From Leptonemataceae bacterium (GTDB lineage Bacteria; Spirochaetota; Leptospiria; Leptospirales; Leptonemataceae): 64,000 bases of DNA. The notes under the pieces were generated by a model. The model did no database searches and was not told the origin of the DNA. It saw nothing but the letters and a program-made list of their open reading frames with translations. Below are positions 1 to 64,000 of this stretch, piece after piece. The stretch lies in the NCBI GenBank assembly GCA_965227295.1, contig OZ245742.1, positions 5,792,001-5,856,000 of the forward strand. The letters run 5' to 3'. Each line of letters begins with the position of its first letter. The stretch's first letter is position 1. The translations under genes and the position numbers were made by a program.

Positions 1-1252
1 TGCTCTCCGGATCGTGGAACGGATCCGTGGGACGAATGGCCTCGTGGGCGTCCTGCGCGGACTTCGACGTTTTGTAAGCGCGCGGTTCTTTTGCAAGATA
101 GTCCGAGCCGATCTTGCCGCTCACGTACTCGCGCACGCGTTCAATCGCCGCCGGCGAGACCCGGGTACTGTCCGTACGCATGTAAGTGATGAGACCGGTC
201 ACCTGACTGCCGGCGAGCTCCACGCCTTCGTAAAGTTGCTGCGCGACCATCATGGTTTTCTGGGACGTGAAACCGAGTTTGTTCGCCGCGTCCTGCTGCA
301 TCTTCGACGTGGTGTACGGCGCCGTCGGCTGACGTTTGCGTTCTTTGCGGGTAATGCTCTTGATCGTCCACGCGGTGTCTTCGAGCGTCTGCGTCACCGC
401 GTTCATGTCGGCTTCTTTCTTAATGTCCGCTTTTTTACCGTTAATGGAATGCAGGCTCGCCTTGAATTGCGATTTGCCGTGGGCCAGCTTTGCGTCAAGC
501 GTCCAGTACTCTTCCGGAACGAAGGCATCGATCTCTTTTTCCCGCGCGCAAATGAGACGCAGCGCCACGGATTGCACGCGCCCGGCGGACAGGCCGCGCT
601 TCACCTTCTTCCAGAGCAGCGGCGAAATGTTGTAGCCCACCAGACGATCGAGGATGCGTCGTGCCTGTTGCGCATTCACCAGGTTCTGATCGATGTCGCG
701 GGGTTTCTGGATGGCTTCTTCGAGGGCGGACTTGGTAATCTCGTTAAATTCAATGCGTTTGATGTCGTCGTTCTTCGGACCGAGGGCGCGCGAGAGGTGC
801 CAGGAGATGGCCTCGCCTTCGCGGTCCGGGTCGGCGGCGAGCAGGACCCGCTTCGTAGAACCGGCGAGTTTCTTCAGGCGATTGAGGATGCTCGCCCGGC
901 CGCGTACGGTAATGTACTCCGGCTCAAAGTTATTCTCCGTGTTCACGGCAATGCGTGACTTGGGCAAATCGATGATGTGACCCATCGACGCTTCGATGAT
1001 GTAGTCTTTGCCCAGGTATTTGTTGATGGTCTTCGCCTTCGCCGGCGACTCCACAATCACGAGGGTCTTCTTACTGTTGTCCGTGCGCCGCGACGTCTTC
1101 TTCTTTGAAGCCTTTTTTTTCGAGGCCTTCTTCGCGGTTTTTTTGGCCGTCTTTTTGCCGGCCGTCTTTTTTTTCACGGCGACCTCTTCCATGGCCGTCG
1201 CCTCCGGCTCTTCGCCGACGGCGCTCTCATTCTCGCTGTCCTGCTCCATCAT
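1..1252 (-). CDS. topA: DNA topoisomerase I (5' part; runs off window) with Lys-rich N-terminal extension
   Basis: Not in the ORF track; read manually. Toprim motifs LVIVESPAKAKTI, ASMGHIIDLPK and DPDREGEAISWH, catalytic GLITYMRTDS; GAGG RBS precedes ATGATG at 1252/1249; follows dprA. Confidence 0.96.
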   Translation of the reverse strand, partial: MMEQDSENESAVGEEPEATAMEEVAVKKKTAGKKTAKKTAKKASKKKASKKKTSRRTDNSKKTLVIVESPAKAKTINKYLGKDYIIEASMGHIIDLPKSRIAVNTENNFEPEYITVRGRASILNRLKKLAGSTKRVLLAADPDREGEAISWHLSRALGPKNDDIKRIEFNEITKSALEEAIQKPRDIDQNLVNAQQARRILDRLVGYNISPLLWKKVKRGLSAGRVQSVALRLICAREKEIDAFVPEEYWTLDAKLAHGKSQFKASLHSINGKKADIKKEADMNAVTQTLEDTAWTIKSITRKERKRQPTAPYTTSKMQQDAANKLGFTSQKTMMVAQQLYEGVELAGSQVTGLITYMRTDSTRVSPAAIERVREYVSGKIGSDYLAKEPRAYKTSKSAQDAHEAIRPTDPFHDPES

Positions 1253-1403
1253 ACCTCAAAAATCCTGCTGTTCTGGCTCGTGCTTATGTCGGATGCACGC
1301 GTACGCCCGTTTGTCATGTAATATTCGGACGAACCAGCATTTTTTTACGAATTTTCTTCCATATATATGCGAATGTCCACGGATACGGCAAGAATTTCAG
1401 CAT

Positions 1404-2486
1404 TCAGGAGCGAAGATAATACCGCCCGCCGAGCCAACGGAGCCGCCCGGCAGCCACGTCTCGCCGAAAATTGCGCCAGGCGCAGAGGCCCGATCCGCCG
1501 TCCGGGCGATATTCCGGTTCTTCGACCACGCGCCCCTCCAGTTCAGGGACCGGCAGCGGATCGGCCCCCTCGTCCAGTAGAGACCGCGCACCCTCGTTCG
1601 TTCCAGGCAGAGCTTCAAAGACAGGATGATCGAAGGCCCGCACGTCCCGTCCCTCGTCCATGGCGTAGCGAGCGGAAATCATGGCTCCACTCTTTTGCGG
1701 CGCCTGGAGCACCGTGATCGATCGACTCATGCCGGCAATGATTCGGTTCCGCCTCGGGAAATGCCCCGGCCGAACCGGGACGTGCGGAGGGAACTCCGAC
1801 ACTAGGCAGAACGGCACTCCGGCAGCGGTGGCCCGACGCGGGATGTCCAGGTTCGCCCGCGGTCCCGCATGGTCCAGGCCGGCCCCGAGCACGGCAATGC
1901 CCGGAAGGCCGTGCCGAACGGCGGCCAGGTGCGCCAGACGATCGGCTCCCAGAGCCAGGCCGGAAACGATACTTACCGGCCCCCGGCACGCCAGGCCCGC
2001 GACCACACTCTCCGCCACGATATGGCAAATGGATAGAGGGCGGCGCGTACCGACGACGGCATGCGCTTCGCCTGGCCCGGGGTCCGGCCGACCCGCGACA
2101 GGCCAACACGGTTCGCCCTCGTAGAACAGGACCGGCGGCGGATCGTAGATTTCCGCGAGGCCGTCCGGATAATCGGGCTCGGCCACGGTGACGAAGCCGC
2201 GGTTCGGCCCCGGCTCGCGATTTCGGTAGCCCCTGGCTTCTTCGCGGGCCCGCTGCAGCTCCCGCGGCTTGTAGTGGCACCGCAGAAACTTCCACAATGC
2301 CTGGCGGGACCCTTCGCCTGGATCCACAAAGAGGCCAGGCTCCTGCCCGCGGGCCGCCGGGCCGAACAGACCGCCGGCCGCGTAGACGCTGCGCCGGTAC
2401 GGAAGCGAGGCCAGAAATACGGCAGCCTCGTAGCTGAGAGCGAGCCCGGACGCCGACCGGGACAGGACAGGAGAGCCATCGTGCAT
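1404..2486 (-). CDS. dprA: DNA-processing protein DprA/Smf
   Basis: YPDGLAEIYDPPPVLFYEG, AVVGTR, IVSGLALGAD, FPRRNRIIAG, SGAMISA motifs; dprA-topA synteny. Confidence 0.93.
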   Translation of the reverse strand: MHDGSPVLSRSASGLALSYEAAVFLASLPYRRSVYAAGGLFGPAARGQEPGLFVDPGEGSRQALWKFLRCHYKPRELQRAREEARGYRNREPGPNRGFVTVAEPDYPDGLAEIYDPPPVLFYEGEPCWPVAGRPDPGPGEAHAVVGTRRPLSICHIVAESVVAGLACRGPVSIVSGLALGADRLAHLAAVRHGLPGIAVLGAGLDHAGPRANLDIPRRATAAGVPFCLVSEFPPHVPVRPGHFPRRNRIIAGMSRSITVLQAPQKSGAMISARYAMDEGRDVRAFDHPVFEALPGTNEGARSLLDEGADPLPVPELEGRVVEEPEYRPDGGSGLCAWRNFRRDVAAGRLRWLGGRYYLRS

Positions 2487-2534
2487 GCGCCGGACATAAA
2501 GCCCATCATGCGATACGCAAACAAAATTTAAGAT

Positions 2535-3410
2535 TTAATTCGGTTCCAGCCCGCCCAGGCTTTCCAGGGTATCCAGGTTTTCCCGCGCCTGGCGGTAGCG
2601 CGGCATGTCGCTCAGGGAGCCCGGCAGCAGGCCCTCGCCATGCATGGCCTCCAGGATTTCCAGGATGCTGCGATACTGAGCCGCGGCGCGGTCGAGGTCG
2701 TCGACGGCGGCGTAGAGATGGCCGAGCAGAAAACGCGCGGAAACGTCGCGCCCGGAACGCGCGACGAGGTCTTCCAGTAGATCGATGGCGCGGGGAATGT
2801 CGCGTACTTCCGGGTCCTCGGTCTTGCCGTACAGCAGCGCGAGCTGATAGCGCGGGCGCACATCGTCGGGTTCGATGCGCATCAGGCGCTGGAAGAGATA
2901 GACCGCCGTTCGCCAGCGATTGCGCTCCCAGCCGTTCGCCCGGGAGGCGTTGGCGAAGCAGAGGCCGGCGTCAAAGAGGAGATTGGGATCGGGGCTGTGC
3001 CGGCGCAACGCCGTCTCGAAGTACGGGATGGCCTGATCAAACGTCTGCACGCCGCGGCTGCCGTCCGGTTCGCGTGCTTCTTCTCCGCCGACGGCCTGCT
3101 GCATGTAGAGGGCGCCCATGTCGTAACGACCGGCCTGCATGTAGGCCTTGCCGATCTTCCAGGCGAGCATGCCCTGGTGGTTCGACTCCTGCACGAGCTC
3201 CTGGATTTTTTCGTGCAGTTCCAGAGCCCGCGAGCGGCTGATGTTCAGATCGCGCTCCCATCGGGCGACTTCTTCGTCGTCCAGGCGCGGCGTGGCCGGC
3301 CGGCGTTCGCGGAGGCCCCAGTTACGCAGGCTGTCCTCGGCCTGCTCGCAGGATGAGAATGCCAGGCTCAGCACGGCGAGCGCTGCAGCCACGTAAAAGT
3401 GTTTGAACAC
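2535..3410 (-). CDS. TPR-repeat lipoprotein
   Basis: GTG start at 3410 gives a signal peptide ending AFSSC (lipobox-like), followed by a coiled coil and TPR-like helices (RYQLALLY, ARFLLGHLY). Start inferred. Confidence 0.7.
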   Translation of the reverse strand: MFKHFYVAAALAVLSLAFSSCEQAEDSLRNWGLRERRPATPRLDDEEVARWERDLNISRSRALELHEKIQELVQESNHQGMLAWKIGKAYMQAGRYDMGALYMQQAVGGEEAREPDGSRGVQTFDQAIPYFETALRRHSPDPNLLFDAGLCFANASRANGWERNRWRTAVYLFQRLMRIEPDDVRPRYQLALLYGKTEDPEVRDIPRAIDLLEDLVARSGRDVSARFLLGHLYAAVDDLDRAAAQYRSILEILEAMHGEGLLPGSLSDMPRYRQARENLDTLESLGGLEPN

Positions 3411-3444
3411 TGCTGCGCGCTGCCGGATGATTTCATTGGTGCCC

Positions 3445-3942
3445 ATGATCGAAGATTCTCCGCCCGTCCTACAATCTACGGCCGACGTCCTCGCGCAACT
3501 GGAACGCAAATGTTTCGAGACCGGCTGGTCCGCCGCCGACCTGGCATCCGCTCTTGTGGCACCGGCGAAAACGATCGCGCTGATCGCCGATGCGGAGAGC
3601 GACCGTGTAGCGGCCTGGCACGTCACCGAACCGGTGGAGCTTCCGGCGATGCCGGGCGGCTACGCGCTGCTGCGGGAGCTGGAACCCGGCCTCGCCGAAG
3701 TGCTGCGCATAGCCGTGGAACCCGAACGGCGGCGGCGCGGACTGGCCGGTAGACTGCTGCAATATGCGTTCACGGGCAACGACATTTTCACCGGCTCCGC
3801 CACGAACTTCCTGCTCGAGGTCGCGGCAGGCAACGCGGCCGCTGTCGCGCTCTATCGCAAGCATGGCTTCGAGCAGATTCACGTCCGGAAGTCCTACTAC
3901 GCAAACGGTGAGGACGCCTTGATTTTTCAAACGAAGTTCTAG
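3445..3942 (+). CDS. rimI: RimI-like GNAT N-acetyltransferase
   Basis: LERKCF..W, IAVEPERRRRGLA, LEVAAGNAAAVALYRKHGF, RKSYY..GEDAL. Start uncertain. Confidence 0.85.
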   Translation: MIEDSPPVLQSTADVLAQLERKCFETGWSAADLASALVAPAKTIALIADAESDRVAAWHVTEPVELPAMPGGYALLRELEPGLAEVLRIAVEPERRRRGLAGRLLQYAFTGNDIFTGSATNFLLEVAAGNAAAVALYRKHGFEQIHVRKSYYANGEDALIFQTKF

Positions 3943-3970
3943 ATACTGACGCGGCCGAGGCACAGCACGT

Positions 3971-4375
3971 ATGATTCACGCAAGCACAACGATTCTGGAA
4001 TTCCTGGGAAAGACCCGGCTCACGCCGTACGAGGCCCTGGGTTATTATTTTCTGAAGTTACTGCTGGTATCGTTCGCTCTGTATCTCGTGATCCAGGCGA
4101 TCGGCGCGATCCCCATGCTCGGCCGCTTCTTCCGCGCGTCCTGGGGCAAGCTGGTACTCTACATTCTCACGCTTGCCACGGCCGGGCTGCTCGCGTTTCA
4201 ACTGGTGCCGCTGCGGATTTTACGCGCGCTGGAACTTACGGGCGGGCCCAAAGAATTCGTGTGGCCGGACATTGTCTTTACCGCGCTCATGCTCGCGTCG
4301 CTGAGTCGCTTGTGGGAGTTGGGGCATCGCTGGATTGAAGGCAAGGTTTCGAACGCCGGTGGGCCGGAGTTTTAG
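3971..4375 (+). CDS. hypothetical membrane protein
   Basis: 134 aa with three hydrophobic segments; fills the gap between rimI and murB. Confidence 0.7.
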   Translation: MIHASTTILEFLGKTRLTPYEALGYYFLKLLLVSFALYLVIQAIGAIPMLGRFFRASWGKLVLYILTLATAGLLAFQLVPLRILRALELTGGPKEFVWPDIVFTALMLASLSRLWELGHRWIEGKVSNAGGPEF

Positions 4376-5466
4376 CGAACCACCCACGGCTCCGGCAACA
4401 ATCGAACCCCGAACCGTTTCTCCACACCCGCCTGAATCTCCGCGGCCAGCTCACGCACATCGCGCGCGCTGGCGTTCCCGTAGTTCACAATCGCGAGCGA
4501 GTGCTTCTCGGAAATCCCGGCGCCGGAGTTCGGTGGGCGGTAACCTTTTGCAAAACCCGCGCGTTCGATCAACCAGGCCGCGGGTACCTTCACGGCATCG
4601 CCGGCTTCGAATGAAGGCGGTGCTTCGTTGCAACGCGCGCGCAACGCCTCGAATTCCGCGGCCGTAAGCAGCGGATTCATGAAGAACGAACCGCACGAGC
4701 GCGAGTTCGGATCGTCATCGTCGAGAACCATGGACTTGCCGCGCCGGAGTTCCAGCACGGTATCGCACACATGTTTGAGACGATCGTGCGGTGTTTCTTG
4801 CGATGTTTCGCCCTGCGCAGCAACATGATCTTCCAGCCGTCGCTTTAGCTCGGCATAGCGCACAACTGGCTCGGCGTTTTTGCGCAGACGATACGTTACT
4901 CTGGTGACCACGTAACGATCGCGGTCCTGTGATTTAAAGCGACTATCCCGGTACGCAAAGTCGCAGTCGACGTTCTTAAACTTCTTTTCTTTTAACGTTA
5001 AGCGGTCCAGACACACGACCCGATCGATGGACTCGGCCACCTCCTGGCCGTAAGCGCCGACGTTCTGGATCGGCGTGGCGCCCACCGTGCCCGGAATGCC
5101 CGCCAAACACTCGATACCGCCGTAACCGTAGTCGTGGACCATGATCCGCACGAAGAAGTCCCACTGCGCTCCGGCCGCGACGTCCACCAGCACCGTATCG
5201 ACATTTTCCTTAATGTAATCTTCACGAAACCTAATGCCCGTAATCGCGTTCCGGAGGACCAGGCCCGCCACGCCCTCGTCCGGGAAGACGACGTTACTCC
5301 CGCCGCCGAGGACAATGACGGGCATGTCGCGATCGTGAGCGTGGCGGAGGGCGGCGGCGAGTTCGGCGACGGAGCGAGCCTCATAGTAGTACTCGGCGGG
5401 CCCGCCGACTTCGATCGTGGTCAGCGGTGCGAGGGGGACGGCACGCTGGAATTCAACTTCAAGCAC
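4372..5466 (-). CDS. murB: UDP-N-acetylenolpyruvoylglucosamine reductase
   Basis: LGGGSN, GIPGTVGATPIQNVGAYG, FAYRDS, SCGSFFMNP, KVPAAWLIE. Confidence 0.96.
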   Translation of the reverse strand: MLEVEFQRAVPLAPLTTIEVGGPAEYYYEARSVAELAAALRHAHDRDMPVIVLGGGSNVVFPDEGVAGLVLRNAITGIRFREDYIKENVDTVLVDVAAGAQWDFFVRIMVHDYGYGGIECLAGIPGTVGATPIQNVGAYGQEVAESIDRVVCLDRLTLKEKKFKNVDCDFAYRDSRFKSQDRDRYVVTRVTYRLRKNAEPVVRYAELKRRLEDHVAAQGETSQETPHDRLKHVCDTVLELRRGKSMVLDDDDPNSRSCGSFFMNPLLTAAEFEALRARCNEAPPSFEAGDAVKVPAAWLIERAGFAKGYRPPNSGAGISEKHSLAIVNYGNASARDVRELAAEIQAGVEKRFGVRLLPEPWVVR

Positions 5467-6370
5467 GATCGCTGGCGGGGACCTTGTTACGCAGATGTTC
5501 TTTCGCGCGATTCCACAGCGCGTCGAGTTCCTCTTCGCTCAAGTCTTCGAAGGAGAGCGCGCGCTCGCCGGCATCGGCTTCCATCGTCTGAAAACGTTCA
5601 ATGAACTTCCGGTTCGCGCGGTTCAGGGCCGTTTCGGGTGCCGTCTTGACGTGACGCGCCAGGTTCACGACCGCAAACAGGAGATCGCCCAGCTCTTCTT
5701 CGATGTGACTTGCATCGTCGTCGGCAGCGAGGGCGTCTTCGAGTTCGTCCAGTTCCTCGCGAATCTTCGCAATGACGTCGCGGCGCTCCCGCCAGTCGAA
5801 GCCGGCGCGCGAGGCCTTCTTCTGGATTTTCTCGGCGCGGGAAAGCGCGGGCAGCATGCGCCCGGTTTCGTGCGGGATGCGTGAGGTTTTGTCCCGCTCG
5901 CGGGCGGCCGTGTCTTCGGCGGCGTAGGCTGCGGCTGCTTCCGGCTCGCCCCGGGACGCGGCACGCTTGCGGGCCTTCTCGGCTTTCTCGGCGGCCTTGA
6001 TCTCTTCCCAGTTCTTGAGAATCTCGCCGACGCCGTCCACGGCCAGGCCTTCGAAGACGTGCGGGTGCCGGCGCACGAGTTTGTCGGCAATGCCCCGGGC
6101 CACGTCCTCCAGATCAAAACGACCGTCTTCTTCGGCGATCTCGGCGTAGAAGTAGACCTGGAACAGGAGGTCTCCGAGTTCCTCTTCCAGATCTACGAAG
6201 TCCCCGCGATCCACGGCGTCCACGACCTCGTAGACCTCCTCGATGGCATACTGGCGCAAAGATTCGTAGCTTTGTTTGCGGTCCCACTCGCAACCGCCCG
6301 GCGCACGCAGGCGATGCGTGATTTCCCGGAGGCGCTGGAGCTGAGAGTCTGAAGGATTATTCATCGACAC
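5459..6370 (-). CDS. mazG: nucleoside triphosphate pyrophosphohydrolase MazG
   Basis: LRAPGGCEWD, two EELGDLLF motifs, KLVRRHPHVF. Confidence 0.95.
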   Translation of the reverse strand: MSMNNPSDSQLQRLREITHRLRAPGGCEWDRKQSYESLRQYAIEEVYEVVDAVDRGDFVDLEEELGDLLFQVYFYAEIAEEDGRFDLEDVARGIADKLVRRHPHVFEGLAVDGVGEILKNWEEIKAAEKAEKARKRAASRGEPEAAAAYAAEDTAARERDKTSRIPHETGRMLPALSRAEKIQKKASRAGFDWRERRDVIAKIREELDELEDALAADDDASHIEEELGDLLFAVVNLARHVKTAPETALNRANRKFIERFQTMEADAGERALSFEDLSEEELDALWNRAKEHLRNKVPASDRA

Positions 6371-6399
6371 TATGCTTCCGCCCGGCTGATGTGGAACCG

Positions 6400-6903
6400 A
6401 TGCGTAAGAACTTCACCGGCGCCACGGGCGGCTATTCCATCGAAATACAACGGCAGGGAACCGGCTACTATTGTTTGATCGGAGGCGACGACCAGGCCGA
6501 TCAGCCGGTCCCCGTGGATCACTTCGAGATCGTGGAACCGGGGGTGTTTCGCATCACCCTGCCCGATGGCACCCGCCGTCGCGGGCGTTACCACATCGAA
6601 GACCAGACCTACTTTCTGCACATTGACGGGCGGACGTATCGCTTCGAGGAGGCCCGCCAGGACGCCGGGGCCGGGAGCGCCGGGGGCGAACACCGCACGC
6701 CGATGCCCGGCAAGGTCCTGGCCGTAGAAGTCGCCGTGGGCGATACGGTCGAGAAAGACCAGACCCTGCTGATTGTCGAGGCGATGAAAATGGAAAATGC
6801 CGTGAAGGCGGCGTTTGCGGGAGCGGTGAAGGCCGTGAGCTGCGGCGTGGGCGATCTGGTGAGCCCGGAAGATGTGCTCGTGGAACTGGAGGCGGCGGAG
6901 TAG
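6400..6903 (+). CDS. biotin carboxyl carrier / biotinyl-domain protein
   Basis: PMPGKV and EAMKM biotinylation motif at the C-terminus. Confidence 0.9.
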   Translation: MRKNFTGATGGYSIEIQRQGTGYYCLIGGDDQADQPVPVDHFEIVEPGVFRITLPDGTRRRGRYHIEDQTYFLHIDGRTYRFEEARQDAGAGSAGGEHRTPMPGKVLAVEVAVGDTVEKDQTLLIVEAMKMENAVKAAFAGAVKAVSCGVGDLVSPEDVLVELEAAE

Positions 6904-6921
6904 CCACCACCCGGCGCGGAC

Positions 6922-7071
6922 TTACTTCTTCTTGAGTTCCTGAAGCATGGCCTGGCGCTTCTGGTAGCGCTCTTTGGAGTTCAGAGACAGCCACTCCCGC
7001 TTGAGTTCCCGGGAATTCCCGCCCTTCTGGGTGGCGTAGCGATTCAGCAATTTGGCCGTCTTCTCGTTCAT
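6922..7071 (-). CDS. small basic hypothetical protein (49 aa)
   Basis: Manual reading: MNEKTAKLLNRYATQKGGNSRELKREWLSLNSKERYQKRQAMLQELKKK; GC3-rich codons; fills an intergenic gap; absent from the ORF track. Confidence 0.65.
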   Translation of the reverse strand: MNEKTAKLLNRYATQKGGNSRELKREWLSLNSKERYQKRQAMLQELKKK

Positions 7072-7116
7072 GGTCCGGCCATTGCGTACCGGCGCCCGGC
7101 GGCGTCAACAGGGAAT

Positions 7117-7689
7117 TCAGCCGAAGATTTGTTTCACCGTGACCTGGAAGCCGTCCAGGAGCCGGCTCTTCGGACGTTCCCCGGCAACCTCGTTCCAGCG
7201 ACGATCCTCGCCCTGCCCCTCGTTGTAACGGACGCGCAGGGTGCGATTGCGCGGATCGAGGATCCAGTACTCCTGGACGCCGCACTGTAGATAGCGGTCC
7301 GACTTCGGCCCGAGGTCCCGGTGGTCCGTACTGTCCGAAAGGATTTCCACGACGAGGTCCGGAGTGCCATGAACGTGGTTCTTAACGATGTTAAGATGCT
7401 CCGTGGCGATGAACTGGATGTCCGGACGCAACGGATCGCCGCCGTCCGGAAGGAGGACATCCAGTTCAATGTAGGCCTTTCCGACGGGGTGTACTTCGAG
7501 AAAACGGCGGAGCGCGAAAAAAAACTCACCGGCAGCTCCGGAATGATCGGCGTTGGGGCTCGGGCTCACGTGCATAACTCCATCGATGACGTCGTAGCGA
7601 TAGTCCGGGTCCTCGTCGAGATCGAGGTACTCTTCGCGAGTGACACGCAAGCCCGCGTACCGGGGCCCCGTTGTGAGCGGGCGGATCAT
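7117..7689 (-). CDS. Uma2-family (PD-(D/E)XK) endonuclease-like protein
   Basis: SPSPNADH, RPDI, PDLVVEILS..T..RD, GVQEYWILDP. Confidence 0.92.
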   Translation of the reverse strand: MIRPLTTGPRYAGLRVTREEYLDLDEDPDYRYDVIDGVMHVSPSPNADHSGAAGEFFFALRRFLEVHPVGKAYIELDVLLPDGGDPLRPDIQFIATEHLNIVKNHVHGTPDLVVEILSDSTDHRDLGPKSDRYLQCGVQEYWILDPRNRTLRVRYNEGQGEDRRWNEVAGERPKSRLLDGFQVTVKQIFG

Positions 7690-7808
7690 AAAAAAATAAT
7701 AAAATAAGAATCGAACAAGGTCAATTCCTTTCTTCACGCCGTCGCATTCGTCGATACGCGGGCGTCTCCAGGCGGCCAGGAGACGCGAAGACTATCGCTA
7801 CGGGGACT

Positions 7809-9470
7809 CTAAATCTCGGCCCCGATTCTTCGCAGGATGGTATAGTGATTCGACGGCTCGCGGTTCTCGGGGTACTCCGTGCTGTAGTGCAGGCCGCGGG
7901 ACTCGTGGCGACGGAGCGCGCTGTCGACGATGAGCCGGGCCACCAGGGCGACGTTCCGAAGTTCCAGGATTTTGTTTTGAATGACGGTGCGCCGGTAAAA
8001 ATCGTTAATTTCGTCTGAGAGTAACTTAACGCGCCGCTTCGCGCGATTCAGGCGCATGTTGGAGCGCACGATGCCGACGTAATCCCACATTACCTTCTTG
8101 AGTTCGTCGAAGTCGTGCTGCACCAGGATCCACTCGTCGGCGTTCATGAGGCCCTCTTTCTGCCACTCACGAACCGCGGGATGATGATAGTCGACGGTGT
8201 GATCCTTTAAGTACGCGGCGATGCGCGCGGCAAACACGAGGCCCTCCAGCAAACTGTTCGAAGCCAGACGGTTGCCGCCGTGCACGCCGGTACACGAGAC
8301 CTCGCCGAGGGCAAAGAGGCCGCGGATGCACGTACGGCCCTGGAGATCCGTACGCACGCCGCCGCACATGTAGTGCGCCGCGGGGACCACGGGAATCATC
8401 TCCTTCGAGATGTCGATGCCCTGGTCCAGGCAGTGCGAGAAGATGTTCGGGAAGTGTTCCATTAAATCTTCCCGACTGCGATGCGTGGCGTCCAGATAAA
8501 CGTGCTGCGCACCGGTTCGCTTCAGCTCGGCATCGATGGCCCGCGCCACGATGTCCCGGGGCGCCAGATCCTTGCGCTCGTCGTAGCGTTGCATGAAGGG
8601 TTCACCGTCGCGGCCTTTCAGGATCGCGCCGAAGCCGCGCAGGGCCTCGGAAATGAGGAACGTCCGTTTGTTGCCGGGATTGTAGAGCGACGTGGGATGG
8701 AACTGATAGAACTCCATGTTCGCCACTTCGGCGCCCGCGCGATACGCGAGCGCCACGCCGTCGCCGGTGGCGACTTCCGGATTCGTGTTGTGCAAATAAA
8801 CGTGCCCGGCCCCGCCCGTGGCGATGATCGTCGCCTTCGCACGGATGACGGTAATATCCCAGGTCTGCCGGTCGTAGATGTACGCGCCGAAGCAATGGGT
8901 GTTCGCGCGGGTGCTGTCGTTCTCCGGTACGGGCCAGGCAGCGTCGTCGGGCCATTGCGGAAGATCCGGTTCGCCCTTCAGGTGAAACTTCGTAATGATT
9001 TCGACGGCACTGCTGTGTTCGATGATGGGAATGCTGCGCTCGCGCACCGTCTTCAAGAGAACCTGTTCAACCTCGTGGCCGGTCAAATCGGCGGCATGCA
9101 CGATGCGGTTTTCGCTGTGTCCGCCTTCCCGGCCGAGATGCAACTGACCGTCTTCGCCGCGTTCGAAGTTCGCGCCGAGTTCCATTAACTTACGCACGTG
9201 ATCAGGGCCTTCCGTGACCAGCACGCGCACGGCTTCCGGATCGCAGAGGCCGGCGCCGGCGTCTAAGGTGTCGGCAATGTGACTTTCGAAGGAGTCGTCC
9301 GGCGTGAGGACCGACGCGATGCCGCCCTGAGCCCACGACGTACTCGCATCATCCATGCGTGACTTGGTAACGATGATGACCTTACCGTGCTCTGACAGCA
9401 AGTACGCCGCGTAGAGACCGGAGATGCCGCTCCCGAGGATGAGATAATCGACGTCGAGGACGTTGCTCAC
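7809..9470 (-). CDS. nadB: L-aspartate oxidase
   Basis: GSGISG, WAQGGIA, EGGHS..RI, QFHPT, LISEALRG, PAAHY, HGGNRLASNSLLE, ESRGLHY. Confidence 0.96.
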   Translation of the reverse strand: MSNVLDVDYLILGSGISGLYAAYLLSEHGKVIIVTKSRMDDASTSWAQGGIASVLTPDDSFESHIADTLDAGAGLCDPEAVRVLVTEGPDHVRKLMELGANFERGEDGQLHLGREGGHSENRIVHAADLTGHEVEQVLLKTVRERSIPIIEHSSAVEIITKFHLKGEPDLPQWPDDAAWPVPENDSTRANTHCFGAYIYDRQTWDITVIRAKATIIATGGAGHVYLHNTNPEVATGDGVALAYRAGAEVANMEFYQFHPTSLYNPGNKRTFLISEALRGFGAILKGRDGEPFMQRYDERKDLAPRDIVARAIDAELKRTGAQHVYLDATHRSREDLMEHFPNIFSHCLDQGIDISKEMIPVVPAAHYMCGGVRTDLQGRTCIRGLFALGEVSCTGVHGGNRLASNSLLEGLVFAARIAAYLKDHTVDYHHPAVREWQKEGLMNADEWILVQHDFDELKKVMWDYVGIVRSNMRLNRAKRRVKLLSDEINDFYRRTVIQNKILELRNVALVARLIVDSALRRHESRGLHYSTEYPENREPSNHYTILRRIGAEI

Positions 9471-9513
9471 GGTCTCGCCTTGATATGGTCTGCCCTGTTT
9501 GTTATCGCCGCGC

Positions 9514-11352
9514 TCAGGGATCGGGATGTTTTTCCAGGGCGGAGAAGTACGGCAGCGCGCGGATCAACATGAAGTCCGGCTTCAGCGCGTCGTTCTTATG
9601 TTCGCGGATCCACTTCTCGGCCTTTGCGCCGTCGTCGCCGACGGCCGCCTCGAGCTTTTCGGCCCAGGCCTTACGCGTGGGGTCCGGCTTGCGATCGGCC
9701 AGTTCCGGCAGGTGTTTCCACATGTCTTCCTCGCGGAAACGCGGCGGAAAGCTGCCGTCGTTTTCGTCGGAGATTTGCAGGTCCGGATGCACGCCGTAGA
9801 CCTGCACCGTGTAGCCGTCCGGAGCGTAGTAGCGCGCCGATGTTAACTTCACATAAACAGAACCCAGGCGATGGATGCCCTGCACCGTGGCCTTGCCGAA
9901 GGAACGCTCGCCCACGACGAGAGCCGCGTCGTGGTCCATGAGGGCCGAGGCGACGATCTCGCTGGCGGAAGCCGAACCGGCGTTGATGAGCACGATGACC
10001 GGAATGCCCTGCACCAGCGGACGACGGCGGGTTTTCTCTTCTTTGGAATCGGCGGCGCCGCGAACGCGCACTACGATTTTCCCGCGCGGGAGGAGCAGGT
10101 CACTGACCTCCACGGCTTCCTCGAGGTAACCGCCGGGATTGCCGCGCAGGTCGATGACCAGGCCGTTCAACTTGCCGTCGGCTTTTTCAATGAGGCTTTC
10201 GTACTCCTGGATAATGAGCCGCGAGGTATTCTTCTTCGCGTACAGAAACGAGGAGATTTTGATGAGGCCGATTTTACGACCGCCGACGATCTCGGCGGAG
10301 TAGTCCTTGTCCGTGATGAGCCGCGAGGAAACCGCCGTTTGTTTGATGACGCCGCGCGTGATGGCGATGGGCAATGTGCGCAGTTCCGTGGGACGCTCGA
10401 CTTCCAGCACCACGACGGTTTCTTTGGGGCCGCGGATGCGCTTCACGACGTCCGAGAGCGGCATACCGACGATGGGCGTGTTGTCCACTTTGCGGATGAT
10501 GTCCCCGGCCCGCAGTCCGGAGCGCAGCGCGGGACTTCCCGGCAACGGTGTTTCGACAATAACGTCCGTACGACCGCCGCCGCGGAGCAAAGCGCCGATG
10601 CCTTCGAACGTAGAATCTTCCGCCTCGGAGCGCATCTTGTCCCACATGGACTCATCGATAATGGCGCTGTGCGGGTCCATGGCCTGGAGAAAGCCGTTGG
10701 TGGCCGCAAAGTATACGTGGTGCATGCCGAAGGGATTTTCTTTGTACGGGTCCTCTCCGGTATGCGTGGGCGGCAGGTCCTTGTATTTGTCCTTGTTGCG
10801 ATCCACCCAGGCGACGACTTCTTCGAAGTTGGCGCGGTTGAACTTGACTTTGGACCAGGTGGATTCGATGAATTTCTTCAGGCGCTCGTCTTTTTCGCGT
10901 TGTTCCAGAAACTCTTTGCGCCGCTCTTCCTCGCTGAGATTTTTGCGCCGCTGCTCTTCGCGTTTCTCCAGTTTGGAGCGCATCTCTTCCCACTTATCGT
11001 AGTCGGGGACGAAGATGAGGTACGGGTCGTCCTGGCGAATGGACAGGGCCTGGCCGGGCATGAGCCGCTCGGCGGGGATGTACTCCCCACGCTGCTCGTA
11101 GAACTCGCGGGTCATAAGAAACAGCGAGTGCGGCATGGACCGCAGAGCAGCGTCGGCGGCCTCGATGTAGGCCCGCGCGGAATTGACCCGCTCGGGATCG
11201 AGATAGTTGTCCCTGGCGTAAGCTACGACCTTAAAAAAGCTTTCCCGCGTGAAACTATCCGGAACATTCGGGGTTTCAGCGCGGACACAGCCGCAAAAGG
11301 AAATGTATAGCAGCCCAAAACAGGCCAATATGACTCGGCGGGATCCTGACAC
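9514..11352 (-). CDS. S41 C-terminal processing protease (PDZ), probable lipoprotein
   Basis: DPHS, FEGIG, PDZ domain, DLRGNPGG, SASASEIVA, SFGKATVQ. Confidence 0.93.
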   Translation of the reverse strand: MSGSRRVILACFGLLYISFCGCVRAETPNVPDSFTRESFFKVVAYARDNYLDPERVNSARAYIEAADAALRSMPHSLFLMTREFYEQRGEYIPAERLMPGQALSIRQDDPYLIFVPDYDKWEEMRSKLEKREEQRRKNLSEEERRKEFLEQREKDERLKKFIESTWSKVKFNRANFEEVVAWVDRNKDKYKDLPPTHTGEDPYKENPFGMHHVYFAATNGFLQAMDPHSAIIDESMWDKMRSEAEDSTFEGIGALLRGGGRTDVIVETPLPGSPALRSGLRAGDIIRKVDNTPIVGMPLSDVVKRIRGPKETVVVLEVERPTELRTLPIAITRGVIKQTAVSSRLITDKDYSAEIVGGRKIGLIKISSFLYAKKNTSRLIIQEYESLIEKADGKLNGLVIDLRGNPGGYLEEAVEVSDLLLPRGKIVVRVRGAADSKEEKTRRRPLVQGIPVIVLINAGSASASEIVASALMDHDAALVVGERSFGKATVQGIHRLGSVYVKLTSARYYAPDGYTVQVYGVHPDLQISDENDGSFPPRFREEDMWKHLPELADRKPDPTRKAWAEKLEAAVGDDGAKAEKWIREHKNDALKPDFMLIRALPYFSALEKHPDP

Positions 11353-11431
11353 TCTTAACTACCTCGGAGGCGGGTATGGAAGTTCTGACGAATTCTCCCG
11401 AACGGGGTTCGCGCGGAAATTCCTCTACTAT

Positions 11432-12424
11432 ATTAAAAGACAGCGAACCCGCCTCATTCTGTCGATATTTTTTATGCTTTTCACGACGGCCTGCGACGAC
11501 GCCGGGCCGTGGCAACAACGCCCGTACTACGACATCTACGACGAGGCGGTGAATCTGTACTATAAACCTCCGCGTCGACCGGAAGCGGCCCTGGCTTTAA
11601 TGGACCGCGCCTGCCGCGAAAACGAGGACAAAACCGACGTACTCTGCTACAACCTCGGTGTTCTGCGCGAATTGCAGGAGCGTCCGACGTCCGAGGCCCT
11701 GGCGGCGTATCGTGCTGCGTACCGATTGCGTCGCCATCCGGCCTATCTCGCCGCCATCCAGCGACTGGAACTGGATCCTTCCGTCTACGAAAGCGAGTAT
11801 CTCCGCGTTTCGGCGTACATGGTCCAGGCATGCCGGGCAAACGATGCAAAAGCGGCCCTGAAGAGGCTTCGCGAATTCGTCCGGGATCGTACGCCGGTTC
11901 AGGACGAGGCCGCCGATGTTCGCCTCCAGAGAACGTACCGCCAGAACTTTGCCCAGCCCTTCTTCGCCGACTGCCTGGAATCGCAGGGCGCGGAGTATCA
12001 GGCCTTGCTCGAACAACTCGCCGAACCGCGCAGCAATCCGGAAGCTTTCGCCGACGACATTTACGAGGCCCGGGCAAAGTCCGACGGCTTTTACGCGCTG
12101 TGGGATGTGGAGCTGTATCTGCGCGACCTCGGCGAAACCACGGATAGCGATCATCCGGCGACGGCGGAATGGCAGGATGTTCTCGCGGCGGCCCGGCGCG
12201 GACGCGGCGATGCGGCGGCGCTGCATCTCGAAGCGTTCTTCGCAACATTGAACGAACTGGCCCGCGAGGAAGTTCGCAAACGGCCGGCGAGTGCGAAAGC
12301 GTTACGCGCACGAGTCAAAGCGATGCAACGCGCCGCGGCGGTGTTGATCCGCGGGGACAGCTACTTCGCGCGGGTCAGGGGCAATGCAAAGGTCCGGGCG
12401 ATCATTGCGCCGGTGCTGCGTTAA
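11432..12424 (+). CDS. hypothetical TPR-like lipoprotein (start uncertain)
   Basis: IKRQRTRLILSIFFMLFTTAC lipoprotein-like signal; CYNLGVLRE TPR-like segment. Confidence 0.65.
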   Translation: MKRQRTRLILSIFFMLFTTACDDAGPWQQRPYYDIYDEAVNLYYKPPRRPEAALALMDRACRENEDKTDVLCYNLGVLRELQERPTSEALAAYRAAYRLRRHPAYLAAIQRLELDPSVYESEYLRVSAYMVQACRANDAKAALKRLREFVRDRTPVQDEAADVRLQRTYRQNFAQPFFADCLESQGAEYQALLEQLAEPRSNPEAFADDIYEARAKSDGFYALWDVELYLRDLGETTDSDHPATAEWQDVLAAARRGRGDAAALHLEAFFATLNELAREEVRKRPASAKALRARVKAMQRAAAVLIRGDSYFARVRGNAKVRAIIAPVLR

Positions 12425-12690
12425 CCTCGCGGGCGTGGCTGCCGCCTCGAATCGCTGAGTAAGATCCATTCATCGTAAGCTAGCGATCGTAACGCGAGCA
12501 TGCATCCGCATCATCAATTCCAGGGAGGCGATGTAATCTTGTAAAATACAATCACGTGAGTGATGCAGACTTTGCACAACCGGCCGAAAATCCTTCCTGC
12601 GTGCATGAATCACATTGAAAAGCGTTTGCGATTCGAGGACAAGCACGGTGCATCCTGATGCAAGAGGACCCAGGGTCCAGGGACGCAATC

Positions 12691-15600
12691 ATGAAAGCCG
12701 ACATTTCCCGCAGCACTTTTCGCGCCGATAAACACTACTCCACCGTACGTTACCAACAAGGCCGCGTACAGGTCGACGCGGACTTCAACGAACAACAGGA
12801 CATCGCTCTTCATCACGAGCGCACGGCAAACGCCGACGTGATCGGGGCCGATGGGGCCCCGTTTCAAACGGACGGCTTCGAGATCCAACCGAACGCCGCC
12901 AACGACAACCTCACCATCTCCGCGGGACGCCTGTATGTAAACGGCATCCTCTGCGAAAACGAAACATCATTTACATTCACCGAACAACCCGATCTTCCCG
13001 GGGCCGCCCTGCCCGCCGACGACGGTGACTATCTTGCGTATCTCGAGGTTCGGGAACGTGACCTCGGCGCCCTGGAAGAACCGGAGCTGCGCGAAACCGC
13101 GCTGGAAGGCCTGGATACGACCCGGCGCACGCAAACATTATGGCAGGTGCAGTTACTGCCGGTTGCGGCGGGTCCGAAGACTTCGCTCACCGCGCCCGTG
13201 GCCTGGCAGGATTTAATCTCGGCCCTGCCGGGACGCCTGCTCGCCGGAACCGACGCCGATACGTTCAGCGGCGACCCGTGCAGCCTGGAAGATCGCGGCG
13301 GTTACACCTCGCCGGAAAACCGACTGTATCGCGTGGAGGTTCATACGCCGGGAGCGCCGGGTACCGCCACGTTCAAGTGGTCGCGGCATAACGCCACCAT
13401 CGCCACGGAGTGGCTGGCGCAGGACGGCAACTCCCTGGTCGTGCAATCCATCGGTCGGGACAGGGAGTTGCGTTTTCGCGCCGGGGACTGGATTGAGATC
13501 AGTGACGAACGGCTGGAACTCGAGGACCGCCCCGGGACCCTGGCGCGCATTGTCACCGTGGCCGGCGACAGCATCGTCATCGACCCGCTGACGCTCGAGC
13601 ACTACGATCCGTCGTTCACCGAACTGGACATTGATCAGTTTCAGGAAGGCAGCCGCCGCATTCGACTCTGGAACGACGCCGATCCGACGAATATTATACC
13701 GGCGGACGGCGCCGAGGTTATAGTGGAAGCCGGCATTCGCGTGCAGTTCGAACCCGACGGCAACCCGGAAGGACGTACGTATCGCACCGGCGACTACTGG
13801 CTGATTCCCGCGCGCGCTCGCAATCGTAACATTGAATGGCATGATGCTCCGGCGCTGCAACCGCCGCACGGCAATCAACGCCACTTCGTGCGCCTGGCGT
13901 TCTTGAATCACACGGGCGGGACCTGGACGCATCTTGCAGACTGCCGTAACATCTTCCCAACGTTACTTAACGAAGACTTCACGATCCAGGGCGGCAACGC
14001 CCAGGCGGCCTTCCCGAACGAAGAGCCGGCCTTCCCGTTACGCGCGCTCGTGTCCCGCGGGTCCGTCCCCGTTCCCGATCGCACGGTCCGCTTTCGCTTA
14101 TTGAGCGGGGACGGCGGCCTGGCCGTGAGTTCCGGCGGAGTCACTGCGGTCAGCCAGTTAATTCCCACGAATGCGGAAGGCGTTGCCGCGGCCTACTTTC
14201 GCGTGGGCCCGGATCGCACTCAGGCGCATCATGAAATTCTCGCCGAGCTGTTGGACGCAAACGACCAGGTCATTCAGTTGCGGCGTTTTCACGTGGATTC
14301 GGCCATCGCCGAAGCGATTTCGTACGAAACAACGGTAGCCGCGGCCGACGGCGCCACAATCAACCCGGCCACGGTGCAGGAAGCCCTCGACGAAAGTTTT
14401 CGCGCGAAGGTCAATCGCTCCGGCGATACGATCACCGGCGATTTGCGCATCGAGGGCAGCCTCACGGTCGAAGGCGACATGCTCGCCCGGGACACGGAGC
14501 ACATCAAGGGCGACGTCGAACTCGGCGACGAGGCCACGGACACCGTGAAGGTCTTCGGCAGAATGATCGGCCCGGACGGTTCGCCGCTGAACATCGCCGA
14601 CGACGCCAACGTCTCCGGCGAACTCTACGTCGAAGAACGCGTGGGTGTCGGCGTACCGCCGGCCGCGGGTAGCCTGCTCAACGTAAACGATTTTCTTAAC
14701 GTTCACGAAAACGGACTTACGGCTCTCGGCGACGTCGAACCCGCGGCGCGGTTGCACATTCGGGGCGTGGACGACGCGGACCCGCTGCGCGTGGACGCGG
14801 CCGTGGCCGGCCCCGGCGGGCGTGTGCATTACATTCCGTTTACCGTAAGTTACGCCGGCGCGACGCCGCTCATCAACTACCAGCTCCCGCTGACGTTCGA
14901 TTCGGCGAGCCTCATCGGCGCCGGCCGCCTGCGCGCGGACCTGGGCGATCTGCGCTTCGTGATCCACGACCCCGCGGCGCCGGATACGTATCTGGTGCAC
15001 TGGGTCGAAAGCGGCATCAATACAGCACAAACCCTCGTCTGGGTTAAGTTAACGGCCCTGGCGCCCGCCGCTTCGATCGAAGTGCGCATGTACTACGGCA
15101 ATCCGAACGCGGTGAGCATTTTCCCGCGGAGCGCGGTCTTCGAGCTGGAGATCCCCGGCCTGGTCTCGGCCTGGTCCCTCGACGAAAATACCGGCACGTC
15201 TCTCAGCGACGCGAGCGGCAACGGCAACATCGGCACGCTCGAAGGCAACACTACGTGGGTGAGCGGCAAGATCGGAACGGCGGTGAACTTCGACGGCGTG
15301 GACGCCGCGGCCCAGGTTCCGCATGCGGCGTCGCTGGACATTACGAAGGACATTACGCTCGCGCTCTGGTTCCAGGCCACGGCACCGGGCACGGGACTCG
15401 CCGGACTCATCGGCAAACATCACACGGCCGGGGCGCGTTCGTTTGCGCTGTTCTTGAATTACGACACGGGCCTGCTGGAGTTCTCGCTGAGCGCCGCGGA
15501 CGACACGACGCAAACGCTCTCCGGCACAACGACGATCAGCTACGGGCAGTGGTACCACGTTGCGGCGGTCTACCGCCGGGCGACCGGCACCATGCAGATA

Positions 15601-17319
15601 TTTTTGAACGGCGCGCAGGATGCGAGTCTGGCCGCCGGATCATTCGACCTGGCTTCGACGAACCTGCCGCTAACATTCGGTGCGACGTTATTTGCGCCGG
15701 ACGGCTCGGCGCTGCGGTACTTCTTTCAGGGCACCATCGACGAACCGCGCGTTTACGCCGCGGCGTTGTCCGCTGCGGAAGCGGCCGTCCTGGCCTCGGA
15801 ACGCGGCTACGCCACCCCGGCGGTACCGGGCATTGATCTTGTGCGTAAGTTCGCCGCAGATGAACCTACGGCCGCGGCGGGAACGGAGATCACCGATCTG
15901 CCGGCTACCGAAGAAACGCTGCTGTTGATTCAGAGCGGCACGGGGAACGTGGGCATCGGCCTCGATAATCCGTCGGAGCGTTTGTCCGTGGGCGGCATCA
16001 TTGAAACGACGACGGGCGGCGTACGTTTTCCCGACGGCACGTTGCAAACGACGGCGGCCGGCGGCGGCAGTTTGTGGGTCGATGAGAATGATACAGTCAC
16101 CGCCGAGGCGAGCGTGCGTGCCCGGGGCGTGCTCGAGGGTCATGAGTTGCAAATCAACGACGTCGCGCTGCGGTTGGAATGGTCGCCGGATCATTCGGCG
16201 CAGCTCACCGCTTCGGACGGCCAGAGCGGTGACCGTTTCGGTCGAACCGTTGCGATCCGGGGAGACTATGCTCTGATCGGCGCGGCCTGGGTCGGTCCCA
16301 TCAATGAAGGCGGCGCGTATTTTTTCGAACGTGAAAGCGGCGTGTGGACCGAGAAGCTGAAGATCACCGGCGATGCCGACGACTACCTGGGCGACTCGGT
16401 GGTCATCTGCGGCAATACCGCGGTGATCGGCGTGCGTGAGGACGATGCGCTCGGGAACGACTCCGGTGCCGTGCGCGTCTACGAACGGCAGAGCGGCGTG
16501 TGGACGCAAACGCAGGAGCTCACGGCATCGGACGGCATTGCGGAAGTCGAGTTCGGTTACGCCCTGGCTTTGTTTGAAGACACGCTCTTTGTAGCGCACC
16601 GGGGCGACACCGGTCTCGATCCAGGCGGCGCGGTGTACGTCTTCGAACGCGTGGGCGGTGTCTGGTCCGAGACGCAGAAGTTCACGGCCGCGGACACTCA
16701 GACCTACGATTTCTTCGGGGCGGCCGGCATGGCGATCTATGAGAACACGGCTGTGATTGGCGCCTTCGGCCACGACAGCCCGGGCAATGATGCGGGCGCG
16801 GCTTATGTCTTTGAACGAGTCAGCGGGACGTGGGTGCAGCAACAGAAGCTACAGCCGGCCGGTATAGAAGCCGGGGACTACTTCGGCAGCAGCATCGCCA
16901 TGCACGGAAACGCCATTGTCGTCGGAGCTTTTTTCGACGATGATGCCGGAAGCAGCGCCGGAGCCGTCTATGTCTTCGAACGCGAAAACGGTGTCTGGGT
17001 AGAGAAACAAAAACTCACCGCGGATGACGGAGCCGCAGGCGACAACTTCGGCAACGCCGTAAGCATCAGCGGGACAACGATCGTAGTGGGGGCTCGCAGC
17101 AGCGGCGGCGGTGATTTTACCGGGGCAGCCTACATCTTTCAGCGGGAACGCGGGCAGTGGATTCAAAAACATAAGCTGCGTCCGGCGGGATTGATAAGCA
17201 ACGACTCTTTCGGTTATTCCGTCGATATCAGCAGTGATCGAATCATTGTCGGGGCCTCGGGCGGCAATGGCTCCACTTACATCTACGACGCCAATCTCCG
17301 ACTCGTCCAGGTTTGTTGA
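12691..17319 (+). CDS. DUF6519-domain tail-fibre-like protein with Ig-like, DUF2341, LamG and FG-GAP repeat modules
   Basis: N-terminus MKADISRSTF..KHYSTVRYQQGRVQVDADFNE, ENRLYRVEVH, FKWSRHN, GDYWLIPAR; fibre motifs ATVQEALDE and KVNRSGDTITGDL; DLRF..HWVE..WVK..MYYGN (DUF2341); WYHVAAVY..FQGTIDE (LamG); repeated D.FG.SVAI.G..IVVGA. Confidence 0.85.
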   Translation: MKADISRSTFRADKHYSTVRYQQGRVQVDADFNEQQDIALHHERTANADVIGADGAPFQTDGFEIQPNAANDNLTISAGRLYVNGILCENETSFTFTEQPDLPGAALPADDGDYLAYLEVRERDLGALEEPELRETALEGLDTTRRTQTLWQVQLLPVAAGPKTSLTAPVAWQDLISALPGRLLAGTDADTFSGDPCSLEDRGGYTSPENRLYRVEVHTPGAPGTATFKWSRHNATIATEWLAQDGNSLVVQSIGRDRELRFRAGDWIEISDERLELEDRPGTLARIVTVAGDSIVIDPLTLEHYDPSFTELDIDQFQEGSRRIRLWNDADPTNIIPADGAEVIVEAGIRVQFEPDGNPEGRTYRTGDYWLIPARARNRNIEWHDAPALQPPHGNQRHFVRLAFLNHTGGTWTHLADCRNIFPTLLNEDFTIQGGNAQAAFPNEEPAFPLRALVSRGSVPVPDRTVRFRLLSGDGGLAVSSGGVTAVSQLIPTNAEGVAAAYFRVGPDRTQAHHEILAELLDANDQVIQLRRFHVDSAIAEAISYETTVAAADGATINPATVQEALDESFRAKVNRSGDTITGDLRIEGSLTVEGDMLARDTEHIKGDVELGDEATDTVKVFGRMIGPDGSPLNIADDANVSGELYVEERVGVGVPPAAGSLLNVNDFLNVHENGLTALGDVEPAARLHIRGVDDADPLRVDAAVAGPGGRVHYIPFTVSYAGATPLINYQLPLTFDSASLIGAGRLRADLGDLRFVIHDPAAPDTYLVHWVESGINTAQTLVWVKLTALAPAASIEVRMYYGNPNAVSIFPRSAVFELEIPGLVSAWSLDENTGTSLSDASGNGNIGTLEGNTTWVSGKIGTAVNFDGVDAAAQVPHAASLDITKDITLALWFQATAPGTGLAGLIGKHHTAGARSFALFLNYDTGLLEFSLSAADDTTQTLSGTTTISYGQWYHVAAVYRRATGTMQIFLNGAQDASLAAGSFDLASTNLPLTFGATLFAPDGSALRYFFQGTIDEPRVYAAALSAAEAAVLASERGYATPAVPGIDLVRKFAADEPTAAAGTEITDLPATEETLLLIQSGTGNVGIGLDNPSERLSVGGIIETTTGGVRFPDGTLQTTAAGGGSLWVDENDTVTAEASVRARGVLEGHELQINDVALRLEWSPDHSAQLTASDGQSGDRFGRTVAIRGDYALIGAAWVGPINEGGAYFFERESGVWTEKLKITGDADDYLGDSVVICGNTAVIGVREDDALGNDSGAVRVYERQSGVWTQTQELTASDGIAEVEFGYALALFEDTLFVAHRGDTGLDPGGAVYVFERVGGVWSETQKFTAADTQTYDFFGAAGMAIYENTAVIGAFGHDSPGNDAGAAYVFERVSGTWVQQQKLQPAGIEAGDYFGSSIAMHGNAIVVGAFFDDDAGSSAGAVYVFERENGVWVEKQKLTADDGAAGDNFGNAVSISGTTIVVGARSSGGGDFTGAAYIFQRERGQWIQKHKLRPAGLISNDSFGYSVDISSDRIIVGASGGNGSTYIYDANLRLVQVC

Positions 17320-17379
17320 AGGCCGTAAAATCATGTTGACCACCCCGCCGTGCGGCGCACGCTGCGGGGTCTCAACACT

Positions 17380-18648
17380 ATGGCCATCGACAAAAACAAA
17401 ACTCGCGAACTCTTAGACGGCGTCGACGAACTCTTTGACAGTATGATCGGCGGACTTTCGAAAGACGTCGCCGGCTTTCTGAAACGCACGGTGATGGGGC
17501 CGGCGCTCGACGAGATCCGCAAGTTAATAGAAGAAAGCCGGCCGCCGGTGCTGTTCCTGGCCGGGCGTTCCGGTCACGGCAAGTCGTCGTTGATCAACGC
17601 CCTGGCCGGTCGGGAGATCGCGGACGTCGGCGACATCAAACCGACGACGCCGGAGTCCACGCCGTATCTCATTCACTTTGAAGAACAGTACTCGGCCTGG
17701 CAGGTCGTCGACTCGCGCGGCATCTTCGAAACGACGCGGCCGGACGGCGCGCCGGCCGACGACGCCGTGTCCGTGTTGAAGGCGGACCTGCGCAAACATC
17801 GGCCGGACGTGTTGATGCACGTCATCAGCGCGCCGGAGTTGCGGAACCTGGCGCCGGACCTCGAAGTCTTGCAAAAGATTCGCGACGAGCTGCGGCACGA
17901 GGACGGCCTGGACCTGCCGGTGATCGTCGTCCTGAACAAAGTCGACACGCTGGGCAATCCGCGCGAATGGCCGCCGGAGTCGAACGCGAAAAAGGCCGCG
18001 CTGATTCAAGAGGCCGTGCAGTACATGAGCGGCGACGTGTTGCGTTTACCGGACGCGCAGAACATCGATCGTAACTTTGCCATTCGCGGTGTGTCCTCCG
18101 GCGACGCGAATCGGCCCGCGGTCATTCCGGTGTGTTCGTTGCCGGGCGACGGCTGGAACATCGAAAGCCTCGCCGACTTCATCGGCACGCGATTGCCGGA
18201 CGTCGCGCTCCTGGATTTTTACCAGGCGTTGCGGCGCAAGGAACAACTGCGGCGCATCTCTTCGTCGCTGATCAAACGGTTCTCGGTCATCGCCTCGGGC
18301 ATCGGCGCGTCACCGGCTCCGCTGTCGGACTTTATTGTTCTCACGCCCTTGCAAATTTTGATGGTCGCCATGATTGGCGGGCTTTCGTGTCGCCCCGTCT
18401 CCCGCGAGACGGCCTACGAGTATCTCTCGGCGATCGGTGTGAACCTGGCCGCGGCCGGCGGCGTGCGCTACGTCACGCGGCAGTTGTTGAAGTTCATTCC
18501 GTTTGGCGGCTGGGCGGCGGCCGGTTCGATTGCCGGGGCAAGCACCTACGGTCTCGGCAAGGCGGCGGAGACGTACTTCTTTGCCGGCGAGTTGAAGAAG
18601 CCGGAGGAGTTTCAAGCGGGGTGGAAGGTGGTGAAGGATGGGGCTTAG
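17380..18648 (+). CDS. Era-like P-loop GTPase with DUF697-like C-terminus
   Basis: G1 GRSGHGKSS, G3 DSRG, G4 NKVD; hydrophobic C-terminus IGASPAPLSDFIVLTPLQILMV. Confidence 0.85.
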   Translation: MAIDKNKTRELLDGVDELFDSMIGGLSKDVAGFLKRTVMGPALDEIRKLIEESRPPVLFLAGRSGHGKSSLINALAGREIADVGDIKPTTPESTPYLIHFEEQYSAWQVVDSRGIFETTRPDGAPADDAVSVLKADLRKHRPDVLMHVISAPELRNLAPDLEVLQKIRDELRHEDGLDLPVIVVLNKVDTLGNPREWPPESNAKKAALIQEAVQYMSGDVLRLPDAQNIDRNFAIRGVSSGDANRPAVIPVCSLPGDGWNIESLADFIGTRLPDVALLDFYQALRRKEQLRRISSSLIKRFSVIASGIGASPAPLSDFIVLTPLQILMVAMIGGLSCRPVSRETAYEYLSAIGVNLAAAGGVRYVTRQLLKFIPFGGWAAAGSIAGASTYGLGKAAETYFFAGELKKPEEFQAGWKVVKDGA

Positions 18649-18746
18649 GTTACTCGGATTAGATTTTAGTTGCGGACATTTTGCGACGTGGATCGTGGAC
18701 GAATCTTCAAGCATCAGAAAGACAAACGAGTGATCAAGTAAGATTG

Positions 18747-18880
18747 TTTTGGGCGTGCCCCTCCGCGCTACGCGCTCCGGGTCGCGCTTTCCAGGGCTCC
18801 GCGCTTCGCGCTTCGGTCCTCCGCCTTCGGCTCCGGACTCGCGGCTTCGCCGCGACCCTTCCAATCGCTCACGCGAAGAA
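18747..18880 (+). repeat. structured intergenic repeat family A, copy 1
   Basis: TTGGGCGTGCCCC...GGGTCGCGCTTTCCAGGGCTCCG...CCCTTCCAATCGCTCACGCGAAGAA with several short hairpins; recurs in the window. Confidence 0.9.
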
Positions 18881-19071
18881 CTCGTCGTTCGATCATGTGG
18901 CTCAGGTGATCATTCCGGACCTTTTTACCCTCACGCCTCCCCCTCGGCGTCCTGTGGCGAATCACAGGCGGATATTCATTTGTCCCGCCGGTTTCTGGAA
19001 TTTCGCCGGGTGGTCCGTTTTCCGCGCGGCCGTGGTCGATTTTCGGGGTGGCCCGCCCCGATATTTGGATC

Positions 19072-19269
19072 GTGAGCGAAAGCAACGATTCCCCGAAATC
19101 ACGCACGCGGTCCCGCTTTAAGGACGCCGGCAGCCCCCATGTCAACAACGACCCGAAAGTGGTGAACCTGGCGTACTATCGGATTAAGAAGTCCCTGCAA
19201 CAGGAAGGCTTCGATCTGGTGACCGATGCGGATGGGAAGTTGACGTTGGTGTTAAGAGTGACGAAGTAG
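19072..19269 (+). CDS. small hypothetical protein (~65 aa)
   Basis: GTG start; protein-like C-terminus VVNLAYYRIKKSLQQEGFDLVTDADGKLTLVLRV; convergent with the HEPN gene. Confidence 0.6.
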   Translation: MSESNDSPKSRTRSRFKDAGSPHVNNDPKVVNLAYYRIKKSLQQEGFDLVTDADGKLTLVLRVTK

Positions 19270-19272
19270 AAG

Positions 19273-19680
19273 TTAGAGTCTTGCGCGCACTTGCCGCACG
19301 AAATCTTCAAGGTCGCTGAGGCGATTCTCGGCTACGTCCCTGAGTATACTGATGTCCACGTCCGTGTAGCCGTGCACAAGGACGTTTCGAAATCCAATCA
19401 CCTTGCGCAAGTTCTGCGATGTCTCCTGCTTGATCCAATCGTTTCGCGCCAGCTTGTCAAACAGCTCCGCGTTCGTGCGCGGCTCCCCTAATTTCTCATC
19501 CGAAACGATATGCGATCCTATGTCCTGAACTGCCTGGATCGCGATCTGGAGCGTGTGCTCGACGAAACGCCGCTCCTTCAGATCCGTCGAAATCTTCTCG
19601 GGTCGCGCCAGTTCTCGCAAATCGCGGAGGCATGCCTCAATGAAAGCCAGTTTCTTTCGGATCAGATCTTCGTCTGTCAT
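19273..19680 (-). CDS. hepT: HEPN (DUF86) ribonuclease toxin, type VII TA
   Basis: RX4HXY motif GFRNVLVHGY; overlaps the upstream MNT gene. Confidence 0.9.
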   Translation of the reverse strand: MTDEDLIRKKLAFIEACLRDLRELARPEKISTDLKERRFVEHTLQIAIQAVQDIGSHIVSDEKLGEPRTNAELFDKLARNDWIKQETSQNLRKVIGFRNVLVHGYTDVDISILRDVAENRLSDLEDFVRQVRARL

Positions 19681-20072
19681 CGAGCGGCCTGCCGATATTC
19701 ATCCAGGATCGGCTTGAGATCCCAGTATTTGTTCCGGGCCTGCACCTCGAATGCAATTCGCCGCGATGGGTCCTGTTCCGTAATGAGAATCCCATCACGT
19801 AAGATACGATGCACGAGGTCCGCCGGAGCGTCGTTCATTACGATCAATTGAGCCGGACGTTCCAGAATTTCGGAAAGATCGGCCTCTAAATCGAACGGAC
19901 GAGCATCAAGAGTTTGAGGCGGCGTTTGTCTATAAAGCAAGCCGACATCTACGTCACTTTTCGCCGTTTGCGTACCGCGAGCGACACTGCCGAACAGGTA
20001 CACTGCCGCCAATCCCGGAACGTCCCGAAAAAATTCTCGCAGGCGATCCTGTATCTCGTCAGCCGGCATCAC
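19677..20072 (-). CDS. mntA: minimal nucleotidyltransferase antitoxin
   Basis: YLFGSVARGTQTAKSDVD (GSX10DXD); ATGA overlap with the HEPN gene. Confidence 0.9.
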   Translation of the reverse strand: MMPADEIQDRLREFFRDVPGLAAVYLFGSVARGTQTAKSDVDVGLLYRQTPPQTLDARPFDLEADLSEILERPAQLIVMNDAPADLVHRILRDGILITEQDPSRRIAFEVQARNKYWDLKPILDEYRQAAR

Positions 20073-20082
20073 TCAGGCCATC

Positions 20083-22440
<2,358 letters not shown>

Positions 22441-22500
22441 GGGAACAGCGTCGACAGCACGCCCCGGTGATGCAAGCGAGAATGTGAAGTCCAATCCGGG

Positions 22501-22624
22501 TTCTTCGCGCCAGGGATGTGGAAGGTCGCGCGTTAGCGCGAGTCCGGAGCCGAAGGCGGAGGACCGAAGCTAAGCGGAGCCTGTAGCAGCCCGGTCGCCG
22601 CGTAGCGGCGAGGCGCCCAAAAAA
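22501..22624 (-). repeat. repeat family A, copy 2 (inverted)
   Basis: Reverse complement matches copy 1 (GAGTCCGGAGCCGAAGGCGGAGGACCGAAGC...GCGCCCAAAA on + strand). Confidence 0.85.
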
Positions 22625-22692
22625 GTTCCAATTTCAACAGGATTTCCAGGTAAAAATCGATATGCTAACTTATAATGAAGCAATATTTGCAA

Positions 22693-22813
22693 GGGCGTTC
22701 CCCTCCGTGCTTCGCACTCCGGGTCGCGCTTTCCAGGGCTCCGCCTTCGGCTTCGGTCCCCGCTTCGCGGTGACTCGCGCTTCGCGCGACCCTTCCAATC
22801 GCTAACGCAAGAA
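22693..22813 (+). repeat. repeat family A, copy 3
   Basis: GGGCGTTCCCCTCC...GGGTCGCGCTTTCCAGGGCTCCG...CCCTTCCAATCGCTAACGCAAGAA. Confidence 0.9.
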
Positions 22814-22820
22814 TTGATAG

Positions 22821-22904
22821 TTCGCGGCCGTATTCCCATCCCCGGGCGGCCTTTTTAGTCGGCCCCTGGGCCTCCGGCCCACCCCTCCAATCGCTAACGC
22901 AAGA
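22821..22904 (+). repeat. repeat family A, divergent copy sharing the 3' end
   Basis: Ends CCCTCCAATCGCTAACGCAAGA like copy 3. Confidence 0.65.
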
Positions 22905-22916
22905 GCCGTGAGCCGA

Positions 22917-23288
22917 CTACGTCACAATAAAATACCAGGCATACAACACCACGCACACCAGATCAAACAAACCCACCGGCAAAAGCGGGCGGCCGAAGGG
23001 ATCGCCGGCGCGACTGAAGACCAGCAACGCGAACACGGCCTTCGATGCGATGGCCGCCGTCATCACCGCCTCGCGCACGGCCGGCGCGGTGCCGGCATAC
23101 ACCAACAGCACCCCCGTGATGCCGACCAGCCAGGCCCAGTGGCGGATCATCAACAGCGCGTTGCGGTCTTCGATGTCCGTACCGGTGAGCGTGCGCAGCA
23201 GGAACCGCGGCGCGATGCTGAGAATGGCGGCCCCGGCAGTGAGCGTGCCGGTGACGTAGAGGATCATTTCAATGTTGTCTGCGATCAT
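22917..23288 (-). CDS. hypothetical four-TM membrane protein
   Basis: 123 aa with four hydrophobic segments; directly downstream of hrpB. Confidence 0.75.
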   Translation of the reverse strand: MIADNIEMILYVTGTLTAGAAILSIAPRFLLRTLTGTDIEDRNALLMIRHWAWLVGITGVLLVYAGTAPAVREAVMTAAIASKAVFALLVFSRAGDPFGRPLLPVGLFDLVCVVLYAWYFIVT

Positions 23289-23306
23289 GTGTGTTTTTCC
23301 GTTAAG

Positions 23307-25910
23307 TTACTTTTTTTGATTCTTAGCGTTCGCCCCGGCGCGTTTCTTCGTAAAACGCGTCGCCGTGGCGCTGAGGGGGTCGTCCGGCCAGGGATGTTTC
23401 GGATAACGACCCATCAGCTCTTTTTTCACTTCGGCATACGTGTTCTTCCAGAAGTTGCCGAGGTCTCGCGTCACCTGGATCGGCCGGCGCGCCGGGGACA
23501 GCAGGTGCACCGTAAGCGGCACACGCCCGAAGGCAACGCGCGGTGTCTCCGTAATGCCGAACAGCTCCTGCAACTTTGCGGCCAGCACACACTCGTCGTT
23601 TGCATACTCAAGTGCAACGCGGGTACCCGCCGGAGTTTCGAAGCGTTCCGGCGCGCCGTCGTCGATCGCACGCAGTTGTTCATATGTAAAGCGCGATTGT
23701 AAGATCATCGCAAAATCCAGCTTCGCAAAATCGGCGCGCTTCGTCACGCCGCTCAGGTGCGGCAGCAGCCATTCGTCGGGACGCGCGGCGAGATACACAT
23801 CGGAGACATCCGGCAGGTCGAGATCGTCGGCGTGCTTGCGCAAGAATTCGGCGCGGGCCTGGAACCGCCGGGCGTCGCCGGAGGCGTCCCATTCGTTCCA
23901 GGGCGGCACGACATCGCCGCCGCTCGTTTGCATCATTCCGCGCACGCCTTCGAGCAGCGCCGCTTCGATCTCCGCGGGCTGGAGCGCCGCGTCTCCGGCA
24001 TCGCGTCGCGCCAGACGAATCGCGCCGAGCCGACGTTCATGCGCGCGTACCAGGCGATCATCCTCCCAGGCAACGACGTCGCCTTCGCTGATGCGCGCGG
24101 CGAAGCGCGTTTCGATTTCCCCGGCACTCACTTCGGCGTGCAGGATGATGCGCGCGTCCGCGCCGCTTCCGTCCAGGTGCGCGGCCACGATCCACTCCGG
24201 CGTTTCGCGCTGCGACTCCGGAACGTTCAGCCGCGCGCCGCGTCCGTTCGCGAGCAGGTAACGATCGCGACTGCCGGACCGCCGCCGCGCAATGCGATCC
24301 GGATACGCGAGCGCCAGCAGAGCACCCGCGTTCGCATCGCCGGCATTTTCCGGCGACGATTCGGAGGAACTCCGGCACATCTTACGCAACTGCTGCGCGA
24401 CTCGACGCACGTTCGCGAGAGCCCCCGCGTCCGTATTCGCACGCGCAGTGCCGTGCAACGCGTCCAGGCGCAGAGTAAGATCGGACGGCGGCAGTTCCGG
24501 CCCGCTGCGTCGCAACAGGTCGCGCTCCGAAAGCAGCGCGGCGATGTCGCAGGCAAGATCCGACGGCGCGGCAACCAACATGGCGGCCAGGCGCGGATGC
24601 AGCGGCATCCGTTCCATCTTACGACCGCTCTCCGTAACGACGTACGCCCCATCCAACGCGCCGAGTTCGACTAACAGATCGCGAGCGTGAGTTAGTGCGG
24701 ACCGCGGCGGCGCGTCGAGAAAAGGCAGCGCGTCCGGTTCGCTGACACCCCAGGCGGCCAGCTCCAGGACCAGGCCGGCCAGGTCACTCTCCAGGATTTC
24801 CGGCGCGTCGTGGGCCGCGAGGCGATCGTGATCATGCTGCGACCAGAGACGATAGGCGCGACCGGGGCCCAGGCGCGCACACCGGCCGGCCCGCTGTTCG
24901 GCCGACGCGCGGGATATCGGCACGGTCACGAGTTGACTGAGGCCGCTGCCGGGATCGTAGCGCGGCGTACGGCGGAGCCCGCTGTCGATGACGATGCGAA
25001 TGCCTTCTATAGTAAGCGACGTCTCCGCGATGGGCGTGGCGAGTACGATCTTACGTCGTCCGCGCGGGTCCGGGCGAATCGCCGCATCCTGCTCGCGCAG
25101 GTCCAGATTACCGTAGAGCGGGGCGACGGCCATATCGTGCGCATTGGTAAGAGTTCCTACAAGTTCGTCGTGAAGGCGGCGGATTTCCGGGGCCCCGGGT
25201 AGAAAAACGAGCACGTCGCCGTCGTGTTCGGCCAGCGCGCGTTCGATGACCGGCCGCACCGCTGCCGCGACCGTCCCGGGGCGACGATCGTTGGCATGGA
25301 GCAATGTCGGAGTTCCTACAAAGTCTACCGTAAGGGGATGCAGCTTCCCGGCACTGCTGATGACCGGCGCGGATGATGAGCCGCCGCCGATCAGCCCGGC
25401 CGCGCGTTCGGCGACGCCTTCCAGCGTGGCGGACATGATCAGCAACCGCAAATCCTCGCGGAGCGCACCGCGACTCTCCAGACACAACGCCAGCGCCAGG
25501 TCGGCGTGAATGCTGCGTTCGTGAAACTCGTCGAAGATCACCAGACCCACGCCGCGCAGTTCCGGATCGTTCTGGATGCGCCGTGTGAGGATGCCCTCGG
25601 TCACGACTTCGATGCGTGTGCGTGCGCTTACGTTGCTCTCAAAACGCACGCGATGGCCGATCGTTTCGCCGGGGCGTTCATTGAGCGACTGCGCCATACG
25701 CGCGGCCACCCCGCGCGCGGCGAGGCGTCGCGGCTCGAGCATGAGGATGGTTTGATCGCCGAGCCAGGGTTCATCGAGCAGGGCGATGGGAACGATCGTA
25801 GACTTACCGGCCCCCGGCGGCGCTTCGAGTACGGCGGCGCCGCGGTTCGCGAGCGCGTGGCGGAGTTCGGGGAGGACCTCGGTGACGGGCAGTTCGGGTA
25901 ACGCGCGCAC
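23307..25910 (-). CDS. hrpB: ATP-dependent RNA helicase HrpB
   Basis: APPGAGKST, DEFHER, MSAT, ATPIAETSLTI, QRAGRCAR, C-terminal LLSPARRPIQVT and YPKHPWP. Start placed at GTG 25910. Confidence 0.96.
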   Translation of the reverse strand: MRALPELPVTEVLPELRHALANRGAAVLEAPPGAGKSTIVPIALLDEPWLGDQTILMLEPRRLAARGVAARMAQSLNERPGETIGHRVRFESNVSARTRIEVVTEGILTRRIQNDPELRGVGLVIFDEFHERSIHADLALALCLESRGALREDLRLLIMSATLEGVAERAAGLIGGGSSSAPVISSAGKLHPLTVDFVGTPTLLHANDRRPGTVAAAVRPVIERALAEHDGDVLVFLPGAPEIRRLHDELVGTLTNAHDMAVAPLYGNLDLREQDAAIRPDPRGRRKIVLATPIAETSLTIEGIRIVIDSGLRRTPRYDPGSGLSQLVTVPISRASAEQRAGRCARLGPGRAYRLWSQHDHDRLAAHDAPEILESDLAGLVLELAAWGVSEPDALPFLDAPPRSALTHARDLLVELGALDGAYVVTESGRKMERMPLHPRLAAMLVAAPSDLACDIAALLSERDLLRRSGPELPPSDLTLRLDALHGTARANTDAGALANVRRVAQQLRKMCRSSSESSPENAGDANAGALLALAYPDRIARRRSGSRDRYLLANGRGARLNVPESQRETPEWIVAAHLDGSGADARIILHAEVSAGEIETRFAARISEGDVVAWEDDRLVRAHERRLGAIRLARRDAGDAALQPAEIEAALLEGVRGMMQTSGGDVVPPWNEWDASGDARRFQARAEFLRKHADDLDLPDVSDVYLAARPDEWLLPHLSGVTKRADFAKLDFAMILQSRFTYEQLRAIDDGAPERFETPAGTRVALEYANDECVLAAKLQELFGITETPRVAFGRVPLTVHLLSPARRPIQVTRDLGNFWKNTYAEVKKELMGRYPKHPWPDDPLSATATRFTKKRAGANAKNQKK

Positions 25911-26045
25911 GGTGACACTGTAGCGATGGGGCGTAGTTGGTAAACTGTTTTGACCACCGAGGCACCGAGGACGCTGAGAAGATTTTTTTACAGGAGGATG
26001 AGAGGTAGAGAATTGTTGGATGGAGTGGTGTTGCGGATTTCGGGT

Positions 26046-26133
26046 TTTCGCGTGAGGGATTTTGTGGCCCGGCCGCGTCGGGAGCGGCCGGGGCCGCGTG
26101 AGTTGGTTCCCCTCCAGGCACCTAACGCGAAGA
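26046..26133. repeat. repeat family A-derived element carrying the conserved end at both termini in inverted orientation
   Basis: Begins TTTTCGCGTGAGGGATT (reverse complement of the family 3' end) and ends CTAACGCGAAGAA. Confidence 0.6.
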
Positions 26134-26161
26134 AGCGGGGTTAGGTTTATGTGAGAGGGAC

Positions 26162-27987
26162 TTAGGGATCGCTGACGGGGTTTGTTAGACGAATGTGCAC
26201 GTCGTGAGCGATTTCTGGAATCCACTGGGGCGGACAGTGCTTGAGCGCGTGTTTGTAAAGATCCAGGAAGTGTGTGCGCACGGTGTCTGTGTTCTCGCCG
26301 AGATCCATGGATTGAACGGCGTATGCATGACGGGATAACATGCGATCACAGATTTCCTCGTTACCGGCCAGGAGCTCCCGTCGAACTGCGAGATACGCGG
26401 CGCCGTCGTGCTCTTCCGAAAAATCCAGCCCGCCCGGCTTTCGCGCATGGGCGGCCCACATCCGGTCTTGATACATTTCCCGCATGGTCTCGGAAACCCC
26501 GGCGGGGAACTCATGATGGATCAGTTCCTCCCAGTCCGGCTCAACACCGATCTCCGGTTTTTCCGAAACCAGAACGGAGGCGCCCACCGGCTCCGTTCGC
26601 TCACACCGATGCATCGCCCCGCCATGGAACCGGCCCCGTTTAGAACGGCATGGCTTAGATCGACTCCATCCAGTTGAATGTACCACAGATTCGCGCCGGT
26701 TAGCGTGGCGGACATCAGATCCGCGCCGATCAGCGTGGCTGACATCAGATTCGCGCCGGGCAGCGTGGCGGACCTCAGATCCGCGCCGGTCAGCGTGGCG
26801 GACATCAGATTCGCGCCGGACAGCGTGGCGGACATCAGATACGCGCCGGTCAGCGTGGCTCTCCTCAGATCCGCGCCGGTCAGCGTGGCGAACCTCAGAT
26901 CCGCGCCGGTCAGCGTGGCGAACCTCAGATATGCGCCGGTCAACGTGGCTCTCCTCAGATCCGCGCCGATCAGCCTGGCGAACTCCAGATACGCGCCGGT
27001 CAGCCTGGCGAACTCCAGATACGCGCCGGTCAGCCTGGCGAACTCCAGATTTGCGCCGGTCAGCCTGGCTGATATCAGATTCGCGCCGGTCAGCGTGGCG
27101 GACCTCAGATCCGCGCCGGTCAAATCGGCCTCGCTCAGGTCCACACCTTCCAGTTTCGCAACACTGTCACTTTGCCACAGCACCGCATACTCCAACTGCG
27201 CCTCGCGCAGGTCCTGGATGCGCCATCCATCCTCCCGCACAATCCGCTCCATCGCCCGAAACGGCGCGCTCTTCGGCACCTCCGTAAGTTCCTTTCCTCG
27301 AAACTTACGCAGCATATGATAGTCCCCGTGCCGGAGCGATGTCGTCTCGCTCAGCACCGCGAGATTCACATCGTTCGCCTCTTTCCACAATCGATAGTGC
27401 CGATCATACACCGCCCGATCCTTCAAGATCACCGCAAAGAAATCCCGCGCCAATCGGGCAAATACCGGCCGGTATTCTTTCAGTTCCTCCGGAATCAAGT
27501 CCGGATCTTCCCGCAGATAATCGCGCAACTGAAACAGCGCCGTTGTTACCTGCCCCTCGCGATCACTCACCGCCCATTCCTGGAGCTTGTAAAAATTCTC
27601 GCGGATGTTTTTGTACTTATCGTTCTTCAACTCCTCAACGCGATTGCGATCCCGAATAAACCAGGCATACCACACAATCGGCGTGGCGCTGACGGCGAGC
27701 AGGAACGTCCAGAAGCCGCCAGAGATCGGCCGGTCGCCGCTGCCTTCAAGGGAATTAACAACCGCAAACACTATCCCCGCGAGGATTAAGGAAATGATCA
27801 GCAGGATGATCCAGATCCACAGGCTGTGGCGCGCATCGTACAGAAACTTCTGGAACGACTCCTTGCGAATCACAAACTTCCAGAGCAGCCAACCGGCCCC
27901 GCTGAGAACGAGGGTTCCAGACAAGGTCACGAGGAACGGCAACTCGATCAAAACCGGCAACACACTCTCAGAAAACAAACGCGGCAT
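26162..27987 (-). CDS. membrane-anchored pentapeptide-repeat protein, probably split by a frameshift near 26632
   Basis: Three N-terminal TM segments and A(D/N/Y)Lxx repeats; ORF 26521..27987 overlaps ORF 26162..26686 in another frame. Confidence 0.75.
26695..27114 (-). repeat. 14 tandem 30-bp units encoding pentapeptide pairs
   Basis: Coding unit GCGGATCTGAGGTCCGCCACGCTGACCGGC with substitutions at a few positions; no spacers. Confidence 0.95.
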
Positions 27988-28043
27988 CGTATCATACGAT
28001 GAGCCACCCCATCACCATAAGTCAACACATTCCCGAACTACCA

Positions 28044-28170
28044 TTCTTCGCGTGAGGGATTGGAAGGGTGGCGCGCAGCGCCAGTCCGGAGCGCGAAGCG
28101 CGGAGGACCGCAGCGAAGCGGAGCCCTGGAAAGCCCGACCCCGGCCGCAGGCCGGGGGCACGCCCAAAAG
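28044..28170 (-). repeat. repeat family A copy (inverted)
   Basis: + strand TTCTTCGCGTGAGGGATTGGAAGGG...GGAGCCCTGGAAAGC...GGGGCACGCCCAAAA. Confidence 0.9.
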
Positions 28171-28219
28171 AAACTTGCCTTATTCTTCTCACGGCGAACG
28201 CTACGATCCAGGAATCTTC

Positions 28220-29188
28220 ATGAAAGCCATCGTCGTCGAAGAACCGGGGCCGCCGGAAAACTTGCTCTACAAAGACGTACTCGATCCCGTCGCCGAAGAC
28301 GGTTGGCTGACAATTCGCATTCGCGCCTTCGGTCTGAACCGCGCCGAGTTGTTCACGCGCCAGGGCGACTCGGGGCCGGCCGTCCAGTTCCCGCGCATCA
28401 TCGGCATCGAATGTGTGGGCGAAGTGATCGCCGATCCGTCCGGAACTTACGCGCCCGGCCGGAAAGTGGCCACGCTCATGGGCGGCCTCGGCCGTGCCTT
28501 CGACGGCAGCTACGCCGAACAAACGCGCGTGCCGCTTGCTAATGTCGTACCGATCGATACTAAGCTGAGCTGGGCCGAGTTCGGCGCCGTGCCCGAAATG
28601 TTTCAGACGGCGAACGGTTCGCTCAAGTACGCGCTGCGCGTACAGCCCGGCAAAACGCTCCTGATCCGCGGCGGCACATCGTCCGTGGGACTCGCGGCCC
28701 TGGCCCTGGCAAAGTCCCTGGGGCTCACCGTGCTCGCGACCACCCGTCAGGCGGAACGCCGGCGATTCCTGAAAGATCAGGGCGCCGACCACGTCTTAGT
28801 TGACAGCGGCAAGATTCTAAGCGCCGTACATTACCTGTATCCCGGCGGCGTCGATTACGTACTGGACCTGGTCGGCACCCGGACGTTGAACGAATCCCTG
28901 GCCATGCTCGCGGACGGTGGCATCGTTTGCATGACCGGCATCCTGGCCGGCGAGTGGGAGCTGAATCAGTGGAATCCCATGGCGCACATCGGGGCCGGTC
29001 GCTACCTGACTGCCTACTCCGGCGACGGCATTTCCCGTGAAGATCTCCAGGACATCGTCGATCGCGTGGAAAGCGGTTCGATTCGGCTGAACCTGGATCG
29101 CACGTTCGCGTTCGGCGAACTCGTCGAGGCGCATCGTTACATGGAAGACAATCGCGCGACAGGCAAGCTGGTGGTGCTGCTGGATTAG
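28220..29188 (+). CDS. MDR-family (quinone oxidoreductase-like) dehydrogenase
   Basis: MKAIVVEEPG, AFGLNRAE, GIECVG, RGGTSSVG, ATGKLVV. Confidence 0.9.
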   Translation: MKAIVVEEPGPPENLLYKDVLDPVAEDGWLTIRIRAFGLNRAELFTRQGDSGPAVQFPRIIGIECVGEVIADPSGTYAPGRKVATLMGGLGRAFDGSYAEQTRVPLANVVPIDTKLSWAEFGAVPEMFQTANGSLKYALRVQPGKTLLIRGGTSSVGLAALALAKSLGLTVLATTRQAERRRFLKDQGADHVLVDSGKILSAVHYLYPGGVDYVLDLVGTRTLNESLAMLADGGIVCMTGILAGEWELNQWNPMAHIGAGRYLTAYSGDGISREDLQDIVDRVESGSIRLNLDRTFAFGELVEAHRYMEDNRATGKLVVLLD

Positions 29189-29245
29189 CATGATTTTTCT
29201 GCGGCCGCGGTTGACGTTGGATGTCGACCTGCGCTTCCTGTATCC

Positions 29246-30283
29246 ATGGAATATCGCAAACTCGGCACCACCGATCTCGACGTGAGTGTGATCTGCCTGG
29301 GAACCATGACCTGGGGCCAGCAAAACACCGAAGCCGAAGCCCACGAACAAATGGACTACGCCCTGGATCAGGGGGTGAACTTCTTCGACGCGGCCGAGTT
29401 GTATCCGGTGCCGCCCCTCGCGGAGACCCAGGGCCGTACCGAGGAGTACATCGGCACCTGGTTTAAGGCCCGCGGCAATCGTGACCGGGTGATTCTCGCC
29501 ACGAAAGTCACCGGCCCCGGCGAGTTCGTGAAGCACATCCGCGGCGGACCACGTCTGGACCGCCAGGGCATTCGGGACGCTGTCGAAGGCAACCTCAAGC
29601 GCCTGCAAACGGACTACATCGATCTCTATCAGGTCCACTGGCCCGAGCGCGTAACTAACTTTTTCGGAAAGTTAGGCTACACCCACGTGCCGGACAAAGA
29701 CGGCGTAAACATCGCCGAAACCATCGGTGCCCTCGACGAACTAGTCAAGGAAGGCAAGGTCCGGCACATCGGCATCTCGAACGAGACGCCCTGGGGGACC
29801 ATGCAGTATCTACGTTACGCCGCCGCCGAGGGCAAGGCGCGCATCGTCAGCATTCAGAATCCGTACAATCTGCTGAACCGTACGTTCGAGATCGGCCTGG
29901 CCGAAACGGCGATCCGCGAGAAGGTCGGTCTGCTTGCGTACTCGCCCCTGGCCTTCGGCGCACTCACCGGCAAATATCTGAACGGGCAAAAACCCGAAGG
30001 CGCGCGGCTTACACTCTGGAAACGCTTCAGCCGTTACACCAACGCCCCGGGCGTGGCCGCCACCGAAAAGTACGTGGCACTCGCAAAAGAACACGGTCTC
30101 GACCCCGCACAGATGGCCCTGGCCTACGTGAACGGCCGGCAGTTTCTTACGGCGAACATCATCGGCGCGACGTCTATGGAGCAATTGAAGACGAACATAG
30201 ATTCTATTGATGTAAAGTTAAGCGACGACGTTCTGAAAGGCATTGAGGCGATTCATGCGGAGTTTCAGAATCCGTGTCCGTAA
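29246..30283 (+). CDS. tas: Tas-like NADP(H)-dependent aldo-keto reductase
   Basis: ICLGTMTWGQQN, DAAELYPVP, DLYQVHWP, SNETPWG, QNPYNLLNR. Confidence 0.92.
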   Translation: MEYRKLGTTDLDVSVICLGTMTWGQQNTEAEAHEQMDYALDQGVNFFDAAELYPVPPLAETQGRTEEYIGTWFKARGNRDRVILATKVTGPGEFVKHIRGGPRLDRQGIRDAVEGNLKRLQTDYIDLYQVHWPERVTNFFGKLGYTHVPDKDGVNIAETIGALDELVKEGKVRHIGISNETPWGTMQYLRYAAAEGKARIVSIQNPYNLLNRTFEIGLAETAIREKVGLLAYSPLAFGALTGKYLNGQKPEGARLTLWKRFSRYTNAPGVAATEKYVALAKEHGLDPAQMALAYVNGRQFLTANIIGATSMEQLKTNIDSIDVKLSDDVLKGIEAIHAEFQNPCP

Positions 30284-30290
30284 GCGGGTG

Positions 30291-32399
30291 CTACTCCAAA
30301 TACTCATACGCGCTGCGATATTCGCCGTTCTTCTGCACGAATTCCAGAAAACGTTCGTAAAACGAATGATAACACAGCGTCGCCGAATCCCCTACAACCA
30401 CTAATAACCGGCGGGCCCGGGTTAAGGCGACGTTCATGCGGCGGACCTCGCCCAGAAAACCGGTCTCGCCGTCATCGTTGGAACGCACCAGAGAAATGAG
30501 GATCACGTCGCGCTCGCGGCCCTGAAAGGAATCCACGGTATCCGCCTCGATCATCAGCGCGCCGTCCGCGCGACCGAAGACGTCCTCGCCGTAACGTTCC
30601 CGCAGCACGTGGCGCAGGTGCCGCGCCTGATCGCGATAGGCGGCGATTACGCCGGTACTGAGCTGTTCCCCGGCGTTCGTTGCGGCGCCCTCAATGTTTT
30701 CCAACAACGTCAATAACAGGCGCGCCTCGCCCTCGTTTTTGTAACTGAGCGTTTCCGGATTCTGCTCTTCGACGCAGTCGGCCCCGGCCGTATCCACGAA
30801 AACCAGGGGTGCCGCGTATCCCAGTTCGTCAAGAATCGTCGCCGGCTCGCGTTGTTGCACGACGGAGGCGGTTTGCAGGCGATCCCCGTAAAATTCGCGG
30901 TTGGAAAACGCCACGATCTCCGGCTCCATGCGGTACTGCGTGTTCAAAAAAAAGATGCGCCCGCTCTCCGGATGGCGCCGGACCGTCTTTTCAAAAAGCG
31001 TCTCGCTGAGCTCCGGCGTGCCCGTCCCCGTAGAACTTTCTAACATCAGTGGAGATGACTTTACGACGGGCGGCAGTTGATGATGATCCCCGGCGAAAAC
31101 AACACGATCGGCCTTGCGCACGGCGATCCACGCCGCCGGCTCCAGCGCCTGGGATGCCTCGTCGATGACGGCGAGATCGAAGCGCAGCCCGCGCAGACGC
31201 ACGTTCGAGGCGCCGACCAGGGTCGTCAGGATCACCGTCGCGCGATCGATGATGTGCGCGACGATACCGTCTTCGATCCCGCGGATTTGCTTTTGTAGTT
31301 CACGGTACTCCTGGTACAGGGACCGCCGTTCCGCCGCCTCCGCGGCCCCGAAGTTGCGACGATACCGGCGCGCCTCGCGATGAATCTTTTCGGCTTCCCG
31401 GCGCAGGGCAATGACCGTCTTCATCTCCGGATGTTCTTCGCTCCGGCCCTCCAGGGTATGCCGCCACAGATTCTCGCTCACCCGGGCCGGATGACCGAGG
31501 CGGAGCACGTTCAGGCCCGCGGCGCTTAACTTTTCTACAAGTAAATCTACGGCGGCGTTGGTGGGCGCCGCGGCCAGGATCTTCAGCGACTGCGTGTTTT
31601 CATGCTGCCGCCCGTAGTCCGCCACGGTCGCGATCGCCGCCGTGACCGTGGTGGTCTTCCCGGTCCCCGGCGGTCCGTGAATGACGGCGAACTCGGCGGT
31701 GTTCTGCATGAGTGCGAGCACGCCGGCCACGGCCTCCCGCTGGGACTCGTTTAGATCTTCACACTTCTCCGCAAACTTCCGATGTACGTCGGTTACGGTG
31801 AGGGCCTGCGGACGGCTGTATCCCAGGAGGCGGTCGCGAATTCGTCGGCTGTTTTTGCCCGGGCCTTTGTGGTCCGGCTCCACCAGCGACCGCACGGCGA
31901 ACTCCATTTCACGATACGTGGTCTCATTGAATGTAAGGTCCAGGCCGAGACCGCCGGTCCCGCTCTCGGCCCAACCGGGCAGTTCCTCCGCCATGATCGT
32001 AACCGTGTCCGGACGCGTTTCCGCAATGACCCCGCCCAATCGCTGACTTTCACCGGCCGCATCTTTAGAAGCACCGTCGTCTCCGCCGCGAAAGAGTTCC
32101 ACCACCTGGCCGCTCTGGAAACGGCGCACCGCATCGCGCTCTTCTCCGGAGGCCGGCGGCAGGCGCAGACGCAGGCGCCAGCGGTCACCGAGGCTGATGC
32201 GCGTATCTTCGACTTCGACGGGATGCAGCGTAATGCCGATCTCTTTGCGGCGGGCGAGCGGCAGGGACAGCCATTCCCGACGAAACTCTTCGCGCTCGGC
32301 TTCTTTCTCGGCGGCCAGGAGTTCCAGGAGATGCAACAGTTCTTCGGGGGCGGAAGAAAACGGCGGTTCGGTAACAGGATCGCGATCGGCGGCGGCCAT
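30291..32399 (-). CDS. SF1 helicase, IGHMBP2/DNA2-NAM7 family
   Basis: HGPPGTGKT, APTNAAVD, DEASQ, GDHHQLPP, QYRM, DSFQGRE, RRMNVALTRA. Confidence 0.93.
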   Translation of the reverse strand: MAAADRDPVTEPPFSSAPEELLHLLELLAAEKEAEREEFRREWLSLPLARRKEIGITLHPVEVEDTRISLGDRWRLRLRLPPASGEERDAVRRFQSGQVVELFRGGDDGASKDAAGESQRLGGVIAETRPDTVTIMAEELPGWAESGTGGLGLDLTFNETTYREMEFAVRSLVEPDHKGPGKNSRRIRDRLLGYSRPQALTVTDVHRKFAEKCEDLNESQREAVAGVLALMQNTAEFAVIHGPPGTGKTTTVTAAIATVADYGRQHENTQSLKILAAAPTNAAVDLLVEKLSAAGLNVLRLGHPARVSENLWRHTLEGRSEEHPEMKTVIALRREAEKIHREARRYRRNFGAAEAAERRSLYQEYRELQKQIRGIEDGIVAHIIDRATVILTTLVGASNVRLRGLRFDLAVIDEASQALEPAAWIAVRKADRVVFAGDHHQLPPVVKSSPLMLESSTGTGTPELSETLFEKTVRRHPESGRIFFLNTQYRMEPEIVAFSNREFYGDRLQTASVVQQREPATILDELGYAAPLVFVDTAGADCVEEQNPETLSYKNEGEARLLLTLLENIEGAATNAGEQLSTGVIAAYRDQARHLRHVLRERYGEDVFGRADGALMIEADTVDSFQGRERDVILISLVRSNDDGETGFLGEVRRMNVALTRARRLLVVVGDSATLCYHSFYERFLEFVQKNGEYRSAYEYLE

Positions 32400-32515
32400 C
32401 GCAGCAGGATGCAGCACACGGCTGAACGCGCGAGTGAAAAAGTGCGCCCGCCCGCCGCTCAAGCTGGAAAGCGGCGGGCGAACACAGAGGAGTAAACGCT
32501 TGCATGGAGTGCGGT

Positions 32516-32845
32516 TTAGAGCAGGCGGAACAGGCTTCCGATGACGACCTCGGTCATACGAGCGACGAAGCGCTGCGCGGCGGCCTGAGCCGCGACGCCC
32601 TGGCGGACGGCTTCCATCTCGGTGAGGGTCTTCATGTCGAGAACGTTGCTCTTGAATTCTTCGCGGCTGATCTCTTCTTTCGCGAGTTGTACGAGATACG
32701 TTTCCAGACGATCGGCCTGTTCTTTGACAAAGTCGATGCCCTCGTTCTTCGCTTCGTCGAGCAGATTCATAACCTCGGTTTTCGCGGTTTCTTTCGCTTC
32801 TTCGACGAGGCCGTCAACGTAGGCGTTCCATTGTTCTTTTTCCAT
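32516..32845 (-). CDS. hypothetical alpha-helical protein
   Basis: 109 aa, preceded by AGGAAGGA RBS; downstream of a lipoprotein gene. Confidence 0.75.
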   Translation of the reverse strand: MEKEQWNAYVDGLVEEAKETAKTEVMNLLDEAKNEGIDFVKEQADRLETYLVQLAKEEISREEFKSNVLDMKTLTEMEAVRQGVAAQAAAQRFVARMTEVVIGSLFRLL

Positions 32846-32875
32846 AGTATTCCTTCCTGAATCTCAACCGCGGGC

Positions 32876-33292
32876 TCAGCGGTTCTTTTCCTGTTCGGTG
32901 CGGACGGCCTGTTCAAAAGCGGCCGCGATCAGTTCTTTCTTGTTATTCTTGTTCGTTGCCGACCAGCGGCCCTGCTCTTTGCGATTCTCGACGTGCCGGT
33001 CGAACATTTCCAGGACGTAACCGATCTGCACGGTCATGAGCTTGTTGGCCTGACCCTTGTCGGCCTCGTAACTCTGGAGATCGACGAGCTGCTGCCGAAC
33101 GGCGGCGATCTCTTCATCGTTGACCTGCGAACCCGTGAATGTGTCGTAGAGCTTCAGCACTTCGGTGCGAGTGGCTTCCAGACGGTCGACGGTTGCCTGG
33201 TCGTAAGCCGGCAGGATGGTGCAGGCCTGTAAAAATAGAAGCAGCGCCGGAATGAGCACGGCGATGCGATACGAATTTCGAATTGGTTTCAT
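32876..33292 (-). CDS. hypothetical lipoprotein
   Basis: Signal MKPIRNSYRIAVLIPALLLFLQAC; AAGGGGAG RBS. Confidence 0.8.
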   Translation of the reverse strand: MKPIRNSYRIAVLIPALLLFLQACTILPAYDQATVDRLEATRTEVLKLYDTFTGSQVNDEEIAAVRQQLVDLQSYEADKGQANKLMTVQIGYVLEMFDRHVENRKEQGRWSATNKNNKKELIAAAFEQAVRTEQEKNR

Positions 33293-33530
33293 GGACTCCC
33301 CTTGAAATCACCGCGCGGCGATACCGCGCCGGGTGTGTTGGTAAGGGGAGAATGAAAGCCTGATGAAGCGAACTCAAGCGGCTTTCGGCGAAGCGGGCAC
33401 GCGCAGGATCATTAATCTACGGAAATGTAAAGTTATGCAGCGCGGCGGAATGAAAACGTAAGATATTTTGCCGCGTCGTCGGAGGCGAAGTCCGTGGTGC
33501 CACCGACCACGGAAAACACGCCTCCTGACG

Positions 33531-34925
33531 TTACGCCTTCGGGGCGATCATATCTTCCGGCCGCACGATCTCATCGAACTTTTCTTCGGTAAGCAGACCG
33601 AGCTCAATCGCGCTCTCTTTGAGACGAATGCCTTTTTCGTGCGCATTCTTCGCGATCTTCGCGGCGTTGTCGTAGCCGATGTGATTGTTCAGCGCCGTGA
33701 CGAGCATGAGCGAGTTGTTCAGATGCGCCTGGATGTTTTCCTGATGCGGCTCGATGCCCACGGCGCAGTTGTCCGTGAACGAGTCGCAGGCGTCGGCCAG
33801 GAGGCGGATGCTGTTCAGCACGTTGAAAACGATTACGGGTTTGAAGACGTTCAGTTCGAAGTTCCCGGAGCTGCCGCCCACGTTCACGGCGACGTCGTTG
33901 CCGATGACCTGAGCGCAAACCATGGTCATGGCCTCGGACTGCGTCGGGTTGACCTTGCCCGGCATGATCGACGAACCCGGTTCGTTCGCGGGGATCGTAA
34001 TCTCGCCGATGCCGCAGCGCGGCCCGGAGGCGAGCCAGCGGATGTCGTTGGCGATTTTCATTAAGTTGCACGCAAGTGTCTTTAAGACCCCGCTCACTTC
34101 CACCAGGGCGCCGTGGGAGGCCAGGGCCTCGAACTTGTTCGGCGCGGAAACGAACGGCAGTTTCGTGATGCCGGCGATTTTTTCGGCGGCTTTCTGTGCG
34201 AACTCCGGATGCGTGTTGAGCCCGGTGCCCACCGCGGTCCCGCCCAGGGCCAGCTCGTAGACGCCCGGGAGGGAACGCTCCACGCGGGCGAGATCGTTCG
34301 TAAGCATCTGCACGTAGCCGGAAAATTCCTGGCCCAATGTCAGCGGCGTGGCGTCCATAAGATGCGTGCGGCCGATCTTAATGACGTCGTTGAATTTGTC
34401 GGATTTTTCTTTTAAGGTATCGCGCAGGCGCGTCACCGCTCCCCGCAGGCGATTGTTCAGTTGTTCGCCCACCGCGATGTGCATGGCCGTGGGAAAGGTA
34501 TCGTTTGAGGACTGGGCCTTGTTGCAGTGGTCGTTCGGATGGACGGGCTCCTTGCTGCCCAACTGACCGCCGGCGATTTCGATGGCCCGGTTGGCGATGA
34601 CCTCGTTGGAGTTCATGTTCGTTTGCGTGCCGCTGCCGGTCTGCCAGACCACCAGGGGAAAGTGATCGTCGAGTTTGCCTTCGATGACCTCGTTCGCCGC
34701 CTGGACAATGAGATCGCCCTTATCTTTCGGAAGCGTGCCCAGCTCCACGTTGGTCTCCGCGGCGGCGCGCTTGAGGATGCCCAGCGCCCGGATCATCTCG
34801 CGCGGGAAGCGATCCCCGCCGATCTTGAAGTTCTGCAACGAACGCTGCGTCTGCGCGCCCCAGTACCGGTCCGCCGGCACTTCCAATTCACCCATGGTAT
34901 CTTTTTCAATGCGATGCTCTGCCAT
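33531..34925 (-). CDS. fumC: class II fumarate hydratase
   Basis: [39 protein letters not shown]. Confidence 0.97.
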
Positions 34926-35112
34926 GGGGAACCGGTTCCCATGACGATGAACGGGTGTCAACTGCACAAGCTACGACTCCCCACCGGATTCGGCGGCCCG
35001 CGGGCTCTCACGGCTGCCCGCGGGTTGCATTCTCTGCCTGACGATCGGGCGAAACGCCGTTACCTCACGCAGCCTTCGTGGCTGAACGGCAGTTTGAAAC
35101 GCGGTCGTCTGT

Positions 35113-35143
35113 ATTGTACGCCATGCTGACAATCCGCTGACAA
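35113..35143 (-). promoter_or_regulatory. candidate promoter/operator upstream of fumC
   Basis: Minus-strand TACAAT (-10-like) with two TTGTCAGC direct repeats 11 bp apart upstream. Confidence 0.35.
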
Positions 35144-35310
35144 CGTATCTTCCGTAAACGTGCATGAACCTTTACACACGGGGAAGGTTTAGGCGTGCGC
35201 CGGACAGAGCAGCGTCACGTCTGCGACTTCCAAATGAATTCTACTTGATCGCTTCGCCTCCAGGACAGGATGCTCTTATTTTCATCGTTAATTTTCGGGA
35301 AACGAAGCCT

Positions 35311-35919
35311 ATGGCAACTCAGAGCAAAGACCCCGCGGTCCGTGAGACTTCCGACAAAGCCGTCGCCATTCTGGAAGCGGCGCTGGAACTCTTCGCCGCG
35401 CGCGGATACGACGGCACGCCGGTACCGCTGATCGCCGAACGCGCGGGCGTCGGCGCGGGCACCATCTACCGCTACTTTGAAAGCAAAGAAGTTTTAGTAA
35501 ACGTCCTGTATAAGAACTGGCGCATCGTATTCAGCGAAGCGCTCCTCAAAGATGTACCGGCCGAAGCCACGCCGCGGGAAACCTTCGCTCTGGTCTGGAA
35601 ACGCATGGCCGGCTTTCAGAAAGAGTTTCCCCTGGCCTTCGCGTTCCTGGAGTTCTATCATCATCCGTACTTAAACGACGAAAACCGTACATTAACGGAA
35701 AACATGGTGCAGTTCCTCGGCGGCTTCGTGCGCCGCGGCCAGGACCAGGGCATCTTTCAACAGATCGAGCCGGCCGTGTTGATCTTCATCGTCCTGGGCG
35801 CCTTCGTCGGCCTGGTGCGCGCCGAACGCGAGGGCCGCATCACGCTGTCCCCGGATACCATCGCCGAAACGGAAATCTACTGCTGGCGGGCCATCACCAC
35901 GCCGGGAACGAACGCGTAA
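35311..35919 (+). CDS. TetR/AcrR family transcriptional regulator
   Basis: ILEAALELF..GY, IAERAGVGAGTIYRYFESKE. Confidence 0.93.
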   Translation: MATQSKDPAVRETSDKAVAILEAALELFAARGYDGTPVPLIAERAGVGAGTIYRYFESKEVLVNVLYKNWRIVFSEALLKDVPAEATPRETFALVWKRMAGFQKEFPLAFAFLEFYHHPYLNDENRTLTENMVQFLGGFVRRGQDQGIFQQIEPAVLIFIVLGAFVGLVRAEREGRITLSPDTIAETEIYCWRAITTPGTNA

Positions 35920-35943
35920 GATTCAGGATTATATCCCCGGCAC

Positions 35944-37065
35944 TTAAACATCTCCCGCCCGCAACTTAAGGCTTTCCATAATCTTCCACCAGGCGCCATC
36001 CGCCCCGGGCACCTCCGGACCGCCCGGGCGAAATTCAATGTACAACCCGCGCCGGCCGCGGAGCACGTAGTACTCGTAAAAATAAAAGCGCCGGTCGCGA
36101 TCGCGCAGTTCACTCCGGAGCAGCCCGCAGAATCGGCCGTTCTCCGGGTCGCCGGCGCGACGATCAAAGCTGAGCCGGCCCTGGGCGTCCGCACGGGTAT
36201 CACAGAAATCCGCGTGCTGATCGCTTAACGTACGCTGAAATGCAAGTAAGCGTTTGCGCTGCGCCGTGAGCGTGCGACGGCGATCCCAGAGACGCACGTA
36301 GTCGGGCAACTCCGGATGGTACTGCCCGTGGTCCGCGCCGATCGTAACGATCCAGTCCGCATGTCCCAGATGCACCACGTCCGGATTGTCGCGTTCTTCC
36401 GGCGGGCGATGGTCCCCCGGCGAGGTCAGCGTGTTTTTTCGCACGTGCCCGCGCAAATGATGGTCCGCCGCAAACTTCCAGGCCCCGGGCAATTCCAGGC
36501 GAAAGCCGTGGCGATCACTCAACACGATCGTGCGGCCGCGCTCGTCGTCGAAGAAGGCATACGGATCCGAACGTAAATCAACGGCGGCGAAAGACGCATC
36601 GCGTTCGGCGAGATGATTCAGCCGCGCCGTAGCTTCCCGCGCGGCGCGCCGCACGGCCGCGTTCGCCCGCGGCAACGCCACGGTCATAGACCGCAACGCC
36701 TTCCAGATGCGCAGGGCCTCTTCTTTCAGACCGCGCCCGTACAACGCCTCCGCCTCGCTGTTGTACAACGGCGCCTCGCGACTGTCCGGCAGGACCGGCA
36801 ACCAGTTCGCATCGTACAAACCCGAGGGACCGAGCGGGTTAAACGCGATCTCACCGTGACGATCGATTTCGAATTTACGTTCACGCCGGTCTTCGATCGT
36901 CCAGCGATTGCGCGGGCTTTCGATGATTTCGCCGACCGCGCTGATGACTCCGCGCGCCCGCCGGGATTCCTGACCGGTCCAGTTCTCCCGGAGCAGCGGA
37001 TCCGCACCGGCGGACGTCGCGGCGGCCAGCACCGCAAAGGTTAAGATGCGCGTAAGGATTTTCAT
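35944..37065 (-). CDS. hypothetical exported protein
   Basis: Sec signal MKILTRILTFAVLAAATSAGA; 373 aa. Confidence 0.7.
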   Translation of the reverse strand: MKILTRILTFAVLAAATSAGADPLLRENWTGQESRRARGVISAVGEIIESPRNRWTIEDRRERKFEIDRHGEIAFNPLGPSGLYDANWLPVLPDSREAPLYNSEAEALYGRGLKEEALRIWKALRSMTVALPRANAAVRRAAREATARLNHLAERDASFAAVDLRSDPYAFFDDERGRTIVLSDRHGFRLELPGAWKFAADHHLRGHVRKNTLTSPGDHRPPEERDNPDVVHLGHADWIVTIGADHGQYHPELPDYVRLWDRRRTLTAQRKRLLAFQRTLSDQHADFCDTRADAQGRLSFDRRAGDPENGRFCGLLRSELRDRDRRFYFYEYYVLRGRRGLYIEFRPGGPEVPGADGAWWKIMESLKLRAGDV

Positions 37066-37145
37066 TGACCGGAGTGCTCCCGCGCCCTTCCCTGAAGCGC
37101 GGTTACTAATATAGTAACATCATCGGTCGTTCGCGGGAAATCGTT

Positions 37146-37865
37146 ATGGCATTGGAACAGGAGAAAGGCGTTTTCGAAAACATCAAGAACCTGGTGAAAC
37201 CGTTCTTCGACATGATGGTGGACATCAAGAAAGAAGGCCTGGAACACGTGCCCGGGGACGGCGCCGCCATCATCGTCGGCAATCATCGCTCGGACATGGA
37301 TCCGTTCATCGTCGCGTCCACCATCCCGCGGTACATTTCCTGGATCGCCGCCGAGTATACCGAGCGCATTCCCATCTTCAAAAATCTGGTCCGCGAAACC
37401 GGCGTCATCCCCATGCAGCTCGACGGTAACGTTACCGTATCTTCCATTAAGCGGCTCATGTCCGTGTTGCGCAACGGCGATCTATTGGGCATCTTTCCGG
37501 AAGGCCACGACTACATGGTGCGCAACGATTTCTCGGCGCCCATGGTGGACTTCCACAGCGGCTTCGGCACGTTCGCCTACCGCGCGAAGGCGCCCATCAT
37601 TCCGTTCGTCATCGTGCCCATCGAAGAGAACATCGAAACCATTCCCCTGCATCCACGGTTGCGGCAAATGATCGGCCTGCCCGACGAGGTCTGCCACATC
37701 CCGCATCGAGTGCAGTACCGCTCCGTGAAGATTGTATTCGCGCCGCCCGTACATGCGAAGGATTTTCGCGGCGTGCCCGAAAAAGAGGCCGTGCCGGAAA
37801 TTGTGACGAAGGTGCGCACGACCATGCACGAGTTGCAGGTTCGCAACGGCATGATCGCGAACTGA
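37146..37865 (+). CDS. lysophospholipid (PlsC-like) acyltransferase
   Basis: NHRSDMD (HX4D) and GIFPEG motifs. Confidence 0.9.
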   Translation: MALEQEKGVFENIKNLVKPFFDMMVDIKKEGLEHVPGDGAAIIVGNHRSDMDPFIVASTIPRYISWIAAEYTERIPIFKNLVRETGVIPMQLDGNVTVSSIKRLMSVLRNGDLLGIFPEGHDYMVRNDFSAPMVDFHSGFGTFAYRAKAPIIPFVIVPIEENIETIPLHPRLRQMIGLPDEVCHIPHRVQYRSVKIVFAPPVHAKDFRGVPEKEAVPEIVTKVRTTMHELQVRNGMIAN

Positions 37866-37872
37866 ACAGTTT

Positions 37873-39333
37873 TTAACTGCTGGAAGCAGCCGCGTCGTTC
37901 GCGGAATCGATGCGCAGCCGAAAAATTTCAATGATCCGATCGAACTCGACGACGCTCGCGTCGAGTTCCGACGACGAACCCGCGCCGAATGCACAGGCGT
38001 CGCGCAACTTTGCCAGGTTCGCGGCCGTCGATTCGAACATCCAGGCCGCCCCTTCGAAGAGATACAACTTGCGTAAGGCCTTGCGCGCGGTCTTCCAGTC
38101 ACCGGCGAGGGTCGCGGTTTCGAGAGCGGTGGCCACGGTCCAGTAGTCCCGCGCGTCGATGCCGCCGCGACGGGCCACGGCGAAGGCCGCGGCATGGGCG
38201 TACGTCCGCGCTTCGTCCTGCGCCTCTTCGAACTCCCAGGGATCCTGGCGGCGCAGAAAACGGTGGGCACGCACAAACATCAACGTGGCCGCGTTTACGC
38301 CGGGATAGTAATCCGACGGATCCAGATGAAAACCCTCGCGATACGCCGCGACCGCCTCGTCCAGATGCAACGAGGCTTCAAAGTCGGAACCGTTCGCCAG
38401 GGCTTCGTCGAAGTTATCTTTATGAATGCGGCCGAGCAATCCTAAAGTTTCGGAAGTATGAAGTTTATCCGCGATGAGTTGGTCCAGGACGGCCTTCGCC
38501 CGGCGGCGATCACCGTCACCCTTGCGGCGATTCAACGCGAAGGCAAACAGTTCGCGCACCGCCGGAGAAGCAGCGAGCGGACCGTCCGGCAACCGTTCCA
38601 CCGACGCAATCAACGCGTCGTAATCCTTGACGTCGCGATAGGCGCGCAAGAGATCCAGAAAAAGCTCCGTTTGATGTTCTCCGGGCCCGGCCTCGCCGAA
38701 GTGTTCGGCCGCAAACCTGGCCACGGCCTCCCGGGCGTTCGCGGCGCTGACGCTTTCGCGCAATGCCTCGCGCACGTGAGCGGCCGCGTTCAGCCGTTCG
38801 CGGAAACTCGCGGCGGTGCGCGGGTCCATCGGCACGCCGGGATAGTCCGGAATCAACCCGAACAACGGACTGTCCTGGAGATTCCGGTCCTCCAGGTATT
38901 CTTTGATCTTGCGCGTCAAGTTACTGCGCAACGATTCGGCCTCGGCGTCTTCGAGATAGCCGGCGTTGAGCTTGTACGGCAGACCGCGGAGCATGTTGAT
39001 GTCAAAGGGCGGCGGCCCCGAGGGCGCGAAGATCATGAGCGTGGAACGCGGTCGGGCGGCGTGACGTACGCCGAGTTCGTAGTATACGTTCGCGTTGGGT
39101 ATGGTGACCTCGGCGATGACGAAGTCGGCGCAGAGCAGACGCTCGAACATGGGCGTATGAATGATGCCGCCGCCCTTTTCCTCGTCGGCGCGGATCACGT
39201 CCAGTCCGGCATCCAGGCACGCCGGACGGATCCCCGCCTGGTAAATGCGATCGAAATCGATCTCGTGAATTCCGGCCGCGTCCATCTTCTTGCCGAAGGG
39301 CATTACGATAAAAGCTAAAGGATTATTCGACAT
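37873..39333 (-). CDS. NDT/deoxyribohydrolase-like domain + TPR-S (DUF4071, MAP3K TRAF-binding-like) protein
   Basis: FIVMPFGKK, RADEE, NANVYYELGVRHA; ETLGLLGRIHKD, YYPGVNAATL, DYW..AT..E. Confidence 0.85.
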   Translation of the reverse strand: MSNNPLAFIVMPFGKKMDAAGIHEIDFDRIYQAGIRPACLDAGLDVIRADEEKGGGIIHTPMFERLLCADFVIAEVTIPNANVYYELGVRHAARPRSTLMIFAPSGPPPFDINMLRGLPYKLNAGYLEDAEAESLRSNLTRKIKEYLEDRNLQDSPLFGLIPDYPGVPMDPRTAASFRERLNAAAHVREALRESVSAANAREAVARFAAEHFGEAGPGEHQTELFLDLLRAYRDVKDYDALIASVERLPDGPLAASPAVRELFAFALNRRKGDGDRRRAKAVLDQLIADKLHTSETLGLLGRIHKDNFDEALANGSDFEASLHLDEAVAAYREGFHLDPSDYYPGVNAATLMFVRAHRFLRRQDPWEFEEAQDEARTYAHAAAFAVARRGGIDARDYWTVATALETATLAGDWKTARKALRKLYLFEGAAWMFESTAANLAKLRDACAFGAGSSSELDASVVEFDRIIEIFRLRIDSANDAAASSS

Positions 39334-39342
39334 AAGTTAGAA

Positions 39343-39981
39343 TCAGCCCTGGGGGATTGCGCTTTTGTCGGAGCCGTCGTCCGTGGTCGCGGGACCGGGG
39401 CCGGTTTCGCTTTGCCCCGCGGCGGGCCTGGCGTCCGTCCCTCCGGCGACGGGCGCGTCTTCGGCTTTGTCGCTCTTCTTTGAAAGTACTTTGCGACTCG
39501 CGTTCCGGCCCCAGGCCGCCACGGTCTTTGCGATCAACCCTTCCGTGCGTTCGACGAAGAGCGGAAACGGATCCGCGCCTTCGGTGCTATCTTCGTCGTA
39601 GACTTCCGCCCGGGCCAGATAAAGAAACTTCTCGCGGGTCAGGGACTCACTGATGAGCCGGTAATCCACCCAGTTCTCGTGAAACTTAAAGAGCGATAAC
39701 ATGCCCGCAACGATTGTTAATAGGACACCGATGCCGCTCACTACCAGGGGTAGTACGAGGACGCCGAACGCCTCCGGCAAGACGATGGCGATGCCCGACA
39801 GGAACGGGATGCACGCCGCCAGGATGATGTTGAGTACCGTCAGCCAATGGTACCGGGTCTTGTTTTTCCCGCTGTTTTTGGAATGCCAGGCGATCTGTCC
39901 ATCCACGCGGTCCCGGATGTAGCCTGCCGGATCGAGATCGTCCGCCGTAAACGGCGCCGTTGAATCGGTGTAAGGGTGCAT
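39343..39981 (-). CDS. SLATT (DUF4231) two-TM protein
   Basis: YIRDRVDGQIAWH, two TM helices, FHENWVDYR..SESL.REKFLY, FVERTE. Confidence 0.88.
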   Translation of the reverse strand: MHPYTDSTAPFTADDLDPAGYIRDRVDGQIAWHSKNSGKNKTRYHWLTVLNIILAACIPFLSGIAIVLPEAFGVLVLPLVVSGIGVLLTIVAGMLSLFKFHENWVDYRLISESLTREKFLYLARAEVYDEDSTEGADPFPLFVERTEGLIAKTVAAWGRNASRKVLSKKSDKAEDAPVAGGTDARPAAGQSETGPGPATTDDGSDKSAIPQG

Positions 39982-40201
39982 GTTACGATCCTACTCCGAT
40001 CATCGAGATTCCGCGAGCGAGATTCCAGACCGCAACGTTGCGTTGCGCGAACTTTTCAGTCATTGCGAAAGATCCTTACCATTACCACGGCCGGCCGGAA
40101 AATCTCTGAAAAGCAAGCGCCCCTCGCAACGCTCCGCTTAAGATTCCCAAAAATTCAGCTTGCGGCATGTCTTAATATCGAGGAAATTCACGGGCCCCGA
40201 A

Positions 40202-41722
40202 ATGAAAGCGCCACAGAACGACATCTTCATCAGCTACGCTCACATCGACAACGCCTCGTTTTCGGAAGATGAGGAAGGCTGGGTCACGCAGTTGCACCGC
40301 ATCCTGGAATTGCGTCTGGCGCAATTGATGGGCGAGCAGGCCCGGGTATGGCGCGATCAAAAACTAAAGGGCAATGACATATTCGACGAGACCCTGGAGG
40401 AACGTTTTCGTAACACGAAGCTTCTGATCTCCATCGTAAGCCCGCGCTACGTTAAGTCCGATTGGTGCATTCGAGAATTGAACGGTTTCAGCGAGGTGGC
40501 CCCGCCCGCCGGGGATCGTTCCCGGGTGTTTAAGGTCGTGAAGACGCCCGTGGATCTTGACCGCATGCCGGAGCAGTTCCAGCGTACGCTGGGCTACGAG
40601 TTCTACAAAAAACATCCCGAAACCGGACGCCCCCTGGAGCTCAGCCTGGACCAACCGGAGACCAGGAAGGATTTCCTGGCCCGTCTGGACGATCTGGCGT
40701 ATGAGATCGTCGAATTACTGCAGGAACTCCGCAACGGAACGCCGGCCGATCCTCATCCGGAAGGCCGTACAATCTATCTGGCAGAAACAAGTTTTGATGC
40801 AGAGGATGAACGCGACGCGTTGAAACGCGATCTCCTGGAAAAAGGCCACCGCGTCCTGCCGAACCTGGAGTTGCCCGACAACGCTCCGGGAATCGACCGG
40901 GCGGTGAACGAAGCACTGGCGGAATCCGATCTTTCGATTCATATCGTGGGCGGCTACTACGGCGTGGTGCCCGCCGCCACGGAATACTCCGTCGTCCATT
41001 TGCAGGATGACATCGCCGCGGATCATGCCGAACAATCGCCGCAGTTCATGCGTTTGATCTGGCTCCCCGCGAATCGTCCGGCCCGGGAAGAACGCCAGCA
41101 AAAGTTCCTGCACGATCTGCATAATGACCCGCGCGCCGCGGGACGAACCGATATCGTGCACGGTACATTAGAGGAATTTAAGGAAGTCGTCGAAGAAACG
41201 CTGAAGAACCTGCGCAGTCGGGAAGCCCGTGCCGAAGAACGCGGGACCACCGCGAAGGAAGGCGCGGCGTCCGCGAACGAAAACGCGGGCAGCGTCTACC
41301 TGATCTACTGCCGCGAAGATGAGGAGGAGGCCTATTCCCTGGCGGAGTACCTGTTTGAAGTACACGGCCTGAACGTTATGACGCCCCTGCTGGACGGCGC
41401 GGGCGACGAAAGCGAACTGCGCGAAGATCATCGGGAGAATCTCGTTTCCTGTGACGCCGTAATAATTTTCTACGGCTCCGCTGAAGAGACCTGGCTGCGG
41501 GAAAAACTCCGCGAACTCAAAAAGATTCCCGGCTACGGTCGCGACCGTCCGTTTTCCGGCCGCGCGGTATTTCTGGCACCGCCGGCCACGCCGCATAAAA
41601 CCAAACGCCTGCTGGTCCAGGGCGTGGAAATCATTCGCAGTACCGACGAGATCCGTCCGGAGACCCTGGAAGATTTCGCGATTCGTATCAAAGAAAAATC
41701 CGGCGCGGAGGCGTCGGCATGA
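40202..41722 (+). CDS. TIR-domain protein with two further TIR/DUF4062-like Rossmannoid domains
   Basis: DIFISYAHID..WV, SPRYVKSDWCIREL; second domain TIYLAETS..DLSIHIVG; third domain SVYLIYCRED..CDAVIIFYG. Confidence 0.85.
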   Translation: MKAPQNDIFISYAHIDNASFSEDEEGWVTQLHRILELRLAQLMGEQARVWRDQKLKGNDIFDETLEERFRNTKLLISIVSPRYVKSDWCIRELNGFSEVAPPAGDRSRVFKVVKTPVDLDRMPEQFQRTLGYEFYKKHPETGRPLELSLDQPETRKDFLARLDDLAYEIVELLQELRNGTPADPHPEGRTIYLAETSFDAEDERDALKRDLLEKGHRVLPNLELPDNAPGIDRAVNEALAESDLSIHIVGGYYGVVPAATEYSVVHLQDDIAADHAEQSPQFMRLIWLPANRPAREERQQKFLHDLHNDPRAAGRTDIVHGTLEEFKEVVEETLKNLRSREARAEERGTTAKEGAASANENAGSVYLIYCREDEEEAYSLAEYLFEVHGLNVMTPLLDGAGDESELREDHRENLVSCDAVIIFYGSAEETWLREKLRELKKIPGYGRDRPFSGRAVFLAPPATPHKTKRLLVQGVEIIRSTDEIRPETLEDFAIRIKEKSGAEASA

Positions 41723-43662
41723 ACGGGGATATTCGCAATCCCTTCCCCGGCCTGCGGCCGTTCCAGCCGCACGAAAATCATCTCTTCTTCGGTCGCGAAG
41801 ATCAGATCGACGAACTGATTTCGATTCTCCGTCGTCGGCACTTCCTGGCCGTCGTGGGTACCTCGGGCAGCGGCAAGTCTTCTCTGGTGCGCGCGGGTTT
41901 GATTCCGGCTTTGCAGAGCGGTTACATGCACGGCGAAAGCGCGAACTGGAAGATCATCCTGCTGCGTCCCGGCGACGGACCGCTGCAAAAACTCGCCCGG
42001 GGCATTAACATGGCCTTCGGCGAACGCGACGAATACTACCCCATGCGCGCTTCATTGATCGAAACCACATTGCGGCGCAGCGATCTGGGGCTGCGCGAAG
42101 CATTGCGCCAGGCACGGCCGCCGGAGAACACGAACGTGCTCATTCTCGTCGACCAATTCGAGGAGCTGTTTCGGTTTCATGAAGCGGCCAGGCATCGCAA
42201 CGCCGGCTCGGACGAGGCCTCGGCTTTCGTACGTTTGCTGTTAAAAAGCAGTGTCGAGAACCAGGATGGTTCCGTATACGTTTGCCTGACCATGCGCTCG
42301 GACTTCCTGGGCGACTGTTCGTTGTTCTCCGGACTGCCGGAGGCTCTCAACTCCGCTCAATATTTGATTCCTCGGTTGAGTCGTAATCAAAAACGCCGGG
42401 CCATCGCCGGCCCCATGGCCGTCAGCGGGGCGCGCATGAGCGCCCGCCTGTTGCGCCGACTCTTAAACGATATCGGCGACGACCAGGACCAGTTGCCGAT
42501 CTTACAACACGCGTTGATGCGCATCTTCGATCGCTGGCGCTCGACCCTTTTGTACGGGAGACGCAAAGGGGACGGCCCCGTTCCCTTCGAACAAATGCGC
42601 GAGATTGACCTGGAAGATTACGAGGCGGTGGGCGGATTTCAGGAAGCCCTTTCGCGTCACGCGGAGGAGTTGCTGGGAGTCATCGCCAGACGTCACAGCG
42701 ATGCCGGCATTGCGGTCGCCGAGGCCTTGTTCCGTCGGCTCACGGAAATGGGACCGGACAATCGCGGCGTGCGCCGCCCGGCGCGCTTCGAAGAGATCCC
42801 CGCCGTCGCCCACGCGCCGCGGGAGGTCGTCGAGGACATCGTCAACATCTACCGCCACCCCTCCTGTTCATTCATTATGCCGCCGCCCGGAACGCCCTTG
42901 AGCGACAACGTGGTAATTGATATTTCCCATGAAAGTTTGATGCGGGTGTGGAGTCGGTTAACGACCTGGGTCGCAGCCGAGGGGCGTTCGGCGCGCATCT
43001 ATCGACGCCTGGCCGAGACGGCCGGCATGCACGCCCGGGGGGAGGCGGCGCTCTACACGGGCGAGGACCTGAACGTTGCCCTGGAATGGCGGGAAAACGA
43101 ACGACCCGGTCCGGTGTGGGCCGAACGTTACGGCGGAGACTTCGAATACACCATGCAGTTCCTGGAGACGAGCCGGCGCAGTCGCGACCAGGAACAGGCG
43201 GAACGCAAGGCCAGGGAACTCGCCCTCCAGGAAGCCCGGGCCCTGGGCGAACAGAGTCTCGTTCTGCGCAACATCATCTCTACGATTCCGCACTATATCT
43301 TCTGGAAAAACCAGGACCTGATCTACCAGGGTTGCAATGAAAGTTTTGCACGCGCCGCCGGCCTGGAGGACGCTGCTCAAATCGTCGGCCGTTCCGATCT
43401 GGAGTTGTGGCCCGCGGAAGAGGCCGAGAAATATCGTGCGGACGATCGGCGCGTAATGGAGCTGGGCGAGCCGGAGTATCTCGAAGAGGCCCAGACCCAG
43501 GCGAACGGCGAGACCATCTGGGTGGCCACGAACAAGGTTCCTCTGCGTAACTCTCAGGACCAGGTGATCGGAATCCTCGGTACCTTTATGGATATTACGC
43601 ACATCAAACGCCTGGAGCTCCAGCTGGAACGTATGAGCGGTAAAACGGTGGAGGAGACATGA
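41719..43662 (+). CDS. nSTAND1 NTPase with C-terminal PAS/PAC domain
   Basis: NPFPGLRPF..FFGRE, GTSGSGKSSLVRAG, LVDQFEELF, TMRSDF, LPILQHAL, DISHESL; then IPHYIFWKN..GCN..F..KVPLRN..IGILG..DIT. Confidence 0.9.
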   Translation: MNGDIRNPFPGLRPFQPHENHLFFGREDQIDELISILRRRHFLAVVGTSGSGKSSLVRAGLIPALQSGYMHGESANWKIILLRPGDGPLQKLARGINMAFGERDEYYPMRASLIETTLRRSDLGLREALRQARPPENTNVLILVDQFEELFRFHEAARHRNAGSDEASAFVRLLLKSSVENQDGSVYVCLTMRSDFLGDCSLFSGLPEALNSAQYLIPRLSRNQKRRAIAGPMAVSGARMSARLLRRLLNDIGDDQDQLPILQHALMRIFDRWRSTLLYGRRKGDGPVPFEQMREIDLEDYEAVGGFQEALSRHAEELLGVIARRHSDAGIAVAEALFRRLTEMGPDNRGVRRPARFEEIPAVAHAPREVVEDIVNIYRHPSCSFIMPPPGTPLSDNVVIDISHESLMRVWSRLTTWVAAEGRSARIYRRLAETAGMHARGEAALYTGEDLNVALEWRENERPGPVWAERYGGDFEYTMQFLETSRRSRDQEQAERKARELALQEARALGEQSLVLRNIISTIPHYIFWKNQDLIYQGCNESFARAAGLEDAAQIVGRSDLELWPAEEAEKYRADDRRVMELGEPEYLEEAQTQANGETIWVATNKVPLRNSQDQVIGILGTFMDITHIKRLELQLERMSGKTVEET

Positions 43663-44000
43663 ATCAAAAGATCTTTATTTTAACAAGCGCCGCCGCCTAC
43701 GAACAAGCACGCGCGCTCGGACAGTACGCAATTCCCGATCCCACCGAGGGATTCATTCACGCCTCCCCGGCGGATCAGTTGAACCGGGTGGCCAACAAGT
43801 ACTACACGGGGGTTGAAGACCTGCTGCTGCTCATCGTGGACCCGCAGCGCGTCCACGCGGAAATCAAATGGGAACCGGCCACCGGGGGACTCTATCCGCA
43901 CATCTACGGCGATCTGAACCTCGACGCCGTAACCAAAATCGTACCAATTCAAAAAGCAGCCGACGGAACGATCGTCATTCAGCCGGAGACTCTGGAATAA
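43659..44000 (+). CDS. DUF952 family protein
   Basis: EGFIHAS..Q...VANKYY, LLLL.VD, IKWE..YPHIYG.LN..AV. Confidence 0.9.
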   Translation: MNQKIFILTSAAAYEQARALGQYAIPDPTEGFIHASPADQLNRVANKYYTGVEDLLLLIVDPQRVHAEIKWEPATGGLYPHIYGDLNLDAVTKIVPIQKAADGTIVIQPETLE

Positions 44001-44025
44001 GCCGGAACGCGCCGCGGGGGAAGCC

Positions 44026-44319
44026 ATGGGATTCAAAGTTGAGTTTAATAACATCTTACGAACGGATGTTTTCAGATCGAAGGACTTGAACCAGGGAGAG
44101 CGCTACGGCTTCAGCAAGGCCGGGGACCGTATCTTTATGGACACGCTTCCCATCTGGCTGAGCCGTAGCGACTGGACCGCGATCGCGGAAATCCGCATTG
44201 TTACGCAGACCAGACAGGGCCGACGCGTACACGGCGAATTCGAAGTACTGCACGTCTACAACACGGCGGAGCGACGCGCCATTACAAGAATGTTTCGCCG
44301 CATGTTCGGCCGGGCGTAG
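44026..44319 (+). CDS. DUF2584-like small protein
   Basis: MGFKVEFNNIL..K.G.RIF..PI.L...W.A.A.I.I pattern resembles DUF2584 as recalled. Confidence 0.6.
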   Translation: MGFKVEFNNILRTDVFRSKDLNQGERYGFSKAGDRIFMDTLPIWLSRSDWTAIAEIRIVTQTRQGRRVHGEFEVLHVYNTAERRAITRMFRRMFGRA

Positions 44320-44322
44320 TCG

Positions 44323-46215
44323 TCAATCCAGCTCACGTCCCTTCGCCAGGTTATCGACGATCCAGGTACCCACGCGCAGCGCGTTGGCCATCACACTGAC
44401 CATGGGATTTACTCCCAGGCCCGTGGGCATAAAACTGGAATCCACGATGAACACGTTCCGGACCTCGTGCATGCGGCAATTGCGGTCCACCACCGACGTC
44501 AGCGGATCGTCTCCCATGCGACAGGTTCCCATCTGGTGATCGCCGATCAACGTGAGATCCGCGCTGTCGGGGACACGCAGTTCAATGCCGAGATCCTGAT
44601 AACGCGAGAAGATATCCTCCAGCCTGGAACGCAACAGCCGAAAGATCAGCCGCTCGTGTTCGCCGAAGCGCCGGGTAATGCGCGCCACCGGCAGCCCGAA
44701 TTCGTCGACATAGGTCGGATCCAGGGTCACGCGGTTGTCCGCCATGGGCAGATCGTCTCCCGTGGCCCGGAGTTCCAGGCTGCGGGCGTAACGATCCATC
44801 TCGCGCAGGAGATCCAGGCCGATCTTCGCGCCGGTACCGCTTACGAGTTCGTAAGCGTGAAAGAGCGGATCTTTGCGTTGCGTGCCCGTTAAGATTCCGC
44901 TCTTCCACCAGCGTTCGTCTTCATCTTTCAGAAAGTAGTGATCGTAAATAGCCGCCGATCCGGTGTTACCGATTTGTGAATGCAACATGCCCTGGTATTT
45001 TTCCGGCAGCACGCAACGAGCGGTCATACCGAAGAGATGAAACATGGCATAACGACCGATGTTGCCGTAACGATTGCCCAGGCCTTCCGGCGGACCTGAT
45101 AACAGCAACAAACGAGAAGTTTGTACCGCACCGCACGAAAGTATGACGAAACGCGCTCGTTCGATGCGGATCACGGGATTGTCCGGGTCCGTGAGATCGA
45201 GATACTTCACTCCGGTGGCCCGCCGCAGTCGATCGTCGTACATCACTTCGATGACTTTCGCCCCCGTTCGTACCTCGGCGAACTCCGGCAAATCGTTCAA
45301 CTCCCGAATCGTCGTGGAAAAGGTCCCGCTCTTGGGCGGCCGACTTCCCCAGCATACGTACTCGCCGCAGTAGCCGCAGAGGTTACAGGGATCCCGCCGA
45401 CGCTCCGACCACAACTCTTCCGCCGGACGCCGCCAGAAACTACCGCTTCGATCCCGCCACGACGCCTGCGCACGCGCAATCTGCTCGCGCGTATCGTACT
45501 CCGGTCCCCCGGGATGTACCAGGGCCGTCGGAAGACACACGGGATTGAGTCCGGCATGCCTCGCGCCCTGGTGAACGAAACGACCCACCGGGGTCAGAGG
45601 ATAGTCGGGGGCGGGATAGGGAAAGTCTGCGGCCCAGGCGCCGTATTCCGCAAAGTTCGGATTAATGGAACTCAGCGCTTTATACCATTCGCTTTCCACC
45701 AGCGCGCGGTTCATCGCGTCGCGATCACCGCAAACCGCCAGCAAAACCTCCGCAATGTTGAAGTACGGTTCGAATTCCGAGTACGAGACCGGCCAGTCGG
45801 GGATCGAATAGCCCCAACGTTCCAGTTCCTCCAGTTGCCCCGTACGTTGAAAGTGATCCCGCAAACGCAGGTCCACGGGCAACGGTCGCACGGCCCATCC
45901 GCCCCAGAGCATGGAGCCGCCTCCGAGCGCCGTGCCGGTATAACCCCCGGAAAACGGACGCGCGTCGACCTTTTCGGAAGGCCGAAACGTACAGTAATCT
46001 CCCCTCAGTCGACGTTTAGGGTCGGGACGTTCCAGACGAAATCGAAACTCGTCGTGCATGGTCGGATCGAAACTCCGGTCCGATTCGTGGATGGGGCGCG
46101 TCCAGTCCGCGCCCTGTTCTAATAGCAACGTTTTGTATCCGGCCCTGGCGAGCATCCAGGCGATCGTTCCGCCTCCGCCACCGCTGCCTACGACGATAAA
46201 ATCCAGATCAGCCAT
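44323..46215 (-). CDS. GMC-family FAD oxidoreductase large subunit (gluconate 2-dehydrogenase-like)
   Basis: IVVGSGGGGG FAD motif, LGGGS..WG, CNLCGYCGEYVC Fe-S-type motif, HQMGTCRMG, NP..S..ANALR. Confidence 0.9.
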   Translation of the reverse strand: MADLDFIVVGSGGGGGTIAWMLARAGYKTLLLEQGADWTRPIHESDRSFDPTMHDEFRFRLERPDPKRRLRGDYCTFRPSEKVDARPFSGGYTGTALGGGSMLWGGWAVRPLPVDLRLRDHFQRTGQLEELERWGYSIPDWPVSYSEFEPYFNIAEVLLAVCGDRDAMNRALVESEWYKALSSINPNFAEYGAWAADFPYPAPDYPLTPVGRFVHQGARHAGLNPVCLPTALVHPGGPEYDTREQIARAQASWRDRSGSFWRRPAEELWSERRRDPCNLCGYCGEYVCWGSRPPKSGTFSTTIRELNDLPEFAEVRTGAKVIEVMYDDRLRRATGVKYLDLTDPDNPVIRIERARFVILSCGAVQTSRLLLLSGPPEGLGNRYGNIGRYAMFHLFGMTARCVLPEKYQGMLHSQIGNTGSAAIYDHYFLKDEDERWWKSGILTGTQRKDPLFHAYELVSGTGAKIGLDLLREMDRYARSLELRATGDDLPMADNRVTLDPTYVDEFGLPVARITRRFGEHERLIFRLLRSRLEDIFSRYQDLGIELRVPDSADLTLIGDHQMGTCRMGDDPLTSVVDRNCRMHEVRNVFIVDSSFMPTGLGVNPMVSVMANALRVGTWIVDNLAKGRELD

Positions 46216-46942
46216 GATTCAAATCCTCCTCGATCGTTTTCATGAATCGATCGCATACCTCAGCCGCGAACTCCGGGGTGTAAGTATTTCCCGGGCGACG
46301 GTGTTGGCCTAACTCAATCAGCAGAGCTTCTCGAAAGGGCTGCTGCGCAGGGTTACGTCCACCCAGGGCGGAGTACAAAAGATCCGCACAATAGCGTTTC
46401 AGAAATTCCTTCGAAGTAAAATGCGTGCCCGGCCAATTCGGATTGCGATCTTCGAATAACGAAGCGGCGTAGCACTTCCAGTCGTCCGCGCTTTCCGGGG
46501 CATTCAATTCCGTGCAGTACATGAAGTCCGGCAGCGTCTTCTCGTAAAAGTCGATGCGCGAGATTTGTCGCGGACCGCTCTTCAGTACGTTGTAAGCACG
46601 TTCCGGATCGAAGGCGGGTCGATTGTACAATCCCCGGTCCGCGCGCCAGGCCCGGGCGGCTTCACTTCCGTCGGGATGACGCACCAACGGATCGTAACGA
46701 TGCTCGCGCCAGAGATACAACAAATCCTTACCGCCGGACGTTTCCCGCATTAGACCCTTGAAAAATAGTAACGCGCCGGTATGCGCAATGCGCAGAGTTT
46801 CCCCCGACTCCCGCCAGGGTGGTGAAGGTTCCGGCACCAGGAACTTTTGCTCGATCCAGTCCTCCAGTGGAAGGAGCGCGTCGGCAAGGGCCTCCAGGTT
46901 CGTCATCATATCATGATTCAGCAATTTCCCGATATAAGCCAT
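46208..46942 (-). CDS. hypothetical protein, probable small partner subunit of the GMC enzyme
   Basis: Overlaps the GMC start by 8 nt; LEALADALLP and YSALGGRN resemble gluconate-DH subunit 3 motifs. Confidence 0.55.
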   Translation of the reverse strand: MAYIGKLLNHDMMTNLEALADALLPLEDWIEQKFLVPEPSPPWRESGETLRIAHTGALLFFKGLMRETSGGKDLLYLWREHRYDPLVRHPDGSEAARAWRADRGLYNRPAFDPERAYNVLKSGPRQISRIDFYEKTLPDFMYCTELNAPESADDWKCYAASLFEDRNPNWPGTHFTSKEFLKRYCADLLYSALGGRNPAQQPFREALLIELGQHRRPGNTYTPEFAAEVCDRFMKTIEEDLNHG

Positions 46943-47119
46943 GGCCCGCTCTATGCCGAGCGCTATATTTACGCAATCTAAACTTAATAAAAGTTACAGT
47001 TACCGATTGATTTACGATCGATGCAGCATATGCAAGAAAATCGAATATTTTGCGCCCACATCGAAGGCGTACTAAAAGGAGACATGACAACCGCCGCACC
47101 GCATAGTAAGGCAATGAGC

Positions 47120-48121
47120 ATGAAAGCAATCATCATCGAAAAACGCGGCGGGCCCGAGGTTCTCCAGATCCAGGAAGTGCCGGACCCGGTACTGGTACCC
47201 GGTCACGTAATCATCAAGGTCCTGGCGTCGGGACTGAATCCCATCGATGCAAAAGTCCGGGCCCTGGACCTGCCGTTCGCGCCGAAGACGCCGGCCATTC
47301 CACATTGCGATGCCGCCGGCGTGATAAGCGCCGTAGCTGAAGATGTGCGTCACTTAAGAATCGGAGACGAGGTATACTGCTGCGCCGGCGGCATCGCGGG
47401 TACGCCGGGGGGCGCGCTCGCGGAATACATGCTCGCGGACGCGAACCTGGTCGCGCGAAAACCGAAGCGACTGAGTTTTCAGGAAGCGGCCGCCGTACCC
47501 CTGGTGGGACTCACGGCCTGGGAGGCCCTCGTCTGGAAGGCGGGGATTCGCCCCGGGGACAACGTATTGATTCACGGGGGTACCGGCGGCGTCGGCCACT
47601 TCGCCGTGCAACTCGCGCGCGCCGCGGGGGCCCGGGTTACCGCAACGGTATCGTCCGCAAAAAAAGCACGCGTGGCGAAGCAGCTCGGCGCAACGACCGC
47701 GGTAAATCGTACGAAGATGCCGCCGGAACAGTATGTCCGCGAACTTACGGACGGCCGGGGCTTCGACGTCGTCTTCGATACGGCCGGCGGAGACAATCTT
47801 GAGCGTTGCATCGAAGCGACACGACCGAACGGAACCATCGTAAGCGTCGCGGCCCGGGAGGAACATAACCTTCTTCCAATGTATGTTAAGGGCCTGAGTC
47901 TGATGAACGTACTCATGCTGGTTCCCATGCTGACCGGTGTCGGTCGGGACCGTCACGGCGCGATCCTGGGAAAGCTCGCGGCATTGATCGACGCCGGACA
48001 CCTGAAGCCGCTCTTACATAAGAAGACATTCACGTTCGCCACGGCGGCGAAGGCCCACGCCCTGCTGGAAAGCGGACGCCATACCGGCAAGATCGTACTG
48101 CAAGGCTTTCATAAGAGTTAG
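47120..48121 (+). CDS. MDR-family quinone oxidoreductase-like protein
   Basis: GGPEVL, GLNPID, TAWEAL, HGGTGGVG, HTGKIVL. Confidence 0.9.
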   Translation: MKAIIIEKRGGPEVLQIQEVPDPVLVPGHVIIKVLASGLNPIDAKVRALDLPFAPKTPAIPHCDAAGVISAVAEDVRHLRIGDEVYCCAGGIAGTPGGALAEYMLADANLVARKPKRLSFQEAAAVPLVGLTAWEALVWKAGIRPGDNVLIHGGTGGVGHFAVQLARAAGARVTATVSSAKKARVAKQLGATTAVNRTKMPPEQYVRELTDGRGFDVVFDTAGGDNLERCIEATRPNGTIVSVAAREEHNLLPMYVKGLSLMNVLMLVPMLTGVGRDRHGAILGKLAALIDAGHLKPLLHKKTFTFATAAKAHALLESGRHTGKIVLQGFHKS

Positions 48122-48267
48122 CCGCGGATACGCGGGGGTTCGGATTGCCCGCCGCGGAGGGGTGCTCGAGCCATCGTACTGTACTTCGGCGTCGGTAGCC
48201 TGCGCGGGTCGATTCGGCGTTCATCTTGACACACAGCGCGGGCGCGGGGCTTTTAACGCATCTCGCC

Positions 48268-49542
48268 ATGAATGTATCCCGCTCCGGCCCGGCCGTCCTC
48301 GCCTTCGTTCTACTCATCCTCCTGCCGAACCAACCATCGCTGTTCGCGCAGAGTCTTCCGACCATGCCGGCGCCCGAACCGCCGGCCGTGCTGGCCCCCG
48401 CCGCGGACCGCAACTTTCGCGTGGACGTACTCACCGTGGATCCCGGCGACGAGGCATACTCCGCCTGGGGCCACACCGCGTTGCGCATCTACGACCGCAA
48501 TTCGGGGCAGGACGTCGTTTTCGATTACGGCATGTTCGATTTCTCGGACGACTTCTTTGTGCGATTTTTGCGCAACCAGCCGGCCTATCTGCTCTGGGTC
48601 AGTTCTCTCGATCGAACGCTACGATTGTATCGCCGGCTGAACCGACGCATCTATGCGCAGCAGATTCATCTCAGCGACGAGGAAGCGCAGCGCATCTTTC
48701 GCCGCCTCGTCTTCGAGGCGCAGCCGCAAAACCGCGTCTATCTCTATCATCACTACCGCAACAACTGCACCACGAAAATCCGCGACCTCTTCGATGAAGA
48801 GCTGTGGAACAACGACCTCAAGCGCACGTACGGCGACGCGTACAACGGCAAATCCTGGCGCAGCATGGCCAACGCCATGCTCGTAGACAACCCGCCGTAC
48901 TGGATGGCCGTAACTTTAATTCAGGGATCCTTTGTGGATACACGCGTGTCGAAGTACCAGGAAATGTACCTGCCCCTGGACTTCATGCGCATCCTGGACG
49001 ACTATCGCGAGCGACACCCGGAACGACTGGGTCCCATCGTGGAGGTCCAGGACGAACGCATCCCCCGCGCCGAACCGCCCACGACCTATCGCTGGACAAT
49101 GTTGTTTTTAGTCTGGGGCGTGTTGATTCTGTTCTGTTACGGATTGCCGGCCTGGTTCGCGCAGCGCCGCCCGTTTCGCATTGCCGGGGCCGTCTTTCGT
49201 TATCTGTGGTACATCGGCGCGGGCATTACCGGTACGTTGCTCTTGCTGCTCTGGCTTTTTACGAACCACGACTCCCTCGATAACAACCTGAACGTCCTGG
49301 CATTTTTTCCGTTGCTGTTGTTCATGCCGCCGTTCCTGCTCGTGCTGCGCTACATCATGCCGGACGTCGAGGCGAGGCACGCATTGCATCTGAAACTACA
49401 CCTCGGCCTGGCCGCCGTGCCGGCCCTGGGCATTCTGCTTGCCATCACGACCATCAGCCCGCAGATCACGGCGCTGGTCTATCTCGTGCCGTCATTGATC
49501 ATACAACTGCTCATCTACGCGTATTTCCGACGAGCGAGGTAG
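48268..49542 (+). CDS. DUF4105 (Lnb-like N-terminal domain) membrane protein
   Basis: PGDE.YSAWGHTALR, FDYGMFDF, Y.Y.H..NNCTT; C-terminal TM helices. Confidence 0.85.
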   Translation: MNVSRSGPAVLAFVLLILLPNQPSLFAQSLPTMPAPEPPAVLAPAADRNFRVDVLTVDPGDEAYSAWGHTALRIYDRNSGQDVVFDYGMFDFSDDFFVRFLRNQPAYLLWVSSLDRTLRLYRRLNRRIYAQQIHLSDEEAQRIFRRLVFEAQPQNRVYLYHHYRNNCTTKIRDLFDEELWNNDLKRTYGDAYNGKSWRSMANAMLVDNPPYWMAVTLIQGSFVDTRVSKYQEMYLPLDFMRILDDYRERHPERLGPIVEVQDERIPRAEPPTTYRWTMLFLVWGVLILFCYGLPAWFAQRRPFRIAGAVFRYLWYIGAGITGTLLLLLWLFTNHDSLDNNLNVLAFFPLLLFMPPFLLVLRYIMPDVEARHALHLKLHLGLAAVPALGILLAITTISPQITALVYLVPSLIIQLLIYAYFRRAR

Positions 49543-49554
49543 AAAGATAGACTG

Positions 49555-49664
49555 ACTCCGAGGACCGAGGTGCCGAGTAAAAAGGATTCGAGGATAATCT
49601 TAGCCCGGTCGCAGCCCGCCGAAGCAAGCCTCTTATCTTCCCTCGTACGCTCGGTCCTCGGAGT
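49555..49664. repeat. inverted-repeat element family B
   Basis: ACTCCGAGGACCGAG ... CTCGGTCCTCGGAGT (15-bp perfect IR). Confidence 0.85.
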
Positions 49665-49678
49665 AAAACACTCCCTCC

Positions 49679-50110
49679 ATGCCCTCCTTCCCGCAACTTG
49701 CCGCCGGCGCTTTCGTCGAACACAACGATCGCGTTCTCCTCATCCAACGCGGGCGGCCGCCGGCGCAGCACGAGTGGGCCCTGCCCGGCGGTAAGGTTCT
49801 CCCCGGCGAAAGTTTAGCCGACGCCGTGGAGCGCGAAGTACTCGAGGAAAGCGGCATCGGCGTGCGTGTTCCGCGCGGCGAAGGCGGCGTCTACAAACCG
49901 GTCTACACGTTCGAGAACATCGTGCGGGATCACGCCGGGGATATCCTCTTTCACTACGTCGTCATTGATCTTGCGGCGGAGTACGTGAGCGGGGAGCCGA
50001 AACCCGGCGACGACGCGGAGGACGCCGGCTGGTTTACGCGCGAAGAGCTGAGCGTTTTGCACCTCAACCACGTTACGGAACGATTCCTGCGCGAGCGCGG
50101 GTGGTTGTAA
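49679..50110 (+). CDS. NUDIX hydrolase
   Basis: Nudix box GGKVLPGESLADAVEREVLEESG. Confidence 0.93.
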   Translation: MPSFPQLAAGAFVEHNDRVLLIQRGRPPAQHEWALPGGKVLPGESLADAVEREVLEESGIGVRVPRGEGGVYKPVYTFENIVRDHAGDILFHYVVIDLAAEYVSGEPKPGDDAEDAGWFTREELSVLHLNHVTERFLRERGWL

Positions 50111-50179
50111 GATTGTACGCACATTTTTTTCCGCGACTGTAATGAAACGACTCCCGCTGTTTCGTACTCTTAATGCTGC

Positions 50180-51094
50180 ATGTCGGATCGCACGATCGGA
50201 AGTTTTTTATGTCTGCTCGGTGTCGCCTCGTTTGCGCTATCCGCGCCGTTAACCAAACTTGCCCTGGATAGATACAGCCCCGCGGAGATCGGACTGGGCC
50301 GACTCGTCATCGCCGGCAGCGGCGCTTTCATCTATTTGTTCATCCGCCGTCTCATCCATCCTTCAATGCGCATGCTGCCGCACAAAGATGAATGGATTGC
50401 GTACGGTATTGTCATTGCCGGCGTGATCTTCGGATTTCCACTTCTGTTCAGCTTCGCCATGCAGGAACTCGGCGCGGCCTACGCCTCCGTAGCTCTGGGG
50501 TTGCTGCCGCTATTCACGGCCCTCTACGCCGTGGCCATGGCCGGAGAACGCATGGCCCCGCGCTTCTGGTTCGCCGCGGTCGCGGGCAGCTTCATCGTTG
50601 CCGCACACGGATACGTTACTTCGGAATCCGGCGGCACGCACGGCGCAAGCCCGGGCGGCGTACTGATGTTGTTCGCGGCCGTCGCCATCGGCGCCGGGGG
50701 TTATGCCTGCGGCGGCCGGCTCAGTCGCTCTCAGGGCGGGCGCGGCGCCGACGTCATTTCGCGGGCACTGATCCTGGCCCTGCCGATCGCCCTGCCCTGC
50801 TTCTTAACATTCGCTCGCAATGACTTAGACAGAGTCATCGCGGAAGTGCCGTGGCAAATCAGCTCTGCGTTCCTGTATCTGGGACTCGTGAGCCAGTGGC
50901 TGGGTTTCTTTGCCTGGTACTCCGGTCTCGCCCGCGCCGGCATCGCCTCCGGAGCGCAGACACAGTTGATACAGCCGTTCTTAAGTCTCGGTTTCGTTGC
51001 GTTGATCTTCAGCACGAAGGCCCTGCAGGTCGCGGACGGCCTCGCGGCCGTAGCCGTGGTGCTGTGTATCGTGCTGGGGCGGGGACGCCGTTGA
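50180..51094 (+). CDS. EamA/DMT family transporter
   Basis: About ten TM segments; SQWLGFFAWYSGLA, QLIQPF. Confidence 0.88.
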   Translation: MSDRTIGSFLCLLGVASFALSAPLTKLALDRYSPAEIGLGRLVIAGSGAFIYLFIRRLIHPSMRMLPHKDEWIAYGIVIAGVIFGFPLLFSFAMQELGAAYASVALGLLPLFTALYAVAMAGERMAPRFWFAAVAGSFIVAAHGYVTSESGGTHGASPGGVLMLFAAVAIGAGGYACGGRLSRSQGGRGADVISRALILALPIALPCFLTFARNDLDRVIAEVPWQISSAFLYLGLVSQWLGFFAWYSGLARAGIASGAQTQLIQPFLSLGFVALIFSTKALQVADGLAAVAVVLCIVLGRGRR

Positions 51095-51141
51095 TTCGTC
51101 TCGATGCCACGGCAGCCACCGCCTCACATCCTTCCCGACAC

Positions 51142-53055
51142 TCACATCTGCATCGCCGCGCGGGCCGCGACGGCCATCAACTTGTCGTGAAAGACCTGGG
51201 CCGCGCGGTCCGTCGGGTTTTCGGCGACGACCTTTTCGAGGACCGAAGCCGCGCCCGCGTAGTCCTTTTGTTTCGTTAAGCGAATGGCCTCTTCGAAAGA
51301 GGCGCGCGTGCGGACCTTGCCTTCGCGCTCCATCGCCGGCAATCCGTCCAGGATCTCGTGAATCGGCACGCGAGTGGTGCGACCCTTCACACGAATCTCG
51401 CCCATGTAACGCGACTCGAAGACTTCCTGCCCCTGGCGCGCGGCCTCAAGCACGCTTTCACTCACGATCATGGTAACGCCGAAGTGTTTCGTCAACGACT
51501 CGAGACGCGCGGCGACGTTCACGGCATCCGAGATTACGGTGCCGTCCATGCGCTCGTCCTCGCCCACGGTGCCTAACATCAACTTACCGAGATGTAAGCC
51601 GATGCCGAAACGTACCGGCCCAAGACCGGCGGCAGACCGGTCGGCGTTAAACAACGCCAGCTCCATCATCATCTGCACGCCGGCCAGAAGGCCGTCGCGC
51701 GCTTCGCCGGGAAAGAGCGCCATCACCGCGTCGCCGATGTACTTGTCGATGAAACCGCGATTCTCGCGAATGATAGGCGAGAGTCGCTTGAGGTACTCGT
51801 TCAGAAACTCAAAGTTCTCTTCCGGCGACATCTCCTCGGACATGGCCGTAAAGCTGCGGATATCGCAGAACATCACGGTCATTTCTTTGAGTACCTGATC
51901 TCCCAGGTTCACGGTGCGCACGCTGTCGTGGCCCATATTCCGCAAAAACTCCCGCGGCACAAAACGTTCGATGGCGGTGTTCATGGCCGCCAGTTCTTCG
52001 GAGCGTTCGCGCAGTTGCTCCAGGGTGCTGTTCAGTTCTTCGCGGCCGGCTTTGAGGTCGCTCACCATCTCGTTGAAGGCCCGGCCCAGGCGTCCGATCT
52101 CGTCGCCGGAGCGCACCTGTACCTGCGTGTCAAAATTCCCTTCGCCCAGTGCCTCGACGCCCTTCGTTAACTCCAGAATACCGAAACTTAACATGCGCGC
52201 GAACACGAATGACAATACGAAAGCGAACACGAGCCCCGCAATGATCAAGCCCACGGAAACGTTCCAGTAATAGTTCAAAAGATTCGCCTCACCGCGAATG
52301 TCGTAGTCGAGACCGAGGATCGCCAGGATGTTGCCGTCGGCGTCTTTGATCGGTACGGCCGCGGAGTACCAGGTGCCCCACGCGTCGGTGTACCACTCCC
52401 GCGAGGCCGCCGCCTGCCCGCTCTTGTAGGCGGCAATGAACTCCGGCGCGCTGACCCAGACAGTGCCGGCGGGATTACCGCTTTCGTCATCCTGGATGAT
52501 GCCGTCACCGTTCTCGTCGAACTCTTCGTAGTCGGTGTCGGCGATGAACATGGAGTGCGTCATATCCGGCGACTCCGGAATCGGCGCGACCAGGTAAACA
52601 AAACGCACCAGTGGCGGATCGTTCGGATCTTCCAGTTGTTGCGGCAACTTCTCTCGCAGCGCGATCACCGAACGGCGACTGCCTTCTTTAATACGCCGCA
52701 TGATCTGCACCAGACGCTGGAAGTTCGGTCCGTTCATGATGCGCGCCCGCGCCGGCTTCGGTACGTTCTGGATAACATCGTCTTCCGGCAGGGCCGCGAG
52801 TTCCGCCGCGGGGATCACCGGCCGCGCGGCGATGATGTTTTTGCGCAACGCGACAATGGCCTTGCGATCTCGATCCTCGAACAGATAGGCGCCGGTCCGT
52901 CCGAGTTCGGTAAGACGCTCGCCCATTTGCCGCAGCGTGGTGTTGTAGATGTTGTAGTAGTAGAAGAGTCCGCTCGCGCCGCTCAACGCCAGGGACAAAC
53001 CAAAGAGCGCCCCGGCAATCTTAGCTGTAAACGAAAGATTCTTAAAAGGTCCCAC
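51142..53055 (-). CDS. membrane adenylate/guanylate cyclase (sensor domain, HAMP, class III cyclase)
   Basis: Two TM segments, DEIGRLGRAFN HAMP, FCDIRSFT, DKYIGDAVMA, TVISDAVNVAARLE. Confidence 0.93.
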   Translation of the reverse strand: MGPFKNLSFTAKIAGALFGLSLALSGASGLFYYYNIYNTTLRQMGERLTELGRTGAYLFEDRDRKAIVALRKNIIAARPVIPAAELAALPEDDVIQNVPKPARARIMNGPNFQRLVQIMRRIKEGSRRSVIALREKLPQQLEDPNDPPLVRFVYLVAPIPESPDMTHSMFIADTDYEEFDENGDGIIQDDESGNPAGTVWVSAPEFIAAYKSGQAAASREWYTDAWGTWYSAAVPIKDADGNILAILGLDYDIRGEANLLNYYWNVSVGLIIAGLVFAFVLSFVFARMLSFGILELTKGVEALGEGNFDTQVQVRSGDEIGRLGRAFNEMVSDLKAGREELNSTLEQLRERSEELAAMNTAIERFVPREFLRNMGHDSVRTVNLGDQVLKEMTVMFCDIRSFTAMSEEMSPEENFEFLNEYLKRLSPIIRENRGFIDKYIGDAVMALFPGEARDGLLAGVQMMMELALFNADRSAAGLGPVRFGIGLHLGKLMLGTVGEDERMDGTVISDAVNVAARLESLTKHFGVTMIVSESVLEAARQGQEVFESRYMGEIRVKGRTTRVPIHEILDGLPAMEREGKVRTRASFEEAIRLTKQKDYAGAASVLEKVVAENPTDRAAQVFHDKLMAVAARAAMQM

Positions 53056-53205
53056 GGGCCGCCTCGTTGCATCGAAAGGGCATCACCAGGCGCCCGTGAC
53101 AATCAAAAAAGGAAGAAAAACGAAGCAGCATTTTGAGGGGGCTCCGGGGAAAATCATGCTCCTCGCCGATGCGAGGAGCCGGCGGTTCAGACCGCTCCCT
53201 CGAGC

Positions 53206-53221
53206 CCTCGGTCCTCGGAGT
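53206..53221. repeat. solo arm of family B element
   Basis: CCTCGGTCCTCGGAGT just past the gltB stop. Confidence 0.6.
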
Positions 53222-53232
53222 GAAAACCTTCT

Positions 53233-56200
53233 TCAGTTCGCCCGCGTTGCTTCCATGGTCATCGACTGCGTCTCTTCCATTCTCTGGAGCGCTATTTTGT
53301 AATCGCCCGGAATGATCTTAATAAACCGGCGCACTTCCTCGTTCCAGTTGTCGAGGATCTTGCGCGCGCGCTGCGAACCGGTGTACTCGAAGTGACGCGT
53401 AACCATGTGCAGCACCAGGTCCACGTCCGCCGGATCGGCGAGGTCTTCCAGGTCTACCATCTCCGGATTCACCACGCGCCGCGCGTTGCCGTCCAGGTCC
53501 CAGATATAAGCGATGCCGCCGGACATGCCCGCTGCAAAGTTACGCCCGGTAGAACCTAAGACCACCACGCGACCGCCGGTCATGTACTCGCAGCCGTGGT
53601 CACCCACGCCTTCGACGACGGCATGGGCACCGGAGTTCCGCACCGCGAACCGTTCGCCGGCCACACCCTGGAAGTAAGCCTCCCCGGACGTGGCCCCGTA
53701 GAGACAGGTATTGCCGATGATGATGTTGTCCGCCGGATCAAACGTGCTTTCTTCCGGCACGCGAATGATGAGCCGGCCGCCGGACAGGCCTTTGCCGACA
53801 TAGTCGTTCGCCTGGCCGCTCAGGCGCAGGTCGATGCCCTTTGCCAGAAACGTACCGAAGCTCTGCCCCGCCATGCCGCGCATGTTAATGCGGATCGTTC
53901 CGTCCGGCAGGCCTTCCTCGCCGTAGCGACGCGTCACCTCACCGGAGAGCATGGTGCCCACGGTACGATTCGTGTTGAATACCGGGACGTCCATCTCCAC
54001 GGACTCCCCGCGTTCCAGAGCCGGCTGTGCTTTCTGGATGAGCTCGTTGTCGAGTTGTTTCTCCAGGCCGTGCTCCTGATCGCGCGTGCGATACAACTTC
54101 GTGTCGAAGAGCGGCTCCACGGGGGTCAGGACGCGGCTGAAGTCCAGGCCGCGCGCCTTCCAGTGATCCCGCGGGCGAATCGGTTTGATGTACTCGGTGC
54201 GCCCGATCATATCCGTAAACTTACGGAACCCGAGCCGCGCCATGTACTCCCGCACTTCCCGGGCAATGAACATCATGTAGTTCTCGACATAGTCCGCGTC
54301 GCCCATGTATTTCTTGCGCAGGCGCTCGTCCTGCGTCGCCACACCGACGGGACACGTGTTCAGGTGACACTTGCGCATCATAATGCAACCGAGGGCGATG
54401 AGCGGAATCGTGGAGAATCCGAACTCGTCGGCGCCGAGCAGCGCGCCGACGATGACGTCGCGGCCGGTCATCATCTTGCCGTCCACGCCGATCCAGACGC
54501 GGTCGCGCAGGCCGTTGGCCACTAAGGTCTGATGCGTTTCACTTAAGCCCAGCTCCCAGGGAGTGCCGGCGTGCTGAATACTGGACACCGGCGAAGCACC
54601 GGTGCCGCCGTCGTGGCCGCTAATGAGAATATGATCGCTGTGCGCCTTGGCGACACCCGCGGCCACGGTCCCCACACCGACGCCGGAGACCAGTTTCACG
54701 CTCACGCGCGAGGCCGGGTTGATGTTCTTCAGATCGAAGATCAACTGCTTGATGTCTTCGATGGAATAGATGTCGTGGTGCGGCGGCGGCGAGATGAGCG
54801 TCACCCCCGGCGTGGACAGGCGCACTTTCGCGATGACGTCGTTCACCTTGTGACCGGGCAACTGGCCGCCCTCACCGGGCTTCGCGCCCTGGGCGATCTT
54901 AATTTGAAGATCGTCGGCGTTCACCAGGTAGTTCGCCGTCACACCGAAGCGCCCGCTCGCGATTTGTTTGATGGCCGAGCGCATGCTGTCGCCGTTTTCC
55001 AGCGGCTTGTAGCGAATGGAATCCTCGCCGCCTTCCCCGGTGTTCGACTTGCCGCCGACGCGATTCATGGCGATGGCCAGGTCCGTATGCGCCTCCCAAG
55101 AAATCGAACCGAAGGACATGGCGCCGGTCTGGAAACGTTTTACGATTTCTTCGACGGTCTCGACTTCTTCGATGGGCACGGGATCGCCCGCCGGCTCGAA
55201 GTCGAAGAGCGAGCGCAATGTAATGTGATGTTTGTGCTGATCGTCGACGAGCTGCGCGAATTCTTTGTACGTGTCGTACTCGTTGCGCCGCGTCGCGACC
55301 TGGAGCTTGTGCACGGACATGGGCGTGAGCAGATGATTCTCGCCGTCCTTGCGAAAGTAATGCAGCCCGCCCGGGTCCAGGCGACCGGGATAGTAGGTGG
55401 GATCGTAAGCGTTTCGGTGGCGGCGCAGGGCCTCTTCTTCCACCATCTCCGCGGACATGCCTTCGATACGCGTGTCGGTCCCCGTGAAGTAGGTGTTCAC
55501 GAGTTCGCTGTCGAGGCCCACCGCTTCGAACAACTGACCGCCGCAGTAGGATTGCAGCGTGGAGATGCCCATTTTGCTGAAGATTTTCAGCAGGCCCTTG
55601 CCCACGGCCTTGATGTAGTTCTTGCGCGCCGTGCGCACGTCCTCGACCTCGCTGTCCGGCAGAAATCCTTCTTTCTTTAAGTCGGCGATGGTCTCGAAGG
55701 CCAGGTAGGGGTTGATGGCGTTCGCGCCGTAACCCAGCAACAGGGCGAAGTGCGTCACCTCCCGCGGCTCCCCGGACTCGATGATGAGTCCGGTCCTGGT
55801 CCGCAAACCTGCGCGCACTAAAAAGTTGTGAACGGCAGCTACGGCGAGCAGCGAGGGAATCGGCGCCATGTTGTTCGCCACACCGCGGTCCGAAAGGATG
55901 ATCAGGTTCATGCCCTTGCGTACGGCGTCGGCGGCCTCGTCGCAGACCTGGTCCAGGCGATTGCGCATGCCGTGTTTGATGTCCGGGTCGAACAGGATGT
56001 TGATGGTGCTGGTCTGGAAGTGTCCCTCCGAAAGACCGCGGATTTTCTCCAGGTCTTTGTTCGTAAGAACGGGGTGCTCCAGCTCCAGGCGATGACAGTG
56101 TTCCGGCGTTTCCGCGAGCAGGTTCTGCTCCGGCCCGATGTACGTGGTAAGTTCCATCACCAGCTCTTCCCGGATGGGATCGATGGGCGGGTTCGTCACC

Positions 56201-57825
56201 TGGGCGAAACGTTGTTTGAAGTACCGAAACAACGGCTGCGGTTTTTCGGACAACGCGGCGAGCGCGCTGTCGGTGCCCATGGAACCGACCGGCTCCTGGC
56301 CGTTGATGGACATGGGTCGCATAATCATCTGAATGTCCTCGGTGGTGTATCCGAAGACGCGCTGGCGTTCGATGATCGTTTCGTGCTGCGGTTGGTGGAC
56401 GAAGGCCGGATCCGGCAGTTGGCCGAGATGCAGCAGATTCTTTTCGAGCCACTCGCCGTAGGGCTGTTGGCGGCAGATCTCTCGTTTCACGTCGTCGTCG
56501 GAAATGATGCGCTGTTCTTTGAGGTCGATCAGCAACATACGTCCCGGTTGCAGGCGGCCGTTCACCGCAATGTTCGCCGGGTCCACCTCGATGGTGCCGA
56601 CCTCGGACGCCATAATCACTAAGTTGTCTTTGGTAACAATGTAGCGCGCCGGCCGCAGGCCGTTGCGGTCGAGCGTCGCACCGATGATGTCGCCGTCGGT
56701 GAATGCCACGGCGGCCGGGCCGTCCCAGGGTTCCATCATGGTGGCGTGGTACTCGTAGAACGCACGGATGTCCTCGCCCATGTTCTCGTTCTTCGACCAC
56801 GCCTCGGGGATCATCATCATCATGGCGTGCTGCAACGTGCGCCCGCCGTGAAAGAGCAGTTCCAGCACCGAGTCGAACGTGGCCGAATCGCTCTGCCCTT
56901 CCATAATGATGGGCAGCATGCGCTTGAGGTCTTTGCCGTAGTGCGGCGATTCCATGACCATCTGCCGCGCTTCCATCCAGTTCTTGTTCCCGCGCACGGT
57001 GTTGATCTCGCCGTTGTGCGCCATCATGCGGAAGGGCTGCGCCAGGTCCCAGGTCGGGAACGTGTTCGTGGAGTAGCGCTGGTGGATGAGCGCCAGGGCC
57101 GATTCCATATCGTCGGCACGCAGGTCGTCGTAGAAATCGATGAGCTGCGGCGCGGTCAGCATGCCTTTGTAGATGATCGTCTTACACGAAAACGACGCCA
57201 CGTAGTAGCGACTGCGGTCGAGCTGGTACTCCGCACGAACGCGACGGTCAATGACGCGACGGATTAAGTACAGGCGCTTCTCGAAGTCGTAGGAGTTCGT
57301 AATGTCCCGGGAGGCCCCCACGAAACACTGCCGGAAAAACGGCATGGTCTGCTTCGCGAAGTCGCCCGGCACTCCACCCTGCACGGGCACGTCCCGCCAG
57401 CCGAGGAACTCCTGGCCCTCGTCGACCACGACCTTCTCGATGAGATTCTCGAGGCCCTTGCGGGTGTTCGCGTTTTGCGGCAAATAAAAAAAGCCGACGG
57501 CGTAACGACCGGACTCCGGCAGCGTGATGCCCTCGTCGGACGCAACCCGACGGAAGAACCCGTCGGGGATCTGGATGAGCGCGCCGGAGCCGTCCCCGGT
57601 CTCGGGGTCCGCGCCCACGGCGCCGCGGTGCTCCAGACGGCAGACCGTATCCAGGCCCAGATCGATGATGCGGCGGGATTTCTTGCCGGTGATGTCGACG
57701 ACAAAACCGACGCCGCAAGAGTCCTGGTCCAGCGCCGGGTCGTACATGCCCTGGGCCACGGGCCCAAGCGGGCCCCCGGCCCCGAAAGCCGGGATGATCG
57801 GTGAAAAAGAGCGAGATCCGTCCAT
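53233..57825 (-). CDS. gltB: glutamate synthase large subunit
   Basis: DSCGVGF, HNGEINT, WDGPA, AQGAKPGEGGQLPG, GCIMMRKCHLNTCPVG, GXGXG C-terminal domain. Confidence 0.97.
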   Translation of the reverse strand: MDGSRSFSPIIPAFGAGGPLGPVAQGMYDPALDQDSCGVGFVVDITGKKSRRIIDLGLDTVCRLEHRGAVGADPETGDGSGALIQIPDGFFRRVASDEGITLPESGRYAVGFFYLPQNANTRKGLENLIEKVVVDEGQEFLGWRDVPVQGGVPGDFAKQTMPFFRQCFVGASRDITNSYDFEKRLYLIRRVIDRRVRAEYQLDRSRYYVASFSCKTIIYKGMLTAPQLIDFYDDLRADDMESALALIHQRYSTNTFPTWDLAQPFRMMAHNGEINTVRGNKNWMEARQMVMESPHYGKDLKRMLPIIMEGQSDSATFDSVLELLFHGGRTLQHAMMMMIPEAWSKNENMGEDIRAFYEYHATMMEPWDGPAAVAFTDGDIIGATLDRNGLRPARYIVTKDNLVIMASEVGTIEVDPANIAVNGRLQPGRMLLIDLKEQRIISDDDVKREICRQQPYGEWLEKNLLHLGQLPDPAFVHQPQHETIIERQRVFGYTTEDIQMIMRPMSINGQEPVGSMGTDSALAALSEKPQPLFRYFKQRFAQVTNPPIDPIREELVMELTTYIGPEQNLLAETPEHCHRLELEHPVLTNKDLEKIRGLSEGHFQTSTINILFDPDIKHGMRNRLDQVCDEAADAVRKGMNLIILSDRGVANNMAPIPSLLAVAAVHNFLVRAGLRTRTGLIIESGEPREVTHFALLLGYGANAINPYLAFETIADLKKEGFLPDSEVEDVRTARKNYIKAVGKGLLKIFSKMGISTLQSYCGGQLFEAVGLDSELVNTYFTGTDTRIEGMSAEMVEEEALRRHRNAYDPTYYPGRLDPGGLHYFRKDGENHLLTPMSVHKLQVATRRNEYDTYKEFAQLVDDQHKHHITLRSLFDFEPAGDPVPIEEVETVEEIVKRFQTGAMSFGSISWEAHTDLAIAMNRVGGKSNTGEGGEDSIRYKPLENGDSMRSAIKQIASGRFGVTANYLVNADDLQIKIAQGAKPGEGGQLPGHKVNDVIAKVRLSTPGVTLISPPPHHDIYSIEDIKQLIFDLKNINPASRVSVKLVSGVGVGTVAAGVAKAHSDHILISGHDGGTGASPVSSIQHAGTPWELGLSETHQTLVANGLRDRVWIGVDGKMMTGRDVIVGALLGADEFGFSTIPLIALGCIMMRKCHLNTCPVGVATQDERLRKKYMGDADYVENYMMFIAREVREYMARLGFRKFTDMIGRTEYIKPIRPRDHWKARGLDFSRVLTPVEPLFDTKLYRTRDQEHGLEKQLDNELIQKAQPALERGESVEMDVPVFNTNRTVGTMLSGEVTRRYGEEGLPDGTIRINMRGMAGQSFGTFLAKGIDLRLSGQANDYVGKGLSGGRLIIRVPEESTFDPADNIIIGNTCLYGATSGEAYFQGVAGERFAVRNSGAHAVVEGVGDHGCEYMTGGRVVVLGSTGRNFAAGMSGGIAYIWDLDGNARRVVNPEMVDLEDLADPADVDLVLHMVTRHFEYTGSQRARKILDNWNEEVRRFIKIIPGDYKIALQRMEETQSMTMEATRAN

Positions 57826-58008
57826 GATAGGACCAAAATATTTTTTCAGGCCCTGTACGGCAATAGATATGACGCTCTGTGCGTCACATTAGTATTGAAG
57901 AAAGTCCCTGATTTGTCGCAGGAAACCGCTCCGGCCCCGGGAATTTCCCAGGAAAATTGTTGCCCCCTCTTTCTTCCGGACGATCTAATTTACCACAGGA
58001 GTTCCTAC

Positions 58009-58539
58009 ATGCCACGTCGTCGCCATCTCATCCGCATCATGTTCCGCGGCACCCTGGCCGCAGCCCTGTTGTTCGGCCTGGCCCTGCCCGGCTTCGCTCA
58101 GAACTTCAAGGAGAACGGCGTCAAAGTCAACATCGTCCGCGGAGAATCCGGGGCGCCCGGCTTTTCGGTATTCGAAGTCCAGGCCGTCAACGAAAGCATG
58201 GAAGTGCGCACCCTCTACGCCATCATCGAGCTGTCCTGGAAAGACGAACAGAAACCCGACGGACCGCCCCGGGCCACGTCCAACTGCATCGCCTACCTCG
58301 AAATTCCAGCCAAACACGAACTCAAAGAATCCGTACCGTGCCGGGGGGATAAGTTCAGCAGCTTTAACGTTAAGATTCAGGGCTCTTACGACTTCGTACT
58401 GCCGAAGACCCCGCTGACCTGGCAGGAAGGCAAACCCCTGCCTGGTTTCGAAAAGAAAGCCGAAGAGCAAAAACAGCCCGCGGAATCAAAGGACACCGAG
58501 GCCGAGAGCACTTCCGGTGAGAAAAGCGAAAATCCCTAA
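58009..58539 (+). CDS. hypothetical exported protein
   Basis: CAGGAG RBS; signal peptide ending LPGFA; acidic tail. Confidence 0.75.
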   Translation: MPRRRHLIRIMFRGTLAAALLFGLALPGFAQNFKENGVKVNIVRGESGAPGFSVFEVQAVNESMEVRTLYAIIELSWKDEQKPDGPPRATSNCIAYLEIPAKHELKESVPCRGDKFSSFNVKIQGSYDFVLPKTPLTWQEGKPLPGFEKKAEEQKQPAESKDTEAESTSGEKSENP

Positions 58540-58621
58540 AAACCGGTAGTCCTCTCACGCATCCCGTGCCGCAACGGGTGACCGGGCTCGTTTTTCCGGA
58601 ACGGTCCGGCCGGGATGCCCT

Positions 58622-59794
58622 ATGACTGAAACCAAACGACAGGAAATCATCCGCAACTGGCGCGGCCTCCTGATTTTTCTACTCATTGCCACGCCCGCGG
58701 GCTACTTCCTCATCGATACGGAGTACATCCCGGAGGACCTGCTCATCTACGCCGGCTACTTTCGCGGCGGGGTCTTCGGCCTGAGCATCATCCTGTCCGT
58801 CGTGCACTACTTCCGCGCCGAGCTGTCCCTGCATTTCTGGAGGATCGGCCTCTACTCCCTCGCGATCGCACACTACCTCTTCTTTACCTGGGAAGATCAC
58901 GTCGCCGTGGATTCGCAGGCGGCGAGTTATTACATGGGATTCATCCTGGTAACCATCGGCGTAATGTTGTTTCGCATTCACACGATGAACTGGGTCCTGC
59001 TCGCCTCGGGCATCGTCATCTACGCCGTGGTGAACTGGAACCGCCCGGTGGTCTCGGACGCCATCGTCGATCTGGCGACGCTGTCGTTTCTCTTTTACAT
59101 GATGGCGAACAACTACAACCGGGTCATGGTTCAGCTGGAGAACACGCTCCGCCAGCAGCGCAGCATCGTCGGCCGCATCAACCATGACTGGAAGATGGCG
59201 CTGCAATCCATCTCCCACGCGGCCCGGCGCCTCGGCAAAAACAGCACGGGCACGGACAAATCCGTGGCGGACATGATTGAACTGCAAACGCAGTTCATGT
59301 ACAACCAGGCCTGCGAACTCGTCGAAGACGGCTCGGAGAACGGGAAGCGCATGTCTACGAAGGGCCGCGCCAGACTGCGCGAAGTCTACGATCTCGCCTC
59401 CCGCACGGCAGAGTTCGTTCGCGAAGACGGCCGCGTGGACGGGCCGCGGCCGCCCGATATCACCGTGGCGGTCTCTGATCAGGCGTTGTTTCGCATTTTT
59501 CTGAACCTGTTCGTGAACGGTATTTCGTACTCCACCGACCAGCGGATCAAAATTCACTGGGAAAACGACGAGGATACCGTCACCTTCTTCATCAGCAATT
59601 CCACCCGGCGCCCGATCTCCGAAGAAGAACTGTTCGTAAAGTATGCGAGCCAGGAACCCGGCGGCACGGGACTCGGCCTGTGGAACACCCGGCTCCTGAT
59701 CCTGGACGCCGGCGGCGACATTCAAAGCACCACCACCGGCACGGACATTATGTTCGAACTTACGCTGCCGCTATTTTCGGAGCAAGCAACCTGA
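58622..59794 (+). CDS. membrane sensor histidine kinase (atypical boxes)
   Basis: Multi-TM N-terminus; H-box INHDWK, N-box NLFVNG, G2 GTGLGL. Confidence 0.8.
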   Translation: MTETKRQEIIRNWRGLLIFLLIATPAGYFLIDTEYIPEDLLIYAGYFRGGVFGLSIILSVVHYFRAELSLHFWRIGLYSLAIAHYLFFTWEDHVAVDSQAASYYMGFILVTIGVMLFRIHTMNWVLLASGIVIYAVVNWNRPVVSDAIVDLATLSFLFYMMANNYNRVMVQLENTLRQQRSIVGRINHDWKMALQSISHAARRLGKNSTGTDKSVADMIELQTQFMYNQACELVEDGSENGKRMSTKGRARLREVYDLASRTAEFVREDGRVDGPRPPDITVAVSDQALFRIFLNLFVNGISYSTDQRIKIHWENDEDTVTFFISNSTRRPISEEELFVKYASQEPGGTGLGLWNTRLLILDAGGDIQSTTTGTDIMFELTLPLFSEQAT

Positions 59795-60443
59795 GATACG
59801 CCGGACTGGTGATTACCGGACTCAGGTCGATCACCACCGCGCGATTCTTGCCCCAGTATTCTCCGTAACCGGTGATGGGTTCGCAGCGAAACCCGGCGGT
59901 TTCATACATGCGTTCGACGCCGGGATTCGTCTCGGCGATGCCGTAGCGCACCCCGCAGTGCTCCACGACGGCGAAGGTGGTAATCATCAGGAGGTGAGAG
60001 ATCATATCCCGCACAAACTCGATTCCGCAAGATCTTAGCATTCGAATATCAAGGGTGAATTGATCGGAATGAACAAAGCTCTCGGGCTCCACGCCGCGCT
60101 CCATCGCGAGTTCAGGGACGGAATAACCGAATACCGATTCGCCCGGAAACTCAAGTCCGCTGTCGTACTTAATGACCCGGAAAGTAGCCGCCACATCCCC
60201 CTCACTCGACTCCACCGTAAAGAATAGCCCGTTCCAGGCCAGGGCCAATTCTTCATTTAACTCGCTTAGATATGCTTCTTCGGTGAAAGCCTCGGGTGCG
60301 CGCCGTCCGTACTCGCGTTTGAATCTTTCAAAAACCAAACGTGTAAACTCCGGAACTCTACGCAATCCGATTCGCTTAATGACAAATCCGTGCTCTAACG
60401 TCCGAACCAATTGATCTTCGTTGCCTGCTGGTAGTGTAAACAT
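59760..60443 (-). CDS. putative GNAT-fold acyltransferase, FeeM/LuxI-like
   Basis: AAGGAGG RBS; VAATFRVI, LEFPGESVF, GIAETNP...RMY...GF, EYWG resemble N-acyl amino acid synthase patterns. Confidence 0.5.
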   Translation of the reverse strand: MFTLPAGNEDQLVRTLEHGFVIKRIGLRRVPEFTRLVFERFKREYGRRAPEAFTEEAYLSELNEELALAWNGLFFTVESSEGDVAATFRVIKYDSGLEFPGESVFGYSVPELAMERGVEPESFVHSDQFTLDIRMLRSCGIEFVRDMISHLLMITTFAVVEHCGVRYGIAETNPGVERMYETAGFRCEPITGYGEYWGKNRAVVIDLSPVITSPAYLRLLAPKIAAA

Positions 60444-60633
60444 CCCTTTCCTCCTTTCTTTCAGGAACAAACAAAGGATGACCTGAAAAGCGCAGAAAGG
60501 GAATTGATTTTTTCAACATGTTAATCGGATGACGAAAAATGCGAAAAACGGACCGATTCGGTGAGTTCTAACTAATTTTCAACGAAAAAGCTCCCTCCAC
60601 AGGAATCGTTTTCGTATCTCAAAATATAATCGT

Positions 60634-61626
60634 TTACAAACCGGCGCGCACGAGGTCGTGCAGGCGCAAAAGACCGACGGGGCGGCCTTCTTCGTCGAGG
60701 ACGGGCATAACGGCAATCTGGCTGGGTCGGTTTTCCATTAACTGTAGAGCTTCGAAGGCTTTGGTCCCTTTGCGAACGGAGATGGGATCACGAGTCATGA
60801 TATCCGTAATTCTACAGTCGTGAATGTTCTTGTACTTCAACAGCGCACGCCGAATGTCGCCGTCGGTTACGATGCCCGTAAGTTTACCCGCGGCGTTGGT
60901 AATCATGACACCGCCCAGGTTCGGCCGGCTTTCTTCTTCGAGGAGCTGCATCATGGAAGCGTCTTCGCTTATGACGGGTATGCCTTTGGTATTATCCAGA
61001 ACGTCCTCGACGTCCAGAATCAACCGGCGGCCCAGCTGACCGGCGGGATGAAACATGGCGAAGTTTTCCGGCTGGAAGTTTCGCAATTCGGCCAGGGCCG
61101 CGGCCAGGGCGTCGCCGACGACGAGCGCGACGGTAGTGGAAGCCGTCGGCGCCAGATTCAGGGAATCCGCCTCCCGGCTGACGGTGGCGCGGATAATGAC
61201 ATCCGACATGCGACCGGCGGTGGAATCCGGATTGCCCAGGATCGAGATCACGGGATTGCCCATCTTGCGCACGACCTGCAACATGGCGATGACCTCGTCG
61301 GACTCGCCGCTCTTGGCGAGCACGATCATGATGTCTTCTTTCTGAAGCACGCCGAGATCGCCGTGCAGGGATTCGCCGGGATGGAGGAAAAAGGCGGGGG
61401 TTCCGGTGGACGAAAAGGTGGCCGCGAGCTTGTGCGCGATGAGGCCGGACTTGCCGATGCCGGTGAGGACGAGTTTGCCCTTGCAGTTCAGAATCAGGTC
61501 AACGGCACGCTGGACGTTCCCGGCGACGATGTGCGCCAGGTTCCCCTGCAACTCTTCGATCTGCATGCGATAGCTCTTCAGGAAGAGCTCATACGCCTCG
61601 CCGGCCTCTCGCGAATCGTTCCCCAT
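60634..61626 (-). CDS. kdsD: arabinose-5-phosphate isomerase (KpsF/GutQ; SIS + CBS)
   Basis: TGIGKSG, STGTPAFFLHPGESLHGDLG, APTAST, FHPAGQLG, CBS pair. Confidence 0.93.
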   Translation of the reverse strand: MGNDSREAGEAYELFLKSYRMQIEELQGNLAHIVAGNVQRAVDLILNCKGKLVLTGIGKSGLIAHKLAATFSSTGTPAFFLHPGESLHGDLGVLQKEDIMIVLAKSGESDEVIAMLQVVRKMGNPVISILGNPDSTAGRMSDVIIRATVSREADSLNLAPTASTTVALVVGDALAAALAELRNFQPENFAMFHPAGQLGRRLILDVEDVLDNTKGIPVISEDASMMQLLEEESRPNLGGVMITNAAGKLTGIVTDGDIRRALLKYKNIHDCRITDIMTRDPISVRKGTKAFEALQLMENRPSQIAVMPVLDEEGRPVGLLRLHDLVRAGL

Positions 61627-61676
61627 GCCGAGGGGAGATCGATGCGCGCCAGGGCCGCCGTGTCAATCTTATAATC

Positions 61677-61778
61677 AACTCCGAGGACCGAGGTCTCCGG
61701 GGAGGGCGCCCGTAGCCTGAACGCTTTCAGCGTGTGAAATCCCTCCCGGAACTTCTCGGCTCCTCGGTCCTCGGAGTT
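61677..61778. repeat. inverted-repeat element family B
   Basis: AACTCCGAGGACCGAGG ... CCTCGGTCCTCGGAGTT (17-bp perfect IR). Confidence 0.85.
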
Positions 61779-61789
61779 ATTTCTATTTT

Positions 61790-62293
61790 TTAACCCGCCC
61801 GGCGGAAGCGATCCAGCAGTCGACCGGGATGTTCGATGGTTTCGTCCACGGACTTCTCGAAGTCCTCGAATCCCTTGCGATGCTTCTGTAAGATGTAAAA
61901 CGCCAGCGGAAAGATCAGCATGAGGTTCAGCAAACCGTAGGCCGCGAAAACCACCGGCAACCAGTTCGGATGCACGTCCACGCTCTGCACCAGGTAGTGA
62001 AAGAACAACGGCGACAGCGCCGCGGAGACACAGGCCAGGGCCAGATGCCAGGCGCCGTACGCCGGACGAAAGAGCCGATCAAAGACCATCTCGCGCAAAC
62101 GCAGGGGGACGGCGGAGCGCGGGAGGTCGGCGGCACCGGCGGCGATGCTGCGGGCCACCCGGGCCTCGCTGCGGCCGCGCTGTGTGCCCAGGAAGGCGCG
62201 GGCCTCCGCGCTCAGTTCGTCCGGATTGACACCGTCGGCCCCGGTTTTTTCGTACAGCTCCTGCAGGGCTGATTGATTCGTTTCGTTCTTCAT
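61790..62293 (-). CDS. putative membrane anti-sigma factor
   Basis: ATGA-coupled to the ECF sigma gene; two TM helices. Confidence 0.6.
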   Translation of the reverse strand: MKNETNQSALQELYEKTGADGVNPDELSAEARAFLGTQRGRSEARVARSIAAGAADLPRSAVPLRLREMVFDRLFRPAYGAWHLALACVSAALSPLFFHYLVQSVDVHPNWLPVVFAAYGLLNLMLIFPLAFYILQKHRKGFEDFEKSVDETIEHPGRLLDRFRRAG

Positions 62294-62829
62294 AGTTCGA
62301 CCTCCCGGCGTAACAAACGTTCGCGCAGGATCATTTTGCCGCGGTGCAAATATGATTTCAGTGTTCCTTCTTTGATCTCCAGTCGTTCCGCGATGTCTTT
62401 GTAAGGCATCTTTTCAAAGTAGTACAGTATCAACGGTACCCGGTAGACGTCCGGCAAATCGCCGAGTTCTTCCCGTACCGTTCGTTCCAGCTCCGCATCG
62501 CTCAGTTGTTCGATGGGATCGGAACCGTCGTCCGGATCCTGGACGTCGTCGATGACGAAATCCTCGCCGCCGATGTGTTCGCGCATGCGCAGGCGTTTTT
62601 CTTTTTTCAGACGATTGAGCCCCAGATTCAACGCCAGCGAGTACAGCCAGGTGGAAGCCCGGGCATCGCCGCGAAAACTGGCGAGCTTATCGTACGCCCG
62701 CAGATAGACATCCTGCGCGAAGTCCAGGGCATCCTCCTCGTTCCGAAAGAAGCGCAGGCCCAGGTTGTAAATCATGGAAGAGGTGCTTGCAAAAAGCTCT
62801 TCAAAGTCTACCTGATCTTCCTCTCCCAC
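62290..62829 (-). CDS. ECF RNA polymerase sigma factor
   Basis: DALDFAQDVYLR, STWLY; region 4 YKDIAERLEIKEGTLKSYLHRG. Confidence 0.93.
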   Translation of the reverse strand: MGEEDQVDFEELFASTSSMIYNLGLRFFRNEEDALDFAQDVYLRAYDKLASFRGDARASTWLYSLALNLGLNRLKKEKRLRMREHIGGEDFVIDDVQDPDDGSDPIEQLSDAELERTVREELGDLPDVYRVPLILYYFEKMPYKDIAERLEIKEGTLKSYLHRGKMILRERLLRREVEL

Positions 62830-62859
62830 GCTTACGCCGGCTCCCGATCCCGAGGACCG

Positions 62860-63270
62860 TCAGTTTACCTTCGCATGCGAGAAGAGATAAAACAACAGGA
62901 AACCCACGCCCGCGAACAGGGGCAGCAGTCCTCCCAGCAGGACGTAGTTCAATCCTTCCATGGCCGCAAAGAGGACCGTCATCGGCAAGCCCACGGAAAC
63001 GCTCAACAGGCCGATGAGCAGACTCACCAGGCGGATGTTCTTCGCGAACATGGGCTGGTACTGGCCGGCGCGGATCATCTCCCGCCGGAGTCGGTACTGC
63101 CATAGCAGAAAGAAGAACAACAGCACGCAGCCGAAGACCACGCCCAGCAACGGAACCAGCGCGAGCAGAATTTCCGGGGCCGTGCTTTCGCGCGGGCCGG
63201 CCTGTTCTACGAGACCGGCCAGCCGCTCCACGGCCGCCGACAATCGCTGGATTTCCAGTTCTACATCCAT
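62860..63270 (-). CDS. hypothetical membrane protein upstream of ECF sigma
   Basis: Three TM segments; GLLPLFAGVGFLLFY C-terminus (DUF6249-like as recalled). Confidence 0.7.
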   Translation of the reverse strand: MDVELEIQRLSAAVERLAGLVEQAGPRESTAPEILLALVPLLGVVFGCVLLFFFLLWQYRLRREMIRAGQYQPMFAKNIRLVSLLIGLLSVSVGLPMTVLFAAMEGLNYVLLGGLLPLFAGVGFLLFYLFSHAKVN

Positions 63271-63357
63271 TCGCTCAGTATGAACACGGGCGGCCTCGAA
63301 GAGTTGCAAAAAATCGCCGCCGACCCGAATATAAAGGGAGAATATCTAATGGCATTT

Positions 63358-63490
63358 GTTTGGGCGTGCCCCTCGCTGCGCTCGGGTCGGGCTGCTCCGG
63401 GCTCGCGCATTCGCGCTCGTTCCTTCGTTCGCTTCGCTCACTACGGAATTGCGCTTGCGCGCAACCCTGCGCATCCCTCACGCGAAGAGG
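63358..63490 (+). repeat. repeat family A, divergent copy
   Basis: TTGGGCGTGCCCCTCGCTGCGCTCGGGTCGGGCT...CATCCCTCACGCGAAGA. Confidence 0.85.
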
Positions 63491-63564
63491 CGCTCACTTG
63501 CATTCGCAAACCAGCACCATCATCTTTACTCTGTGTTCTCTGTGCCTCTGTGGCCAAAAGTACT

Positions 63565-64000
63565 TCAGATCACTTTCTCGATATCCATGGCATCGACCTC
63601 TGCCGACACCATTTGATTCAACAACGGCACGTGAATGCAGATACGCTGTTTATTTTTGACGCGGACCACGACGCCGCGGACGCCCTTTAGCGGACCGTAG
63701 CGCACTTCGATCTCCTGGCCGGGCGGGAAGTTTGCGTCGGGGTCGGCCTGTAGATCCAGGGCGTTTTCGACCAGGAGTTTCAGGTTCGCGACGTCCTCCT
63801 CACGCATGGGCTGGGGCAATCCTTCCAGGCGAATGAAGTCGAGAGCGCCGTTGTGTTGCAGGATCGTGCGAAAGCCGTCGAACCAGTCGAAGCGTACGAA
63901 GATGTAACCGGGAAACAGGGGGAAGTCGATCATCTTCACACGATCGGACCACTTGCGTTTTTTTGCAATCAGCGGCAGATAGAATTCCACGCCTTTCTTT
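63565..64000 (-). CDS. UpxY/RfaH-like NusG-paralog antiterminator (5' end off window)
   Basis: FYLPL..RKWSDR.K....PLFPGYIFV; KOW motif GPLKGVRG. Confidence 0.88.
   Translation of the reverse strand, partial: KKGVEFYLPLIAKKRKWSDRVKMIDFPLFPGYIFVRFDWFDGFRTILQHNGALDFIRLEGLPQPMREEDVANLKLLVENALDLQADPDANFPPGQEIEVRYGPLKGVRGVVVRVKNKQRICIHVPLLNQMVSAEVDAMDIEKVI

Follow-up and report, generated by a model that had tools for sequence, protein, structure and literature searches.

Do the eight adjacent genes found in the 64,000-nucleotide window analysed here, a stretch of a Leptonemataceae bacterium genome, form a single NAD-signalling system, and if so, which of them belong to it? The original prediction described an undescribed conflict system wired to a small-molecule or redox sensor. 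Its eight open reading frames were confirmed in the sequence at the following coordinates.

37873-39333, minus strand: ThsI-like gene (486 aa), NDT/CMP-hydrolase/TIR-type head and TPR-S
39343-39981, minus strand: SLATT gene (ThsH-like; 212 aa), DUF4231-type, two-transmembrane
39982-40201, no strand: divergent intergenic region (220 bp) common to both arms, presumed promoters
40160/40202-41722, plus strand: TIR3 gene (506 aa from 40202), three TIR/flavodoxin-like domains
41719-43662, plus strand: nSTAND1-PAS gene (647 aa), NTPase, coiled-coil linker and PAS
43659-44000, plus strand: DUF952 gene (113 aa), CC0527-like, ART/Tpt1-type fold
44026-44319, plus strand: 97-aa gene, possibly DUF2584-like, last gene of the right arm
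44323-46215, minus strand: GMC oxidoreductase gene (630 aa), GMC_oxred_C and GMC_oxred_N
46208-46942, minus strand: GMC partner gene (244 aa), no family match

In the left arm the SLATT gene came first and stopped 9 nt ahead of the start of the ThsI-like gene. Direct reading of the right arm showed the predicted ATGA overlaps between TIR3 and nSTAND1-PAS (41719-41722) and between nSTAND1-PAS and DUF952 (43659-43662). The 97-aa gene followed DUF952 after 25 nt, and its stop codon (44317-44319) was separated by 3 nt from that of the convergent GMC gene (44323-44325), as had been claimed. The start codon of TIR3 is most likely the ATG at 40202, because homologues were approximately 497-510 aa long and their alignments began at about residue 5; this start gives the 220 bp gap between the arms that had been described. 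A scan for the sigma-70 consensus found no site between 39982 and 40201, and none across the region that beat shuffled sequence, so the promoters placed there are presumed ones. The whole block of approximately 10.3 kb was an island: both of the same-genus genomes searched had the flanking genes but not the block between them. PADLOC, which had been proposed as a check, was run with its 2023 models and named no known system at the locus.

The TIR3 and nSTAND1-PAS genes

Pfam analysis of the 506-aa protein revealed matches to TIR_2 (61.2 bits) and DUF4062 (28.3 bits), and a further weak match to TIR_2 (E 0.002). Its AF2 model (pLDDT 86.2) was compared with solved structures using VIA-align. Domain 1 (residues 1-178) was a catalytic-type TIR that aligned with TIR 4w8h (Z 13.4), the SARM1 TIR 9hq0 (Z 12.0) and ThsB 6lhy (Z 10.6); its Glu92, in the motif WCIRE, was invariant in the homologue alignment. 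Domain 2 (about residues 177-352) was DUF4062 and aligned with RCL 2khz (Z 11.1), and domain 3 (about residues 360-505) was TIR-like and aligned with the RRS1/RPS4 TIR 4c6t (Z 12.6).

The 647-aa protein matched nSTAND1 (297.9 bits) and PAS_4 (65.3 bits) in Pfam, as well as the NCBIfam sensory box TIGR00229; the nSTAND1 clade owes its name to Kaur et al. 2021 (eLife, PMC8195603). Walker A (GTSGSGKS) and Walker B-like (LILVDQFEE) motifs were present; the former, WCIREL and YYELG, the three motifs singled out in the original prediction, were all found in the translations. The PAS domain (about residues 515-630) was attached to the NTPase through a coiled-coil linker and no cofactor-binding motif was identified in it. 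Most members of the nSTAND1 family bear WD40/TPR repeats at this position. The PAS form was rare, being found in 5/119 of the other homologues listed, in 1/78 of the TIR3 loci with an nSTAND1 gene and in 1/19 matches across 251 genomes.

A survey of 80 genome loci (1.35 Mb in total), fetched by means of the TIR3 alignment, revealed nSTAND1 to be present in 78. The gene was directly downstream of TIR3 on the same strand in 72 loci, downstream of a split TIR3 in two, and upstream of TIR3 on the same strand in four, with a gap of about 1-1.2 kb that in two cases contained a possible ORF of approximately 350 aa. One of the two loci without nSTAND1 was truncated by a contig end. TIR3 and nSTAND1 are therefore a widespread gene pair and constitute one unit.

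The two proteins are also predicted to bind one another. Models of the complex gave ipSAE values of 0.71, 0.69 and 0.66 (median 0.69), compared to 0.00 for the best of three controls, with at least 96% contact agreement between runs and a partner pLDDT of at least 79. The ipSAE mark was reached by 116/157 solved complexes and 2/215 mismatched pairs, a calibration that holds only roughly here because the TIR3-nSTAND1 model used its own alignments. The modelled interface was formed by residues 307-446 of TIR3, and nSTAND1 is predicted to dock on domain 3.

This pair resembles the TIR-bearing STAND/NLR-like proteins of the Avs/AVAST type in its nSTAND1 core with Walker motifs, its TIR enzymatic output and its location on an accessory island. 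It differs from them in that the TIR is encoded by a separate, translationally coupled gene with two extra TIR-like domains, in that the C-terminal sensor is PAS rather than WD40/TPR repeats, and in having dedicated signal-responsive effectors alongside. The presence of these adjoining effectors suggests signalling at the locus rather than NAD depletion alone.

The left arm and its described counterparts

The 212-aa protein matched DUF4231 (71.9 bits) and SLATT_1 (30.3 bits) in Pfam and SLATT_1 in NCBIfam (106.5 bits; cut-off 41), and residues 45-101 formed a hydrophobic stretch. Its gene was the only DUF4231 match in its own 5.94-Mb genome, and no such match was found in 14 control genomes.

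The 486-aa protein matched MAP3K_TRAF_bd (PF13281, 148 bits) and TPR-S (PF20308, 89.4 bits). In its AF2 model (pLDDT 85.2), residues 183-481 aligned with the central regulatory region of ASK1 (MAP3K5; 5ulm_B, Z 23.0, rmsd 3.6 Å over 276 residues, VIA-align), and the model also matched 8qgy across both of its own domains (Foldseek E 1e-10). The C-terminal part is an ASK1-type TPR-S sensor (MAP3K_TRAF_bd). Unlike ASK1, the protein had no kinase domain and retained an NDT-like Glu motif; the kinship is one of fold only. The head (about residues 2-150) carried the motif NVYYELG, and E86 was invariant across 39 aligned homologues. The NDT label originally given to this head was matched by its fold (NDT 7o62, Z 12.6), although the score was tied with those of the CMP hydrolase MilB (4ohr, Z 12.1) and the SfSTING TIR (7un8, Z 13.1), and the N-terminus had no Pfam match even at E<=5.

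Both architectures have been described in Thoeris systems (Yirmiya et al., bioRxiv 10.64898/2025.12.03.692087). Type VII consists of the TIR protein ThsB and a SLATT protein, ThsH, and type VIII of ThsB and a CMP-hydrolase-TPR protein, ThsI; both effectors answer to canonical cADPR, and rare operons carry ThsH and ThsI together. In domain architecture the left arm corresponds to ThsH and ThsI, and like types VII and VIII it adjoins a catalytic-type TIR gene. As in type VIII, ThsB_TIR genes adjoined homologues of the 486-aa protein (7/69 loci inspected). Whereas types VII and VIII use a small ThsB, the TIR of this locus is a three-domain protein of 506 aa that is obligately paired with nSTAND1, here with PAS, and it is divergent from the effector genes. 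The available portions of the preprint, whose survey discarded TIRs in Avs proteins, did not refer to any STAND partner encoded separately. Literature searches likewise found no separate TIRx3 and nSTAND1 pair serving ThsH/ThsI-type effectors, so that, in the sources available, the proposed novelty was lost for the effectors and retained for the TIR3 and nSTAND1(-PAS) pair that would serve them.

Elsewhere, ThsI-like genes adjoined sensor-fused TIRs, namely TIR-WD40 (L112), TIR-AAA_16 (L123), TIR-TPR (L181) and, in metagenome locus L141, a fused TIR-nSTAND1-FGE protein encoded immediately upstream. Among 80 metagenome loci with ThsI-like genes there were almost no TIR3-family neighbours (at most one weak TIR match, at a contig end in L139). 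Four loci with both ThsI-like and SLATT genes (L113, L117, L127 and L130) had no Pfam TIR in the ORFs scanned, showing that effector cassettes without an adjacent TIR exist; in L113 and L117 the SLATT gene was ahead of the ThsI-like gene, the same order as in the locus.

Membership of the locus and alternative readings

SLATT genes of the same subfamily were found in 13/80 TIR3 loci, within the cluster in 11 of the 13. Compared to the single DUF4231 match in the whole of its own genome, this rate (13 in 1.35 Mb) showed that co-occurrence of TIR3, nSTAND1 and SLATT exceeds chance. None of the 61 flanking ORFs scanned in the 11 SLATT-containing clusters matched a TIR family, making TIR3 the sole TIR found in those loci. 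Locus L072 had the same divergent layout, with SLOG and SLATT genes on one side and TIR3-nSTAND1 on the other. SLATT was missing from 67/80 TIR3-nSTAND1 loci and a TPR-S protein was present in 2/80, so the pair can stand alone, and where it does it is perhaps a plain NAD-depleting effector.

The last result also bears on a reading in which one defence island holds two independent systems, an NAD+-depleting TIR3-nSTAND1-PAS abortive-infection module and a separate SLATT and ThsI-like cassette served by another TIR or signal. The two arms are divergently transcribed and are not a single operon, the island holds clearly unrelated cargo, ThsI-like loci almost never contain TIR3 and some SLATT-ThsI cassettes lack a detected adjacent TIR; at a distance of 228 kb the genome has a small TIR gene and one for a TIR-UvrD-type helicase, which could supply another source. 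This reading is tentative, as it has to be set against the enrichment of SLATT near TIR3-nSTAND1 where no other TIR was found, the layout of L072 and the TIR-STAND fusions, including TIR-nSTAND1, that adjoin ThsI-like genes. In addition, ThsH and ThsI as described in the preprint require a TIR-made signal; no TIR is encoded in the left arm itself, and the nearest TIR_2 gene other than TIR3 is 228 kb away. The two arms plausibly form one circuit.

Inclusion of all eight genes in a redox-wired NAD-processing circuit is highly improbable. The DUF952 protein (Pfam, 88.4 bits) aligned with CC0527 (PDB 2o0q, E 3.5e-13) over residues 5-104, with the His of both the GFIHAS and YPHIYG motifs matched, and this fold is reported to be of the NAD-using ART/Tpt1 type (PMC8120803). 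Its ATGA coupling to nSTAND1-PAS, the close spacing of the 97-aa and GMC genes and the shared island favour a common function. The genes predicted to recur together did so in the TIR3 loci for nSTAND1 and SLATT, as above, and failed to do so for DUF952, the 97-aa gene and the 244-aa gene (each 0/80) and for GMC (1/80, 8 kb distant and weak, E 8e-7), and their membership was accordingly not upheld. Moreover, 15 other DUF952 loci had no TIR3, nSTAND1 or 97-aa-gene neighbour, so that coupling of DUF952 to a STAND NTPase was seen at this locus only, and the locus query gave no DUF952 match in the genome that carries the nearest of the nSTAND1-PAS homologues fetched. The DUF952 gene is a local add-on without a recurrent partnership. 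The 97-aa protein had no Pfam, NCBIfam or PADLOC match and is possibly DUF2584-like, its nearest ESM-Atlas clusters carrying that label (score 0.94); the two genes are probably co-transcribed local add-ons. The GMC pair is convergent and therefore not co-transcribed with the right arm, and the 244-aa partner had no Pfam or NCBIfam family match. The pair is probably, together with a Zn-ADH gene, unrelated cargo of the island.

A physiological, non-antiviral NAD circuit, in which PAS senses a small-molecule, redox or light cue and elicits dormancy, cell death, envelope or transport responses, would account for PAS in place of the usual WD40/TPR repeats and for the absence of a known system in PADLOC. 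TonB-dependent receptor genes came after the TIR3-nSTAND1 pair in 26/80 loci, a setting untypical of defence systems, and membrane TrkA_N(/RyR) proteins preceded it in 16/80. This account is nevertheless unlikely, given that the island is accessory and absent from both same-genus genomes, that ParE, PIN and AbiH-like genes surround some TIR3 loci, that the PAS domain has no identified cofactor-binding motif and that both effector types defend against phage in the preprint (bioRxiv 10.64898/2025.12.03.692087).

Proposed mechanism

Domain matches and neighbourhood counts supported the central part of the original prediction, that this is a conflict locus of the TIR/NAD signalling type which combines a STAND NTPase with a membrane effector of the SLATT family. 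STAND NTPases switch via nucleotide exchange and oligomerisation. With middling confidence, we read the locus as a STAND-gated, PAS-sensing, Thoeris-like NAD-signalling defence system with two effectors. The PAS domain of nSTAND1-PAS would detect a trigger, whereupon the NTPase would exchange nucleotide and oligomerise. As modelled, it would grip the separately encoded TIR3 via the non-catalytic third TIR-like domain, and assembly would cluster the catalytic TIR domains (Glu92) at the N-termini. Active TIR3 would then turn NAD+ into a cyclic ADP-ribose-type molecule, which would be canonical cADPR provided the effectors act like their described counterparts. By analogy with ThsH and ThsI in the preprint, the SLATT protein would read this signal and form membrane-breaching oligomers, and the TPR-S part of the ThsI-like protein would read it and switch on the nucleotide-degrading NDT/CMP-hydrolase-like head. 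The most likely function of the locus is bacterial immunity against phage, and its activation would stop the infected cell from growing or kill it.

Gene content and extent of the island

The eight open reading frames that the original prediction placed within 37873–46942 were recovered from the sequence at the same coordinates, as were two ATGA overlaps, a 220 bp gap between the divergent arms and a 3 nt gap to a convergent GMC gene. The genes of the two arms, and the remaining cargo, were as follows:

37873–39333 (−): ThsI-like protein, 486 aa, with MAP3K_TRAF_bd and TPR-S matches; starts 9 nt past the end of the SLATT gene
39343–39981 (−): SLATT/DUF4231 protein, 212 aa
40202–41722 (+): TIR3, 506 aa; TIR_2, DUF4062 and a weak third TIR_2 match
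41719–43662 (+): nSTAND1 NTPase with a C-terminal PAS domain, 647 aa
43659–44000 (+): DUF952 protein, 113 aa
44026–44319 (+): 97 aa protein without a family match
44323–48121: other cargo of the insertion, comprising a GMC oxidoreductase gene, an overlapping gene for a 244 aa protein without a family match and a Zn-dependent alcohol dehydrogenase gene (47021–48121)

An acyltransferase gene (37146–37865) and an Lnb-type gene (from 48226) flank this region, and these flanks showed 68–78% DNA identity in two genomes of the same genus. The matched flank points were approximately 10.6–10.7 kb apart in the window as compared to 372 bp in one of these genomes (G002) and 1,227 bp in the other (G001). 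As the flanks are near-adjacent in both, the ~10.3 kb block was considered to be an accessory island; the insertion missing between the same flanks in both genomes included the GMC, 244 aa and Zn-dependent alcohol dehydrogenase genes. Outside the island, a 373 aa ORF (35944–37065, −) between the TetR and acyltransferase genes had no Pfam match at E ≤ 5, and the same-genus genomes retained its spacing, without a DNA match there.

Promoter and terminator consensus scans of 37600–47200 returned sites at or below the shuffle expectation, with zero sites in the divergent intergenic region. Analysis of the locus with PADLOC-DB 2.0.0 revealed weak single-domain matches only and no named system.

The TIR3–nSTAND1 pair and its PAS domain

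Scanning genome contigs with TIR3 alone as the query gave no relative; a TIR3 alignment used as the query succeeded and, applied to species-representative genomes, identified relatives in at least 534 stretches, 600 pattern-matched stretches having been tested. Among the candidates scored, 976 relatives had E ≤ 1e-3, many of them approximately 500 aa, full-length and with ~40% identity. The TIR3–nSTAND1 pair was common in records from Acidobacteriota, Bacteroidota, Verrucomicrobiota and Cyanobacteria. Neighbourhoods were compared in 80 kept TIR3 loci with flanks of up to 10 kb. The neighbour counts derive from rough gene calling by longest ORF, for which L020 was dropped with its core gene uncalled. 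An nSTAND1 gene was present in 78 of the 80 loci: immediately 3′ of TIR3 on the same strand in 72, 3′ of a split TIR gene in two, and 5′ of the TIR gene on the same strand, ~1–1.2 kb away, in four, two of which had a possible ~350 aa ORF in between. It was not found in the other two loci, one of which is cut by the contig end.

The window NTPase scored 297.9 bits with the nSTAND1 profile (PF20703; cut-off 27.1), and its GTSGSGKS and DQFEE motifs were invariant across 26 aligned homologues. Kaur et al. 2021 (PMC8195603) gave the nSTAND1 clade its name. An AF2 model of TIR3 (pLDDT 86.2) contained three TIR/flavodoxin-like domains. Domain 1 (residues 1–178) resembled TIR structures (4w8h, Z 13.4; SARM1 TIR, Z 12.0; ThsB, Z 10.6), domain 2 resembled RCL/NDT-type folds (Z 11.1) and domain 3 resembled the RPS4/RRS1 TIR (Z 12.6). 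An invariant acidic residue of catalytic type was found only in domain 1, where it is Glu92 of WCIRE (37 homologues). Identity of TIR3 with FxsC, the TIR-like protein of the FXSXX-COOH system, was rejected, the NCBIfam model NF040588 scoring 51.8 bits, below its cut-off of 130.

Complex modelling of nSTAND1 residues 1–480 with whole TIR3 gave ipSAE values of 0.71, 0.69 and 0.66, with 0.00 for the best of three controls. Of 157 solved complexes, 116 attained this ipSAE mark, as did 2 of 215 mismatched pairs; these are rough counts made with our own alignments. Contact agreement between runs was at least 96%, the pLDDT of the partner was at least 79, and the modelled interface placed TIR domain 3 (residues 307–446) against NTPase residues 18–77 and 221–254. 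The models thus support a predicted binding of TIR3 to nSTAND1.

Other genes recurred beside the pair, in clusters that were set by BLASTP with two representatives of each scanned against Pfam. In 26 of the 80 loci (for example L021 and L039, the latter at 14585–17263), nSTAND1 was immediately followed, on its own strand, by a TonB-dependent receptor gene (Plug and beta-barrel), an odd companion for an immune NTPase. A protein of ~570–650 aa with N-terminal hydrophobic helices and TrkA_N was encoded immediately 5′ of TIR3 in 16 loci, mostly of Bacteroidota (L039:8024–9979; L025:8159–9871, which also has RyR), and six to eight loci of this type had an AAA ATPase gene upstream and an MFS-like gene downstream. 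Because SLATT is absent from its 16 loci, the TrkA_N protein may be an alternative membrane effector that responds to the signal.

The PAS domain is the unusual feature of the locus, most relatives carrying WD40 or TPR repeats. PAS forms accounted for 5 of the 119 other nSTAND1 homologues listed, and these five were the closest (43–48% identity); among the 78 nSTAND1-bearing TIR3 loci there was one. The closest fetched homologue, the nSTAND1-PAS protein of L074, had 51% identity over residues 7–642, and across 251 genomes of the class to which the L074 genome belongs it was the only one of 19 strong nSTAND1 matches with a PAS domain. A search of 40 relatives gave no full-length counterpart of the nSTAND1-PAS protein; only one of them (G008) matched the NTPase domain, with 33–34% identity, and the remaining matches were confined to the PAS part.

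The original prediction had extended the system to the genes downstream of nSTAND1, which the comparison of loci did not bear out. The DUF952, 97 aa and 244 aa genes were each absent from all 80 TIR3 loci, and GMC occurred in one, ~8 kb away and as a weak match. The DUF952 gene is translationally coupled to nSTAND1-PAS in the window, and its product scored 88.4 bits in Pfam; the histidines in its GFIHAS and YPHIYG motifs aligned with 2o0q (CC0527), a fold for which an H-H-h motif has been described (PMC8120803). DUF952 was detected in 8 of 41 relatives and, across the phylum, in 14 of 301 genomes, the window's own genome being counted in both. No TIR3, nSTAND1 or 97 aa gene was found within ~1.5 kb of 15 other DUF952 loci, and the DUF952 query had no match in the genomes behind L074 and three further TIR3 loci (L034, L078 and L072). 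DUF952 could serve in local accessory NAD/ADP-ribose handling or modulation. The nearest ESM-Atlas clusters to the 97 aa protein carry DUF2584 (score 0.94, 207 shared features), but DUF2584 (PF10763) was not matched by this protein in Pfam at E ≤ 5. The 244 aa partner of GMC likewise matched no Pfam family even at E ≤ 5.

The putative left-arm effectors and their relation to the right arm

The effectors in the window are of already known kinds. The Sorek laboratory, in a preprint of 2025 (bioRxiv 10.64898/2025.12.03.692087), describes Thoeris type VII as a TIR with the SLATT effector ThsH and type VIII as a TIR with ThsI, which has a CMP-hydrolase domain plus a TPR domain. Both types answer canonical cADPR, which in type VII is made by the TIR upon infection and activates the effector; operons bearing both effectors exist but are rare. 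SLATT had earlier been predicted to be a nucleotide-responsive pore beside TIR-type effectors (PMC7159879). The 212 aa protein of the window has the SLATT-domain membrane effector feature of type VII, with 106.5 bits to NCBIfam SLATT_1 (cut-off 41), 71.9 bits to Pfam DUF4231, 30.3 bits to Pfam SLATT_1 and a hydrophobic stretch at residues 45–101. The TIR of type VII is encoded in the operon of its effector. The catalytic-type TIR gene of the window is 220 bp away and transcribed divergently, and in 11 other loci SLATT is within the TIR3–nSTAND1 cluster.

The 486 aa protein shares with type VIII a TPR-S-type domain (PF20308, 89.4 bits; PF13281, 148 bits), and in its AF2 model (pLDDT 85.2) the C-terminal part aligned with the central regulatory region of ASK1 (Z 23.0). 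The TPR-S-type TPR domain was reportedly predicted by Burroughs and Aravind. Residues 1–135 had no Pfam match even at E ≤ 5; for the N-terminal domain, the fold matches to NDT (7o62, Z 12.6) and the MilB CMP hydrolase (4ohr, Z 12.1) were tied with those to TIR folds at Z 11–13. This N-terminus contains the motif NVYYELG, which we take to be NDT-like and in which the Glu is invariant in homologues. The family is large, 1,554 of the scored candidates having E ≤ 1e-3. Of 80 metagenome loci, 11 were dropped (L128, L131, L137, L144, L150, L164, L165, L170, L171, L176 and L184) and 69 were callable, many on short contigs, with 106 neighbour ORFs scanned. As in type VIII, members of this family were encoded beside ThsB-type TIR genes: the immediate neighbour was a small PF08937 ThsB_TIR gene in 7 of the 69 loci and another TIR-family protein in eight more (15 in total). 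SLATT and SLOG (LSDAT) neighbours were each seen in six. Assignment of the window proteins to ThsH and ThsI is putative and rests on architecture and context.

Two metagenome loci (L113:2125–11186 and L117:859–9898) were related multi-effector clusters in which SLATT and ThsI-like genes were accompanied by Endonuclease_NS, TPR-S-trypsin, Tle1-like phospholipase, SLOG (LSDAT) and patatin genes; no Pfam TIR was detected among the ORFs scanned.

Whether both arms form one integrated system is evenly poised in our judgement. Same-subfamily SLATT genes were found in 13 of the 80 TIR3–nSTAND1 loci (1.35 Mb in total), in 11 of them within the cluster and mostly on the same strand, whereas DUF4231 had one match in the 5.94 Mb genome of the window and none in 14 control genomes. 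This argues against two separate systems that are merely adjacent, a reading to which we give a minor share of belief. Such a reading would nevertheless accommodate the 67 loci without SLATT, the occurrence of a TPR-S protein in only 2 of the 80, the essential absence of the TIR3 family from the 80 ThsI-like loci and the existence of SLATT and ThsI cassettes without a detected TIR (L113, L117, L127 and L130). None of the 61 flanking ORFs scanned in the 11 in-cluster SLATT loci had a TIR family, their flanks being mostly housekeeping, and the divergent layout was repeated in L072 with SLOG and SLATT. The left arm itself contains no TIR; beyond TIR3, the nearest TIR_2 gene of this genome is 228 kb away, in a separate pair of a small TIR gene and a TIR-UvrD-type helicase gene. 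ThsI-like genes elsewhere adjoin sensor-fused TIRs, namely TIR-nSTAND1-FGE (L141, directly upstream), TIR-AAA_16 STAND (L123), TIR-WD40 (L112) and TIR-TPR (L181); both points favour a single system over two adjacent ones.

The metagenome operon at L141 (3023–7908) encodes a 924 aa TIR-nSTAND1-FGE-sulfatase protein, then a ThsI-like protein, then a small weak-TIR protein; the first is the fused equivalent of the TIR and nSTAND1 that the window encodes in two genes. At L078, a 757 aa RyR, TPR-S and class III nucleotide cyclase protein (17554–19827) was encoded 2.5 kb from the TIR3–nSTAND1 pair, which also had a divergent gene for a 658 aa SLATT-containing protein. Elsewhere in the window's own genome (G000:C1:5603455–5607105; L195:6455–10105), a 146 aa TIR gene is followed by a gene for a 1065 aa TIR-UvrD-type helicase and adjoins a 7TMR-DISM adenylate/guanylate cyclase gene; this pair resembles an independent TIR-based module of two genes.

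Proposed mechanism and significance

In the Thoeris systems described so far, infection is sensed by the small TIR proteins themselves, and STAND/NLR-like defence proteins are mostly regarded as self-contained sensor-effector fusions. In Avs/AVAST, a single-chain STAND protein has an effector fused N-terminally and a repeat sensor for a phage protein. Unlike these, the 647 aa protein of the window has its NTPase beginning at residue 8 and a PAS domain at its C-terminus, with the TIR encoded separately, and an Avs/AVAST-type identity was ruled out on these grounds. In the published literature searched, we found neither the TIR3 and nSTAND1 pair as a Thoeris-type signal generator nor a PAS-sensing version of it.

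We tentatively propose, as a possibility that we hold to be rather less than probable, a split-gene bacterial counterpart of plant TNL logic, in which a PAS-cued nSTAND1 acts on a trans-encoded TIR3 synthase that feeds two executioners, and in which the pair is a general cassette. The nSTAND1 protein would use PAS to read a redox or small-molecule cue, as opposed to using repeats to read a phage protein, and would assemble the triple-TIR enzyme into an active synthase of a cADPR-type signal. This diffusible signal would then fire the SLATT pore and the nucleotide-degrading ThsI-like enzyme. As a signal-generating cassette, TIR3–nSTAND1 might be joined to interchangeable effectors, namely SLATT, SLOG-SLATT, 2TM-TrkA_N/RyR and TPR-S proteins.

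The presence of PAS in an immune STAND protein raises the question of which cue is sensed. If the proposal is true, an NLR-like NTPase gating a separate TIR with dedicated effectors would join the Thoeris and STAND branches of immunity, and would mirror the plant order of TNL receptor, TIR-made nucleotide and executioner. It would also provide a working hypothesis for the large uncharacterised TIR3 and nSTAND1 gene pair.

Follow-up and report, generated by a model that had tools for sequence, protein, structure and literature searches.

A TIR protein gene paired with an nSTAND1 NTPase gene carrying a single PAS domain in a Leptonemataceae bacterium

The locus and its genes

The window analysed here is a stretch of 64,000 nt from a Leptonemataceae bacterium (GCA_965227295.1 OZ245742.1:5792001-5856000), whose genome is one contig of 5,938,550 bases; positions are counted from the window's first letter. 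A preliminary description, made by a model from the sequence alone, had read 41719-43662 as an NLR-like nSTAND1 ATPase with a single PAS sensor. This open frame on the + strand encodes P0001, a protein of 647 aa assigned by Pfam, NCBIfam and alignment as nSTAND1 NTPase, helix and PAS. Its nSTAND1 module (residues 8-438; 41740-43032, + strand) matched PF20703 with E 2.2e-88, scoring 297.9 bits where the cut-off is 27.1 and covering profile positions 1-371 of 379. A long linker helix of about 40 residues (482-522; 43162-43284, + strand) leads into a single PAS domain of the histidine-kinase subtype (residues 523-628; 43285-43602, + strand). The latter matched Pfam PAS_4 (E 7.3e-18; 65.3 bits against a cut-off of 23.1), the PAS_9 and PAS profiles, and the NCBIfam PAS S-box TIGR00229 at residues 515-635 (E 1.9e-12). 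Past residue 438 Pfam reported PAS families solely, with no WD40, TPR, kinase or cyclase family anywhere in P0001. This is the layout that had been described: a complete nSTAND1 core, a short coiled coil, one PAS domain and then a stop, with neither WD40/TPR repeats nor a kinase or cyclase output. The PAS interval given there, about 43250-43620, agrees with the Pfam range.

The P-loop of P0001 reads GTSGSGKSS (residues 46-54) and its Walker B region VDQFEE (144-149); both are invariant in the alignment of six PAS-bearing relatives (G47 and S49-S54 including K53; D145-E149). AlphaFold2 modelled residues 481-647 from a 75-row alignment with a mean pLDDT of 93.3 (model m79c07bc32dad), giving one long helix at 482-522 (model residues 2-42, block pLDDT 93-97), a five-stranded PAS core and a C-terminal helix at 627-646. 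We also checked the integrity of the frame. A 17,806-base contig from run X1 covered 40000-44200 with zero differences and a 990-base contig from run X2 spanned 42941-43930; the two runs belong to a single study and are perhaps the source data. Both contigs cross position ~43200, and the identical domain order recurs in other organisms at 43-48% identity. The nSTAND1-PAS fusion is thus real, neither the assembly artefact nor the one-off chimera that the preliminary description had named as a danger to its own reading.

Directly upstream lies the gene for TIR3 (P0002/P0266; 40202-41722, + strand), a TIR + DUF4062 (NIR-like) + TIR-like protein delimited by Pfam and homologue alignment, and its stop overlaps the P0001 start, making it a translationally coupled partner. 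The TIR3 frame opens at TTG 40160 whilst the homologues align from the ATG form, and ATG 40202 is the likely start. On the other side, the P0001 stop is overlapped by the start of a gene for a DUF952/CC0527-type protein with an ADP-ribosyltransferase fold (43659-44000, + strand; Pfam DUF952 E 2.9e-25; PDB 2o0q CC0527 E 3.5e-13). It is the sole DUF952 gene in the genome. No counterpart was found at the four related nSTAND1-PAS loci (L009-L012) that make up, with the window locus, the five loci compared, and it joins the pair in the window locus only. Convergent with this operon is P0005, a GMC-family FAD oxidoreductase (44323-46215, - strand; GMC_oxred_C E 4.9e-21, with GMC_oxred_N), whose start is overlapped by the gene for P0127 (244 aa; 46208-46942, - strand), a protein with zero matches in Pfam, NCBIfam and Atlas. 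Promoter and terminator counts across 39300-44500 were not above those of shuffled sequence.

BLASTN against two genomes of the same genus placed these genes in a strain-specific island of about 10.4 kb and eight genes (37866-48225): TPR-S protein, SLATT, TIR3, nSTAND1-PAS, DUF952, GMC, P0127 and Zn-ADH. Both genomes lack the island and keep the flanking acyltransferase and Lnb-like genes, separated by gaps that BLASTN coordinates put at about 60 bp (G002) and 970 bp (G001). Neither a direct or inverted repeat of at least 10 bases nor a tRNA was found at the island boundaries. The island also holds a conflict-type gene pair, SLATT and the TPR-S protein. Among the related loci, L009 adjoins a RelE-type toxin-antitoxin pair, and L011:8760-10046 belongs to an unnamed family of which one cluster is automatically named 'cytochrome c family'.

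The TIR3 partner and the relatives of the fusion

A protein of the TIR3 type, about 500 aa long, lies directly upstream of the nSTAND1-PAS gene and on the same strand in all five loci, and full-length identity between TIR3 and its counterparts at L009-L012 is 33-40%. Pfam recognised TIR_2 at residues 22-129 (E 1.7e-16) and DUF4062 at 205-283, with a weak TIR_2 match (E 0.0019) in the C-terminal 151 aa. The N-terminal TIR domain (40223-40546, + strand) carries the motif SDWCIRELNGF with a catalytic-type Glu; S86, C89 and E92 (P0266 numbering; E92 is E106 in P0002) are invariant in 70/70 family members. We take the Glu of the 'WCLDEL' motif in plant RUN1 to be its catalytic residue. The TIR3 motif aligns with 'SRWCLDEL' of the RUN1 TIR domain (PDB 6o0w), and TIR3 is a predicted NAD-cleaving TIR protein. 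The separate TIR partner that had been proposed from the window alone is supported by both gene order and this invariant Glu.

The DUF4062/NIR-like module (40772-41008, + strand) differs at one column. In a MAFFT alignment this holds Glu in 13/13 canonical domains and Gln in 14/14 TIR3 sequences, and the Gln (Q268) is invariant in 70/70; the column probably corresponds to the PsAvs2 E108 position. A 2026 preprint (10.64898/2026.09.04.749371) showed that DUF4062 domains act as NADase immune effectors, and TIR3 is without the conserved Glu that marks NIR (DUF4062) effectors of this type. The Gln makes it probable that the second and third TIR-like modules work in assembly or docking and not in catalysis.

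TIR3 belongs to a large family: of 8000 candidates scored, 975 clusters reached E<=1e-20. In 400 other genomes sampled from the phylum TIR3 did not turn up, and a sample of 300 genomes yielded 2 further TIR3 loci. Against PADLOC v2, TIR3 gave weak matches to PDC-S66 and ThsB, and P0001 gave matches of P-loop length alone (mad3 E 2.5e-4, residues 40-66) with no curated defence-protein model.

The nSTAND1-PAS architecture was also present in four other genomes (Nitrosomonas, Phenylobacterium and two Thermoanaerobaculia MAGs) and in two metagenome proteins. Among the best 150 matches in a library of 1.84 billion proteins, 2 were end-to-end representatives. The group is very rare. The architecture is neither common nor already characterised; the opposite case is what the preliminary description had named as refuting its reading. 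Among the 120 matches listed, most non-PAS ones bore WD40/beta-propeller or TPR modules, as that description had stated of nSTAND1 proteins, and about 30 had no further family. A metagenome scan with the C-terminal alignment found 74 loci, none joining an nSTAND1 tail to PAS, and none of 64 longer proteins sharing the C-terminal region of P0001 contained PF20703. P0128, considered as a TIR-nSTAND1 fusion, was rejected as such and is a tandem nSTAND1 protein.

We built trees in two ways. After removal of 5 long or odd rows, IQ-TREE was run on 60 rows (7 PAS rows and 53 random non-PAS rows) and the 7 PAS rows all fell to the same side of a branch supported at 62. In FastTree (256 rows), P0001 was placed outside the well-supported six-member clade. 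A single origin of the fusion is thus neither shown nor rejected.

The PAS domain and its candidate cue

Of 20 sampled proteins with the PAS subtype of P0001, 19 were sensor histidine kinases, in which it sits among ligand-type modules (GAF, PocR and other PAS domains). At E<=0.001 the P0001 PAS domain had 500 or more PDB matches, and all of those listed were PAS or LOV domains. The top Foldseek match, and the nearest solved relative, was the ligand-binding PAS domain of VqmA (rmsd 1.9 over 117 columns, 25% identical). Its ligand contacts F67, F99 and K101 align with Y572, T604 and K606 of P0001; two of the three resemble their VqmA counterparts chemically, and conservation of all three extends across the subtype. 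Y572 and K606 do not vary within the nSTAND1-PAS clade, and 74/75 of the subtype have Lys at the K606 position. Conserved as they are across the whole subtype, both residues may be structural.

A second comparison was with the PAS domain of ArcB (BLASTP, 27% identity, E 2e-11), in which Cys180 and Cys241 are redox-active (PMC8534201). Cys539 of P0001 aligns with Cys180, and W601 with Cys241. The column equivalent to Cys180 holds A, S, A and G in L009-L012.

On the preliminary description's account, oligomerisation would answer to a metabolite or redox cue and not to a phage protein. This is plausible. In its favour are the kinase-type subtype, VqmA as the nearest structure and Cys539 at the ArcB Cys180 position. 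Against it, other residues occupy the Cys539 position in the four related loci and no ligand, cofactor or redox centre can be inferred; no sequence signature of the P0001 PAS domain names one.

A proposed two-gene module, its alternatives and known systems

Taken together, our results are best explained by a two-gene immune-type module, TIR3 followed by nSTAND1, in which a helix and a PAS domain replace the repeat sensor and a PAS-read cue would trigger NAD+ cleavage by the TIR domain. We give this reading a probability of roughly 0.55. The large repeat sensor would have been swapped for a helix of about 40 residues and one PAS domain from the sensor-histidine-kinase repertoire. At rest, PAS and helix would keep the NTPase closed. 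The cue would relieve this closure; by analogy with kinases bearing the same PAS subtype, the likeliest candidates for it are a small intracellular ligand and a redox change. The NTPase would then swap nucleotide and oligomerise, and the assembled scaffold would gather TIR3 subunits so that the N-terminal TIR domain cleaves NAD+, as depletion or as a signal, and growth stops. Counted for the module are the architecture, the NTPase motifs, TIR3 upstream in 5/5 loci, the TIR Glu in 70/70 and the absence of the island from two same-genus genomes. Counted against it are the lack of any PADLOC model past the P-loop, Thr604 in place of VqmA F99 and the missing helical tail of P0001 (see below). The immune role put forward for the pair draws on context and homology.

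One alternative is that PAS is a protein-recognition or dimerisation module and that a phage or host protein binding the PAS domain or helix is the trigger, with no metabolite involved. PAS domains mediate protein-protein contacts too, and residues shared with the VqmA pocket are kept subtype-wide and need not mark a ligand. By analogy, it could also draw on Avs-type STANDs: characterised antiviral STANDs sense phage proteins (Nature 2026, PMC13581612), and the triggers of bacterial NLR-like STANDs described in the papers cited here are phage proteins bound by large repeat sensors. The P0001 sensor is however only about 165 residues long, and its subtype is otherwise at home in signalling kinases among GAF, PocR and PAS modules. 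Unlike fast-evolving antigen sensors, the domain also changes little from phylum to phylum: six sequences share many invariant columns. We regard direct protein recognition as unlikely.

Compared with the immune-type module, a much weaker case can be made for a regulatory STAND switch with MalT-like logic that is tied to flavoprotein oxidases, its PAS domain reading redox state or a product connected with these enzymes and its TIR domain adjusting NAD+ or making a signal, with no anti-phage role. Unexpectedly, genes for GMC or BBE-type FAD-dependent oxidases lay within a few genes of the pair in 5/5 nSTAND1-PAS loci, and GMC_oxred_C matches are scarce in these genomes (6, 3, 3, 2 and 3, the window's genome having 6). 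In L011 and L012 the nSTAND1-PAS gene is followed on the same strand by an unknown gene, a small ORF and a GMC gene, with gaps of 3-40 bases, and a BBE-type oxidase + ABM-domain pair is conserved in three loci. P0001 also retains the equivalent of ArcB Cys180. Across the three lineages the GMC proteins are non-orthologous, with 23% identity or no BLAST match between them, and the oxidase link is thus one at family level. By contrast, the TIR3 family is elsewhere found beside nSTAND1 proteins whose sensors are of the usual immune type, judging from the catalogued neighbourhoods; the SLATT/TPR-S pair of the island and the toxin-antitoxin pair beside L009 also speak against such a role, and the oxidase count covers PAS-type loci only. 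Such a switch is doubtful. Equally tentative is the proposal that the pair is functionally wired to the adjoining oxidases: PAS would sense redox state or a product of the oxidase, or else the oxidase would act on a TIR-made NAD+ derivative. If true, a metabolic or redox signal, and not foreign-protein recognition, would gate an NLR-like switch of immune type. The link between module and flavoprotein oxidases is unexplained and "statistically unlikely".

Finally, P0001 ends without the helical tail of 40-90 residues that follows PAS in 5/5 aligned full-length relatives and so could be impaired, and its branch is long (0.82-0.85 changes per column in the trees), but decay of a truncated copy, abutted by DUF952 and disabled in regulation or function, is very improbable given an intact frame, retention of all invariant NTPase and PAS residues, a PAS model confident up to residue ~640 and preserved overlaps with both neighbouring genes.

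The immune-type module remains our preferred reading. On this reading the conserved PAS-type lineage suggests that NTPase-TIR machinery can come under small-molecule or redox input. The idea lends itself to direct test, the sensor being one domain that is modelled with confidence and easy to purify. The locus further provides a small system in which to study how an NTPase activates a triple TIR-like partner that is a separate protein.

MalT offers a precedent for this logic, as a STAND switch in which a metabolite bound by the sensor licenses nucleotide-dependent oligomerisation. It belongs to a different STAND clade, however; its output is DNA binding and not TIR, and its sensor is a helical repeat and not PAS. 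Like the PAS domains of sensor kinases, VqmA and ArcB, that of P0001 has a canonical fold after a long helix, but here the output is an NLR-like NTPase in place of a kinase or HTH; VqmA F99 is replaced by Thr and ArcB Cys241 by Trp, and the Cys180 position is unkept in other nSTAND1-PAS proteins.

With Avs and other bacterial NLR-like proteins the module shares an effector, a STAND NTPase and a C-terminal sensor, and their effectors too can degrade NAD+, with DUF4062/NIR in PsAvs2 as described in the preprint above (10.64898/2026.09.04.749371). It differs in having the effector on a separate polypeptide and a PAS sensor in place of a large phage-protein-binding repeat array. The 2026 Nature survey (PMC13581612) clustered only sensors of at least 400 residues, and the nSTAND1-PAS type thus falls outside it.

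The closest known arrangement is the set of 'TIR+DrHyd+TIR -> nSTAND1+BetaPropeller/TPR/EP1' neighbourhoods that Kaur, Iyer, Burroughs & Aravind list (eLife 2021; PMC8195603, supplement file 1), in which 'TIR+DrHyd+TIR' has 12 occurrences. Our pair matches these in its PF20703 clade, its ~500-aa upstream partner with TIR, DUF4062 and third TIR-like module, its gene order and its strand. Its sensor is one PAS domain behind a helix, whilst theirs are beta-propeller, TPR or transmembrane modules. The string 'nSTAND1+PAS' had 0 occurrences in 12 of the 13 supplementary files (files 1-12), and nSTAND1 joined to GAF, HISKIN, REC, CC, SHELIX or CACHE had 0 in supplement file 1. Against these files, the pairing of TIR3 with nSTAND1 is of a kind already catalogued, and the PAS-sensor variant of nSTAND1 is new.

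The nSTAND1-PAS fusion is real, recurrent and rare

The ORF at 41719-43662 on the plus strand encodes P0001, a protein of 647 residues. In Pfam, residues 8-438 match the nSTAND1 NTPase family (E 2.2e-88) and residues 523-628 a single PAS domain (PAS_4, E 7.3e-18), with no WD40, TPR, kinase or cyclase families reported in the protein. NCBIfam was consistent with this, placing a PAS S-box at 515-635, and it also matched the ArcB PAS region locally. An AlphaFold2 model of residues 481-647, built on a 75-row alignment of the PAS subtype (relatives of the P0001 PAS domain), had a mean pLDDT of 93.3 and comprised a helix (482-522), the PAS core and a closing helix (627-646). The preliminary description, of an nSTAND1 protein with one PAS domain and no WD40, TPR, kinase or cyclase, was thus correct, as were its coordinates. 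P0001 ends about 20 residues past the PAS domain (window 43600-43662; columns 640-748 of A1, our alignment of nSTAND1-PAS proteins).

That description had also allowed that the fusion might be an assembly artefact or a one-off chimera. It is neither, as contigs span the junction and the architecture recurs in four other genomes. The source genome is one contig of 5.94 Mb, and the NTPase-PAS junction was covered without differences by independently assembled contigs from two public runs, which share a study and may themselves be what the genome was built from. Weightier is the conservation of the architecture at 43-48% identity in five further protein clusters (P0006-P0009 and P0012). The species-representative genomes that carry it are a Nitrosomonas MAG chromosome (locus L009), two Thermoanaerobaculia MAGs (L010 and L012) and a Phenylobacterium MAG (L011). 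In the Nitrosomonas MAG, a RelE-family toxin gene and a gene resembling an HTH antitoxin lie directly downstream of nSTAND1-PAS (L009:9145-9853).

A genome scan retained 80 loci; when these were scored with a profile of six full-length nSTAND1-PAS proteins, the NTPase was present in only four (L009-L012), the other 76 having PAS alone. Of the 1.84 billion representatives in a library clustered at 50% identity, 27,531 matched the profile at E<=1e-30, with only two end-to-end matches among the best 150. No further fusion was found in the metagenome scan, and none of 64 C-terminal-region relatives among longer proteins carried the nSTAND1 family. Two conserved peptides underlie the pattern-based scans, and nSTAND1+PAS proteins of greater divergence could lie below the matches listed.

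The TIR3 partner

Upstream of nSTAND1-PAS lies the gene for TIR3, an ORF from 40160 with a likely start at 40202 and an end at 41722, its stop overlapping the nSTAND1-PAS start. TIR_2 spans residues 22-129 of the protein and DUF4062 residues 205-283; a third region is weakly TIR-like. In each of the four related loci, the gene directly upstream of nSTAND1-PAS encodes a full-length homologue (33-40% identity), and we regard the architecture and its partnership with TIR3 as near certain. The TIR3 family is large, with 975 clusters reaching E<=1e-20 out of 8000 candidates scored. Its pairing with nSTAND1 is already known, since 'TIR+DrHyd+TIR -> nSTAND1+BetaPropeller/TPR/EP1' neighbourhoods are catalogued in the supplement of Kaur et al. 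2021 (PMC8195603), where DrHyd is the label for DUF4062.

All members of a 70-sequence TIR3 alignment keep the Glu of the first TIR's 'S-x-W-C-x-x-E-L' motif, and the motif aligns with that of the plant RUN1 TIR. Recent work has shown DUF4062, renamed NIR, to be an NADase effector whose activity requires a conserved Glu (preprint 10.64898/2026.09.04.749371). In our alignment of 14 TIR3 sequences with 13 canonical DUF4062 domains of related genomes, the Glu was conserved in all 13 canonical domains whereas all 14 TIR3 sequences had Gln, which is also invariant across the 70-sequence alignment (70/70). In the window, this NIR-like module lies at 40772-41008 on the plus strand; we infer that its Gln column corresponds to E108 of the preprint. 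The invariant Glu of the first TIR and the Glu-to-Gln change in DUF4062 make the first TIR the likely catalytic unit of TIR3, with the other two modules probably structural. The Gln suggests that DUF4062 is catalytically silent across the family and kept for another role.

An accessory island

Comparison with 30 related genomes, with gap sizes calculated from BLASTN coordinates, delimited an island of about 10.4 kb (37866-48225). Two same-genus genomes retain its flanks (fumarase, TetR and acyltransferase genes, then an Lnb-like gene) and have only ~60 bp or ~970 bp in its place. Its eight genes encode a MAP3K_TRAF_bd/TPR-S domain protein and a SLATT protein (both minus strand), TIR3, nSTAND1-PAS, a DUF952 protein, a GMC oxidoreductase and, upstream of it, an unannotated partner (both minus strand), and a zinc alcohol dehydrogenase. 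No tRNA, integrase or flanking repeats of at least 10 bases were found at the island ends (window 37866 and 48225), and its GC content is similar to that of the flanks. A search of 400 further sampled genomes from the same phylum found no TIR3, which fits horizontal acquisition.

The SLATT/TPR-S genes (37873-39981, minus strand) form a separate two-gene conflict-type pair: P0004, a SLATT_1/DUF4231 membrane protein, then P0125 (486 aa), which has MAP3K_TRAF_bd/TPR-S domains and whose N-terminal module of ~125 residues is unannotated. The DUF952 gene (43659-44000, plus strand), whose start overlaps the nSTAND1-PAS stop, is the sole copy in the genome; it belongs to the CC0527 clade with an ADP-ribosyltransferase fold and keeps the 'FIHAS' and 'YPHIYG' histidines. 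None of the four related loci has a counterpart, and DUF952 is thus not a core part of the system. Other minus-strand genes of the window encode an AAA_11/AAA_12 superfamily-1 helicase (30291-32462), P0126 (35944-37065; 373 aa with a signal-like N-terminus, matching only NCBIfam LIC10775, E 5.4e-14, below cut-off) and a HAMP-adenylate/guanylate cyclase (51142-53055). A 1530-aa ORF also lies on this strand (53233-57825).

Candidate cues, proposed mechanism and known systems

The nSTAND1 switch of this locus keeps conserved nucleotide-binding motifs and has a PAS domain at the sensor position; its coupled TIR partner is conserved and has a catalytic-type Glu, and the pair sits on an accessory island adjoining another conflict-type pair. 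In the mechanism we propose, to which we give a probability of about 0.55, PAS and helix would hold the NTPase closed until PAS senses a small ligand or a shift in redox state and releases it. Nucleotide-dependent oligomerisation would then cluster TIR3, whose first TIR would cleave NAD+.

By both sequence and fold, the solved structure closest to this domain comes from VqmA, a quorum-sensing receptor of Vibrio with a ligand-binding PAS (phmmer E 4.5e-5; Foldseek, 25% identity and rmsd 1.9 over 117 columns), followed by the PAS domains of LOV, BvgS, CitA, DosP and NifL type. The VqmA ligand contacts F67, F99 and K101 (preprint 10.1101/2019.12.19.881847) align with Y572, T604 and K606 of P0001, all invariant in the nSTAND1-PAS clade. 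These positions are conserved throughout the PAS subtype too and may therefore be structural. Elsewhere the subtype occurs as a module of histidine kinases, with HATPase_c in 19 of 20 sampled proteins. E. coli ArcB matched P0001 at 27% identity (BLASTP, E 2e-11), aligning Cys539 with Cys180, one of two cysteines by which quinones silence ArcB (review PMC8534201). This column is Cys in 68 of the 75 subtype members, P0001 included, but A/S/A/G in the four related nSTAND1-PAS loci; the counterpart of ArcB Cys241 in P0001 is Trp. A redox-cysteine mechanism is thus conceivable for P0001, yet it cannot be one that the clade as a whole conserves. That PAS binds a protein and not a small cue is unlikely.

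FAD-dependent oxidase genes lie next to the pair in all five loci. A GMC oxidoreductase is found in four: the window (44323-46942 with its upstream partner, minus strand), L009 (L009:3421-5178), L011 and L012. The last two also carry a BBE/FAD_binding_4 oxidase with an adjoining ABM-related gene (oxidases and ABM gene together at L011:10470-14969 and L012:8730-13088), as does L010 without GMC (L010:6709-9014). The BBE and ABM-related genes of these three loci are 42-78% identical; the ABM family was detected in L010 and L012, and the L011 copy is tied to them by homology only. Between the three lineages the GMC proteins are non-orthologous (23% identity, or no match by BLAST), and GMC_oxred_C matches are scarce (6, 3, 3, 2 and 3 per genome). 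By our rough estimate, a GMC gene would fall within ±5 kb by chance with a probability of 0.4-1% per genome, so that adjacency in three independent lineages is very unlikely to be fortuitous. In L011 and L012, three genes follow nSTAND1-PAS on the same strand at spacings of 3-40 bases: one for an unknown protein, a small ORF and the GMC gene; this trio resembles a three-subunit flavoprotein dehydrogenase, going by the automatic cluster name alone. A non-immune redox or metabolic regulatory role tied to these oxidases is a further alternative, which we consider somewhat less probable even than protein binding. It is very improbable that P0001 is a decayed copy. In favour of decay, it lacks the helical tail of 40-90 residues that follows PAS in all five aligned full-length relatives; against it, both the P-loop (GTSGSGKSS) and the Walker B region (VDQFEE) are intact, with no variation among PAS-bearing relatives.

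Full-text literature searches on nSTAND1 and on STAND NTPase with PAS domain and TIR did not turn up this architecture. In 12 of the 13 supplementary files of Kaur et al., 'nSTAND1+PAS' does not occur, and file 1 contains no nSTAND1 fusion labelled GAF, kinase, receiver, coiled-coil or Cache. A 2026 Nature survey of defence STANDs (PMC13581612) clustered only sensors of at least 400 residues, and 'PAS', 'nSTAND1', PF20703 and PF08448 are absent as whole words from its searched supplements. The P0001 NTPase is a member of the known nSTAND1 family and the gene pair a member of the TIR+DrHyd+TIR -> nSTAND1 type, whilst the PAS sensor falls outside the sensor kinds catalogued for that type in the supplement and is rare and conserved.
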